From positions 1 to 33,627 of the IMG/VR virus record IMGVR_UViG_3300023314_000006: a DNA stretch of 33,627 nt. One strand, 5' to 3'. Of this stretch, positions 1 to 33,627 are shown piece after piece. Within the stretch, counting starts at the first letter, position 1. Every line of letters begins with the position of its first letter. Origin of the DNA: a virus. Taxonomy: Duplodnaviria > Caudoviricetes. The notes beneath the pieces were generated by a model, which had not been told where the DNA came from, made no database searches, and saw only the letters and a list, made by a program, of their open reading frames with translations. The position numbers were made by a program, and so were the translations under genes.

Positions 1-1
1 C

Positions 2-622
2 ACTTTGATCTGATTTGTATTTTTTGCCGTGTTCAGTCTTCCTGTATTCTTTCCAGTTAACCCATAATTTCAGATATGTATCCGAGGTGAACGGGTGAAT
101 AACTTGGGGGGGGGCGGGGGGAGGGGGGGGCTGACTTGAGGGATTTGTTTTTGGTTGATCGGTTGGCTGTTGACCAAACTCCGCGCCTCCTTTCCCTTCC
201 TTTCCCTTCCTTTCCCTTCCTTTCCCTTCCCCTGCGATAAGAGTACTATCAAAAGTCTTTTTATAGTCTATTGAATTAACTGTTTGATATTCAGGTAATT
301 GAGATTCCTTTTCATTAAACTTGTCTATTTTTTGATGCTTAGTAAAATTCAATATCTGTATGCACTTTATTTCTATATCTTCGATAAAACCGACATACCT
401 TTTTATAAAATCGCTCTCATGAAGCTGAATAAGTGCAAAGTCTACATCGCATTCATCGTAAGGCAATATCTCTGCTTTTATCCTTTTTGGCCTATCCTCC
501 AATCTCCCTTCTCGGTCTGCATGGTTCCATAGACCAATGAATAAAAGCCGGTATATGGGATCAAGTTCGGCTAACTGCTCGTTTTTGAAAAACTCGGGTT
601 TAATGGTTCGTATTCTGGCCAT
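2..622 (-). CDS. Phage replication initiator protein, N-terminal part; runs off the left window edge
   Basis: Not in the ORF track. Manual translation from ATG at 622 is open to the edge: MARIRTIKPEFFKNEQLAELDPIYRLLFIGLWNHADREGRLEDRPKRIKAEILPYD...NFTKHQ...GEGKGRERKGKEGKG...WKEYRK. MARIRTIKPEF, LW..AD.EGR, F.KHQ and the EGKG linker are typical of this phage initiator family. Confidence 0.85.
   Translation of the reverse strand, partial: MARIRTIKPEFFKNEQLAELDPIYRLLFIGLWNHADREGRLEDRPKRIKAEILPYDECDVDFALIQLHESDFIKRYVGFIEDIEIKCIQILNFTKHQKIDKFNEKESQLPEYQTVNSIDYKKTFDSTLIAGEGKGRERKGKEGKGGAEFGQQPTDQPKTNPSSQPPPPPAPPQVIHPFTSDTYLKLWVNWKEYRKTEHGKKYKSDQS
189..230. repeat. Tandem 10-bp repeat (TTTCCCTTCC)x4 encoding the G/K/E/R linker of the initiator
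   Basis: Directly visible. Confidence 0.95.
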
Positions 623-641
623 GAGTTAAATTAAATAAAAA

Positions 642-720
642 ATCCCCGTTAAGGTTCAGGCCCGCCAGCCGTCACCCCAACAGGGATAAAATGTCTTACA
701 ATCAGCAATGGCGGTCGCTG
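642..720 (-). ncRNA. Putative structured leader RNA (two hairpins with complementary loops) upstream of the initiator
   Basis: Hairpin CAGCGA-CCGCCA-TTGCTG, then a 14-bp stem (with G-U pairs) capped by GGC-TGGCGG-GCC, then a T-rich tract. Confidence 0.6.
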
Positions 721-733
721 TTAAATTGTTACG

Positions 734-765
734 CTAAGTTACGAAAAACCATTCACGTGTGCAAA
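734..765 (-). promoter_or_regulatory. Bacteroidota sigma-A-type promoter
   Basis: TTTG-N20-TAACTTAG on the minus strand, a near match to TTTG/TAnnTTTG. Confidence 0.65.
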
Positions 766-895
766 TATTTTGTCTCAATTATATCCTATTGTTGCGACCG
801 GATCACGTTTCTTTTACAGCGAAAAAGATACTTGACCAATTAAAAAAACTGGCAACCAAATAGAAGAGTCGGTTAAAGAAGCTGCAAAGAAACCC

Positions 896-1216
896 CTATG
901 TGCATAGAATATCTATACCAAATTTCTTTTTCATAATTCTGGCTTTTTGTTTGAAAACAGCAGTTTTATACCCCTTGGCATCATTCACTACTTCTTTCCC
1001 CTGCCAATCTTTATATACAAAATCAGCCACGTAAGTAAGTTTGAACCCCGCCGCTTTATCCTCAACGAGTAGATATCGCACCTGTGTACGCAGCTCTGTT
1101 ATCTGTCCGGCATGTTCAGCCACTAACAGTGCTTTATACCTCATCATTTCACGGATAGACGGGAATTTCTTCCCGCCGAACTCACACCGCTTGTTTTTGT
1201 ATTTGGATTGCTTCAT
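896..1216 (-). CDS. DUF1064-family PD-(D/E)XK endonuclease
   Basis: SKYKNK...KFPSIRE..RY..L...L..Q..Y.L...YVADFVY...V.DAKGYKT. Confidence 0.85.
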   Translation of the reverse strand: MKQSKYKNKRCEFGGKKFPSIREMMRYKALLVAEHAGQITELRTQVRYLLVEDKAAGFKLTYVADFVYKDWQGKEVVNDAKGYKTAVFKQKARIMKKKFGIDILCT

Positions 1217-1228
1217 ATTATGATTTTA

Positions 1229-1537
1229 TCAGAACGGGAGATCATCTATAGCTTCATTACTTGGCGGCGTATAGCTTTGCCCCGCCGCAACGTTCTGAGC
1301 CGGGGGTGCCTGCTGCTGGTTATTAAATACAAACTCCTTCCCGCTGCCCAGATACTTTTTATCGGCCTTTGCAATCCGCTCATCCTTTGTCGGTGTCTGA
1401 TATACCGTATGGTCATTGCCGAACTGGTCTGGCTGCATCTTCTTGTCCACGGTCAGGTTGTAGTATTTTTGCCCGTTCTTGCCCGGTATTATTCGGCTCT
1501 TGTCAATTTTCGTTAGGTCAATGCTTATGTTTATCAT
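1229..1537 (-). CDS. Putative single-stranded DNA-binding protein
   Basis: INISIDLTKIDK...GKNGQKY...DQFGND, a Q/P-rich linker and acidic C-terminal DDLPF. Confidence 0.75.
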   Translation of the reverse strand: MINISIDLTKIDKSRIIPGKNGQKYYNLTVDKKMQPDQFGNDHTVYQTPTKDERIAKADKKYLGSGKEFVFNNQQQAPPAQNVAAGQSYTPPSNEAIDDLPF

Positions 1538-1564
1538 TATGTTGTTTTTGTGGCGTTATGCCGG

Positions 1565-2539
1565 TTAAAAAAGTGATGGAGCTTTTTGAAATCTTAGCTT
1601 ACATAGTTTCATATTCTCTATAGCCTGTTTAAAGTAGGTATCTTTAAGCTCTACACCTACTCCTTTTCGGCCTAAAGATACGGGGCTGTACACTTCACTG
1701 CCTACACCCATAAAAGGCGTAAATACGGTTTCTCCGGGGTTGCTGTATAGTTCAACACAACGGTCTATTACATCGAGTTGCAAGGGGTGTACATGCTTTT
1801 CATCGTCCTCATCTTTTGCATCACGGAACGGGAGTACGTTGTCTATCCTTATATCATCCCATACAGATGAGGCGTAACGCTGCCAGATGATGTGAGATAG
1901 TTTGTTTGTCTTAGGGTCTTGCCATCCTTCATAGTCTTTCTTTAGCTTTTCGTATGTACCGTATGTTTCAGTATGACCCTCTAAAAATGGTCGCTCACCA
2001 AAGTATTCGGTAAGACCTACAGGGTGTGTTACCGGAACTTCATTTACCCCGTTTCGCTTGAATATAAGCAGATAATCTGGCATGGCCGTAAAGCACTCTG
2101 TACTATCTTCTACTATCAGTTTGTGCATCAGTGACTTTACCATAGTACGCATACGAACTTTTAATGGCTCCTTCCATATGGTTACAGTATTCCGATGCGC
2201 AAACCCGTGTTTCTGATGCAGTTTTTTCACCTCATGCGGCAAGTCGTACATGTTACCGTCTTTGCCTATTATGTCAGTGATGTGAACGCAATTGATACGC
2301 CCCGGATTTGTGACCCTTGCCATTTCCTTTATAAGAAATTCATATTGCTCAAGGAATTGCTCTTTGCTTGTGCAATTACTAAAGTCGTTATCATGGCTAC
2401 TGTAATTATACAGACCTCCAAAAGGCGGAGAATATATAGACAGGTCAATAGACTTATCAGGAAGTGTAGGCAGTACGTACATGCAATCTCCTTCATAGAT
2501 CGCGTAATTGTCGGTTATTATTTGGTTTCTTACAGCCAT
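1565..2539 (-). CDS. Amino (N4-C/N6-A) DNA methyltransferase, beta arrangement
   Basis: Motif IV DLSIYSPPF, then HVHPLQ, then SAM-binding motif FTPFMGVGSE. Confidence 0.92.
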   Translation of the reverse strand: MAVRNQIITDNYAIYEGDCMYVLPTLPDKSIDLSIYSPPFGGLYNYSSHDNDFSNCTSKEQFLEQYEFLIKEMARVTNPGRINCVHITDIIGKDGNMYDLPHEVKKLHQKHGFAHRNTVTIWKEPLKVRMRTMVKSLMHKLIVEDSTECFTAMPDYLLIFKRNGVNEVPVTHPVGLTEYFGERPFLEGHTETYGTYEKLKKDYEGWQDPKTNKLSHIIWQRYASSVWDDIRIDNVLPFRDAKDEDDEKHVHPLQLDVIDRCVELYSNPGETVFTPFMGVGSEVYSPVSLGRKGVGVELKDTYFKQAIENMKLCKLRFQKAPSLF

Positions 2540-3888
2540 GATGGTGTTGATATTGATTTATTAAATGGTGATTGTTTTATTTCGTACTTGGCATTAAGGT
2601 TAGCATTAAGGCTGTTGAATAATTCATTTGCCTTTGTTGTTTTAACCTCTATAGATTTTAGCACCCTTGATTGACCGTTACTGCTTACCCTGTCTGCAAT
2701 TACTTCTTTTTGCTGTCCGTACCTCCAAAATCTGCGTATGGCCTGATACCATTTTTCATAGCTGAAATCAGGGAAATATACCGTATGGTTGCAGTGTTGC
2801 CAGTTAAGTCCGAATGCGGTTATAGTTGGCTTTGTGACCAGTTTTTTTATTTCTCCATTTGCGAATGCAAGTAGTATCTCTTCTTTTTTGTCGATGTGCA
2901 TACTACCTGTTATCTGTATCAGCGACTTATCCATCTTGCAAAGCGTTTCAGCCTCCGGGTTATAGTTCACCCAGAAAACTGATGTTTCGTGTTGCGTAGC
3001 CAGTGATATAGCTTTTTCGCACCGTTCATTTATTGTGGCTTTTTCTTCAAAAGATATTTCAGAACGGGTACGGGCTATCCTGTTGAATAGTTCTCCTGGT
3101 AAAGGCTTCCTGTTAAGTATTACGTGGTCATTAACTACCAATTCAGGCAAAGTAAATCCATCGTCACTAAATCCAAGGTCTGACGGTTTACGCATGGATA
3201 TACTCCATCCGCTTACCCACTCGAAAAACGCTTTTTTGGCATGACCTTTAAGTATCCATTCTGTTCCTATATGCTGCGGGCTTATCGTATCTTCATTATT
3301 GGTGAAGAACTTTGTGAGCATATCCGTGTATCCTAAGTAACCCAATGCCTCGGAGCTGGTACCCAACTCTGTAAAGTCATTAGGCGAGGGTGTAGCGGTG
3401 AACAGGTAGCGATATTTTACTTTCTTCAAAAAGGCGGTGATGCGTGTTTTTAGTTCCCCTTTGAAGTTTTTGAGTATGCTACTTTCATCGAGTATTACGC
3501 AATCAAAATCGCTTGGGTCAAAGTGCTGTAGCCGTTCGTAATTGGTAACTACTATTTTTGATTTGTACTTTCCATCCTTGCTATACTCGATATCGTCTAT
3601 CTCGAATTTGGCAGACTCTTTTATAAACTGAAAAGCAACTGCCAAAGGAGTAAGGATAAGAGCGGGCTTGTTGGTATGCCTGATGTAGTTTACCGCCGTG
3701 ACAAGCTCAATGATAGTTTTCCCGTGTCCTGTATCAAGAAAACATGCCGCCCTGCCTTTTTCTATAGCATAATTAGCCACGTACTTTTGTTGCGGGAATA
3801 ACTTGTCAGGAATATATAAGGCGGGTATTCCTTGCCGTCCTATGCTGTGCTTTTTTGTTTCTAAAAACTGTTCGTATGTTAGTCCCAT
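2530..3888 (-). CDS. SNF2-like superfamily 2 helicase
   Basis: Walker A DTGHGKT, Walker B ILDESS, TATPSPND, FGLNWQHC, QAIRRFWRYGQ. Confidence 0.9.
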   Translation of the reverse strand: MGLTYEQFLETKKHSIGRQGIPALYIPDKLFPQQKYVANYAIEKGRAACFLDTGHGKTIIELVTAVNYIRHTNKPALILTPLAVAFQFIKESAKFEIDDIEYSKDGKYKSKIVVTNYERLQHFDPSDFDCVILDESSILKNFKGELKTRITAFLKKVKYRYLFTATPSPNDFTELGTSSEALGYLGYTDMLTKFFTNNEDTISPQHIGTEWILKGHAKKAFFEWVSGWSISMRKPSDLGFSDDGFTLPELVVNDHVILNRKPLPGELFNRIARTRSEISFEEKATINERCEKAISLATQHETSVFWVNYNPEAETLCKMDKSLIQITGSMHIDKKEEILLAFANGEIKKLVTKPTITAFGLNWQHCNHTVYFPDFSYEKWYQAIRRFWRYGQQKEVIADRVSSNGQSRVLKSIEVKTTKANELFNSLNANLNAKYEIKQSPFNKSISTPSWL

Positions 3889-3899
3889 AAAATAAGAAA

Positions 3900-3978
3900 T
3901 GCCCGTTCTAACTTATCCATCTGGTACACGGAGTTTGTTATTACGGGCAAATGATTTTTAATGCAGTACCAGTGCATT
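3900..3978 (-). ncRNA. Putative structured leader RNA (two hairpins with complementary loops) upstream of the helicase
   Basis: Hairpin AATGCA-CTGGTAC-TGCATT, then interrupted stem TGCCCGT...TCCGT-GTACCAG-ATGGA...ACGGGCA, then a T-rich tract. Confidence 0.6.
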
Positions 3979-3987
3979 TTAGTTGTG

Positions 3988-4019
3988 CGAAGTTACGTCA
4001 TTAATACGGATATTTCAAA
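3988..4019 (-). promoter_or_regulatory. Bacteroidota sigma-A-type promoter
   Basis: TTTG-N20-TAACTTCG on the minus strand. Confidence 0.65.
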
Positions 4020-4262
4020 CCGCTTATTATCTTCCATGTACTTCTTTAGCTGCCCCTTGTTCGCGAATAAAAATTTGTTCTGCTTTACACCGTTAACTAT
4101 AGTGTGCGCTACGCCTCGGACCGGTGCAAATTTTTTCATACAATCTCTGTTGCAGAAAATAAAGTTACCTTTTGTCCGGCTTATGTGTGCAGGTGTGCGC
4201 TCAACTATTTTAAAGCAATTTGCGCATGTCGGGAATAGGAGTATCGGGCTGTCTGCGGTCAT
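3993..4262 (-). CDS. Small zinc-binding protein
   Basis: CANC...FCNRDC; ATGA overlap with the upstream gene. Confidence 0.6.
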   Translation of the reverse strand: MTADSPILLFPTCANCFKIVERTPAHISRTKGNFIFCNRDCMKKFAPVRGVAHTIVNGVKQNKFLFANKGQLKKYMEDNKRFEISVLMT

Positions 4263-5191
4263 CTTTTTTCGGCCATTATGACACCGTTATCGTGTCCGGT
4301 AAGGAGAGTGATGGAGTGGGTGCGGTTATCCGTGAACCTGCGCTCTTGCGCCTGTGCATATTCGTTAAGCCACTTACGACACTGTTCGATGCGCTTGTAT
4401 AGCCGCTCAATATCAGCATCATTTCGCTCAATGATAATTTCTATTACCCGCTCTTCTTTGGGTATGTCGTTGTATGTGCCGTTATGGTCTATCTCTTCGC
4501 AGGCCTTGATATACATTTCGCTGATGTTGTCGCCGCCTAACTTATACATTAGCTGCCTTTTCTCCTGCTCCAATAGTTCATTTGGGGTGTTGACCAGGCA
4601 GTAGGCCAACCGGAACACCTTAGCCCCTGTGAGCGCCATATATGACTGCCCTTGCCAGTAGTAGAGGTCGTCTATCTCTTCTACGGTCTTTGGAAGGAAC
4701 GTGTATAGATCCCATGAACTTTTAATGTCCACAATCTCATCGTAAACTATATCCGGCGTACCTTGTATATGGTCATTTGCGAAGTGCTGCTCATTTTTGA
4801 AAAACACCTCATCGCGAACCCTGCAATACAAGGTCATACTATCCTCTTCTACTGCCAGACCCTTAGTAATATACCTGTTGTTAATGCCTTTGTGCCTTTT
4901 GTATCGAGCGGCTGCATATACGTGTACAAGGTGCTTAATAGTGGTTTCTGATAGGCGTTGCTCGTCTTTGATGGCAGATAGGCGGTTTATCTCTTCGCAT
5001 ACCTTATTGATTTTTGCCAGTTTGTTTATTGCGGTCTTTGTTTCCTTGTTGGTCATGGCATCGTACTTTGCCTGCTCTACAACAAGTAGGTCGCATTGTT
5101 CATTGAACAACTGCAAATTACTTTTCCCCTTAGGCTCGGTCATTAAGTGACCCGTGGCGTGACTTCTGAATAAATGGGTATCAAAGTTCAT
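4259..5191 (-). CDS. YqaJ/lambda-exonuclease-like recombination nuclease
   Basis: FRSH..G.LMT, KG..VE, GTPD, DIKSSW, YYWQ.Q.YM.LTG; start taken at MNFDTH. Confidence 0.85.
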   Translation of the reverse strand: MNFDTHLFRSHATGHLMTEPKGKSNLQLFNEQCDLLVVEQAKYDAMTNKETKTAINKLAKINKVCEEINRLSAIKDEQRLSETTIKHLVHVYAAARYKRHKGINNRYITKGLAVEEDSMTLYCRVRDEVFFKNEQHFANDHIQGTPDIVYDEIVDIKSSWDLYTFLPKTVEEIDDLYYWQGQSYMALTGAKVFRLAYCLVNTPNELLEQEKRQLMYKLGGDNISEMYIKACEEIDHNGTYNDIPKEERVIEIIIERNDADIERLYKRIEQCRKWLNEYAQAQERRFTDNRTHSITLLTGHDNGVIMAEKR

Positions 5192-5195
5192 GGTG

Positions 5196-5906
5196 TTACT
5201 TTTTGAAGTTAGCAATAGCATCGCCTACGAGCATTTTGTATTTTTCGGGTACTTTAGCCTGTAGCGCGGTAAGGCGTTCTATAGTGTCGCAGTCCCCTAT
5301 CATGGTCATAACACGTTCAAGGTCTTTATCTACCGGCGGCGTAGGGTCTGTAATGTCCTGCACTTCTTCTACCGACTGCATACCCATGAGTATATCGGGG
5401 GCGTAAACCCTGCCAAAAAAAGCAGCGGAGCGGTACATCATCATTTGTTCCGGCATCGTCTTCCACTTGCTACCCCACCCTTCAGATGCAACCATAGCCA
5501 TAGTAACAAGTGTGCCTTGTAACTTATCACCTGTTGCTTTATCGGTGGCATAAGCACGACACTGCAACTTATCGCCTGCTCCTGACATGTCGAACCTTAG
5601 CGGGCTGAACCTGCCGCAGCTGTTGAGCATGGCAATAATGAAGCTGCCAGCCCAAGACGGCTTACCTTTAACTATGTACAGGTTCTGCATGACCATAAGC
5701 GGGCTTATGCCAAGCCTGTGCGACATCTCAAGAGCTACTATGCAGTTTGGAACGCTATTCCTGTACGCTTCAGGCACTATACTGGATGCAGACAATGCGG
5801 ATGCCTGCCTTTGCGCTAAGGCAAACTGTTCGCTGCCTGAAAACACGTTCTCTGTTTGCTGAACTAATTTAAGTTCGCTGTTCGTTGTTGCTACTTCTGT
5901 ACTCAT
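5196..5906 (-). CDS. RecT/Red-beta-like single-strand annealing protein
   Basis: VPEAYR...NC.VALEM..R.G.SP..VMQNLYIVKGKPSW...W...P.QM..YR; adjacent to the exonuclease. Confidence 0.8.
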   Translation of the reverse strand: MSTEVATTNSELKLVQQTENVFSGSEQFALAQRQASALSASSIVPEAYRNSVPNCIVALEMSHRLGISPLMVMQNLYIVKGKPSWAGSFIIAMLNSCGRFSPLRFDMSGAGDKLQCRAYATDKATGDKLQGTLVTMAMVASEGWGSKWKTMPEQMMMYRSAAFFGRVYAPDILMGMQSVEEVQDITDPTPPVDKDLERVMTMIGDCDTIERLTALQAKVPEKYKMLVGDAIANFKK

Positions 5907-6256
5907 TTCTTTATCATTTTTAGGTTAAAAATATTATTCCGTTCTGCCGTAAATACCATCCCTACATGTTCAAGTGTCACCCGTTGTATCTCATCAGCGA
6001 GTGGGCATATCTTCATTGAGCGTTGCAGGCGGTAAGACAGCGTTATATCTGCCTGTTGCTGTTCGTAGTGCAGTATCACGCAGTCGATGTCGTTATCGGC
6101 AACTGTAGCGAGGTCACATAGTCCGGCGGCGTAGTCCTCTGCATCTGCATTGTACCAGTAGCCACGACCCGTTACGGTCACTTCGGCTACCTTCTTCCCT
6201 GCATCCATTATCGGTGCGGTAAATGTTATCGGGCGTTCTTGGCGGGAGAGGGGCAT
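5903..6256 (-). CDS. Hypothetical protein
   Basis: 117-aa ORF, ATGA-coupled to the annealase gene. Confidence 0.7.
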   Translation of the reverse strand: MPLSRQERPITFTAPIMDAGKKVAEVTVTGRGYWYNADAEDYAAGLCDLATVADNDIDCVILHYEQQQADITLSYRLQRSMKICPLADEIQRVTLEHVGMVFTAERNNIFNLKMIKK

Positions 6257-6326
6257 GTTCGTGTTTTTATGCCAGCGGTGCTGACGGTGAGTTAAGTAGT
6301 GCGTAGCAGGCGCACCCCTGATGTGA

Positions 6327-6596
6327 TTAGTCTTTTACGAAAATAGTTGTGAATGAAACGGCGCCAATCGCTAATACATACTTTTCGATATTATAAGCCC
6401 TCTCAAGTATTTCGGCCATGCTCATGCGCTGGGCGGCGCATTTTCTAAGCTGAATATCTATAAGCCCTTCTACATCCGAATAGAACATCTTCAACTCATT
6501 GCTCAGTTCGTTCCTGTTGTTATACTTGAACTCAGCTATAAGCTTAACTGTTGATTTCGTCACTTTCTTATCCTGAAGGTTTAATGTCTGTGTCAT
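6327..6596 (-). CDS. Hypothetical protein
   Basis: Start moved to MTQTLN, downstream of the promoter at 6616-6645. Confidence 0.65.
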   Translation of the reverse strand: MTQTLNLQDKKVTKSTVKLIAEFKYNNRNELSNELKMFYSDVEGLIDIQLRKCAAQRMSMAEILERAYNIEKYVLAIGAVSFTTIFVKD

Positions 6597-6615
6597 GTTC
6601 TTTCGTTTTGTTACA

Positions 6616-6645
6616 CAAAGATAGGTAAATAAATCAAACCGCAAA
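6616..6645 (-). promoter_or_regulatory. Bacteroidota promoter
   Basis: TTTG-N18-TATCTTTG. Confidence 0.75.
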
Positions 6646-6659
6646 TTATTATTTGATTT

Positions 6660-6836
6660 TTATTCGAGTATTTTTTTGGCTATTTTCCGAGCCTCTTCTA
6701 TGCCGCCAAGTTTCTTTATCTGGTCTGCCTCGATATAAACCGTTACGGGGTTTTTCTTTTTACCTTCCGGCTTGGGCTTTGCGCCAGCCTTGCCTACGTG
6801 GCCTTTGTTGTTTACTCTGTTTCCTACGTTGCTCAT
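6660..6836 (-). CDS. Small basic putative DNA-binding protein (58 aa)
   Basis: Manual translation MSNVGNRVNNKGHVGKAGAKPKPEGKKKNPVTVYIEADQIKKLGGIEEARKIAKKILE; basic arm plus strand-helix-helix pattern; A-rich leader. Confidence 0.65.
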   Translation of the reverse strand: MSNVGNRVNNKGHVGKAGAKPKPEGKKKNPVTVYIEADQIKKLGGIEEARKIAKKILE

Positions 6837-6857
6837 GATTTGTTGTTGTTTGTTTAT

Positions 6858-7784
6858 TTAATCAGTACACCCGCCACTGTCGCAAGATGCTCCGCTTTCT
6901 CTTAGCATTTCTATAGTGTATGGTGTGTTTATTGCATGCTCTCCTATTTCTGCGTAGGTAGTCCGGCTGCCCAACCACGTGCCCATGCCTTTTGTTTCCT
7001 GCTGCGCAAACCAGTTCATTTTATCAGGCTGCGTATTCCACATTATAGCCAGCGTGTCCGGCTTTTTATGAAAACATCCAACGCAATTGCTTATTTCAGG
7101 AAATTCTATTTTTCGCTTAGTGTCGAAAAGTGTATCAGCGCCTACGTACTGCTCCCGCCAAAACTCTTTTATTATGCCGCTGGTTATGTTGTCTTTCACT
7201 AACGGGAATGTGCAAAATCTATAGTTGAAATCCTCATGGCGTTGCAGCCTATTCCCTTTTGTTGAGCATGATACGGGTATCTTAAAGTGTGTTGGATTGC
7301 CGTTCATGAAGTTCTCCATTCGCTCAAATTCATCGTATCTGAACCCTATCCGCATCTTACATTTTTCGCCTATCTCCTGCATCCACCAATAAAATATAGG
7401 CTCCAGTTTCATTTCCGTTGTACACCACCGCCTTCCCCATGACGGCAGCCGCTGCTGGTGCCCTAATGCTACTCTGTCTGCTTTCTTGTCGATAAGCGTG
7501 TCAAAACTTTTACCCCTTACCCACGTAATCTCTTTACCTAAGAATTGTTCAAGGTCGCGTAGCACTATGAGCGTCTTATCGTCCTCTGCCGTTGCGATAA
7601 ATTCGCCATATACACTTGCATACTTTTCTAATTTTGCATTTACATACTGCACCAGTGATTTATCTTTCGGTGTACATGCTGGGTCGTCTACGCATACCAG
7701 AGAAAATACCTCATAGTCGGCGGGGTACTTAGCAGCGAGATATGAAGATGTTTTACCGCCAGAAATAGAGTTTACGGTTTTCAT
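6858..7784 (-). CDS. PAPS-reductase-like / PP-loop protein with Cys clusters
   Basis: SISGGKTSSY PP-loop, RWCTTEMK, IGFRYDE..R, SNCVGCFHK, C-terminal CDSGGC. Confidence 0.8.
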   Translation of the reverse strand: MKTVNSISGGKTSSYLAAKYPADYEVFSLVCVDDPACTPKDKSLVQYVNAKLEKYASVYGEFIATAEDDKTLIVLRDLEQFLGKEITWVRGKSFDTLIDKKADRVALGHQQRLPSWGRRWCTTEMKLEPIFYWWMQEIGEKCKMRIGFRYDEFERMENFMNGNPTHFKIPVSCSTKGNRLQRHEDFNYRFCTFPLVKDNITSGIIKEFWREQYVGADTLFDTKRKIEFPEISNCVGCFHKKPDTLAIMWNTQPDKMNWFAQQETKGMGTWLGSRTTYAEIGEHAINTPYTIEMLRESGASCDSGGCTD

Positions 7785-7939
7785 ATAATTTTGATATTGC
7801 TATGTTTATTCAATGTTTTTACCGCTGTTCTTTCATCAAGTGTAGCAGCGTACACTTTTTTATTAGAATTGAAAAGGCAGAGCGTGTAATATTCGCCCTG
7901 CTTGCTCATTGTTCCTGATGTGAATGTTATCTTGTCCAT
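7781..7939 (-). CDS. Hypothetical protein
   Basis: MDKITFTSG... immediately after a promoter; ATGA-coupled to the next gene. Confidence 0.55.
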   Translation of the reverse strand: MDKITFTSGTMSKQGEYYTLCLFNSNKKVYAATLDERTAVKTLNKHSNIKII

Positions 7940-7943
7940 GCAG

Positions 7944-7973
7944 CAAAGATACAAAACAATTCCGCAAATCAAA
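7944..7973 (-). promoter_or_regulatory. Bacteroidota promoter
   Basis: TTTG-N18-TATCTTTG. Confidence 0.7.
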
Positions 7974-7975
7974 AT

Positions 7976-8308
7976 TTAATTTGAAATATTTTCAAGTCCG
8001 CTCATTCTCCTGTCTATCTCCCCCGGCAGTGCGGCAGTGTTCGTTTCGTTGTATACGTAGCTTGGTCGCTTGGTGTCGTAGTAGCGTAGCATGGTCTTGG
8101 TGGCGGCGGTACGTGCCAGTTCGTAGGATTTATCGGCCTCAATGTGTAAGTCCTTCATGGAGGCCACATAATCGCTGATTTGCGTGGTGCTTAGCGACAG
8201 GCACATAGCGGCCTCTGCGGCATCATTACAGCCTATCATCTGGTCGATGGCTGATAGTTGTATCTGTAGGTTGTATCTGGCCTGCTGTAGTAGTTCGGTG
8301 GGTGTCAT
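7976..8308 (-). CDS. Hypothetical helical protein
   Basis: Start MTPTELL, ATGA overlap with the upstream gene. Confidence 0.65.
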   Translation of the reverse strand: MTPTELLQQARYNLQIQLSAIDQMIGCNDAAEAAMCLSLSTTQISDYVASMKDLHIEADKSYELARTAATKTMLRYYDTKRPSYVYNETNTAALPGEIDRRMSGLENISN

Positions 8309-8469
8309 ACTGTAACGATTGAGTAGGTGATAAAAATTGCCAGTAATAGCCGTGAAACAAAGTGCCATCCTGACGGGGCAAAAGACATTTCAGCAAAAGA
8401 TATAATCAGATATGCTCCTAATGTTACAATTAATACGGCAAAAATGCTGCCTGCTGTTTCTTTTTTCAT
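8305..8469 (-). CDS. Small two-TM membrane protein
   Basis: MKKETAGSIFAVLIVTLGAYLIISF...WHFVSRLLLAIFITYSIVTV. Confidence 0.65.
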   Translation of the reverse strand: MKKETAGSIFAVLIVTLGAYLIISFAEMSFAPSGWHFVSRLLLAIFITYSIVTV

Positions 8470-8612
8470 TTGTGTTTCTTTAGATTGTAAATAATAACCC
8501 CGCATATTCCCGCTATGCAGAGCAGAACGCAGCAGGCTATAAGTTCCGGTAGGTGCGTATCCATGCCGACCGGTATCGTGTCGTTAAGGGCGTAGTGTGT
8601 TGGGTAGGTCAT
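8466..8612 (-). CDS. Small single-TM protein (48 aa)
   Basis: Manual translation MTYPTHYALNDTIPVGMDTHLPELIACCVLLCIAGICGVIIYNLKKHK; ATGA overlaps at both ends. Confidence 0.6.
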   Translation of the reverse strand: MTYPTHYALNDTIPVGMDTHLPELIACCVLLCIAGICGVIIYNLKKHK

Positions 8613-9100
8613 GTGGTGGGAGTTAGTAGGTGGTTATGTATGGTGCCGGTAACTTCGACATTTACTGCGTTTTCTGTCAGAGTGAACACTTCGCCATAGT
8701 TGGGGATATATTCTCTGGTTACCCTGTCATATAGTTCGTTGTCATAAAGAACAATAGAATTTTGTTCCCTATAATCACACCTTGGCTCATTATAAATAAT
8801 ATCCATGATGCCATCAGCAAAAAATGCGCCCTTCTTGTATATGATGACAGCGGTGTATGCATCTTTTGCCGAGTAGAAATACAATGACAGAGTAACCTTA
8901 TCCCCCTCGCATATCTCCACTCCGTTCTTATCCTTCATCCCCGTGTACTGCCCGACCGTTTCGCCGATAACCTCATACCTGAATAGCGTATCAGCATCGC
9001 ATATATAGTGCCTGTCAAGGACTTTATCGTAATGGTAGTAGCCGTATATCCACGGATGGAGATTGCCTGTGGACATGCCACGGAATTTAATGGTTCTCAT
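8609..9100 (-). CDS. YopX-family protein
   Basis: MRTIKFRG...W.YG...TVGQYTGMKDKNGVEICEGD...EVTGTIH. Confidence 0.92.
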   Translation of the reverse strand: MRTIKFRGMSTGNLHPWIYGYYHYDKVLDRHYICDADTLFRYEVIGETVGQYTGMKDKNGVEICEGDKVTLSLYFYSAKDAYTAVIIYKKGAFFADGIMDIIYNEPRCDYREQNSIVLYDNELYDRVTREYIPNYGEVFTLTENAVNVEVTGTIHNHLLTPTT

Positions 9101-9269
9101 TTGTTGATTTGTTGGTTTTTGCTTCGTACTCTTCAATTATAGCATTCGCGTCATCTGCGCTATATGCTCCTTCCCCGTAGTAGTTCATGGCCTGCCTCAA
9201 ATGATAATATAAGTCATCCGCTATATCTCTAACAGACCTGTTTTGTTTTTTCTCCTTTTCTGTTTTCAT
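9087..9269 (-). CDS. Hypothetical protein
   Basis: Fits the tightly packed leftward operon. Confidence 0.55.
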   Translation of the reverse strand: MKTEKEKKQNRSVRDIADDLYYHLRQAMNYYGEGAYSADDANAIIEEYEAKTNKSTNENH

Positions 9270-9421
9270 TTCTTTTTGTTTTTAGCTTTATCATTCTTCT
9301 TTTTTATCCGTTCCCGTTTCTGCTCCAGCGTTTCCTGTGGCTTAGCGGGCTTTACCCATCCGGCTATTACGCCGAGTGATGTGTAGGTGTCGTAGGTGAA
9401 TAGTTCTGTATGGCGGATCAT
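9266..9421 (-). CDS. Small Lys-rich hypothetical protein (51 aa)
   Basis: Manual translation MIRHTELFTYDTY...KKKNDKAKNKKK; ATGA overlaps at both ends. Confidence 0.55.
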   Translation of the reverse strand: MIRHTELFTYDTYTSLGVIAGWVKPAKPQETLEQKRERIKKKNDKAKNKKK

Positions 9422-9723
9422 GTGGAATGTGGTTTGTCCCTTCCAAAAACCAATATACTAAGCAGTTCGTTTATTTTTGTATAAAACCCATCGCATTCAT
9501 CTTCGAAGTTTATTTTCCCTGTCGGCTGTATGGGTATGTATTGTTCAAGATATTTGAACGAGTATCTATCTGATGCAATATCTCTCACCTGAATAGACAC
9601 ATCCAAGAATTGCATGTAATTTTTCACATCGCCAACATTCCACATTTCTCCGTTGTCGTCTTTGTACCATAGTTCTACTTCTGGCTCTTCTAATTCGTTA
9701 TTTATTGATACTTTAATGTCCAT
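9418..9723 (-). CDS. Hypothetical acidic protein
   Basis: 101-aa ORF in the operon. Confidence 0.65.
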   Translation of the reverse strand: MDIKVSINNELEEPEVELWYKDDNGEMWNVGDVKNYMQFLDVSIQVRDIASDRYSFKYLEQYIPIQPTGKINFEDECDGFYTKINELLSILVFGRDKPHST

Positions 9724-9836
9724 TACTGTTTCGGTTTTAAAATCACTAATAATATTGCTCTTGTTCTCCTGTCCCGCAGGTTGTTCAGGAATGACACCGT
9801 GAGCTTAGGTGTCCGGCGTGCGTGGCGGCGGCTCAT
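9723..9836 (-). CDS. Small Arg-rich hypothetical protein (37 aa)
   Basis: MSRRHARRTPKLTVSFLNNLRDRRTRAILLVILKPKQ; ATGA and TAATG coupling fill the gap exactly. Confidence 0.45.
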   Translation of the reverse strand: MSRRHARRTPKLTVSFLNNLRDRRTRAILLVILKPKQ

Positions 9837-10000
9837 GATAGCAGGTCATTTATTTTAACCATTTGTATAACCAGTACCAGTGCCATAATCCCCCCTAAAA
9901 TTATATTGAATACTCCACCAGTAGTGTAACATGAGTGGCACACAATACATATCACTATCATTATCGCGACATTCCATATAAATGCTAATAGTAGTTTCAT
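9833..10000 (-). CDS. Small two-TM membrane protein (55 aa)
   Basis: MKLLLAFIWNVAIMIVICIVCHSCYTTGGVFNIILGGIMALVLVIQMVKINDLLS. Confidence 0.55.
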   Translation of the reverse strand: MKLLLAFIWNVAIMIVICIVCHSCYTTGGVFNIILGGIMALVLVIQMVKINDLLS

Positions 10001-10170
10001 TTTACTTTGTTTTTTGATTTTGAATTGTAAGAGCCTATGCGCAGGCCGGTGTTGGGTTTGAGCGGGTGAAGCTCTCGGTATGTCTTAGGCTTGTCTTTTG
10101 GTTGTGGCATGTACGTTATCACATCTGAACTGTCGATGAATATGCCGCGTTCTATTATCTCGGTTACCAT
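9997..10170 (-). CDS. Hypothetical protein (57 aa)
   Basis: MVTEIIERGIFIDSSDVITY...; overlaps both neighbours. Confidence 0.5.
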   Translation of the reverse strand: MVTEIIERGIFIDSSDVITYMPQPKDKPKTYRELHPLKPNTGLRIGSYNSKSKNKVK

Positions 10171-10352
10171 TTTGCCTTTTTTCTTTTAGTTTCATATTCA
10201 CTAATGAACATTCCGGAGAACACGCTGGATATGGCGATAAGCCCAAACCTTCCCTCTGCTGGCCATTCTCTAACATCGAAGGCTAGCGACAGAAATACCC
10301 CCGCGAAATAGACCAGTGTTGTTACTAAAAATGCAATTAAGAAGTGTCTCAT
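10164..10352 (-). CDS. Small two-TM membrane protein
   Basis: MRHFLIAFLVTTLVYFAGVFLSLAFDVREWPAEGRFGLIAISSVFSGMF. Confidence 0.65.
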   Translation of the reverse strand: MRHFLIAFLVTTLVYFAGVFLSLAFDVREWPAEGRFGLIAISSVFSGMFISEYETKRKKAKW

Positions 10353-10353
10353 C

Positions 10354-10653
10354 TTACCCTATTTTAGCCGAGGTGAGTAATGCGGTGATGTGGTCTTTCT
10401 CCGACTGCTGCATAATGGCGCACTGTAGGACATATTCCAGCATCTTCACCATGTCGGGAACGGCCAATGGGTTAATGCCTGCACCGTAGGTCGAATTGAC
10501 TGCGGTAATAATGGCAATGCCGCTAATATCGCGTCCATCCTGCGAGTAAGTACTGGCTATAAGTGTGTCTGCGGTTTGAACATCGCCGTGGTCGTAGTAC
10601 CATTCTCCGGCTACCATTCCGTCCTTTATCTGCTTACTCGTTAAGTTGCTCAT
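10354..10653 (-). CDS. Hypothetical phage protein
   Basis: GEW...AI..AVN...GINP.AVPDM...L pattern common in phage early proteins. Confidence 0.7.
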   Translation of the reverse strand: MSNLTSKQIKDGMVAGEWYYDHGDVQTADTLIASTYSQDGRDISGIAIITAVNSTYGAGINPLAVPDMVKMLEYVLQCAIMQQSEKDHITALLTSAKIG

Positions 10654-10814
10654 GTGATCTGTTTTTGAAGGTGTGCGATAAGTGCTTTTATGTTGTCTTG
10701 GTCGAGGTAATGGGTATAGGTATAATCCGCTGTTGTTACCTCTACGGGCACTTCATTGTCTGGGTCTTTTTCTAAAAATAAAACTTCGATATATTCTCCT
10801 TTGAGTGTTACCAT
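10650..10814 (-). CDS. Hypothetical protein (54 aa)
   Basis: MVTLKGEYIEVLF...YLDQDNIKALIAHLQKQIT; ATGA coupling. Confidence 0.55.
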   Translation of the reverse strand: MVTLKGEYIEVLFLEKDPDNEVPVEVTTADYTYTHYLDQDNIKALIAHLQKQIT

Positions 10815-10818
10815 CTTC

Positions 10819-11232
10819 TTATGCTTTACCTGCGTTAACTAATTTCCTTTGAGTGTTCATGGCGATGGCGTGCTTGTAACTAACTGATGCCATGTGTTCT
10901 TCTGTGTACATATCTCTGCCACCACTCGATATCATCCCCTGCATTGCCGCTATTGCTGCTGCGTTGATGAATTCGGTATCTGGGGTGGCAATTGGTGTAA
11001 TTGTCAGTATATTAAACCCGACAATTTCAAACCCTTCTGACAAGTACCACGGCTCATCGGCAAACTGCAAAAAGCCAAGGTCTAAGCTGTAACAAACGGC
11101 TTTATTTTCGCCGAGTGGCATGACTTCCTTGTAGTGAGTGTACTCTTTGCACATTACTTGCATCGCCTCGCTTTGTTCCGGCGTTTCGCACCTTACGGCG
11201 ATTTTCTTTCCTATTAGGTCTGTTATTTGCAT
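10819..11232 (-). CDS. Two-module hypothetical phage protein
   Basis: N-terminal IAVRCETPEQ module and C-terminal AAIAAMQGMIS...SYKHAIAM module; start MQITDL. Confidence 0.7.
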   Translation of the reverse strand: MQITDLIGKKIAVRCETPEQSEAMQVMCKEYTHYKEVMPLGENKAVCYSLDLGFLQFADEPWYLSEGFEIVGFNILTITPIATPDTEFINAAAIAAMQGMISSGGRDMYTEEHMASVSYKHAIAMNTQRKLVNAGKA

Positions 11233-11281
11233 GTTGTTTAGTTTTTTCGCCCAGAAACCCCGCATGGAGCGGGGGGGGTGG

Positions 11282-11602
11282 TTAGGAAAGTTTGTTTTCG
11301 TCGTATTGTTCAAATGTAATAACAACAGCAGACCGTTGCATTTTACCGGACTTGTAGTATTCCCGCCACATATCTGTATTGTCCTCGCCTTCACCTTCAA
11401 GTAGGAATACTACATCTGGGTGTTTTTGGCTGAATGCCCGCATATCTTTTTGATGGTCGTACCATTTACACGCATCAGCGGTAAATCCGTTTTTGTCAAA
11501 TGCGTACTGTGCATTTTCGTTCTCATCCCTGAATTGTTCTATCAGGTTATCCGTATCGTTGCCGCTAATTATAGATAGCGTGTGGCATGTGTAGTATCCC
11601 AT
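11282..11602 (-). CDS. Hypothetical phage protein, first gene of the leftward arm
   Basis: MGYYT...KWYDH..DM..FS..HP..VF.L.GEGE...W..Y...GK. Confidence 0.8.
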   Translation of the reverse strand: MGYYTCHTLSIISGNDTDNLIEQFRDENENAQYAFDKNGFTADACKWYDHQKDMRAFSQKHPDVVFLLEGEGEDNTDMWREYYKSGKMQRSAVVITFEQYDENKLS

Positions 11603-11621
11603 TTTTCCCGTTTTGTTTCGA

Positions 11622-11652
11622 CAAAAGTAATACAGGGGATTGGAACTACAAA
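11622..11652 (-). promoter_or_regulatory. Leftward early promoter
   Basis: TTTG-N19-TACTTTTG. Confidence 0.8.
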
Positions 11653-11676
11653 ATTTATTTTATTTTTTATTTGCAA

Positions 11677-11707
11677 TTTGGTTTTTCGGATTTAATTAGT
11701 ACATTTG
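11677..11707 (+). promoter_or_regulatory. Rightward early promoter
   Basis: TTTG-N19-TACATTTG. Confidence 0.8.
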
Positions 11708-11726
11708 CTGAAACAAACGATAAACA

Positions 11727-11957
11727 ATGGCTAAAGAGAGCAGTTTTACAAAGTGGGCGCAGGTAGCAAAAAAAGTAGGGATAGACAACACCGCAATGCA
11801 CAATTTCAAGACGGGCGCATATGGTAGGTTGTCGCCGACCGAGATTAGTAAAGTGCGCAAGGCTATCCAATTAGGGCATGCCGCTGATATTGCCCTACTT
11901 GATGCAGCGGTAAAATTTCATACACCTAAAACCGACACTACAGCATGCGCACAGTAA
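11727..11957 (+). CDS. Putative Cro-like HTH protein
   Basis: WAQVAKKVGIDNTAMHNFKTG has HTH periodicity; first gene after the divergent promoter. Confidence 0.55.
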   Translation: MAKESSFTKWAQVAKKVGIDNTAMHNFKTGAYGRLSPTEISKVRKAIQLGHAADIALLDAAVKFHTPKTDTTACAQ

Positions 11958-12166
11958 AACAGTGGCTTGAAAGTATAGCCGATGAGAAAGTGAGGCGCAA
12001 AGCCATAGGTTACACATCGAGGTTAAGCGGGGACAGGGAGAAATCCAGCCTATACTTTTCGATAGTAAATGCCTTTTTTTGGGACGACACAGAAGAAGGG
12101 CATAAATATTGGCAGCGCATCGCTAATGATGCTCGTTCCGGCACCCTTAAAACCATCGAACCATGA
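11945..12166 (+). CDS. Hypothetical phage protein
   Basis: KQWLESI...AFFWDDTEEGHKYW. Confidence 0.7.
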   Translation: MRTVKQWLESIADEKVRRKAIGYTSRLSGDREKSSLYFSIVNAFFWDDTEEGHKYWQRIANDARSGTLKTIEP

Positions 12167-12569
12167 TAGATCCAAAAGAACTTATGATCAATAACTATGT
12201 GTCAAGTATCTGCCACAAGGGGCTAATAACACAGGTTAAATCGCTAACGCCTACAGTCATATCATTATGGTGTAACCCATTTGCAAACTACAAGCCGGAA
12301 GAAATAGACCCCATCCCCCTCACCCCTGAGATACTGGATAAGTGCGGGTTGTGAAGCATAGTGATGGTAGTTGGCAGTACCATTGTCTTGAAGCATCGGT
12401 TCTAAGCCTGTCGGATGGTAAGTATGCAGCATTTGGACATTATGACAGCTATACTGGCGGCGATTGTTGGTGTACTACACAGTGGACTGTGGCCTATCCT
12501 GCATCGCTTCATATCCTGCAGAACCTAATTTACGCCATCACCGGCTCACATTTAAACGTTGACTTATGA
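12163..12569 (+). pseudogene. Frameshifted phage protein, split into 12163-12354 and 12342-12569
   Basis: The halves match the N-terminus (MIDPKEL..NYV...PIPLTPEIL.KCG) and C-terminus (LH.LQNL.YA.TG..L) of one common Bacteroidota phage family; adding one T at about 12350 restores CGFVKH. Confidence 0.7.
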
Positions 12570-12844
12570 CACCAATACAAAAAGCGATAGCGCAGATAGA
12601 GGCTGATGTAAAATTTAGCCTAAACGATACAGGTGCTTACTCCATGGGCAAGCGTGACGCATGGCTTTTAACGGCTCATCGGTTACGTAAACTGCTGCCG
12701 GAAGAAGAGAAGTTTGCGGAGAGTGCGCATAACACAGGCAAGTATTACGGATGGAATGACCCGGAAAGAAAAACATTCCCCGACTATTACTCACAATTCA
12801 AAACACAGAACGATGACAAAGAGAAAAACCCCACCTTCATTTAA
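12566..12844 (+). CDS. Hypothetical phage protein
   Basis: MTPIQKAI...LLPEEEKFAESAHN.G...DYY.Q. Confidence 0.7.
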   Translation: MTPIQKAIAQIEADVKFSLNDTGAYSMGKRDAWLLTAHRLRKLLPEEEKFAESAHNTGKYYGWNDPERKTFPDYYSQFKTQNDDKEKNPTFI

Positions 12845-13331
12845 CAGGGATACTGATTATTTATTCAATAAAGATACCGGGGATCGGATACGTGAATATG
12901 AGGCGCAAGGCCTTACTATAATTCAATGCGATAATATACATAAGTGGATTAGAAAGAATTTCGGAAATGCATCCGAATGCACTCATTGCAAAACAACAAC
13001 ATCAAAAAGGTATGAATGGGCTTTAATCCATGGGAAAAAATACGAAAGAAATATAGATAATTTCATGCCGCTTTGCTCTAAATGTCATAGAAATTATGAT
13101 AAAACGCCCCTAAGCCAAGTTACCCTTTTAAGGCATATTGCGGCCAACAAAGTGCCAAGAGAGAAGTTTTTTGAAAAGATTCGGAAGGGATGCACCCTAA
13201 AAAAGGGGGATATATTTTTATCTTTTAAATCAATTAGGGAGTGTTGCAATTTTTTTGGATTTAAAAGGCAGGGCGGACTTTTCAAGAAAGACAAATCTTT
13301 TTATAAAGGCTATTTATTCGAACGATTATGA
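12813..13331 (+). CDS. HNH homing-endonuclease-like protein with a NUMOD1-like C-terminus
   Basis: IHKWIRKNFG.A..CTHC...YEWA...Y.R...NF..LCSKCH..YD and FKSIREC..FFG. Confidence 0.7.
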   Translation: MTKRKTPPSFNRDTDYLFNKDTGDRIREYEAQGLTIIQCDNIHKWIRKNFGNASECTHCKTTTSKRYEWALIHGKKYERNIDNFMPLCSKCHRNYDKTPLSQVTLLRHIAANKVPREKFFEKIRKGCTLKKGDIFLSFKSIRECCNFFGFKRQGGLFKKDKSFYKGYLFERL

Positions 13332-13546
13332 AAACAGCAGAACAGAAGGTTAAAGCGAAGTGGCCGGATGCGGTAGTTGATCACTGGCCTGTAAAAACTG
13401 CAGGAGTGACTAAAATGTACTGGCCTTGTAAATATTGCATTAATGCAAATCCAAAAGGTAAGTATAATGACATTAGCGGAATGCACGACACCGAACAGGC
13501 CGCATGGTCAAACGCAGCTAAATCCATAGAAGATGAGCAAAACTAA
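13328..13546 (+). CDS. Hypothetical protein
   Basis: MKTAEQKVK..WPDA...TEQAAWSNAA. Confidence 0.65.
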   Translation: MKTAEQKVKAKWPDAVVDHWPVKTAGVTKMYWPCKYCINANPKGKYNDISGMHDTEQAAWSNAAKSIEDEQN

Positions 13547-13760
13547 ACTTACGCCCAATCAGGCTGACATGGTACGGAAGATGCGGGGTGGATGTTCTGA
13601 TTTCAGAAAAACCAACTCGCACATAGGGGTATATACTTTTTGTAAAGGCAGGGGCCACATCAACACAGCCACAGCCAACGCACTAATCAACAAAGGCATG
13701 GTAACGCAGCAAAATGGCGTGTACCGATTGAGTGATGAGGGTAAAAATGTGGAGATATGA
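13533..13760 (+). CDS. Putative winged-helix protein
   Basis: KLTPNQ...TANALINKGMV...YRLSDEGK. Confidence 0.55.
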   Translation: MSKTKLTPNQADMVRKMRGGCSDFRKTNSHIGVYTFCKGRGHINTATANALINKGMVTQQNGVYRLSDEGKNVEI

Positions 13761-13948
13761 GCAGCGACGCATCCATCGACACGATAGCCCCTGTAGCCCT
13801 GAAGGTAATGGGGGAGTTGGACAACATAGGAGATATTGAATCCTATTCTGCAAGTAAGGATATCGAAAAATCAGCCGCCACCTTCGACCCGCTACAGATA
13901 TTCGAGGCGGTGTATAATGGGATAACCCTTTTAAATCAACAGAAATGA
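13757..13948 (+). CDS. Hypothetical protein
   Basis: ATGA coupling at both ends. Confidence 0.55.
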   Translation: MSSDASIDTIAPVALKVMGELDNIGDIESYSASKDIEKSAATFDPLQIFEAVYNGITLLNQQK

Positions 13949-14352
13949 CACCACAAGAACTACTAACGCCACGCTATAAGTGCATAGCAGACTACCCAGA
14001 TAACACCCGCCAAGTAGGCGACATAATTGTTGTAGAGCAAAAAGAAAGGTCAGATGAATGGTATAACCAGCATCTATCGTTTTTCAACAGATACCCGCAC
14101 CTATTCCAGCCCTTGCAGTGGTGGGAGTACAGGGAGCTGAAGGATATGCCGGAGTATGTGAGCGGGCATAGTAAAATAATAGATATCAACAAGGAAAAAG
14201 TCATACATGCTAAGTGGAGGTTGCGCCACGGACAACTTCAAGTACTTAACATGGAATTTGAGCATCAAAGGGATTGGTTTTCTGTTGATAGTTACACGCT
14301 CACCCCCGCCACTCAATCCGAATACGAAACTTATATAAACAGCAAGAAATGA
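13945..14352 (+). CDS. Hypothetical phage protein
   Basis: LL.PRYK.IADYP....VGDI...YPHLF..L.WWE.R...DMP.YV. Confidence 0.75.
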   Translation: MTPQELLTPRYKCIADYPDNTRQVGDIIVVEQKERSDEWYNQHLSFFNRYPHLFQPLQWWEYRELKDMPEYVSGHSKIIDINKEKVIHAKWRLRHGQLQVLNMEFEHQRDWFSVDSYTLTPATQSEYETYINSKK

Positions 14353-14651
14353 CAACATACGAAAAAGAACTACGCAAGCTGGCCGAAGAAATGGCGGCAG
14401 AGGAGCATAATAAAGGCTATAGGTCAGCCATGTATGACCGAGACTGGCCGGCATGGGTAGACGCAATGAAAGAGCGGCGCATGGATAAAATTGTTGAGGT
14501 AGAAATCAATAAGCACTTACCACTTGCCGCCATTGCGCTCCGGTATGCAGCGGGTAAGGTCAGGGAAACGCATAGCGACCTATGGTGCGGTGACCCCGCA
14601 CGCACATCAGCCGATTACATTCATTCACTAGGACTAACGCCTGCCATATGA
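14349..14651 (+). CDS. Hypothetical protein
   Basis: ATGA coupling. Confidence 0.65.
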   Translation: MTTYEKELRKLAEEMAAEEHNKGYRSAMYDRDWPAWVDAMKERRMDKIVEVEINKHLPLAAIALRYAAGKVRETHSDLWCGDPARTSADYIHSLGLTPAI

Positions 14652-15139
14652 CAACGATAATCACCAACGGCCAAGAATGGCTTTTTGTGGAAGTGCCGGA
14701 AGGGAGCTTCAATTACGAGGTGTTAATGCAAAACTCAGGGGATGCCCGCCTATTTTGGGATAAAAAAGAAAATGGATATGTAATATTAGATGATTACGAT
14801 GAAGGGATAGACCTACCATCTGGCTCATACACCATACACGCCATATCCGACACCATCACGGAGGAACAGGCGGCAGAGGTGGTAGGCATGAGAATAATAC
14901 ATGTTTTAAAATCAGGGTTGCCGCTCCCGGCAGATGAGCCATGTGCTTATAGTGGCTGTCCAAGTAAATGTACAACTCGCCATTGGGCAATGCTATATGA
15001 GGGCGAATATAGTGATGATGTTATAGGTGCAGGTATGCCTGTCTGTGCTTTACATTCAGAAGATTCGCTAGACGCGTTCCAATCCCTTCTCCGTTCCCAC
15101 AACCTCACTGCAAGGTATGCAGTATTGAAACGTATATGA
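14648..15139 (+). CDS. Hypothetical phage protein with a Cys/His-rich segment
   Basis: LFVEVPEG...ITEEQAAEVV...AFQSLLRS frame around CAYSGCPSKC...CALH. Confidence 0.7.
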   Translation: MTTIITNGQEWLFVEVPEGSFNYEVLMQNSGDARLFWDKKENGYVILDDYDEGIDLPSGSYTIHAISDTITEEQAAEVVGMRIIHVLKSGLPLPADEPCAYSGCPSKCTTRHWAMLYEGEYSDDVIGAGMPVCALHSEDSLDAFQSLLRSHNLTARYAVLKRI

Positions 15140-15627
15140 AACGAACAATCGAAAGTATCAAAGAAAAAGAGGTAGTACACTGCAAGACCGAAGCCGAGGC
15201 GGTAGCATTTTGTAAGATGATGCACGAGGCGGGTTTGAAGTGGCTTGATGGGGATAGTTACGTACGAACATCAGAGTTTGATAAGCGCAAGGAGTGTACG
15301 TGTTATTCTCCTAAAAGTGGAGCATACGTTTCTATTTCATTCGCTACCGAGAGTGGCTACACCATCACCCCCGCTACTGACTTTATCCCCGACACGACCG
15401 AGCAGGTAAAGCCCGAACATGTAAAACATCCGGCGCATTACAACACCGGCAAGATAGAGGTGGGCGAATTTATCCAAGACCAAGACCTTAATTTTTATTC
15501 AGGCAATGCGGTTAAGTACATCTGCCGGGCTGGTAAGAAACCGGGCAATAGCGAGGTGCAGGACTTGAAAAAGGGGATACAGTGTATGTTGAACAGGGTA
15601 GAGTATTTAGAACGTAACCAAAAATAA
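15136..15627 (+). CDS. DUF3310-domain fusion protein
   Basis: C-terminal VKHPAHYNTGKIE...NFYSGNAVKYICRAGKK...DLKK; N-terminal VVHCKTEAEA module. Confidence 0.85.
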   Translation: MKRTIESIKEKEVVHCKTEAEAVAFCKMMHEAGLKWLDGDSYVRTSEFDKRKECTCYSPKSGAYVSISFATESGYTITPATDFIPDTTEQVKPEHVKHPAHYNTGKIEVGEFIQDQDLNFYSGNAVKYICRAGKKPGNSEVQDLKKGIQCMLNRVEYLERNQK

Positions 15628-15634
15628 CAGAAAA

Positions 15635-15943
15635 ATGAAAAAAATCTACATCAGCGGCAAGATAGGAAATCTGCCCATCGAAGAGGCGAAAGCCAAGTTT
15701 CAAAAACAAGCCGACATTATAAGGGCGGCAGGACACCAACCTATGAACCCGTTTGATAACGGCGTAGTGTGTCCGCCAGATATGCCAATTGCAGAACAGT
15801 GGAACATGCACATGAGGGCTGATATTATTATGCTCATGGAGTGCGATGAATGCCACATGCTGCCATGCTGGGTAACAAGTAAGGGCGCAGGTATTGAGCG
15901 TGAAATAGCGGCATCTATCGGTATTCCTGTAATCTATTTGTAA
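15635..15943 (+). CDS. DUF4406 (nucleoside 2-deoxyribosyltransferase-like) protein
   Basis: KIYISGKI...F...G..PMNP...MRADI..L.ECD...ML..W..SKGA.IE. Confidence 0.9.
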   Translation: MKKIYISGKIGNLPIEEAKAKFQKQADIIRAAGHQPMNPFDNGVVCPPDMPIAEQWNMHMRADIIMLMECDECHMLPCWVTSKGAGIEREIAASIGIPVIYL

Positions 15944-15982
15944 AGTAAACTAACCGTTACCGGAACGAAACCGGAGAAATAT

Positions 15983-16225
15983 ATGGAACTCAAAATCGAT
16001 ATTAAGGAAAGAGAATTATGGGCAAGCAAAGATAATAGCACTTGCCTGCAGAAAGCATTGCCAGAAGAGCCAGTATTTGTGTTGTTGGCTCGGGATGCCA
16101 CATCGGCTAAGACCGTCGTTCACTGGATAGGCGATAATTTACACAGGAATGAAAACGAGCTCCGTGATGCATTTGAATGCGCTATGGCAATGAAATCATA
16201 CAGGGAACGAATTAAAAAAGCATAG
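15983..16225 (+). CDS. Hypothetical phage protein
   Basis: [12 protein letters not shown]...V..W. Confidence 0.7.
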
Positions 16226-16227
16226 TC

Positions 16228-16656
16228 ATGAAAATCCAAATAATCAACAAGTCGAAACACCCGAACCCATCGTATCAGACAGCAGGGGCTGCCGCTGTGG
16301 ATCTAACGGCGAATTTATACGGTGACATAGATATGCTGCCGCATTGCATGGCTATAATCAATACGGGGCTGTATCTCTCCATTCCTTGCGGGTATGAGGC
16401 TCAAATACGCCCAAGAAGCGGACTTGCTTACAAGGGTATTACAGTAATGAATTCGCCGGGGACCATAGACAGCGACTACCGAGGGGAAATTAAGGTATTG
16501 CTGATAAACCACACATCACAAAAATACACTGTTCACAACGGCGACCGTATCGCTCAGATGGTCTTCGCAAAGTGCGAACGGGCTGAATTTGAGGCTGTGG
16601 AGGTGCTGACGGACACCGAGCGGGGGAATGGTGGATTTGGGAGTACGGGGAAGTGA
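16228..16656 (+). CDS. dut: Trimeric dUTPase
   Basis: [43 protein letters not shown]. Confidence 0.98.
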
Positions 16657-16702
16657 GTAAGTCGGCAATTCCGACATAGTGATAATCATTAAACAAAACA
16701 AC

Positions 16703-16975
16703 ATGAATGCGCAATTAGAGTTATCTAGCAAGCAACTAAAAGATATCGGATTTCAGGCGAAGGGAAGAGATAAACGCCGCTGGTACAAAATAGACGTATC
16801 GGAAGATTGCATTATCTACTACAACAAGCATAGTTATTTATCCGACTACAAATGGTATCTGCGAACAGGATTAATGGGGGCGCATCACCACTCACACTTA
16901 GACATAAATACCGCACCGCAACTATTCGCGCTTTTGCAAATATTCAAAGTAAAATTCAACCTCATACTGATATGA
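16703..16975 (+). CDS. Hypothetical protein
   Basis: Start MNAQLEL with an A-rich leader. Confidence 0.6.
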   Translation: MNAQLELSSKQLKDIGFQAKGRDKRRWYKIDVSEDCIIYYNKHSYLSDYKWYLRTGLMGAHHHSHLDINTAPQLFALLQIFKVKFNLILI

Positions 16976-17481
16976 ACAAACTAACTAAAGAACAGATAGC
17001 GAGGGTATTCGCATTGTATATGGGATGCCACGTTAAGTTTACCACAAACAAAGGGCATACCCATATAGCTGCGATTGGTGCATTAGCGAGCGATGCCGTG
17101 CAGTCTGCCGACTATATAGATTGGTATTTGCTTGAACAATGCCAGCTCATCCTCACCCCTCTATCCTCGCTGACGGACGAACACGCTGTTGAGGTGGCGA
17201 AGTGGTGCGACAATGGATTTCGGGCAGCGAAAGATGTTGCAATTAAGAGATCCAAGGAAACCATATACCTAACAACTGGCCAATGTGACGATGTATCGTG
17301 TATTAGGATTTACAGGAATTTCTTTAAGGTTGAAAGAATACATGAGGATAATGAATGCAATAACATAACTAATACAACCTGTAATCGCATTATCGACCTA
17401 CTCCGATCATACAACTACGCTCTGCCGTATATGGGTATAGACCTCTACGAAGCAGGCATAGCAATTGAACCGATTAACTAA
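16972..17481 (+). CDS. Hypothetical Bacteroidota-phage protein
   Basis: Start MNKLT; QLILTPLSSLTDEHA...IDLLRS..YALPYMG. Confidence 0.7.
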   Translation: MNKLTKEQIARVFALYMGCHVKFTTNKGHTHIAAIGALASDAVQSADYIDWYLLEQCQLILTPLSSLTDEHAVEVAKWCDNGFRAAKDVAIKRSKETIYLTTGQCDDVSCIRIYRNFFKVERIHEDNECNNITNTTCNRIIDLLRSYNYALPYMGIDLYEAGIAIEPIN

Positions 17482-17520
17482 CCGTCCCGCCGATGAGGTG
17501 GGCCATAAAATGAAAGAAAT

Positions 17521-17760
17521 ATGGACAAAAAAGAGTTTTTATCAGAAGGGTCAGACTACCTGTTATCATTGACAAAAATAACAGGTAGTAAGATAAAGGA
17601 CATTACAGGCTATGTAAGCCATAAATATGGCGACCCTGTATTTAAAGCTATCTATTTGATTTTCGAAGATGGTACGACCGCAGATTTTGAAGGTGAACAC
17701 CTAAGTAACACGGATGCGAACAACTTAAATGATGAGTTCTTGTCTGGTATTTCTGACTAA
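17521..17760 (+). CDS. Hypothetical protein
   Basis: Last gene of the rightward arm, followed by a hairpin. Confidence 0.65.
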   Translation: MDKKEFLSEGSDYLLSLTKITGSKIKDITGYVSHKYGDPVFKAIYLIFEDGTTADFEGEHLSNTDANNLNDEFLSGISD

Positions 17761-17767
17761 AAAACAC

Positions 17768-17795
17768 ATAAGGCGTATCATCCGATACGCCTTAT
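17768..17795. terminator. Hairpin between convergent arms, likely bidirectional terminator
   Basis: ATAAGGCGTATC-ATCC-GATACGCCTTAT, perfect 12-bp stem. Confidence 0.75.
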
Positions 17796-17796
17796 T

Positions 17797-18282
17797 CTAT
17801 AGACCCCGCCGTAAGCCCACAGGGTGCAGGGTATGCTTAATAAATCCGAGCAGCCCCGCATCATGTATAGTCCTGCGTTTCAGCCGAACCACTGCGTACC
17901 CGTCACGTGACCCATCCGTATTGCTGTTACCTTCAATTGTTACCATCGTCCCTTTTGGTAGTACGCTCTCCACAAAACCCGTATGCCCCTTGCCGTGGCC
18001 GTGGTCATAGATGAACTGATAGCCTGGTAGAACGTTCTCCGGTGTTGCGTCCTTAGCGAGTAGCTTGTTCGGACTATTGCGCCAACATTCAAGACAGCCG
18101 CCGGTGCGATGCGACTTGACCCCACCCTCTTTGAGTACACGGTACACGAACGCCTGACACCATGCGGCGGGGAACGCTATCCCGACCGATGCGAGGCACG
18201 TCTGCACGAATGCGCCCCAATTGCTGCCCCGTGGTACTTCCTCTTTGCCGATGTATGATTGTGCGATTTGTAGGTGGTTCAT
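17797..18282 (-). CDS. CHAP-domain endolysin
   Basis: A.SYIG.EE.P.GSN, AWCQAFV (catalytic Cys), GHTGFVE (His), TIEGNSN. Confidence 0.9.
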   Translation of the reverse strand: MNHLQIAQSYIGKEEVPRGSNWGAFVQTCLASVGIAFPAAWCQAFVYRVLKEGGVKSHRTGGCLECWRNSPNKLLAKDATPENVLPGYQFIYDHGHGKGHTGFVESVLPKGTMVTIEGNSNTDGSRDGYAVVRLKRRTIHDAGLLGFIKHTLHPVGLRRGL

Positions 18283-18695
18283 GTGGTTGTTTTATTAGCC
18301 GCAGCAGCATAACCGCTGCCACCCGTAGGCGTTACTTTATACTCTGACTTATTGGCGTTGAATACTTTTTGGGTTACGGATAGGTAGTCAGAAGGGTCGC
18401 CGAGGCTTACACCGTCCATATGAGCGACAAGGTTTGAGGCGAACTGCATAGCAGTGTATTTGCGCTTGTCGGGGTCTGTTCCGGCCTGTTCAAATAGTGC
18501 TATGAATTTCTGTAGTAATGCCTCTATAGCGTACTTTAGCGCATCGTCCTGTTGCCCGGGTATGAGTATGTTCAACGCCGTTACAGGGGCTGACTGTAGT
18601 ATTTTCAGAGCAGATGTAGACACGGCTAATGCCTTACGTGCGAGCCTACGAAGGTCGCCGTGTATGATGCCGAATTTGAGTAGGAACTTCTTCAT
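18279..18695 (-). CDS. Hypothetical protein, possibly lysis-associated
   Basis: Start MKKFLLKF; ATGA-coupled to the endolysin. Confidence 0.7.
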   Translation of the reverse strand: MKKFLLKFGIIHGDLRRLARKALAVSTSALKILQSAPVTALNILIPGQQDDALKYAIEALLQKFIALFEQAGTDPDKRKYTAMQFASNLVAHMDGVSLGDPSDYLSVTQKVFNANKSEYKVTPTGGSGYAAAANKTTT

Positions 18696-18790
18696 TATCG
18701 TATAATTGAGTAGATGACCGCCATAGCGAAGCACCCGCATAAGAGTACCAGTACGGCGAATTTAGATGTGTTCGGTGGTGTGTGTTCCAT
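18695..18790 (-). CDS. 31-aa single-TM peptide
   Basis: MEHTPPNTSKFAVLVLLCGCFAMAVIYSIIR; TAATG-coupled to the next gene; follows TATCTTCG. Confidence 0.55.
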   Translation of the reverse strand: MEHTPPNTSKFAVLVLLCGCFAMAVIYSIIR

Positions 18791-18795
18791 TGTTG

Positions 18796-18803
18796 CGAAG
18801 ATA
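18796..18803 (-). promoter_or_regulatory. Putative -7 element for the endolysin transcription unit
   Basis: TATCTTCG directly after a terminator; no clear -33 element. Confidence 0.45.
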
Positions 18804-18805
18804 AT

Positions 18806-18839
18806 AAAAAAGCCCGTACATTTCTGTACAGGCTTTTTT
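18806..18839. terminator. Intrinsic terminator with bidirectional geometry
   Basis: AAAAAAGCCCGTACA-TTTC-TGTACAGGCTTTTTT. Confidence 0.85.
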
Positions 18840-18840
18840 A

Positions 18841-19122
18841 TCAATTCCAAGGCCGCTTAAATTCCGCGAACAATATCATCAATTCTTTCCTTCTCGGTGT
18901 CATTGGTATTGGTGGGGAATCCTTCATTTTAGGCATCCTACTTACATATTCAGCCCCGCACCTTGAACATGGCGGGACTTCCAAATCAATTGTTTCTTTG
19001 TTTAGCACGGCCTTGCTCCAATCATGCACATGCCCCTTAAATAGACAAAGTATGTGGTCTATTATGGTGGGGTATTTAGCTTTTCTAATGTATGTCGTAG
19101 TGTCTACTATCTCTCTTTTCAT
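18841..19122 (-). CDS. Hypothetical protein with a putative metal-binding motif
   Basis: ILCLFKGHVHDW...CSRCG. Confidence 0.6.
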   Translation of the reverse strand: MKREIVDTTTYIRKAKYPTIIDHILCLFKGHVHDWSKAVLNKETIDLEVPPCSRCGAEYVSRMPKMKDSPPIPMTPRRKELMILFAEFKRPWN

Positions 19123-19124
19123 AG

Positions 19125-19313
19125 CTAATTCATGTGAAATTCAGGCTCTCTTACATCAAGGCAATCGAAATTATTCATACCGTAAATTGCAAGCAGTTCG
19201 GCATCGGCTTTATCTCTCGCCTCTTCGCTATTAACCGCCCACACCGTAACGTCCCTGTATTGCATGTCAGGTAGGCCAATGTATGTTGCCACGTATGTTC
19301 TTGTTAGTCCCAT
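19125..19313 (-). CDS. Hypothetical protein
   Basis: VTVWAVNSEEARDKA. Confidence 0.6.
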   Translation of the reverse strand: MGLTRTYVATYIGLPDMQYRDVTVWAVNSEEARDKADAELLAIYGMNNFDCLDVREPEFHMN

Positions 19314-19361
19314 TATGCGGGAGTATTTTCGTCTATATCATACCCACCTATCGACGGAAGT

Positions 19362-19823
19362 TTAAGCCCCCCGCCCACCTATCGATGATAGGATGATGGT
19401 TATTTCTTTAGCAACCACCTCAATTGGCAGGCTTTCCATCGCTACCCTACTGAGTTTACGGGAAGCGTCTATTGTTTTTCCCGTATTTTTTTCCCACCAT
19501 ACACTTTCGGCATCATAGCACATAGTGATGTCTGCCCCATTTTTTGAAAGACAAATAGCCGCATTTATGCCCATGATCTGGTTGATACTCTCTATTTTAG
19601 ATATTACCCCAGTTTTCTTAACAGGAGATATTTCAAGCCCATAAGATAGTTGACTACCCGCTCTGTTTGCGTCAAAGTTAACAGAGCAAAAACCGCTACC
19701 GCCACCCATAGCATTGAAGAACTGCTCACATAGTTGGTCTCTTACATCATCGGAAGGAACAACATTAAATTTAATTACGGGATCATTTCCAGTCCCCAAT
19801 GCGACCTTTAAAGAGCTTTTCAT
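19362..19823 (-). CDS. Hypothetical protein (moron)
   Basis: 153-aa ORF with an A-rich leader and upstream TACCTTAG. Confidence 0.7.
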   Translation of the reverse strand: MKSSLKVALGTGNDPVIKFNVVPSDDVRDQLCEQFFNAMGGGSGFCSVNFDANRAGSQLSYGLEISPVKKTGVISKIESINQIMGINAAICLSKNGADITMCYDAESVWWEKNTGKTIDASRKLSRVAMESLPIEVVAKEITIILSSIGGRGA

Positions 19824-19901
19824 TTCTTATTTATTTATAGACTGCCGGAATTGGTCAAATCATATGGCTAAGGTAGTAAGTAATTCTTACAAACTGAAAT
19901 T

Positions 19902-20063
19902 TTCGTACCTTTACTCACTCATAACTCTGTGTTGTCTTCCATCCCCTTAAACCTGCTGCGGCTAACAGCAGGTTTTTTCGTACCTTCACCCCATCAGCCT
20001 TGCATGCCTCTCGATGAAGCACACTTGCGGGGCTTTTTTATTTGCGGATTGTTCGTATATTTG
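19902..20063 (+). promoter_or_regulatory. Three -7-like elements at 75-bp spacing with two intervening hairpin/T-tract units
   Basis: TTCGTACCTTTA (19902), TTCGTACCTTCA (19977), TTCGTATATTTG (20052). Confidence 0.55.
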
Positions 20064-20096
20064 TAGCCCGCAGGGTAGCGGTAAAAACTTCGAACG

Positions 20097-20333
20097 ATGG
20101 AATTTGCAAAGTTATTTAAGGTGTCAGATATACACCAGTTACTATATACGTTAGACATAGACGATATAGAAGAAACATATGCAGTTACGGTAAGGTGTGA
20201 TAACGACGGTATAAAAGTAGAGGCCACGATTACCGGGAAAACAAAGGAGAGTGCTACAGCTTTGTTTGAAGGAACAGGGCAAGAACAGGCCGATAAAATG
20301 TATTCTTCATTATTGCAACAATTCGTTTCGTAG
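20097..20333 (+). CDS. Hypothetical protein (moron, opposite strand)
   Basis: MEFAKLF...QLL; own TATATTTG element and terminator. Confidence 0.7.
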   Translation: MEFAKLFKVSDIHQLLYTLDIDDIEETYAVTVRCDNDGIKVEATITGKTKESATALFEGTGQEQADKMYSSLLQQFVS

Positions 20334-20356
20334 TTTGTCGAAGTTCTACGACAACA

Positions 20357-20389
20357 AAAGCCCGCCAGTCTAACTGTGCGGGCTTTCTT
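20357..20389. terminator. Intrinsic terminator
   Basis: AAAGCCCGC...GCGGGCTTT between convergent genes. Confidence 0.75.
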
Positions 20390-20460
20390 GTGCATGTTCA
20401 AATTACATACAATAATATCAATTAAAAAGTTACACTTAAAGCCTGTTAAAAATTGGTTAA

Positions 20461-20778
20461 CTACTTACATTCCTCGTTCAATACATTCGCCTTTGTTTCC
20501 TTGCTCATCAGGTCAGGGTCGGTAGTTGTTGATGCAGCACCTAACCCCAATGCCGAGAACGCCGCACCCGCTACGACACATACGCTGTTGATGTTAGCCC
20601 ATACAGGCTGCGTGGCGGGCAGAACGTCACACTGATATACTACGATGTAGCCTGCCATAAACGCCGCTACAATACCGCATATACGGGCTACAATAGCGTA
20701 GCCTTTCGGCGACCGGCTACGGAACCGGGCAATTATCATTTGCAGGGTCGATAGCTGCGTGGGGTTGAGTTGTTTCAT
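20461..20778 (-). CDS. Putative holin (two TM segments)
   Basis: Start MKQLNP; RFRSRSPKGY then two hydrophobic segments. Confidence 0.65.
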   Translation of the reverse strand: MKQLNPTQLSTLQMIIARFRSRSPKGYAIVARICGIVAAFMAGYIVVYQCDVLPATQPVWANINSVCVVAGAAFSALGLGAASTTTDPDLMSKETKANVLNEECK

Positions 20779-20782
20779 ATAC

Positions 20783-21112
20783 CTACTTATTTTTAGTGAA
20801 CACCCCGTAAATACTATCCAATACCGGCTTCCAGTTGAGCGTAGCAATGTACATCAGTATCTTATCGCTGCATAGCGTGGCTATAGGCACTATATATGGG
20901 GCATACGGCTTGTAATGATACTCACACCACATGGATGCGAGAAAACCGATAAAGCAAGCGACACCCGTAGCACCTATTATGTACCAGATGGAAATCTTTT
21001 TCCTCTTCACGATATCAAAGCTGAATTTCCCCATAACTCCTATCATTACATAGAAAATATAAGACCACCACTTAGTCAGGAATGTTAATGTTTCTTCTTT
21101 AATATCGTGCAT
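20783..21112 (-). CDS. Putative holin / membrane protein
   Basis: Two to three hydrophobic segments with a KRKK loop; an alternative start lies at 21127. Confidence 0.6.
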   Translation of the reverse strand: MHDIKEETLTFLTKWWSYIFYVMIGVMGKFSFDIVKRKKISIWYIIGATGVACFIGFLASMWCEYHYKPYAPYIVPIATLCSDKILMYIATLNWKPVLDSIYGVFTKNK

Positions 21113-21423
21113 CTTCTGATGGTGCATATAGTTATCAATACTGCGAATGCCAATTCATTGAGTTGCAATCTTGTAGGGTCGAAAAACATCTCATCCAGCA
21201 AGTTACTAATTATCAGCCAAAGTGTAATTTCAAATGTTATCTTATTGCGGGGGAATAAATGGGCAAGTATCAGGAACAAAAACGATGCCGATTGCCCCGT
21301 ATAGTACCACCATCTACCCACATCAGAATACCTACCGCCATCCATTAATGAACCCGTGCCGATATCTATGATACGCGGCACGGTATTCAGTAAAATTGAT
21401 AGCAGGCATAATATGCTATACAT
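21085..21423 (-). CDS. Multi-pass membrane protein
   Basis: About four hydrophobic segments; SNLLDEMFFDP. Confidence 0.7.
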   Translation of the reverse strand: MYSILCLLSILLNTVPRIIDIGTGSLMDGGRYSDVGRWWYYTGQSASFLFLILAHLFPRNKITFEITLWLIISNLLDEMFFDPTRLQLNELAFAVLITICTIRRCTILKKKH

Positions 21424-21695
21424 TATCTGTCGTTGGGTCTGCCGCCCACGAAATCAACCGCCTTAACGGTATATACGGCCGACTGCGCCCCGCTTATGGT
21501 TAACGTCTGGTCAGTGAACGTTGGCAGGTTCGTACATAGGTATAAATTGCCCCTTTTGCTTTTCTCTATCCAGTAGTCACCGGAATTATTACAGGCGAAT
21601 GTAGAGGCCAATACGGGTGTCCCTAATGCGTTGCCGTTGACGTGGGTTATCGTGTCGTTGGCAATGTCCCTGATGTTGAATGATACTTTGTCCAT
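21423..21695 (-). CDS. Hypothetical protein
   Basis: 90 aa ending FVGGRPNDR; TAATG-coupled. Confidence 0.65.
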   Translation of the reverse strand: MDKVSFNIRDIANDTITHVNGNALGTPVLASTFACNNSGDYWIEKSKRGNLYLCTNLPTFTDQTLTISGAQSAVYTVKAVDFVGGRPNDR

Positions 21696-21706
21696 GATGT
21701 GTGTTT

Positions 21707-22354
21707 TTATTGTTCTGTTGCTGTTACGTTTACTGCTTGTGATGCTACGTTGCTATATGTTGGGAGTAACCCTATTACATCTGACCTCAACTGCACATAC
21801 ACTGAAAATCCTGTAGTGGTGCTACTCGTTAGTAGTATCGTCATTTTGTTTGACCCGCCAACGATATTGTATTGCACGTTTGGAGTAGCGGCAAATGCAG
21901 TGCTATAAGTTACGCTGTACACCCCGCTTGCATTAGTGCTGCCGGCGTATCTGTCTATCCGCGGTATAGCAGGGAACGTAGCGTATGTGCCGTTACCCCT
22001 TATGTATTGGCCGGACGTGCCGGAAGGGGCAAGATATGCGCTGTTGTCATAGCTTACAGTAGTACCTGCCATACGCACAAGTCCGGTGCCGCTAAGTGCG
22101 GCCTGCCGTGTGGCTATCTGATTAGCTATATACCTCTTAGCGGCATTGCCCGTGATGAGGTTAAGCGTTGACCAATCAGCAGCCGTAGTGTCTGTGCTGA
22201 ATGCAGTAATGATATTAGCCCCTATTTTCAGGCCGTCCCCCATATACATGGAGCTTACCTGCGCCGTGGCGGGATGGGTGTTCCTGCCTATCAGCAGATA
22301 CATTGACATAGCGGATAGTAGTAGCGTAATGATGCCTATGATGTTGTTTCTCAT
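21707..22354 (-). CDS. Fibre-like protein with an N-terminal signal or anchor
   Basis: Hydrophobic N-terminus then ATA-Q; GTSGQYIRGNGTYATFP fibre motif; C-terminal VTYSTAFAATPNV...TTTGF like fibre-tip domains. Confidence 0.7.
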   Translation of the reverse strand: MRNNIIGIITLLLSAMSMYLLIGRNTHPATAQVSSMYMGDGLKIGANIITAFSTDTTAADWSTLNLITGNAAKRYIANQIATRQAALSGTGLVRMAGTTVSYDNSAYLAPSGTSGQYIRGNGTYATFPAIPRIDRYAGSTNASGVYSVTYSTAFAATPNVQYNIVGGSNKMTILLTSSTTTGFSVYVQLRSDVIGLLPTYSNVASQAVNVTATEQ

Positions 22355-22953
22355 TGTGTGGTAAAGTATATGGTTGTGGTTGAAGTGATACCAGTGAAAT
22401 AAAAGGTAGTAGCCGTAGCATATCGCCTGTTGACATAGAAATTAACAAGCCCCGAACCGCCAACCAGCGGCCATGCATTTAGTATAGCCGTGCCGGCCGG
22501 AACAATGTCTACGCTTATATTCTCATTGCTGACACTGGAAATGTCAAAGGATAGCATCTTATGGCCTGCTGGCAATACGTATGTAGTGTTACCAGTTACT
22601 ACCTTTTTTTCTAAGAAAGAAAACTCTCCATTGCGCATAGCTATGTATGGCTTTTGCAACGTGTATATATTCTGAACAGTTCCCTGAAAGAACCGTTCCG
22701 GCCATATGCACACGGTATCAGGCAGCCAACCAACAGCCGTAATATATCCAAAATCTGTAGGGAATTGCGGTATTGAGTTAGGGTCAACCCAAAAAATATT
22801 GTTGGTATCTACATTACAGTAGAACGTATTGATGCCCACCGTCTTATTTTGCATCCTTAGCGCAAAACTATCTGGGATAGAGATAAGCGGGCTGCATTGT
22901 CCATAAGCCCCAGCCGATACGGCTAATAGTAGTATTAGTAATAGTGTTTTCAT
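22351..22953 (-). CDS. Signal-peptide-bearing hypothetical late protein
   Basis: MKTLLLILLLAVSAGAYG-Q; beta-rich. Confidence 0.7.
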   Translation of the reverse strand: MKTLLLILLLAVSAGAYGQCSPLISIPDSFALRMQNKTVGINTFYCNVDTNNIFWVDPNSIPQFPTDFGYITAVGWLPDTVCIWPERFFQGTVQNIYTLQKPYIAMRNGEFSFLEKKVVTGNTTYVLPAGHKMLSFDISSVSNENISVDIVPAGTAILNAWPLVGGSGLVNFYVNRRYATATTFYFTGITSTTTIYFTTQ

Positions 22954-23774
22954 TTTACTGCGATTTCGTCTTTTAAAAGGTTACTTATTGCCAATGCCTG
23001 CGCCGCCGATACAGTTAGCCCGATGGTATAGCCGTATATGCTCCTGTTGCTCTTGTTGCCCAAGAACCCTGTAGCCGTGCCGCCTATATTGATATTGCCA
23101 ACAGGCAATCCCGTAGTAGTATTAGAGAACGGATTGACACTATACGCTGCGCCGCCTTTGTATATGCTTATCTGAGTGCTGTTGTTTCTTGTGATGGTGA
23201 ACACGTCAGCAGTGCCTGTAGACACCTGCGATGTGCTGGTAGATGGGTTAGTCCCAAGAGATGCGAAGAAGTTGCCGCCCGTATAGTTCAGGCGCATCAC
23301 ATCAGCAAGTGAGGTCGTGCCGGTGAAGAACTCCCCGCAAGCACATGCGCCACTACTGGTCAATGTCGAATAAGTGTAGTGTATGCTGTTCTGCGGCATA
23401 GATGATCGTACCACATCCGACACCATGAATTGTGTTGAGCCGTTCAATGCTATGTTCCCATCATTTTGAACAGGCGCACCGCTGAATGTAGACGTGCCAA
23501 GCGTGACGTAATCAATGGCGTGTGCAGTACCTGTATTCCCAATAACAGGATTATGCGCCAGTACCGTACCTGTCAGGTCAACGAACTGTTTGCCGCCTAC
23601 CGATCCATTCAGGCTGAACCGTGTTGCTATAGTGCGCAACATGAGTATATCCTTAGCCCGCAGCGTTACCCCTGCCGACTGCAACGTACGGGCATAGGCG
23701 ATGCTCTGCGGGCTGTCGTAGGTCTGCGCCGTAGCGGTCAGAGCGGTTAGGAGTATGAGTAGTATAGTGCGCAT
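22950..23774 (-). CDS. Signal-peptide-bearing beta-sandwich (lectin/LamG-like) late protein
   Basis: MRTILLILLTALTATA-Q; LNGSTQF, ITRNNSTQISIYKGG, INIGG, IG.T.S pattern. Confidence 0.65.
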   Translation of the reverse strand: MRTILLILLTALTATAQTYDSPQSIAYARTLQSAGVTLRAKDILMLRTIATRFSLNGSVGGKQFVDLTGTVLAHNPVIGNTGTAHAIDYVTLGTSTFSGAPVQNDGNIALNGSTQFMVSDVVRSSMPQNSIHYTYSTLTSSGACACGEFFTGTTSLADVMRLNYTGGNFFASLGTNPSTSTSQVSTGTADVFTITRNNSTQISIYKGGAAYSVNPFSNTTTGLPVGNINIGGTATGFLGNKSNRSIYGYTIGLTVSAAQALAISNLLKDEIAVK

Positions 23775-24061
23775 CAGTTAACAGCTTCGTATGTTGCCTC
23801 GAAAATATCGGGCTTGCATGGGTAAAATTCACCCTTCACGCCTTTGATAATGTAGTCCCCTATAGATGCTATATGCTCGCCCTCTAACGTTTTGATTATA
23901 AGCCCGCCAACTACTTTTGCATGGTCTATTTCAAAATTTTCTCCTTTTGATTTAAGATAATCATTAGGGTTACCTAATAGAAAATCGTTCATTTCTCGGT
24001 GATTTTCTCCCGTCCAAAGAACCGCCTCAATAACTACTGGTTTTTTTCTGTACTGCTTCAT
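23774..24061 (-). CDS. Conserved small phage protein
   Basis: YRKKPVVIEA..WTG.N...IKTLEG..IASIGDYIIKGVKGEFYPCKPDIFE.TYE. Confidence 0.9.
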   Translation of the reverse strand: MKQYRKKPVVIEAVLWTGENHREMNDFLLGNPNDYLKSKGENFEIDHAKVVGGLIIKTLEGEHIASIGDYIIKGVKGEFYPCKPDIFEATYEAVN

Positions 24062-24071
24062 ATTATTTGTT

Positions 24072-25679
24072 TTAGTACGTGGTATAATCTATTGTGACCC
24101 TATTAGCGTAATCGTTCCATCGCAGGTAGTATATCGTTAGTCCATTGGCCGCCGTGTTGCATCCTGGTTGTGCGCCTGTTCCAAGTGCGCTGCTGAATGT
24201 CTGACCACGGAAGTATATAGCACTGCCGCCGGTAGCGTTCTGTAGCACCGTGAGCATTACGGTTGATGTGAAGCCACCACCACCCGCAGCGGTTGCGCCG
24301 AACCCTGCAAGTGTCACGGTATCCGCTGCGAAGTTGTCGGTAGTGAAGCCCTGTGAGTGGCCTGTAGTAGCCGTTAACGTGGTTGCATGGGTAGTGAGGG
24401 TTAGTGTGTTGGTAGTTACAGCGGCGATGGCAACCGTGGGGTTAACCGATGCCGTGCCCGTGAGCGTAAGCCCATCCCCTACATACACTACAGTAGCCGA
24501 CCCGCTACCGGCTGATATAGCCACGGTAGTAATGGTTGTTATCCTCCCCTTGCTATCTACAGTAAGCACCTGATTCACCGTGCCGCTGCCATACGTGCCC
24601 GGCGTGGCGTTAACGGTCTGTAATGTGGCGGCTGCACTGCCGGGGCCGGTCGCTGATACATCGCCTGTAAGTGCTGTTATATAGTTTCCTGTATTTTGTT
24701 TCAGATTAATGCGCCCGCTCAGTCCGGCAGTGTCGGCACTATTTAGTTTGAGGTTAATTCTACCTGACAAACCTGCCGTATCTGAACTATTCAATTTTAA
24801 ATTTATCCTGCCAGATAGCCCCGCCGTATCACTTGAATTTAGCTTTAAGTTTATCCTATTGGATAGTCCAACGGTATCCGCATAGCCCATTTTCAAGTTG
24901 ATACGGTTGCTCAAAGATGCTGTATCCGTTGCTGTAAGTTTAAGATTTATCCTGTTCGACAACCCCACGGTGTCGCTGTAATTCATCTTGAGATTGATGC
25001 GATTGCTTAGGCTTGCCGTGTCCACACTGTTGAGCTTTAGATTTATCCTGTTGCTTAATGAGGTGGTATCTGTACCCGCCGGTAAATGACTATTGAAGTA
25101 ATCGAGCGTGATGGGGTTTTTCGCAGTGTTACTATCAGCACGTATAAAAAACAAAGCCTGAGAATTGACCCCTGTAATGTAATTGCCGAATAGGTACGTG
25201 TACACATCATTTATCCATCCGTTTGTAAGTCCTGTAGTAGGTACGTGCTGATTGTCCGGCGAACCGCCTACGCTGTCAACGGCTGATAGGTTTAACTTAT
25301 TGCCTATAGCCCCGTATATGTTCGCACGGCTGGTATCTGACCTGTATTTGGTGTAGAAAGTGGCACTATCCCCGCCGCCACCGTTCATGATGATGTATGT
25401 ACTATCTGTTGGAGATAGACCGCCTGAGCCGCCGCCACCATTAAGCATTACCGCCATACCGTTACTGTCTATACCCATGTACCTTACGGTATGAGGTATG
25501 GCGTAGAACGGCATCCGCAGCGTACCGGCTATAAACTGGCTCCATAGGTTGCTATCCAATGTCTGTGTATTCCCGTGAGGGTACACCTTCAACCGCGGCT
25601 GCAAAACACCGCCGGACGACCGTTGCCCGAAGCACGCAGAAGACAAAGTAAATGCAAGTATGAATAATATTATTCTCAT
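24072..25679 (-). CDS. Fibre protein with a signal peptide and 16-aa repeats
   Basis: MRIILFILAFTLSSACFG-Q; 8 repeats; GTYGS...LTVDSKGRIT fibre motif; G/T/A-rich. Confidence 0.8.
   Translation of the reverse strand: MRIILFILAFTLSSACFGQRSSGGVLQPRLKVYPHGNTQTLDSNLWSQFIAGTLRMPFYAIPHTVRYMGIDSNGMAVMLNGGGGSGGLSPTDSTYIIMNGGGGDSATFYTKYRSDTSRANIYGAIGNKLNLSAVDSVGGSPDNQHVPTTGLTNGWINDVYTYLFGNYITGVNSQALFFIRADSNTAKNPITLDYFNSHLPAGTDTTSLSNRINLKLNSVDTASLSNRINLKMNYSDTVGLSNRINLKLTATDTASLSNRINLKMGYADTVGLSNRINLKLNSSDTAGLSGRINLKLNSSDTAGLSGRINLKLNSADTAGLSGRINLKQNTGNYITALTGDVSATGPGSAAATLQTVNATPGTYGSGTVNQVLTVDSKGRITTITTVAISAGSGSATVVYVGDGLTLTGTASVNPTVAIAAVTTNTLTLTTHATTLTATTGHSQGFTTDNFAADTVTLAGFGATAAGGGGFTSTVMLTVLQNATGGSAIYFRGQTFSSALGTGAQPGCNTAANGLTIYYLRWNDYANRVTIDYTTY
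24699..25070 (-). repeat. Eight 16-aa (48-bp) repeats DTxxLS(N/G)RINLKxxxx
   Basis: Visible in translation; strongly diverged at synonymous sites. Confidence 0.95.
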
Positions 25680-26152
25680 TATAATTGTGTGCTAATTAAT
25701 GACCATTGGTAGTTTGCTCCCGGTATTAATGCGTTACCTCCCGCAGTAATACGTATTACTGCGGCCGAAAGAGAAAATATAATCACCTGATTGGGCCCCG
25801 ATAGCAGGGATGCATTGCTGTTGGCTGGCGACCACACCACGGAAGGGGCTGCGGTTTTGGGCGTTCCGTATGTTATTTCGGCTACAGTAGCGGCAGATGC
25901 CGGGGTTGTACCAATAGTTACGCTCACCGTCATGTTATTATCATTGCCCACAAGAATAGATACGCTGCCCCCAGTTCCCAAGCCTGCACCTGCCGTAATT
26001 GTCGGAGTGCTGGTAGTTCTGAAAGGGAACTTACTCTTAAGGTAGTTGACAAGAGAAGAGACGGGGAATAGGCAATCCAATGGCCCCGTGCGAACGCCAA
26101 CTAAAGCATCATTATCTCCTATTGCCTGCCCAGGTATTTCGCTTAGTTTCAT
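25679..26152 (-). CDS. Putative virion fibre/adaptor protein without a signal peptide
   Basis: MKLSEIP...GDNDALVGVR N-terminus; PTITAGAG.GT.GSVS..GND beta-rich domain. Confidence 0.6.
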   Translation of the reverse strand: MKLSEIPGQAIGDNDALVGVRTGPLDCLFPVSSLVNYLKSKFPFRTTSTPTITAGAGLGTGGSVSILVGNDNNMTVSVTIGTTPASAATVAEITYGTPKTAAPSVVWSPANSNASLLSGPNQVIIFSLSAAVIRITAGGNALIPGANYQWSLISTQL

Positions 26153-26769
26153 GGTTCTATTACGTCTAAAAAGTACCCTATATCTGTGTTGTTAATTCGA
26201 ACTTCAGTCATTACCTCGCTGCATATCCCCCCCTTATTGGTCACTATGTTTATTTCCGGAACCTCTATGCAGTACTCTATCATGGCGGTAACCTCATTTG
26301 TGGCATCCTGCCATTGCTGCGCCTGATATACCTCAACCTTATTTACATAGGCCTGCTTATTGAATGGCGGCGCAAAACCAAGCCTTATGTATGCCTGATT
26401 AGCAAGGATGGCGCGGATGGCGCGGATAAGCCTGTGTATGTCTACGGTTGCTATCTGGTCGCCCGCTTTAACCGCTGTTGTCTTTGCCCGGGTTGATAGT
26501 TCGATATTGTAGGTGTACAAACCATGCACCTGCGTTATCTCCCTGCTCTTCTCATCATATTGGCCGCCCTGAAACCTTATATTCACATAGGGCAATTCAG
26601 TGGGTACATTTGGCGGATCTATGCGCTCTAACCATACTTTATCAGGCGCGTCAAAAGTGGGATCTAATGCTTTTTGATTTGCAAGCTCCAGCAGCAGCAC
26701 CGCGCCGAGCGCATCTCGGATGCGTTCAAATGAAGCGGGTGGTATGATACCGTTTATCTTTGCGGGCAT
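26149..26769 (-). CDS. Putative neck / tail-terminator protein
   Basis: FERIRD.LG.VL..EL.NQ...ER..P...ELP.VN; position after head genes. Confidence 0.55.
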   Translation of the reverse strand: MPAKINGIIPPASFERIRDALGAVLLLELANQKALDPTFDAPDKVWLERIDPPNVPTELPYVNIRFQGGQYDEKSREITQVHGLYTYNIELSTRAKTTAVKAGDQIATVDIHRLIRAIRAILANQAYIRLGFAPPFNKQAYVNKVEVYQAQQWQDATNEVTAMIEYCIEVPEINIVTNKGGICSEVMTEVRINNTDIGYFLDVIEP

Positions 26770-27473
26770 TAGAAACTATATATTGGCGCGTTAATGTTAA
26801 ATGCTATCTGGTCTCCGGGAACAATAGACCCGTAAGTGAATGTGAATGTGCCATTGTTATCGAACCGCTCTTGATAATTATCGTTTCCGACAATGAATGG
26901 CACAAGTACAAAGCAGTTAACTGTATCTCGCACGTAAGGCACGGTAAATGAGCCGTCCTCGTTAAGCGCATATTGCAGTGGTATCACATCTCCATTATCC
27001 AGGGTCTGCGTAGTGTCGTCCGGCGTGGTTACAATATCAACATATACCTTCAGTTCGCCGTAGCCCACTATGACCTTTACAGGGATCGTAGGCGCATCGT
27101 AATCATCGAGTATCAGCACTATCAGTCCTATATTTTCGTCCGGCCTGTTCTGCCTTACTGAGTATGTCCACTCCAGCCCGCTTACATCAGTCCAAGTAAC
27201 TTTATGCTGCAACAGGTCTACTTCATTCTGCATGTTACGGGTAGGATAACCCGCCTCTATCAGTGCCGCCTCGCTTACTGCTATACTGGCAGTTCGTGCC
27301 ACACTCCTGAACCCGTTCTCATCCTGCTTCAGCATGTGCTTTGTCTGCAATGCCGATACGGTCTTTGTGATAGTATTGTCAGGGTTAACGAATATTACTG
27401 ATGTGCCAAAACCCGTAACGTTATTGGTAGTTATACGCTGTATAAGTTGCTGCGCACGGTTGGTAATATTCAT
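26769..27473 (-). CDS. Putative head-closure (gpFII-like) protein with a C-terminal extension
   Basis: N-terminal beta domain ending PDENIGLIVLILDD, plus about 105 extra aa. Confidence 0.55.
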   Translation of the reverse strand: MNITNRAQQLIQRITTNNVTGFGTSVIFVNPDNTITKTVSALQTKHMLKQDENGFRSVARTASIAVSEAALIEAGYPTRNMQNEVDLLQHKVTWTDVSGLEWTYSVRQNRPDENIGLIVLILDDYDAPTIPVKVIVGYGELKVYVDIVTTPDDTTQTLDNGDVIPLQYALNEDGSFTVPYVRDTVNCFVLVPFIVGNDNYQERFDNNGTFTFTYGSIVPGDQIAFNINAPIYSF

Positions 27474-27685
27474 TATTTGGTCTTTGTCTTGCCCTTAGTC
27501 TCTGGTTCAAAAGATACCGGATGTTCTACAGATAGCGGGGCTACTTCTTCAATGAAGCCGCCGTTTTTGAGCCTGTCTATCTCATCGGGCAAAAAGGCAT
27601 CTTCTGGTAGCACATCTCCACCGTTGAGAACCTTTTTAAGCATACCGGAGTAGCACGATGCGGCAATTACCTTATACTGTTTCAT
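27473..27685 (-). CDS. Small post-capsid protein B
   Basis: MKQYKVIA...GDV...L...GFIEEV. Confidence 0.7.
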   Translation of the reverse strand: MKQYKVIAASCYSGMLKKVLNGGDVLPEDAFLPDEIDRLKNGGFIEEVAPLSVEHPVSFEPETKGKTKTK

Positions 27686-27851
27686 TGGTCTTGTTTTTTG
27701 CGGGTTTCTCTTCCTTCACTTCCTCTATTGCTTTTTTGGCAACAAGTTCGGCCACATCAGAAAATTCAGTTTCGTTCACCACGTCGCCTTTTGCATATTT
27801 TGCGCTTAGGTGCGTGGTTATTGAATTGGCAAGTACTCTGTATTGCTTCAT
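27672..27851 (-). CDS. Small post-capsid protein A (59 aa)
   Basis: Manual translation MKQYRVLANSITTHLSAKYAKGDVVNETEFSDVAELVAKKAIEEVKEEKPAKNKTNETV. Confidence 0.7.
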   Translation of the reverse strand: MKQYRVLANSITTHLSAKYAKGDVVNETEFSDVAELVAKKAIEEVKEEKPAKNKTNETV

Positions 27852-27864
27852 GTCAGATTTTTTT

Positions 27865-27899
27865 AAAAAGCCCCGCCGGTATTTATTCAGCGGGGCTTT
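27865..27899 (-). terminator. Intrinsic terminator after the major capsid gene
   Basis: AAAGCCCCGCTG...CGGCGGGGCTTTTT on the minus strand. Confidence 0.85.
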
Positions 27900-27919
27900 G
27901 TGATGGTGTCTGCTTAATG

Positions 27920-29005
27920 TTATGCTACCGGCTGTACAGTGTATATCTGGTCTACTGCGGTAGGTATTGCTATACCACAGCTCTTAATATCCATGATGTG
28001 CGATGTCATGCGCGGGTCGATATAATCCTCAACGAGGTATGCTTGTGGTTCAACAGATGGGGCTATAAGGCCGCCATTGCTATCACCCCTAACCACACGC
28101 GGAACGGCAGCGAATGCCATTTTAAAGCGTGGTCGCTTAGGTATCATTATCACCTTTTTAGGGTCTATATACGGTGTGGCCACCACATTGCCGCCGCTCA
28201 CTACATCGTATGATTGCGGGTAAGACCAAAGTTCGGTCTTGTACTGGCCTATGGTTAGCGTGCCGTGGTAATCTGCACCTGCGCTGTCACGCTGCGGAGT
28301 GCTTACCGTGTCGATAGAATTGTTTAAGTTCTGGAACACACGACCTTTAAATATAGTGTTGTTGAACAGGTCGTTGAGTGCAGTTTCTCCAAGGATGGTT
28401 ACAAATGTAGTGTCCGGGCTTTTGCCTACAGTGCGCAGGAACTTAGCACCTGCCGCAAGTGTCGCAAAAGGATCAACCGTTCCGGTAGCCCATGTATTGC
28501 CCGCGCCATTAGCTACGAGGCTTGCAGCCTTACGGCGGTAGTCTACGCTATCGCCATTGACCATTGTTGCCACACCCGTTTGCAGTATCTGCGCACACTG
28601 GTTTTCATACGCGCGCTCCATCTTGTTACGCAACATTGAAATCCTCCGGGCGCAAAGGGCAACTATCTGAGAGAATACACCCACCTCTATACCTGCGCTG
28701 CCAAATAGGCGGTCGTACAGGTCTATGTCGGTCATCTCGAAATACTCACGGTAGTACGCAGGGTCGATAACTTTTTCAGTTGATTTCGTAAACTTGTTAC
28801 GCGTTCCTTCGCTGCCCCGCTGTACATCTACTGATATAAGCTCAAGGTCACGCTCTACCTGAATAGATACATAACGGGTGAACTCCTGAACCGAAGGGAA
28901 AAACGACCGTAAGAAATTGGTCGGGGAGAGCATATCCTCGTACACATCCACAAGGGCTGATGTGAGCTGCGCTCTCGCTTGGTTGGTTGCTATTATTCCT
29001 GCCAT
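27920..29005 (-). CDS. Major capsid protein, lambda gpE family
   Basis: 361 aa; FL.SFFP, V.RG..G, P.Y.E, R..E..C.QIL.TG, VDY.R, YIDPKKV; follows the Clp and decoration genes. Confidence 0.9.
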   Translation of the reverse strand: MAGIIATNQARAQLTSALVDVYEDMLSPTNFLRSFFPSVQEFTRYVSIQVERDLELISVDVQRGSEGTRNKFTKSTEKVIDPAYYREYFEMTDIDLYDRLFGSAGIEVGVFSQIVALCARRISMLRNKMERAYENQCAQILQTGVATMVNGDSVDYRRKAASLVANGAGNTWATGTVDPFATLAAGAKFLRTVGKSPDTTFVTILGETALNDLFNNTIFKGRVFQNLNNSIDTVSTPQRDSAGADYHGTLTIGQYKTELWSYPQSYDVVSGGNVVATPYIDPKKVIMIPKRPRFKMAFAAVPRVVRGDSNGGLIAPSVEPQAYLVEDYIDPRMTSHIMDIKSCGIAIPTAVDQIYTVQPVA

Positions 29006-29027
29006 TTTTTAGTTGTTTTTTATCGGT

Positions 29028-29495
29028 TTAGTTGTCGGCTATTGTGTTTTCTACACCTGCTACAGGGTTAATTCCTTTGCCTACAAGTATGTCCTCTATG
29101 GTGCCATACTGTGTAGTTGTAGCCGCCGGAACGCTGCTATTGAACAGGATAACGGTAGCGAATGTATCTGTACCGTTGCTGAATGTCAGGGCGGCGGGGT
29201 CTACATCTCCGCTATAGCAATACGTTAGTGTTGCGGAAGCCCCGTTAAGAACGACATGCGAACCGCGCAATATACCGATAGGTATCTGGCTGCCGTTGGT
29301 AGCGGTTGACACCATCGGTACAACTAACCCCGTAGCGAATATCCGGCCAAGGACCGTACCAGATGCAAGGGTTACCGTACCACCAGTACTGTTGGTATAT
29401 GATGCTGTCCGGAACCTGCCATTCCAGATGAATGTCTTTGTGTAGTCGAATTGGGTAGTAAGTAACCCGTTAAGATATGCTGTAGTTGTTGCCAT
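29028..29495 (-). CDS. Head decoration protein (gpD-like position)
   Basis: LASGTVLGRI..TG..VP....TNGSQIPIGIL. Confidence 0.8.
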   Translation of the reverse strand: MATTTAYLNGLLTTQFDYTKTFIWNGRFRTASYTNSTGGTVTLASGTVLGRIFATGLVVPMVSTATNGSQIPIGILRGSHVVLNGASATLTYCYSGDVDPAALTFSNGTDTFATVILFNSSVPAATTTQYGTIEDILVGKGINPVAGVENTIADN

Positions 29496-29500
29496 GTCAG

Positions 29501-30469
29501 TTATATTTTAGGGGTCATTTTTTTTACGTTAGCCTTTACCTGTGCCATGAAGTCGGCATTTGCCGCCTGCTCTGCTGTGGTTGTGTTGTCTGTAACTCCG
29601 GTAGTCACATCAGCAGTAGCATCAGCCGCTATATTTGCAAGCCCTGCCTTAGCGAACATCTTGCGCTGAAATTCAGCCGTCATTTTCGGTGTCAATGTGC
29701 CGCCGTTCTCGATAGCCTCAGCCACCGCCTTAGGGTCAACGTCATGGAACACCATAAGGGACGATACACGCATCTTTTCAGCGTCTGCGCCCTCTTTCAC
29801 TATCGCATCGTAAGCCGCCGGATTGGCTGCTTTAAAATCTGCTGAAGTCATAATATTTGTGGTTTGTGTTAATACTGGTTCTGTAGAGAACGCTGCAACG
29901 CCATAAGATGAGGCAAGCGCATGGATCTCGTTTTTCTTAGCAGGGGTTAGGGCGTTCACGCGGTTCACTAAGCCCATTTCTTTTGCCTGTGCCGCTGTGA
30001 TATTTACATCTATTCGGCTATTCAGGCTGAATACCTCATCGAGCGTTACGCCGGTGATAAGATGAAATGTGGCTGGAGCTATTTTGGCTTCAGTGGCCGC
30101 CTGTAATGATGTGTTTATTTTTGTGAGCTGTGCCTTTACCTCATCGGTAAATATTTCGGGGTCTTCTTCCATCCATGATGGATAGGCCGCCCTGTGTATC
30201 ATGAAGTCGGAAACGTCAAGGCACTCTACATCATCAGCATACACACAAAAGAAAAAGCCGCCGGACTTAGCCATGCCGTCAACCTTTAGTGTCTTGCCTT
30301 TGGTATGCTCCGCGTACTTTGCGTACATGCCATACGCCCCATACACTTCACCACCGGGGCAATTCATTCGTACCGTTATATCATTGCCCTTATTCGCCTC
30401 CATCTGCTCGATAAAATCGGCAGCCGTGAACGAGTATATCGGACTATATAAAAGTATCTCCTTTGTCAT
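29501..30469 (-). CDS. ClpP-like prohead protease with a scaffold-like C-terminus
   Basis: RMNCPGGEVY.A, VDGMAKSGG (Ser), FMIHRA (His), A.QAKEMGLVN. Confidence 0.9.
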   Translation of the reverse strand: MTKEILLYSPIYSFTAADFIEQMEANKGNDITVRMNCPGGEVYGAYGMYAKYAEHTKGKTLKVDGMAKSGGFFFCVYADDVECLDVSDFMIHRAAYPSWMEEDPEIFTDEVKAQLTKINTSLQAATEAKIAPATFHLITGVTLDEVFSLNSRIDVNITAAQAKEMGLVNRVNALTPAKKNEIHALASSYGVAAFSTEPVLTQTTNIMTSADFKAANPAAYDAIVKEGADAEKMRVSSLMVFHDVDPKAVAEAIENGGTLTPKMTAEFQRKMFAKAGLANIAADATADVTTGVTDNTTTAEQAANADFMAQVKANVKKMTPKI

Positions 30470-30562
30470 GAATGACTAAAAGTAAATAGGGTAAAATAAA
30501 ATGAAACTCAATGCACATAAGTAAGCATAAATAGATTTATATTTGCAAAACACAACTGATTT

Positions 30563-30751
30563 ATGGCAAAAACTAAACAGCATTTCCTACGGCTGACCGT
30601 AAGCCCTATTACGGCTGAAGACCTGAAAGACATTGAAGAGTACTATGGGGAAAGCCCGTCACGTGTTATTTTTGGCGATGTGGCCGAAATAATCAAGACC
30701 CGAGCGGCACGGGCTAAGGTAGCCCTTAATGCAACAAGACCCGCACGGTAG
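30563..30751 (+). CDS. Small putative ribbon-helix-helix DNA-binding protein
   Basis: LRLTVSP...EDLKDI..YYGESPS pattern; TATATTTG at 30538-30545. Confidence 0.55.
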   Translation: MAKTKQHFLRLTVSPITAEDLKDIEEYYGESPSRVIFGDVAEIIKTRAARAKVALNATRPAR

Positions 30752-30763
30752 CGGGTCTTGTTG
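30732..30763. terminator. Hairpin terminator after the portal gene and the small convergent gene
   Basis: CAACAAGACCCGC-ACGGTA-GCGGGTCTTGTTG, 13-bp stem. Confidence 0.75.
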
Positions 30764-30781
30764 TTGGTAGTAGCATGTGTG

Positions 30782-32452
30782 TTATTCCTCTTCTTTTTCA
30801 GTGGCTTCCGTATCGTCCTCTGTTAGCTTATCCTGCTGCTCGATGCCGAGCGCGTCTCCCTCTTCCATTTCCTTAGCGTACTGGCTCATATTCGCCACTG
30901 CATCACCAAGGCCAAGGGCTTTCGCCGCCTGCTCGAAAGTGCCTATCGGCAGATGTTTGCTACCTTCTCCGAGTATAGCCCTCCAATAGTTGGCCTCCTT
31001 CAGCGGGTCTATATGTCCGAGCTTTTCACCCTCCCAGATACACATACGGTAAGCGACAAGAACATACTCGTTCTTTTCCTGCAATGCTTGTAAATAGCCT
31101 GGCGCGTTAATCTCTAAGCTATAGACCCATATATCCATTTGCAGGTTGTATATAGGCTGCAAAAAGTGGTTGCCCTGATAACCCCACTCCCTTGCTAATC
31201 TCATGCCCTCTGCAAGGAATGCGGCACGTGATGCGCTGAAATTGCTATCGAACTTGCTTGCTACTATTTCCGGCGGTATGCCGGCCAGTGCGGCCTGCTC
31301 TTCTATCACCGCTTTATTGAACGGTTCAAAGTGTAACTGATTCCCGCTCTCCAATGCTACCAGTTCAGACCCCGGAGGCATGTTGGTAACAGTGCGGTTT
31401 GTAGACGCGTTAACGGTGTTCGCTATGGCCTTACCCTCTGCGCTGTAATCGAGCTGACTGGATGCGCTCGGACGGTCTATATCATAAGCCTTTGTGAGGT
31501 CTTTAATTCGCGGGTCTTCTCCGGTAGAATTAAGGTCATGCTTAATGAAGTACGGGGCTTTGGCTATCTCTTCTGCCGCCGATACCGTGGCTGATTTGTA
31601 GCGGTTCAATTGGCTTGCAGTTTCCATGCCTGCCGATAAGCGCGGCAACCCTTTTTCGCTATCAACCCTGAAATCCTCATCAGTGAGAATATAGGCCATA
31701 AGACTGCCGGACTTCTTACCGTAAGCCTCTACCCTTTGGTAGTTAAGCCCGTAGCCTGTACGCACGTAATATGCTACGTGGCGGCCTGTGCTGTCTATCT
31801 CTACACCCCATCTTACGCGGTTCCCTGTGTCTGGATTTATGCGCTCAATAGCGTTGTAGTTTATCTTATCCTCAGTAGCGAATGCGAAGTTAATCGGTGT
31901 TTGCAGGTATATGCCATCTACAAGCTGAACCTTCACCACATTATTCACAGGGCGCAGGATAACCAATACGGTACCGGCCACAATGCTGTTGAGGTATGCC
32001 CGTGCATGTACTTCACCGAGCGTATTTTTACCGGCATAATCAGCCATACGGGAATTGGCATAGAGGTTCCACATATCTTCCACCTCTGAATTGAACTTTT
32101 CAAGTTCAAGGTCTATGCCGCTCTTTTTTAGGTAGTTCACCACCGGCGCACATTGCAGCTTCAGGCCACCACCAATAACAGTATCTTTCAGCCGCTTCAT
32201 GATGGTTTTGTAGTTGCTACTCTCCAAGTACAATTGCCATGACCGTATCATAAGGGTGTCATGGTCTACCACATAATTTATCGGTGGTGCCATTTCTCCT
32301 AATGCGTTCTGGCCGTTGTACGGGGCAGTATATGCAGCAGTGCCATAGCCCACACCGATACCAGCTAATGCGGTCGGCTGGGCTTGCTCTTCTACCGGTT
32401 CGGCCTTTGCCTTTTTACTCTTAAATGTTATCTCTAAACTACCTATACGCAT
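30782..32452 (-). CDS. Portal protein, lambda gpB family
   Basis: L.IRSWQLY, VIGGGLKL, GVEID..GRHVAY, GIP.E, NFSASRAA, IDPLKEA. Confidence 0.92.
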   Translation of the reverse strand: MRIGSLEITFKSKKAKAEPVEEQAQPTALAGIGVGYGTAAYTAPYNGQNALGEMAPPINYVVDHDTLMIRSWQLYLESSNYKTIMKRLKDTVIGGGLKLQCAPVVNYLKKSGIDLELEKFNSEVEDMWNLYANSRMADYAGKNTLGEVHARAYLNSIVAGTVLVILRPVNNVVKVQLVDGIYLQTPINFAFATEDKINYNAIERINPDTGNRVRWGVEIDSTGRHVAYYVRTGYGLNYQRVEAYGKKSGSLMAYILTDEDFRVDSEKGLPRLSAGMETASQLNRYKSATVSAAEEIAKAPYFIKHDLNSTGEDPRIKDLTKAYDIDRPSASSQLDYSAEGKAIANTVNASTNRTVTNMPPGSELVALESGNQLHFEPFNKAVIEEQAALAGIPPEIVASKFDSNFSASRAAFLAEGMRLAREWGYQGNHFLQPIYNLQMDIWVYSLEINAPGYLQALQEKNEYVLVAYRMCIWEGEKLGHIDPLKEANYWRAILGEGSKHLPIGTFEQAAKALGLGDAVANMSQYAKEMEEGDALGIEQQDKLTEDDTEATEKEEE

Positions 32453-32757
32453 CTTCTTCCGTATCTTAAATTTTGTTCAGGAATATGGCGAACCTGCCGC
32501 CCATTAAGTCTGCTTACGTACCTCTGCCTGATGCTTTCAAAGGCATCTATAGCATTGCTTATTTCTTTTACGCCGCGGTATTTGCAGGTAACCTTTGTTT
32601 GCCCCGTATCAAGATAGTACTCTGTAAGGTCGCTATTACCGGCGGCACTCAACGAGGCCAAAAATAGCGCATCGATAACGGCATCTATTGCAGCTATTTT
32701 AGCCTCTGTTGTCGTGCAGCTTTGCACATATATTGCCGATGATGAATATTCTACCAT
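32443..32757 (-). CDS. gpW-like head completion protein
   Basis: IAAIDA.I..L...EY.LDTGQT....YR; directly upstream of a lambda-type portal. Confidence 0.6.
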   Translation of the reverse strand: MVEYSSSAIYVQSCTTTEAKIAAIDAVIDALFLASLSAAGNSDLTEYYLDTGQTKVTCKYRGVKEISNAIDAFESIRQRYVSRLNGRQVRHIPEQNLRYGRRCV

Positions 32758-32759
32758 GA

Positions 32760-33251
32760 TCAGTTAGTTAATACGTTTGTTGTCTTAGCCCCTGTAATAT
32801 TTAAAGGAGCAGGCGGAACATAAGCCCCTCCCGCTCCGGCTATTCCGGCGGTAATAGCTGCATCAAGGCCTGCAAGATACGTAGCTAAGGCGGTATTCAA
32901 GCCCTCCCATTGCGTAAAATGATTTACAGGTGTGCCGGTGCCGATGGTTATGTTTGTAGCGGTGGCATATACGTAGTATTTTAGCGCGCCTGATGTGTCG
33001 GTGCTGTACATCATACTCTCCCCCTCATTCACGGGCTTTGCGGCCTTTACGATGTAGCCCACTATCACATTATCCATGCGGTTAGCGGTGTCCATATACA
33101 CCGCCGTAGTCTTCGCTATGGGGCTGCTGACCCATCCATAAGGCGCAACATCATAACACTCCCTTGCGTCCGTCTTGCTGGTAACAAGTGCAGTAATAAG
33201 CCTAAGCCCTGCCTGTATTGCACTGCTTACAACCTTGCTAAGTGCGATCAT
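32760..33251 (-). CDS. Mu gp45-like baseplate spike protein
   Basis: PYGWVSSP...AVY...VIVGY...VNEGES..YS. Confidence 0.65.
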   Translation of the reverse strand: MIALSKVVSSAIQAGLRLITALVTSKTDARECYDVAPYGWVSSPIAKTTAVYMDTANRMDNVIVGYIVKAAKPVNEGESMMYSTDTSGALKYYVYATATNITIGTGTPVNHFTQWEGLNTALATYLAGLDAAITAGIAGAGGAYVPPAPLNITGAKTTNVLTN

Positions 33252-33625
33252 GCGAATATATTTTTAGGCACGTCATTATTAAATACCTCTGGCAATACGC
33301 AATATAACCGGGCTGTCTGGCTTCGCTCATCTGCTTTGTAATCGGCAGTTAGAATAAAGAAACTGGCAGGCTTGTACAAGTGCAATTCAGGGTTTGTTAT
33401 CGAAATAATATCACCGGGCTTCGCTATCTTACCATTAAGTTCCCACCCCTGCATATCTATTATCAAAGGTATAGATTTAAGTTCCTCTGATAAGATATTT
33501 CTTTGGGCTTTATCGGCCTGCGTCCCCGCTGTCAGCATGGCGACCTTTGGCCGAAATCCTAACTTTGGGTTTTCTGGATTGCCGATGGTGTTATTGAATG
33601 CCACACCGAGATAGTTAATCCTGCT
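33248..33625 (-). CDS. Mu gp44/gpP-like baseplate hub, C-terminal part; begins beyond the right edge
   Basis: Frame is open to the edge; QGW..NG...KPG..I.I.NP...F.I....Y..D...TA.L..V.PE.F. Confidence 0.65.
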   Translation of the reverse strand, partial: SRINYLGVAFNNTIGNPENPKLGFRPKVAMLTAGTQADKAQRNILSEELKSIPLIIDMQGWELNGKIAKPGDIISITNPELHLYKPASFFILTADYKADERSQTARLYCVLPEVFNNDVPKNIFA

Positions 33626-33627
33626 AC

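What the first reader, a model, noticed from the sequence alone, without database searches (positions are those of the whole stretch)
623..765. Kissing-loop leader RNA between a promoter and the replication initiator
Seen on the minus strand: promoter TTTG-N20-TAACTTAG; hairpin 1 CAGCGA[CCGCCA]TTGCTG; a 15-nt linker; hairpin 2 ATCCCTGTTGGGGT..GGC[TGGCGG]GCC..ACCTTAACGGGGAT; a T-rich tract; then ATG. The two 6-nt loops are exact reverse complements. Mismatches in the long stem are G-U pairs on this strand, which favours an RNA structure over a DNA cruciform. Inference: a cis-regulatory attenuator or a released small RNA of about 90 nt controlling initiator expression.
Basis: partly seen in the sequence, partly recalled or inferred. 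Interest (0 to 1): 0.78.

Follow-up and report, generated by a model that had tools for sequence, protein, structure and literature searches.

The report
Kissing-loop terminator leader of Bacteroidota phages
In front of this phage's replication-initiator gene lies a roughly 95-base, two-hairpin leader whose loops are exact complements, a design that dozens of other phages (some grown on Bacteroidota hosts) keep with ever-changing loop letters; it likely acts as an RNA valve in which loop-to-loop pairing would hold a predicted terminator open and let transcription into DNA-replication genes.

Summary
The window is a Bacteroidota-type phage contig, and a second copy of the design, with other loops (CUGGUAC/GUACCAG), precedes its helicase gene. 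The family is large: 67 of 474 promoter-plus-terminator candidates have an upstream match of 7 bp or more to the terminator apex, against about 3 expected; 0 of 139 do in host chromosomal DNA. In an 11-sequence alignment the loop-loop helix is 85/88 paired, with compensatory changes in 6 of 8 columns. All 5 cultured Flavobacteriia phages fetched carry it before replication genes. Hairpin 2 looks like a one-way intrinsic terminator (63 of 75 have a U tract without selecting for one). The linker is about as short as hairpin 2 is tall, so kissing likely strains the terminator base, as proposed for guanidine-IV riboswitches. Unlike those, the loop letters are free, so a small-molecule pocket is unlikely. 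No Rfam hit; seven paper searches returned no description. There is no RNA evidence and the switching input is unknown; the released RNA acting in trans is my leading guess. This scan noted the same family before on other DNA.

The parts
734..765 (-). Bacteroidota-type promoter TTTG-N20-TAACTTAG (one mismatch to the TAnnTTTG consensus, recalled); start site inferred near 727-730
   Evidence: four canonical promoters of the same type elsewhere in the window (6645-, 7973-, 11652-, 11677+)
703..720 (-). Hairpin 1, 6-bp stem, loop CCGCCA (714-709)
   Evidence: compensated stems in L082, L083, L163
688..702 (-). 15-nt A/U-rich single-stranded linker
   Evidence: family median 18 nt, 84% A+U
642..687 (-). 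Hairpin 2: 14-bp outer stem, 3x3 internal loop with tandem GA, 3-bp inner stem, loop UGGCGG (667-662); predicted intrinsic terminator
623..642 (-). U tract (6 T, then ATTT) and A/U-rich spacer to the start codon
   Evidence: U tract in 63 of 75 family members found without a U filter
615..619 (-). Possible third site GCCAG right behind the ATG, 5 bp complementary to CUGGC of loop 2 (weak)
   Evidence: best of 59 start regions for this loop, but not a family-wide feature
2..622 (-). Phage replication initiation protein, cut by the contig end
   Evidence: (phrog_16167)
3889..4019 (-). Second leader of the same design: TTTG-N20-TAACTTCG (4019-3988), hairpin 1 3978-3960 (loop CUGGUAC), hairpin 2 3949-3900 (loop GUACCAG), weaker U tract
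   Evidence: (z -3.95)
2530..3888 (-). SF2/SNF2-like helicase, first gene behind the second leader (followed by a DNA methylase, a small phrog_24909 protein and DUF1064)

Best explanation
This is a conserved two-hairpin leader of Bacteroidota-type phages that likely works as a transcription attenuator: loop 1 would pair with loop 2 as it leaves RNA polymerase, and the short linker would then hold the base of the predicted terminator open, so transcription reads into the replication genes. Transcripts that miss the kiss in the roughly 25 nt between loop 2 and the U tract would close the terminator and be released as an RNA of about 95 nt. Shown: the anatomy, the covariation, the recurrence, the one-way U tract and the gene context. 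Inferred: transcription from this promoter, termination, kissing in cis, and the direction of the effect (by analogy to guanidine-IV). The input is unknown. My leading guess is the released RNA itself, whose free loop 2 could capture loop 1 of nascent leaders bearing the same loop code, giving negative feedback.
For: Covariation: 33 of 285 loop pairs at 6 bp or more vs 1.3 expected; 67 of 474 at 7 bp or more vs 3.2; kiss helix 85/88 cells paired, 6 of 8 columns compensated, 0/500 shuffles as high, slid controls 20-42%. Terminator: 63 of 75 elements found without a U filter have 5 or more T in the next 8 nt and only 5 have an A tract before the stem. RNA strand: sense fold more stable in 56 of 60. 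Cis geometry: loop-to-loop spacing always 36-55 nt, linker unstructured, four of the longest linkers holding an extra hairpin. A rough A-form model needs the linker stretched to 0.65-0.83 of its contour (median) with hairpin 2 fully closed, beyond 1.0 for the window's second copy, and taller hairpins do not get longer linkers (rho -0.25 to -0.32). Precedent: passages of PMC7736828 and PMC11611296 propose and support linker-stretch antitermination by kissing hairpins.
Against: There is no transcript, end-mapping or probing data. The geometry model is crude, and with a 90-degree bend most members could hold kiss and full stem together. Hairpin 2 is much more stable (-26 kcal/mol) than the kiss (about -10), so antitermination must be kinetic. 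This copy's U tract is imperfect, 12 of 75 members have fewer than 5 T, and A/U-rich stretches before ATG are expected in Bacteroidota anyway (recalled). The test for fast loop diversification was inconclusive.
Confidence: 0.5

Rival explanations
1. Post-transcriptional control: the leader stays on the mRNA, the kiss protects the 5' end or keeps loop 2 away from the start codon, and the T-rich tract is mainly a translation-initiation region.
For: In 6 of 59 elements, this one included, loop 2 pairs better with its own start region than with any other; L156 and L357 carry a clear copy of the loop-1 sequence at the ATG. ATG follows the stem by a median 19 nt.
Against: Family-wide there is no such signal (mean -3.19 vs -3.16 kcal/mol, median rank 0.55). 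L083 has the same loops before an unrelated gene. The T run sits directly at the stem base even when the ATG lies 40-55 nt away.
Confidence: 0.2
2. The terminated RNA of about 95 nt is the product: kiss and full stem coexist, compact and stabilise a small RNA, or favour termination, and read-through is set by a phage or host antitermination protein that may bind the tandem-GA loop.
For: Strong hairpin 2 with U tract; symmetric internal loop in 51 of 60, tandem GA in 29 of 51; a bent kiss is geometrically possible for most members.
Against: No conserved sequence that could address a common target; no antiterminator gene identified among the window proteins scanned; the linker does not grow with hairpin height.
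Confidence: 0.17
3. A convergent antisense RNA controls the loop-loop pseudoknot, as in IncI/IncB plasmid rep leaders (recalled).
For: Same theme: a loop-initiated pairing before a replication initiator; an antisense copy would automatically match both loops.
Against: Opposite-strand promoter boxes are not enriched downstream (9 of 58 vs 22 of 174 control windows; full promoters 5 of 58 vs 17 of 174); none on the + strand of window 1-1440.
Confidence: 0.05
4. A small-molecule riboswitch of the guanidine-IV type.
For: Same topology.
Against: 56 different kiss sequences in 61 elements; no position around the kiss above 65% conserved; no Rfam hit; downstream genes are DNA-metabolism genes or unknown, with no transporter hit.
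Confidence: 0.04
5. A DNA-level structure (cruciform or single-strand signal) or chance.
For: It lies beside a replication gene.
Against: Strand asymmetry (G-U pairs 93 sense vs 43 antisense), fixed position behind a promoter box, one-way U tract, compensatory evolution.
Confidence: 0.02

Closest known systems
Guanidine-IV riboswitch (GGAM-1/mepA motif) and its Gd4v variant (PMC7736828, PMC11611296, PMC9788692; passages read)
   Same: Two hairpins joined by a loop-loop pseudoknot, the 3' hairpin being an intrinsic terminator; proposed antitermination by stretching the linker so the outer terminator pairs cannot close.
   Different: Guanidine-IV has highly conserved loop nucleotides forming a ligand pocket and sits before sugE/mepA-type genes of bacterial chromosomes. 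Here loop letters are free, the carriers are phages, the genes are replication, recombination and endonuclease genes, and no ligand is known.
Satellite phage P4 CI RNA with seqA/seqC (passage in PMC4825925); related P1/P7 c4 (recalled)
   Same: A leader-derived small RNA pairing with complementary leader sequence to cause premature termination of replication genes; this is the logic of my trans-feedback guess.
   Different: CI is processed out of the leader and has targets upstream and downstream. Here there are two 6-8-nt loop sites in a leader of about 95 nt, a third site only in a minority, no evidence of processing, and no hit to the Rfam c4 families.
IncI-alpha/IncB plasmid rep leader pseudoknot with Inc antisense RNA (recalled; named in earlier scan notes; no paper read)
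   Same: Loop-initiated intramolecular pairing ahead of a replication initiator, with variable loop codes.
   Different: That control is translational, uses a leader peptide and a convergent antisense RNA; none is indicated here.
Zipper-type attenuator cATT of pLS20 (PMC13401043; abstract and first part of Discussion) and tug-of-war riboswitches (bioRxiv 10.64898/2026.06.17.733018; abstract, parts 1-2 of 6)
   Same: Leader attenuators without a known ligand (cATT); steric rather than strand-exchange antitermination (tug-of-war).
   Different: cATT pairs whole stems by strand exchange. Tug-of-war needs a structure within about 5 nt upstream of the terminator. Here pairing is confined to the loops and the spacer is 15-20 nt.

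Membership tests
Guanidine-IV riboswitch | Two hairpins linked by a loop-loop pseudoknot | tested here: met
Guanidine-IV riboswitch | 3' hairpin is a terminator with U tract | tested here: met
   by sequence only; termination itself not measured
Guanidine-IV riboswitch | Highly conserved loop nucleotides (ligand pocket); Rfam match | tested here: not met
   56 distinct sites in 61 elements, flanks at most 65% conserved, no Rfam hit
Guanidine-IV riboswitch | Upstream of guanidine-export or related genes | tested here: not met
Guanidine-IV riboswitch | Ligand-dependent read-through | not testable with these tools
   needs in-line probing and transcription assays
P4 CI / c4 antisense systems | Target sites both upstream and downstream of the small RNA | tested here: not met
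   downstream site only in about 6 of 59 elements; weak 5-bp site here
P4 CI / c4 antisense systems | Match to Rfam c4 models | tested here: not met
P4 CI / c4 antisense systems | Processed small RNA that acts in trans | not testable with these tools
   no RNA run was offered
IncI/IncB rep leader with antisense RNA | Convergent antisense promoter | tested here: not met
IncI/IncB rep leader with antisense RNA | Leader peptide and translational coupling | tested here: not met
   no ATG between the promoter (734) and the initiator start (622)
Transcription attenuator (general) | Conditional termination between promoter and first gene | tested here: inconclusive
   anatomy and geometry fit; no transcript data

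The most novel reading that the evidence does not exclude
A ligand-free, sequence-coded riboswitch analogue: the released leader RNA is the signal for its own nascent copies, so each loop code is a private feedback channel that counts phage genomes or time since infection, shuts replication operons off, and could exclude phages with the same code.
Probability: 0.28. Interest if true: 0.87.

Novelty: new variant of a known kind. Interest (0 to 1): 0.62.

Why it matters
It appears to be a common, uncatalogued control element of replication operons in phages of a major bacterial phylum. Sequence-based motif searches would miss it because only the geometry and the complementarity are kept. It offers dozens of natural test cases for the steric kissing-loop antitermination proposed for guanidine-IV, in cultured phage-host pairs (Polaribacter, Olleya, Flavobacterium, Cellulophaga), and possibly a set of orthogonal RNA switches for Bacteroidota.

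Tried and rejected
Leaders of the initiator's own homologues: 80 viral, 80 metagenome and 4 genome loci, mostly GC-rich, gave 1 likely chance hit (on the reverse strand inside the gene), 0 and 0. blastn of the leader against GenBank phages: only short chance matches. The C-terminal part of Rep as query found no relative. A DNA pattern scan gave 20 loci, of which 2 were real and already known (L260 = L163, L263 = L083). A profile from a 39-sequence alignment had no base pairs; searched in 150 genomes it scored only 25 candidates each and gave one 6-bp match without the typical design, so it is uninformative. The sigma-70 promoter and terminator scan found nothing, as expected for this promoter type and long stem. 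Antisense promoter: not enriched. Third site and upstream anti-hairpin-1 site: present here, not family-wide. Loop diversification: kiss identity 1.00, 0.75 and 0.76 in three similarity bins against 0.99, 0.84 and 0.70 for hairpin 2, with binning bias and non-independent pairs, so inconclusive. Hairpin 1 scored only 40% paired in alignment A4, which I attribute to gap placement around the variable loop. No RNA holder listed. The U-tract and promoter-box figures are partly circular because the detectors required them; one search removed the U filter. Six prophage stretches from host genomes gave no typical element; one branched variant was seen by eye in L462.

Full report
Setting. The window is a complete held record of 33,627 bases, classed as a virus. 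It encodes portal, Clp-type protease, major capsid, CHAP lysin, RecT, exonuclease, helicase and methylase genes. Its promoters have the form TTTG-N19-21-TAnnTTTG, the Bacteroidetes consensus (recalled; the source papers were seen only in the reference list of PMC2864571). The two Rep relatives with an organism name are from Chitinophaga and Flaviaesturariibacter. The host is therefore inferred to be Bacteroidota. The DNA occurs in two leaf-litter runs; one may be the source, and the other covers 520-1154 without a difference. ORF 622-2 on the minus strand is a replication initiation protein.

Observation. The sense strand folds into the two hairpins at -36.1 kcal/mol (z -3.98), the other strand at -22.9 (z -1.54). 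The loops CCGCCA and UGGCGG pair fully, and the flanks do not, so this is loop-to-loop pairing and not strand exchange. Rfam gives nothing at gathering score in the window and only three chance-level matches at E up to 10.

The family. The leader does not follow the initiator family: 164 loci of Rep homologues gave one likely chance hit. It appeared when I scanned loci of neighbouring genes and of other initiators for the layout promoter box, hairpin, terminator-like hairpin, without asking for complementarity. Of 285 distinct loop pairs, 33 matched over 6 nt or more, where mixing loops between elements predicts 1.3. With a looser detector, 67 of 474 matched over 7 nt or more against 3.2 expected. 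In 800 kb of chromosomal DNA from nine to ten genomes of the same phylum, 0 of 139 such layouts matched. The phage loci were chosen near replication genes, so this contrast shows enrichment, not absence from hosts. After removing redundancy, 61 elements carried 56 different kiss sequences; I dropped one (L202: 53-nt linker, no ORF) as chance, leaving 60. The three closest relatives of this copy keep six of six loop pairs: CCGCCA/UGGCGG (L083), CUGCCA/UGGCAG (L082) and CCCACA/UGUGGG (L163), with compensated stems. In a sequence-only alignment of 11 members of another subfamily, the kiss helix is paired in 85 of 88 cells, 6 of 8 columns show two-sided changes, and slid controls give 20-42%. Five of five cultured phages fetched (Polaribacter Danklef_1, Olleya Harreka_1, Flavobacterium tooticki6-1 and elemoA_1-9A, Cellulophaga phi19:3) carry it at the head of the replication operon; tooticki6-1 has two. 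The window itself has two among 79 promoter-like boxes, the second before the helicase. Rfam misses the elements in 11 further loci and three whole phage genomes.

Shared anatomy. Loop-to-loop spacing is 36-55 nt (median 44), and the linker has a median of 18 nt and is 84% A+U. A symmetric or near-symmetric internal loop lies below loop 2 in 51 of 60, with tandem GA in 29 of those. The sense strand is the more stable fold in 56 of 60. Without any U filter, 63 of 75 elements have five or more T in the 8 nt after the stem and only 5 have an A tract before it, so hairpin 2 looks like a one-way intrinsic terminator. Of 39 downstream proteins scanned (39 of the 55 listed), 11 had a top hit in DNA metabolism (initiator, helicase, primase-polymerase, RecT, HNH and GIY-YIG endonucleases), 2 had such a hit lower down, 9 hit only unknown families, 17 hit nothing, and none hit structural genes. 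This set is biased by how the loci were chosen.

Mechanism. [quoted passage not shown] PMC11611296 reports that lengthening the terminator stem shortens the linker and hinders the kiss. The same geometry holds here. In a rough A-form model the linker must be stretched to a median 0.83, 0.78 or 0.65 of its contour for bends of 0, 45 or 90 degrees. This copy needs 0.89-0.69, the second copy needs more than 1, and taller hairpins do not have longer linkers. About 25 nt are transcribed between loop 2 and the eighth U, which would be the decision window. I therefore infer an attenuator in which the cis kiss favours read-through. Against it, hairpin 2 (-26 kcal/mol) is far stronger than the kiss (about -10), a bent kiss could coexist with it, and no RNA data exist.

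Input. Free loop letters argue against a metabolite pocket. A convergent antisense promoter is not enriched. The remaining candidates are a protein, pure kinetic tuning, or the released RNA in trans, the logic of P4 CI RNA as summarised in PMC4825925 (passage). Two elements in one locus differed in loop code in all four cases, and one close pair (L371/L372) has swapped loops in a nearly unchanged frame, but the overall test for fast loop change was inconclusive. A third site at the start codon exists in a minority. Here it is GCCAG at 619-615, 5 bp, and partly dictated by the Met-Ala-Arg start.

Novelty. Seven full-text searches returned no description of this element; the library lacks most subscription papers. 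PMC10690425 lists about 10,000 viral candidate RNAs, some from Bacteroidetes phages and some before initiator-like genes (passages, part 1 of 11 of one table, and two table searches). Its alignments could not be opened, so single hairpins of this family may be catalogued there. Earlier notes of this scan describe the same or similar leaders on other genomes; these are unchecked AI notes and not support.

Verdict. A real, widespread, uncatalogued RNA element. It likely works like a guanidine-IV riboswitch but is not a member of that family. Interest 0.62.

Noticed in passing
window 3889-4019 (-): Second kissing-loop leader before the helicase; its promoter overlaps the stop codon of ORF 4262-3993. 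Both leader promoters share a non-canonical box CGTAACTT(A/C)G, whereas the four other clear promoters have TAnnTTTG.
   Followed up: yes
window 812-822 and 794-799 (-): Two stretches upstream of the promoter are complementary to the 5' arm of hairpin 1 (TCGCTGT, GGTCGC). On a read-through transcript from the helicase operon they could unfold hairpin 1. Best of 58 for this copy, but only 4 of 58 elements rank so high.
   Followed up: partly
window about 186-230 (-): Tandem GGAAGGGAAA repeats inside the initiator gene. Database protein P0001 is otherwise identical and changes frame here, consistent with one 10-nt unit fewer (slippage or assembly).
   Followed up: partly
L060 about 1311-1500: A Rep homologue with a sigma-70-type promoter and a long terminator-like hairpin containing two stretches complementary to upstream leader sequence, reminiscent of c4/CI two-site pairing.
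   Followed up: no
L462 about 1368-1490 (prophage-like region in G180): Variant leader: hairpin-1 loop matches 8 nt inside a large branched hairpin 2.
   Followed up: no
L156 4016-4131, L357 about 2900-3003: Clear copy of the loop-1 sequence touching the start codon, i.e. a three-site version.
   Followed up: partly
L088, L215, L303, L307 linkers: Several long linkers contain an extra small hairpin that restores the usual single-stranded length.
   Followed up: partly
L082, L107, L156, L163, L266, L270, L458: HNH or GIY-YIG endonuclease genes often sit directly behind the leader, in some cases between it and the initiator.
   Followed up: no
window 11624-11706: Back-to-back canonical Bacteroidota promoters dividing the genome into two arms; no integrase or repressor was recognised among the proteins scanned.
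   Followed up: no
L240: Contig titled as a Methylococcaceae MAG but carrying a Rep 68% identical to P0002; possibly a mis-binned phage.
   Followed up: no

Follow-up and report, generated by a model that had tools for sequence, protein, structure and literature searches.

Tailed-phage particles are usually taken as completed in the cytoplasm. Why, then, do four genes in the late operon of a tailed phage begin with what look like Sec-type signal peptides? The window, by which we mean the whole stretch of 33,627 nucleotides that was analysed, had been described in an earlier note as carrying four fibre-like proteins with leaders ending just before Gln, located between the neck genes and the holins. 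The coordinates, N-termini and quoted motifs of the four ORFs were all as claimed, and the cluster indeed has a tail terminator on one side and holin-like genes and a CHAP endolysin on the other. The features of the region are as follows:

26149..26769, minus strand: probable tail terminator/neck gene (206 aa; phrog_4671, E 1e-25), the upstream border of the accessory slot
25679..26152, minus strand: 157-aa protein without a signal, preceding the cluster, candidate stub/adaptor
24072..25679, minus strand: 535-aa fibre-like protein
25626..25679, minus strand: its 18-aa Sec/SPI-type leader, Gly|Gln, by our Sec/Gln rule
24696..25079, minus strand: its eight 16-aa repeats, each with D-T-(A/V/T), by sequence repeat comparison
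24504..24695, minus strand: its fibre shaft segment, by homologue comparison
23774..24061, minus strand: 95-aa small phage protein without a signal (phrog_419, E 3e-36), inside the cluster
22950..23774, minus strand: 274-aa protein, 16-aa leader at 23727-23774
22351..22953, minus strand: 200-aa protein, 18-aa leader at 22900-22953, three Cys
21707..22354, minus strand: 215-aa short fibre, 31-aa leader at 22262-22354, predicted tip at 21710-21967
21423..21695, minus strand: 90-aa protein without a signal, second candidate adaptor
20461..21423, minus strand: three small holin-like membrane proteins (112, 114 and about 105 aa), by family match and hydrophobicity
17797..18282, minus strand: CHAP-domain endolysin (PF05257, E 6e-8)
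17768-17795, after the endolysin: late-operon terminator hairpin, a 12-pair stem and a T run

The 206-aa gene is named from its position, which corresponds to that of FCL-2 gp25 and of phiSM gp20, the genes immediately preceding the sheath. Among the holin-like proteins, the 114-aa one matches phrog_785 holin (E 0.003) and Phage_holin_3_3 (E 0.002), and the other two were assigned by hydrophobicity. The 95-aa phrog_419 gene is probably unrelated to the rest of the cluster.

Each of the four leaders has a basic n-region and an uncharged h-region, with best 11-residue Kyte-Doolittle means of 2.7–3.1, followed by Gln at +1; the residues at -3/-1 are C/G, A/A, A/G and A/A, and no membrane segment was found after the leader in any of the four proteins. 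Bacteroidota Sec/SPI substrates follow the Q-rule, with Gln at +1 (PMC5837995), and all four leaders show its elements (n-region, h-region, small -3/-1 residues and Gln +1), in agreement with the Bacteroidota signal pattern that had been noted from the sequence. Our Sec/Gln rule, which is not SignalP and was partly circular in having been written after the four proteins were seen, flagged 4 of the 65 called genes in the window, exactly the 535-, 274-, 200- and 215-aa proteins, with ORFs below 60 aa, among them a hydrophobic 55-aa ORF at 9833-10000, lying outside the scoring. Applied to relatives of the phage, the rule flagged 3 of 1219 core structural genes, none of 46 baseplate-fibre genes and 38 of 129 slot proteins of at least 180 aa; a fake-start control with internal Met positions gave 0/4146. 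The leaders could nevertheless be unused for export, acting as uncleaved membrane anchors or vestiges, with cytoplasmic folding of the fibres or the use of downstream starts. Consistent with this, the 215-aa leader, which is atypical (31 aa, with a long hydrophobic core) and the least certain of the four, could by its length serve as a membrane anchor, and the leaders were called by our own rule. However, proteins that share no homology repeatedly carry leaders with Gln at +1 (72/149 homologues of the tip, 71/119 homologues of the repeat and 34 slot proteins in relatives), while core genes hardly ever do, which makes this explanation very improbable.

The C-terminal end of the 215-aa protein is, in its structural model, a tail-fibre/tailspike tip. 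The AF2 monomer has a pLDDT of 80, rising to about 98 in the tip, which is predicted to adopt an H-type-lectin/gp53-like fold. A comparison with tail fibres, which the earlier note had proposed, matched the modelled tip to the Pam1 tailspike (7eea, VIA Z 9.2), AP22 gp53 (4mtm, 8.4) and LKA1 gp49 (4ru4, 8.4), with rmsd values of 1.7–2.5 over 68–77 residues at 12–13% identity. H_lectin matches were present in 24 of 129 aligned members of the tip family; PDB sequences searched with a profile of the tip alignment yielded none, and a search of cultured phages matched the tip to hypothetical proteins of Pseudomonas phages only. The same tip fold is found in the R-pyocin fibres as well as in the three proteins above. 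Fibres and tailspikes with such tips are generally regarded as leaderless proteins that are produced and joined to the particle in the cytoplasm, whereas all four window proteins carry leaders.

The 535-aa protein is laid out as an N-terminal part, a repeat stalk, a shaft and a beta-rich C-terminal domain, and comparison of the shaft domain with its homologues supports a fibre nature. Of 117 shaft homologues, 70 are signal-less, 12 have a signal with Gln and 35 are unclear; an 853-aa homologue of the protein occupies the same slot in the relative L005, and tblastn against cultured phages gave no match. D-(S/T)-x sequons number 12 against 2.6 by shuffling, with 8 in one repeat family, and are not enriched outside the repeats (4 vs 1.9, p 0.11). 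Of 779 repeat copies in homologues, 776 keep D-T, which could alternatively be a helix cap. The 16-aa repeats are conserved as protein with diverged codons (55% DNA identity), so that the 48-base repeats escape Tandem Repeats Finder. The Bacteroidota O-glycosylation motif, D-(S/T)-(A/I/L/V/M/T), applies to non-cytoplasmic proteins (PMC12871550) and is present in the 535-aa protein. Glycosylation as a general trait of the cassette was rejected, the sequon excess being confined to a subset: it is 1.56x in signal-bearing slot proteins versus 0.99x in signal-less ones and 1.24x in random core proteins, 11 of 34 signal-bearing slot proteins have no sequon at all, the swapped-motif control in tip homologues is as high as the sequon (1.42 vs 1.32), and shaft homologues do not differ in sequon excess (p 0.31). 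The alternative that the 535-aa protein is a lipoprotein, raised in the earlier note, has lost ground because the leaders of its two closest homologues (L005 and P0122) have no Cys and keep Ala|Gln; Ser stands at -3 of Cys16, and the canonical lipobox with a conserved Cys is absent.

The other proteins of the cluster gave fewer matches. The 274-aa protein is predicted to have a concanavalin A/LamG-like lectin fold, which we regard as a lead: the ESM Atlas related it to unnamed viral clusters (0.96–0.97), with Laminin_G_3 as the nearest named family (24% of members, TM 0.86), its single-sequence AlphaFold model has a pLDDT of 32, and no HMM match to families was found. A likeness to the post-portal protein of FL-1 was not supported on comparison. 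For the 200-aa protein, family, structure-cluster and HMM searches gave no match, and no fibre tip or shaft domain was identified in either protein. The label fibre-like thus holds for the 215-aa protein through its tip and for the 535-aa protein through its shaft, but not for the 274-aa protein, which appears lectin-like instead, or for the 200-aa protein. The 157-aa protein has no family match and no HMM link to the stubs of relatives or to any anchor family; likenesses noted by eye between its N-terminus and those stubs and between its C-terminus and K1-lyase_C were not supported, and its candidacy as a stub or adaptor made in the cytoplasm comes from its position. Neither this protein nor the 274-aa protein matched cultured phages by tblastn. 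The 90-aa protein has no family match; a weak phmmer similarity to phiSM gp07 (E 0.006 in a 10-sequence set) is a lead only.

The window phage is a contractile-tailed, probably Bacteroidota-infecting phage related to Ficleduovirus and phiSM. It has head, neck and baseplate gene families in common with the Flavobacterium phages of Ficleduovirus (FCL-2, FCV-1 and FL-1), and its major capsid protein is 31% identical to theirs. In FCL-2 the sheath directly follows the terminator, with no signal-bearing fibre there, whereas the window clade has its tail genes ahead of its head genes, with the cassette in the slot after the terminator. This capsid identity, a long separating branch in the tree and the different module order rule out membership, placing the phage in a related lineage outside the genus. 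Its capsid clade has four members (SH-aLRT 100), and slot signal proteins are present in 4/4. Relatives were gathered through the capsid alignment; the tail terminator protein as query recovered none. Bacteroidota titles on 11 of 14 genome-collection loci of relatives, together with prophages of relatives that are flanked by chromosomal DNA in two Bacteroidota bins, point to a Bacteroidota host.

Related phages were surveyed as well, as the earlier note had proposed: in 22 of 61 loci, the slot that follows the tail terminator encodes signal-bearing proteins. Of the 19 loci in which the first slot gene is a long, signal-less fibre-like one, 17 lack any signal-bearing protein, and of the remaining two, L072 reflects a signal protein whose start was mis-called. 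Where the opening gene is short and signal-less, a signal-bearing protein is present in 12/26 loci (Fisher p 0.02 versus the long-fibre loci). One N-terminal domain immediately follows the leader in L058, L118, L136 and L078, and in L029, L069, L175 and L164 it comes right behind Met, with a best cross E of 4.5e-12; a second family shows the same weakly (E 1.6e-4), and another consists either of long signal-less fibres or of short stubs with a signal-bearing fibre behind them. As judged from these comparisons, signal-bearing cassettes and ordinary fibres without a signal replace one another at a single location among relatives, which is what this phage family newly contributes. The mature N-termini of the four window proteins gave 0 matches to the signal-less anchors, and the shared anchor domain matched cultured phages weakly and only in Rhodococcus phages. 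Domains on the signal proteins of relatives include K1-lyase_C (3/34, above cut-off), SGNH esterase, SASA and collagen. Because the canonical baseplate fibre genes of the phage family are separate and signal-less, the four proteins would be additional appendages.

Cultured phages offer a further line of evidence. In phiSM (KC821616), gp08, which has a Ser|Gln leader, is annotated as a virion protein under the note 'experimental MS/MS proteomics'; gp07, the signal-less 120-aa protein before it, bears that note too, and gp085-087 of phi18:3 (KC821620) carry MS/MS structural notes; the notes, taken from sequence records, all come from one data set, and those on phi38:2 and phi47:1 are propagated only. 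Both phages, like the window, have a short signal-less gene followed by Gln-type leader proteins adjoining the lysis genes, and their records make no remark on the leaders. phiSM also has capsid, neck and contractile-tail gene families in common with the window, but its cassette follows the portal rather than the terminator and has few sequons. The four window proteins have no homology to the MS/MS-annotated Cellulophaga proteins. The exported proteins might not bind virions but stay in the periplasm and be freed at lysis to act as lectins or decoys, covering receptors on cell debris or neighbours or blocking superinfection. The position of the cassette next to the lysis genes in all three phages would suit such a role, as would the lack of an identified docking domain on the four mature proteins and the lack of an MS/MS note on the signal-bearing phiSM gp09 (gp14, also signal-bearing, and the endolysin are likewise without one). 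We consider it unlikely, given that signal cassettes replace rather than supplement long signal-less fibres, that the N-terminal domain occurs with and without a leader, and that MS/MS notes exist for phiSM gp08 and phi18:3 gp085-087.

The proteins could also be host-derived, MAT-like secreted adhesins presented at the surface of lysogens or infected cells. The repeat of the 535-aa protein is common to host-type secreted proteins (FISUMP domain), one of which has a weak MAT_N match (E 8.5e-8, below cut-off). The MAT fibres of Bdellovibrio are chromosomal surface fibres with a conserved N-domain of ~130 aa and often S74; like the window proteins, they combine a signal peptide with phage-fibre-like modules (PMC10769870). 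Q-rule genes of Porphyromonas phages, with the same Gln +1 leader type, were read by Matrishin et al. as possible modifiers of the host outer membrane; these genes are of unknown function, and one of them encodes a 144-aa protein, not a fibre (PMC10367356). Integrases occur in three signal-bearing relatives (L086, L090 and L139), two of them inside Bacteroidota chromosomal contigs, so temperate relatives exist and cell-surface or decoy roles may apply to signal-bearing proteins. Against lysogenic conversion, the genes of the cluster overlap or stand at most 11 bases apart, promoter scans found promoter-like sites in the late operon at chance level, and no strong terminator was found upstream of the hairpin following the endolysin. 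Unlike MATs, the window proteins lie in a virion operon and have neither the N-domain (MAT_N, NF053851) nor S74; no barrel match was found in the four proteins, nor a type IX C-terminal sorting domain in NCBIfam or Pfam. No tyrosine integrase was matched in L051, a relative that is complete and signal-bearing, and cultured phiSM has the same arrangement. Lysogenic conversion is therefore improbable.

We favor, with some reservation, Sec export of the four proteins, maturation in the periplasm and loading onto virions at lysis, and they probably serve the particle as accessory parts for host recognition. The specificity of the leaders to the slot, the virion-type domains and the clade-wide slot signal proteins speak for export to the virion, and lysis-time joining gains support from the swap pattern and from the MS/MS notes on non-homologous, signal-bearing Cellulophaga phage proteins. 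This reading is weakened by the missing homology of the window proteins to the MS/MS proteins and to the anchors, the repeat in host-type secreted proteins, the integrase-bearing relatives and the uneven sequon excess. In the literature searched, which was open-access and covered mostly at title level, no description of Sec-routed fibres of tailed phages was found. In the proposed route, the host Sec system would export the proteins, signal peptidase I would cleave the leaders, the N-terminal Gln would be converted to pyroglutamate, and host enzymes might O-glycosylate the 535-aa stalk. For lack of an outer-membrane sorting signal, the proteins would stay in the periplasm until holin and endolysin open the envelope, where they could meet finished particles and dock on the neck or on a stub made in the cytoplasm (the 157-aa or 90-aa protein). 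There is perhaps an even chance that tailed phages of Bacteroidota assemble in two compartments in this way, with a stub-bearing particle built in the cytoplasm, interchangeable fibre and lectin modules that are exported, pyroglutamylated and sometimes coated with host O-glycan snapping on at lysis, and lineages moving back and forth between this route and one-piece cytoplasmic fibres by gaining or losing a leader before the same anchor.

If the export route is true, host secretion, glutaminyl cyclase and O-glycosylation would shape the receptor-binding gear of these phages, and particles could acquire fibres of co-infecting phages at lysis. Annotation tools that discard signal-bearing proteins would then overlook receptor-binding proteins of Bacteroidota phages. 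The natural pairs, in which one anchor occurs with and without a leader, together with cultured phiSM, make the idea directly testable.

Four genes between the probable tail terminator and the holin-like genes encode proteins with a Sec-type signal that ends before Gln, the Q-rule leader of Bacteroidota (Sec/SPI substrates; PMC5837995).

24072-25679, minus strand, 535-aa protein
22950-23774, minus strand, 274-aa protein
22351-22953, minus strand, 200-aa protein
21707-22354, minus strand, 215-aa protein

Re-checking the sequence returned the four reading frames, their leaders and the quoted motifs exactly as the earlier note had them. Leaders were called with a rule of our own, written with knowledge of these four genes, so its controls matter: it flags 4 of the 65 window genes, 3 of 1219 core genes of relatives and none of 4146 fake internal starts. 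That the leaders are present and go unused appears very improbable to us. Cys16 had been raised as a possible lipoprotein cleavage site in the 535-aa protein, which is unlikely because its closest homologues have no Cys in the leader and keep the Ala|Gln site. The cluster genes overlap or sit within about 11 bases of one another and promoter scans found promoter-like sites there at no more than chance level, so the cluster appears to belong to the late operon. A common small signal-less phage gene (phrog_419; 23774-24061) lies mid-cassette with coupled start and stop codons.

In the survey of related phages that had been proposed as a check, leader proteins recur in this accessory slot behind the terminator. 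From 171 capsid-gene loci, 123 were kept after 90% clustering and removal of the window's own duplicate; 61, a count that takes in the window and three cultured phages, reach at least 2.5 kb past the terminator. A Gln-leader protein of at least 180 aa occupies the slot in 22 of these 61 loci, and none of 46 baseplate fibre genes bears a leader. The first slot gene could be classified in 53 loci as a leader protein (8), a long signal-less protein (19) or a short signal-less protein (26). Where the opener is long and signal-less, 17 of the 19 loci have no leader protein (in one of the two exceptions, locus L072, the opener is itself a leader protein with a mis-called start); where it is short, leader proteins follow in 12 of 26, and many of the remaining 14 short genes do not encode fibres. 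One N-terminal domain follows a leader in four loci and starts right at the initial Met in four others (best E 4.5e-12). A related family occurs either as fibres of 328-1124 aa or as stubs of 152-252 aa, and three of these stubs lie just ahead of a fibre with a leader. From their position, we infer that these shared domains are virion anchors. The leader-bearing slot cassette is real and conserved. Several relatives also carry, after the fibres and before the holins, a small family of 90-105 aa whose members have Gln-type leaders and look like coiled coils (locus L118, 17037-17309; L058, 16747-17022; L164, 16849-17166).

The window is one single virus record of 33,627 bases; a 51,124-base contig lists proteins identical to its own, so about one third of the genome lies outside it, probably with the terminase, sheath and baseplate genes. 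The late operon, on the minus strand, runs from the baseplate hub through a spike-position gene, head-tail gene, lambda-type portal, Clp protease, decoration and major capsid genes to two small proteins, head closure, the probable tail terminator (26149-26769), the slot and three small membrane proteins, with a CHAP endolysin further along, followed by a strong terminator. The capsid protein shares 31% identity with its counterpart in Flavobacterium phage FCL-2 and 29% with the one in Cellulophaga phage phiSM. Because 11 of 14 genome-collection loci carry Bacteroidota titles and two lie between chromosomal genes, the host is inferred to be a Bacteroidota. At 234 aa, the head-closure protein (26769-27473) is longer than its FCL-2 counterpart and the PHROG model (both about 127 aa) and has an additional C-terminal domain of about 107 aa. 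Module order is permuted relative to Ficleduovirus, with tail and baseplate genes before head genes (window 32443-33604; locus L001, 1-10000), which frees the slot after the terminator; relatives show both orders. The lysis region (17797-21423) holds the three small membrane proteins and the endolysin, and no recognisable spanin lipoprotein was found in it; ahead of the endolysin, a 153-aa gene (18279-18740) resembles one at the same place in L001. Elsewhere, the early region includes an N4/N6 DNA methyltransferase gene with a coupled SNF2-like helicase gene (1565-3888) and a PAPS-reductase-like gene (6858-7784). The left end (100-231) shows G runs and a (TCCCT)n tract, probably the low-complexity linker of a replication-initiator gene that the contig end truncates.

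The 215-aa protein has 716 relatives at E 0.001, and among the best 149 of them (self excluded) our rule called 72 Gln-type, 17 other SPI-type and 2 lipoprotein-type leaders and none in 58. In its AlphaFold model (129-row alignment) the tip is confident; the predicted tip matches the Pam1 tailspike (Z 9.2), AP22 gp53 (Z 8.4) and LKA1 gp49 (Z 8.4) as well as viral models annotated as tail fibres, and resembles H-type lectins and pyocin fibres, with all Foldseek PDB matches short of E 0.001. Of the 117 homologues of the shaft segment of the 535-aa protein, 70 lack a signal, 12 have a leader and 35 are unclear; since most are signal-less, an ordinary fibre part here bears a leader. The 274-aa protein falls nearest to mostly viral clusters of the ESM Atlas; the closest cluster that has a name is concanavalin A/LamG-like, which we take as a lead to its predicted fold. 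Comparisons with phage and protein families, structure clusters and relatives' HMMs gave no match for the 200-aa protein, and a family search found no type IX sorting domain in any of the four. The description "fibre-like", applied earlier to the whole cluster, suits the 215-aa protein by its tip fold and the 535-aa protein by its shaft; the 274-aa protein looks lectin-like instead. Release of the proteins as free lectins or decoys is an unlikely reading.

Eight repeats in the 535-aa protein (24696-25079) are nearly identical in amino acids and only 55% identical in DNA, the reason why Tandem Repeats Finder misses them. Across the 28 copy pairs, with that mean DNA identity, the D, T, L, S, R, I, N, L and K positions show only synonymous differences; the codons seem completely shuffled from copy to copy, so that recombination among the repeats would be limited. 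Each repeat contains D-T-(A/V/T), and D-T is kept in 776 of 779 copies across the repeat family. A leader is present in 70 of 114 repeat-bearing homologues, and another 23 begin with a hydrophobic stretch. The remainder are 11 fragments and 10 proteins without a called leader; most of these 10 look truncated or mis-started by eye. Judged by domains and contig sizes, many resemble secreted proteins encoded on host chromosomes (FISUMP domain; weak MAT_N match), MAT being the mosaic adhesive trimer fibres treated in PMC10769870. The O-glycosylation motif, confined to non-cytoplasmic proteins according to PMC12871550, occurs 12 times in the 535-aa protein versus 2.6 expected; eight of these belong to the one repeat family, and outside the repeats the enrichment is absent (p 0.11). 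Its homologues P0122 and P0135 are enriched outside the repeats (10 versus about 2.5). In slot proteins the motif ratio is 1.56x with a leader versus 0.99x without, with control motifs flat and other sets equivocal. We read predicted glycosylation as holding for a subset.

A quick capsid tree was built from 47 rows, 44 of them hand-sorted loci and three cultured phages; 14 loci lacking a fibre-like slot gene were excluded. On this tree the leader trait requires 13 changes, at least 4 of them forced by strong branches. Shuffled labels need 16.1, barely more, with 35 of 500 shuffles as low, and the window's four-member capsid clade is leader-bearing throughout; the trait is thus old or often exchanged. 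Three leader-bearing relatives encode tyrosine integrases, which speaks for surface adhesins of the lysogen, and none was found in five other virus records (two complete, four leader-bearing); we consider such adhesins quite improbable. In an integrated relative (loci L181, 17522-19757, and L182, 136-2657; G003:C55), about seven reverse-strand genes lie between the terminase and the probable sheath, one a FkbM methyltransferase (Pfam) and the others glycosyltransferase-like by eye.

For two cultured Cellulophaga phages, the sequence records carry mass-spectrometry notes. In phiSM (KC821616), the note "structural protein, experimental MS/MS" is attached to gp08, whose N-terminus is a Ser|Gln leader, and to the short signal-less gp07 before it; it is absent from gp09 and gp14, which both bear leaders, and from the endolysin. 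In phi18:3 (KC821620), gp085-087 combine leaders with the same note. The MS/MS-noted proteins of both phages have no homology to the window's four. P22 tailspikes and T4 long fibres can be added to completed particles outside the cell. We favour, as the probable course, that the four proteins would be exported, would mature and stay in the periplasm, and would then attach to particles at lysis. Matrishin et al. took Q-rule genes in Porphyromonas phages as host-membrane modifiers (PMC10367356). The literature searched, which also included PMC6199706, PMC8143477, PMC5723332, PMC4615864 and PMC12635225, yielded no description of exported fibres of tailed phages, and we could find no explanation of the leader-bearing cassette in it. 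The way of assembly that the leaders imply would, if virion proteomics confirms it, be of a new kind.

Follow-up and report, generated by a model that had tools for sequence, protein, structure and literature searches.

Sequons of the Bacteroidota O-glycosylation system follow predicted export signals in phage fibres with a 16-residue repeat stalk

Results

Gene content of the window

The window (the whole 33,627-nucleotide stretch analysed here, part of a 51,124-bp contig) contains a fibre cassette located between head-completion and lysis genes on the same strand (Table 1). The stretch occurs in two sequencing runs, both leaf-litter metagenomes, one of which is possibly its source; no RNA dataset containing it was found among the listed runs. 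Promoter and terminator scans of the window gave chance-level results. The best cultured matches of the capsid were those of the Flavobacterium FCL-2/FL-1 and Cellulophaga phiSM myoviruses (29-32% identity). A Pfam scan of the 62 ORFs of this 33.6-kb window matched no glycosyltransferase family, and the initial annotation was correct in reporting none there.

Table 1. Features of the fibre cassette and its surroundings (window coordinates)
Feature	Coordinates	Strand	Basis
Fibre protein, whole ORF, 535 aa, likely exported	24072..25679	(-)	ORF list and counts
Predicted Sec/SPI signal peptide, aa 1-18, followed by Gln19	25626..25679	(-)	By eye and hydrophobicity heuristic
N-terminal base, aa 19-203; D[ST] at 7/10 Asp; without the MAT-like N-terminal domain of host fibres	25071..25625	(-)	
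Stalk of eight 16-aa repeats (aa 204-331), predicted to be a trimeric alpha/beta coiled coil (heptad + nonad), D-T-[AVT] in each	24687..25070	(-)	Sequence, AF2, PMC4786415 passages
Post-stalk beta module, aa ~328-395, common to many signal-less fibre proteins	24495..24698	(-)	
C-terminal tip, like phage tail-fibre C-terminal domains (PF26209); sequons at chance	24075..24494	(-)	ESM Atlas
157-aa signal-less protein immediately upstream, its stop overlapping the fibre start	25679..26152	(-)	Gene order
95-aa phrog_419 protein inside the cassette, also in L131	23774..24061	(-)	PHROG
274-aa signal-peptide protein, likely ConA/LamG lectin fold; D[ST] at 1/9 Asp, not sequon-rich	22950..23774	(-)	
200-aa signal-peptide protein, unknown family; D[ST] at 3/7 Asp, p=0.11	22351..22953	(-)	
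215-aa protein with a longer hydrophobic N-terminus (signal peptide or anchor)	21707..22354	(-)	
Holin-like membrane genes after the cassette (weak holin matches)	20783..21423	(-)	Pfam, PHROG
CHAP endolysin	17797..18282	(-)	Pfam, PHROG
Virion module upstream: baseplate-hub fragment, lambda-family portal, Clp-type protease, head decoration, major capsid, head closure	26149..33604	(-)	

Three other leader-bearing proteins of the window also have Gln after the hydrophobic N-terminus, with sequons at chance. Neighbouring DTV and DTT motifs, cited in the initial annotation alongside those of the fibre, are indeed present, but at chance frequency (p=0.42 and 0.54), and thus do not support glycosylation; no strict sequon was counted in the 274-aa neighbour. 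A T9SS C-terminal sorting domain was found in none of the four window proteins scanned. The signal-less phrog_419 gene (23774-24061) breaks the exported cassette at the identical place in the window and in L131 (L numbers denote related loci).

Judged from gene order, the 157-aa protein is a candidate cytoplasmic, virion-side partner of the fibre. A small signal-less gene occupies the same slot in L129 (108 aa) and in phi47:1 (gp07, annotated as structural); similarity between the 157-aa protein and its L129 counterpart is not significant. L129 shares its head genes with the window (capsid 58%), has a different leader-bearing fibre in this slot, and carries a separate gene for a signal-less baseplate fibre. 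The latter (L129:2100-2723) encodes 208 aa versus 348-389 aa in FCL-2, and L129 also encodes an 849-aa leader-bearing BNR-like fibre.

Several other features of the window were recorded. The head-closure protein (26769-27473) has a C-terminal extension of ~105 aa, phrog_4598 matching aa 4-126 of 234, while the L129 orthologue is 123 aa long. Baseplate and hub genes (30563-33604) lie 5' of the portal gene, as in L129 and unlike FCL-2 and phiSM. An N6/N4 DNA methylase gene overlaps that of an SNF2-like helicase at 1565-3888 (Pfam).

The fibre protein is rich in sequons at its base and stalk

Out of 25 Asp residues in the fibre, 17 are followed by Ser or Thr (D[ST]; 5.8 expected from shuffling), and 12 belong to the strict sequon D-[ST]-[AILVMT] (2.7 expected); neither count was attained in any of 2000 shuffles. 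Both observed numbers are identical to those of the initial annotation. The extended motif D-(S/T)-(A/I/L/V/M/T/S...) is matched by 16 of the 17 D[ST] sites. The sites are unevenly distributed: D[ST] occurs at 7 of 10 Asp in the pre-stalk base (p=0.0004), at 8 of 8 in the stalk, and at 2 of 7, the chance level, in the post-stalk part. With the repeats left out, 9 of 17 Asp remained in D[ST] (p=0.007) and 4 of 17 in strict sequons (p=0.10). The same base-to-tip polarity was seen in P0002 and P0026, the two closest relatives of the fibre, and in 25 complete fibres with masked repeats the D[ST] share of Asp was 57% for the first fifth of the sequence and 18% for the last.

The N-terminus has the form of a Sec signal with Gln at +1, by which the fibre is predicted to be non-cytoplasmic. 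AF2 placed a helix at aa 2-16 with high pLDDT, and cleavage is predicted before Gln19; Gln right after the cleavage site corresponds to the Bacteroidetes Q-rule (PMC5837995). A baseplate-docking N-terminal domain is absent, the signal peptide being found in its place, and neither the MAT N-terminal domain (NF053851) nor phrog_5194/5221, markers of this phage family's baseplate fibre in L129, matched the window fibre.

The protein is fibre-like, and its tip is predicted to be of tail-fibre type: comparison with PF26209 gave an ESM Atlas feature score of 0.90-0.91 and a TM of about 0.5, near the lead threshold. No family in Pfam, PHROG or NCBIfam matched the fibre, and a PDB sequence search gave no match. 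In tblastn against cultured phages nothing was found for the fibre, the L129 fibre, the L030 gene or the 206-aa gene, and matches of the L050 fibre were confined to tail-fibre and chaperone stretches. A related-locus search of viral contigs likewise returned nothing for the fibre, the lectin-like gene or the 206-aa gene.

The stalk repeat fits an alpha/beta coiled coil

As reported in the initial annotation, each of the eight repeats contains one sequon (DTT, DTA, DTV, DTA, DTV, DTA, DTA, DTA), at a spacing of exactly 16 residues. An assembly artefact as the source of the repeat was ruled out by second-sample contigs, which span 24585-25694 with zero differences. The repeat is conserved as protein only and not as DNA: TRF detected no DNA tandem repeat at the stalk, and the invariant Asp and Thr are encoded by two and four codons, respectively. 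Seven further repeat positions equal D-T in invariance.

In alpha/beta coiled coils position g is nearly always D, E or Q, which caps the next helix (PMC4786415). The stalk repeat satisfies this pattern (a heptad with a two-residue insertion, the beta-layer consensus, and a capping D/E/Q at g), its register running from a Lys-Leu-Asn beta-layer through e and f to Asp at g and Thr at a. The predicted fold is a trimeric alpha/beta coiled coil with beta-layers at 16-residue intervals, and the stalk would be about 19 nm long. An AF2 monomer built from a 68-sequence alignment had helices broken every 16 residues in this register (pLDDT 57-68; mean for the model 48), with the repeat Asp within the first helical turn of every repeat. 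A single-sequence AF2 model, which rendered the stalk as beta strands, was discarded (mean pLDDT 40.5), and Foldseek comparison of the alignment model with BFVD gave no match at E<=0.001. In an alpha/beta coiled coil of this register, the repeat Asp has a structural job with or without a glycan, and it is probably a helix cap and a sequon at once. Thr occupies a predicted core position, which counts against its glycosylation. Ser has been described at the first core position of a prophage fibre, and in a table row for a Streptococcus prophage fibre the register of D-T is occupied by Glu-Thr and Glu-Ser, so that [DE]-[ST] can arise structurally (PMC4786415).

The same stalk occurs in other phages and in Chitinophagales chromosomes

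The stalk repeat is common, with 1260 matches among 8000 candidates and roughly 260 IMG/VR stretches. An in-frame repeat was present in 66 of 79 genome loci, and the 13 without an in-frame D-T-led repeat were set aside. The in-frame loci were titled Bacteroidota in 62 cases, many being Chitinophagaceae or Sediminibacterium; the other four comprised two unclassified loci and two short contigs with phage-like neighbours. L144 and L151, short contigs binned as Actinomycetales and Micavibrio on which the repeat genes have phage-type neighbours, are probably misbinned phage contigs. The distribution of the repeat, together with the capsid relatives, makes Bacteroidota the likely host of the phage.

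In phages, the repeat resides in large signal-bearing proteins, in several loci in a fibre slot after the tape measure and hub genes, and some of these proteins end in Peptidase_S74 or tail-fibre PHROGs. In one fibre subgroup (L004:8057-13177, L006, L014, L020, L026, L035 and kin), ~45 basic amphipathic residues precede the signal peptide. L131, and L132 in a looser form, have the window cassette next to a different virion module; given these unrelated modules and the separate baseplate fibre of L129, no conserved docking site is evident.

The same repeat forms the stalk of chromosomal signal-bearing fibres in Chitinophagales. One of these, L176, matched Bdello_MAT_N weakly (23 bits versus a cutoff of 60). 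The host MAT-like fibres are regularly preceded by a secreted protein of 170-186 aa (L184:4567-5091, L143:6969-7484, L173:4766-5281, L176:4845-5402), with a T9SS type A sorting domain above cutoff in one and weak in two; these proteins may provide a partner-assisted export route for trimeric fibres. Host genes 3' of the fibres (L143:1710-4664, L191:711-5101, L173:7565-12226) are extremely sequon-rich (e.g. D[ST] at 42 of 53 Asp), and a related N-terminus was found in phage locus L059:2881-4482.

Sequon enrichment follows export signals

To compare proteins with and without export signals, 692 complete-start ORFs from 79 viral loci were reduced to 330 non-redundant ones, and signal peptide class was assigned by a heuristic that favours signal-giving starts and requires Gln; the sequences are related, so that counts are not independent. 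In 34 proteins with both signal and repeats, the observed/expected ratio (O/E) was 2.16 for D[ST] and 3.69 for the strict sequon, and with the repeats masked it was still 1.54 and 2.57. Similar values were obtained for 24 signal proteins without repeats (1.58 and 2.58), while 245 signal-less proteins were at 0.85 and 0.99. E[ST] and N[ST] showed no enrichment in the 330-ORF set. All 34 of the complete-start non-redundant repeat proteins carry a signal, whose sequence differs and whose form is kept. Across related phages, enrichment thus goes with export signals and remains when the repeats are masked. The initial annotation had proposed a comparison of signal-bearing with signal-less proteins, and the outcome is in favour of its reading (2.16, or 1.54 masked, versus 0.85).

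The aa 328-395 module provides a homologous control. In 40 signal-less fibres with this module (out of 149 representatives), O/E was 0.67 for D[ST] and 0.61 for the strict sequon; seven signal-bearing module homologues without repeats were not enriched either (O/E 0.55). A signal was not detectable in 25 of 94 repeat-bearing matches, which were still enriched (O/E 2.0); most of them evidently begin within the repeats or the signal, and about five are ambiguous. Other secreted proteins of the Bacteroidota genome loci had a strict O/E of 1.67 versus 1.03.

The set also held 27 further proteins with hydrophobic starts, among them 13 lipoprotein-like ones with O/E of 4.35 (D[ST]) and 8.09 (strict). 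The highest sequon density (strict O/E 8.1) belongs to ~165-aa phage lipoproteins with a C-terminal membrane segment that adjoin endolysins (L008:3841-4341, L030:2604-3110, L043:12305-12811, L052:2780-3313 and nine more) and appear unimolecular-spanin-like. No such ~165-aa gene was found in the window.

The third residue matches that of glycosylated sites

In 901 distinct repeat units, collected with an anchor motif that excludes D-T, position g was Asp in 893 and Glu in none. The residue after D[ST] was L, I, V, T, A or S in 817 of 889 units (92%); these residues make up about 90% at the third sequon position in glycoproteomes (PMC12871550), where R, H, K, W and Y were never observed (PMC10897501). 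The latter five followed D[ST] in 18 of 662 cases versus 82 expected, and in 0 of 67 in the lipoproteins, while in signal-less proteins they were found in 67 of 447 (77 expected); the depletion is thus confined to the exported classes. Asn follows D-T in 7% of units versus under 1% in glycoproteomes (PMC12871550), and the repeat as a whole contains few charged residues, which weakens the third-residue argument inside it. In signal-less proteins, loose beta-layer-like motifs (n=16) had Glu in 13, Asp in three and D[ST] in none.

Leader-bearing structural proteins of cultured phages

In Cellulophaga phage phi18:3, gp085-087 have a signal peptide followed by Gln and are annotated in the phage record as structural from MS/MS, for which vesicle contamination is a possible source. 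The cultured phages phi47:1 and phiSM combine the capsid family and the cassette layout of the window: a small signal-less structural gene is followed by a leader-bearing structural gene, a leader-bearing hydrolase gene and lysis genes, and two signal-less baseplate fibres are present besides. D[ST] is not enriched in gp085-087 of phi18:3 (5/41, 7/49 and 3/41 Asp) or in gp08-09 of phi47:1 (4/33 and 9/67 Asp). Leader-bearing proteins of both phages being at or below chance, export does not force enrichment. A place of the window fibre on the virion is suggested by its gene position and by analogy with these cultured precedents, which are not sequon-rich.

Discussion

The particles of tailed phages are held to form entirely in the cytoplasm, and virion glycosylation, where known, depends on phage enzymes; mycobacteriophage virions are glycosylated by phage-encoded glycosyltransferases in the cytoplasm. 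The sequon density of the window fibre is confirmed, and its export and glycosylation are likely. Our preferred reading, to which we give slightly less than an even chance, is that of a Sec-exported accessory receptor-binding fibre whose base and shaft are O-glycosylated by the host and which joins the particle at lysis. The phage would export the fibre through the host Sec system, and the general O-glycosylation machinery of the host would add glycans to D-(S/T) of the base and the coiled-coil shaft. Glycosylation of some sites is very probable; that of the repeat Thr is rather probable, and a trimer could then carry up to 24 shaft glycans. Because there is neither a T9SS signal nor a MAT-like N-terminal domain, the fibre would be kept in the periplasm until holin and endolysin mix the compartments and it docks on the virion, perhaps through the small signal-less 157-aa protein encoded upstream. 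We slightly favour the docking step itself. With the phi47:1/phiSM layout and no T9SS, periplasmic storage and pick-up at lysis is the simplest route. The likely function is that of a hydrated protective coat with a bare binding tip; the coat would be protease-resistant and host-like, on a shaft that is poor in charge.

The initial annotation had proposed export and host glycosylation of the fibre; enrichment that follows signals and the third-residue match speak for this, while the neighbouring proteins add nothing. The main rival accepts both steps and places the fibre outside the virion: it would remain with the infected or lysogenic cell, inside it or at its surface, or be released at lysis as a free decoy or adhesin, acting like the host MAT-like fibres from which the stalk would have been borrowed. 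The use of the same repeat stalk by Chitinophagales chromosomal signal-bearing fibres, one of them with the weak Bdello_MAT_N match and one with a neighbour carrying a T9SS C-terminal domain, is consistent with this, as is the movement of the cassette between unrelated virion modules. The Q-rule proteins of P. gingivalis phages have also been interpreted as membrane modifiers (PMC10367356). We nevertheless consider a non-virion fibre unlikely, given that the window proteins lack the T9SS and MAT N-terminal domains, that the gene has a late-operon position between head and lysis genes, that only 3 of 34 partial loci had a signal-less S/T-rich ORF of at least 400 aa, and that leader-bearing proteins are recorded in phi18:3 virions.

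More improbable still is that the repeat D-T is purely structural (a capping box and a small polar core residue) and unmodified, with glycans on the base only, if anywhere, and no regular shaft coat. The helix-capping role that the initial annotation had named as a rival is real, insofar as Asp occupies the capping position g; the register fits the beta-layer consensus, in which g is nearly always D, E or Q and a first-core Ser is known (PMC4786415), and in the AF2 monomer Asp lies in the opening turn of each repeat helix. A purely structural role is opposed by enrichment that persists outside the repeats. Glu at g was also found in 0 of 901 units, versus 13 Glu, three Asp and no D[ST] in the 16 loose signal-less motifs. 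Common motifs in exported proteins are, moreover, generally near-fully substituted (PMC12871550). As Asp sits at the capping g and Thr in the first core position, glycan attachment to the repeat Thr itself is likely rather than certain. A further possibility, that the N-terminal hydrophobic stretch is a relic or reflects an internal start and is unused for export, would make the protein an ordinary cytoplasmic fibre with inherited sequons. It agrees with cytoplasmic virion assembly, and yet we judge it highly improbable: every one of the 34 complete-start repeat proteins bears a signal, the signals diverge in sequence while keeping their form, and four such N-termini occur in one cassette.

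Each single ingredient of the preferred reading is already known. New here are the periodic stalk common to phage fibres and host adhesins, its alpha/beta register, the signal-less homologous control and the base-to-tip gradient. As a tentative generalisation, Bacteroidota tailed phages may complete part of their particle outside the cytoplasm, with exported fibres, built on the sequon-per-repeat coiled coil that host adhesins also have, that receive the species-specific O-glycan of the host at about 2.4-nm intervals and are attached at lysis. If this is true, a periplasm-matured, host-glycosylated fibre would mean that assembly has a second compartment and that the host confers a modification of the particle surface. 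Each particle would then be marked with the glycan of the host it last grew in, a non-genetic imprint obtained without a phage glycosyltransferase. The function of the Bacteroidota O-glycan and the identity of the transferase are open questions (PMC12871550), and the eight-fold periodic, 128-residue substrate offers a direct tool for studying site occupancy, timing relative to folding, and the structural role of the glycan. Since phi18:3 and phiSM are cultured, the export-then-attach route is testable in them now. In the CC-licensed PMC and bioRxiv literature, we found no paper on exported or host-glycosylated tailed-phage fibres, and no report of a phage substrate of Bacteroidota O-glycosylation was found.

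The fibre would share a sugar-decorated particle with mycobacteriophages and would differ from them in its route, the host periplasm, no phage glycosyltransferase having been found in the window. The leader-bearing proteins of Cellulophaga phages (phi18:3 gp085-087 and phi47:1/phiSM gp08/gp09) resemble those of the window in having a signal peptide with Gln, in being fibre- or enzyme-like and in adjoining lysis genes, but they have no sequence match to the fibre, no repeat stalk and no sequon enrichment. Bdellovibrio MAT fibres are likewise signal-bearing, phage-like, mosaic and trimeric, and the Chitinophagales chromosomal fibres have the same repeat; both are cellular surface proteins with a conserved N-terminal domain of ~130 aa, which the phage fibre lacks (PMC10769870). 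With the alpha/beta coiled coils of OMP100, Tcar0761 and the Streptococcus prophage fibre 2C3F, the stalk has in common a K-aliphatic-N/T/D beta-layer, a capping Asp, a heptad + nonad register and the fibre context, while strict 16-residue alternation and the invariant D-T are found in the stalk only, as far as described in PMC4786415; the term 'hexadecad' does not occur in the available text of that paper. With the known substrates of Bacteroidota O-glycosylation, finally, the fibre shares D-(S/T)-X, a Sec signal and the third-residue spectrum (PMC12871550, PMC10897501), and it differs from them in being phage-encoded, periodic and far denser in sequons (strict O/E about 3.7 versus 1.7 for the average host secreted protein).
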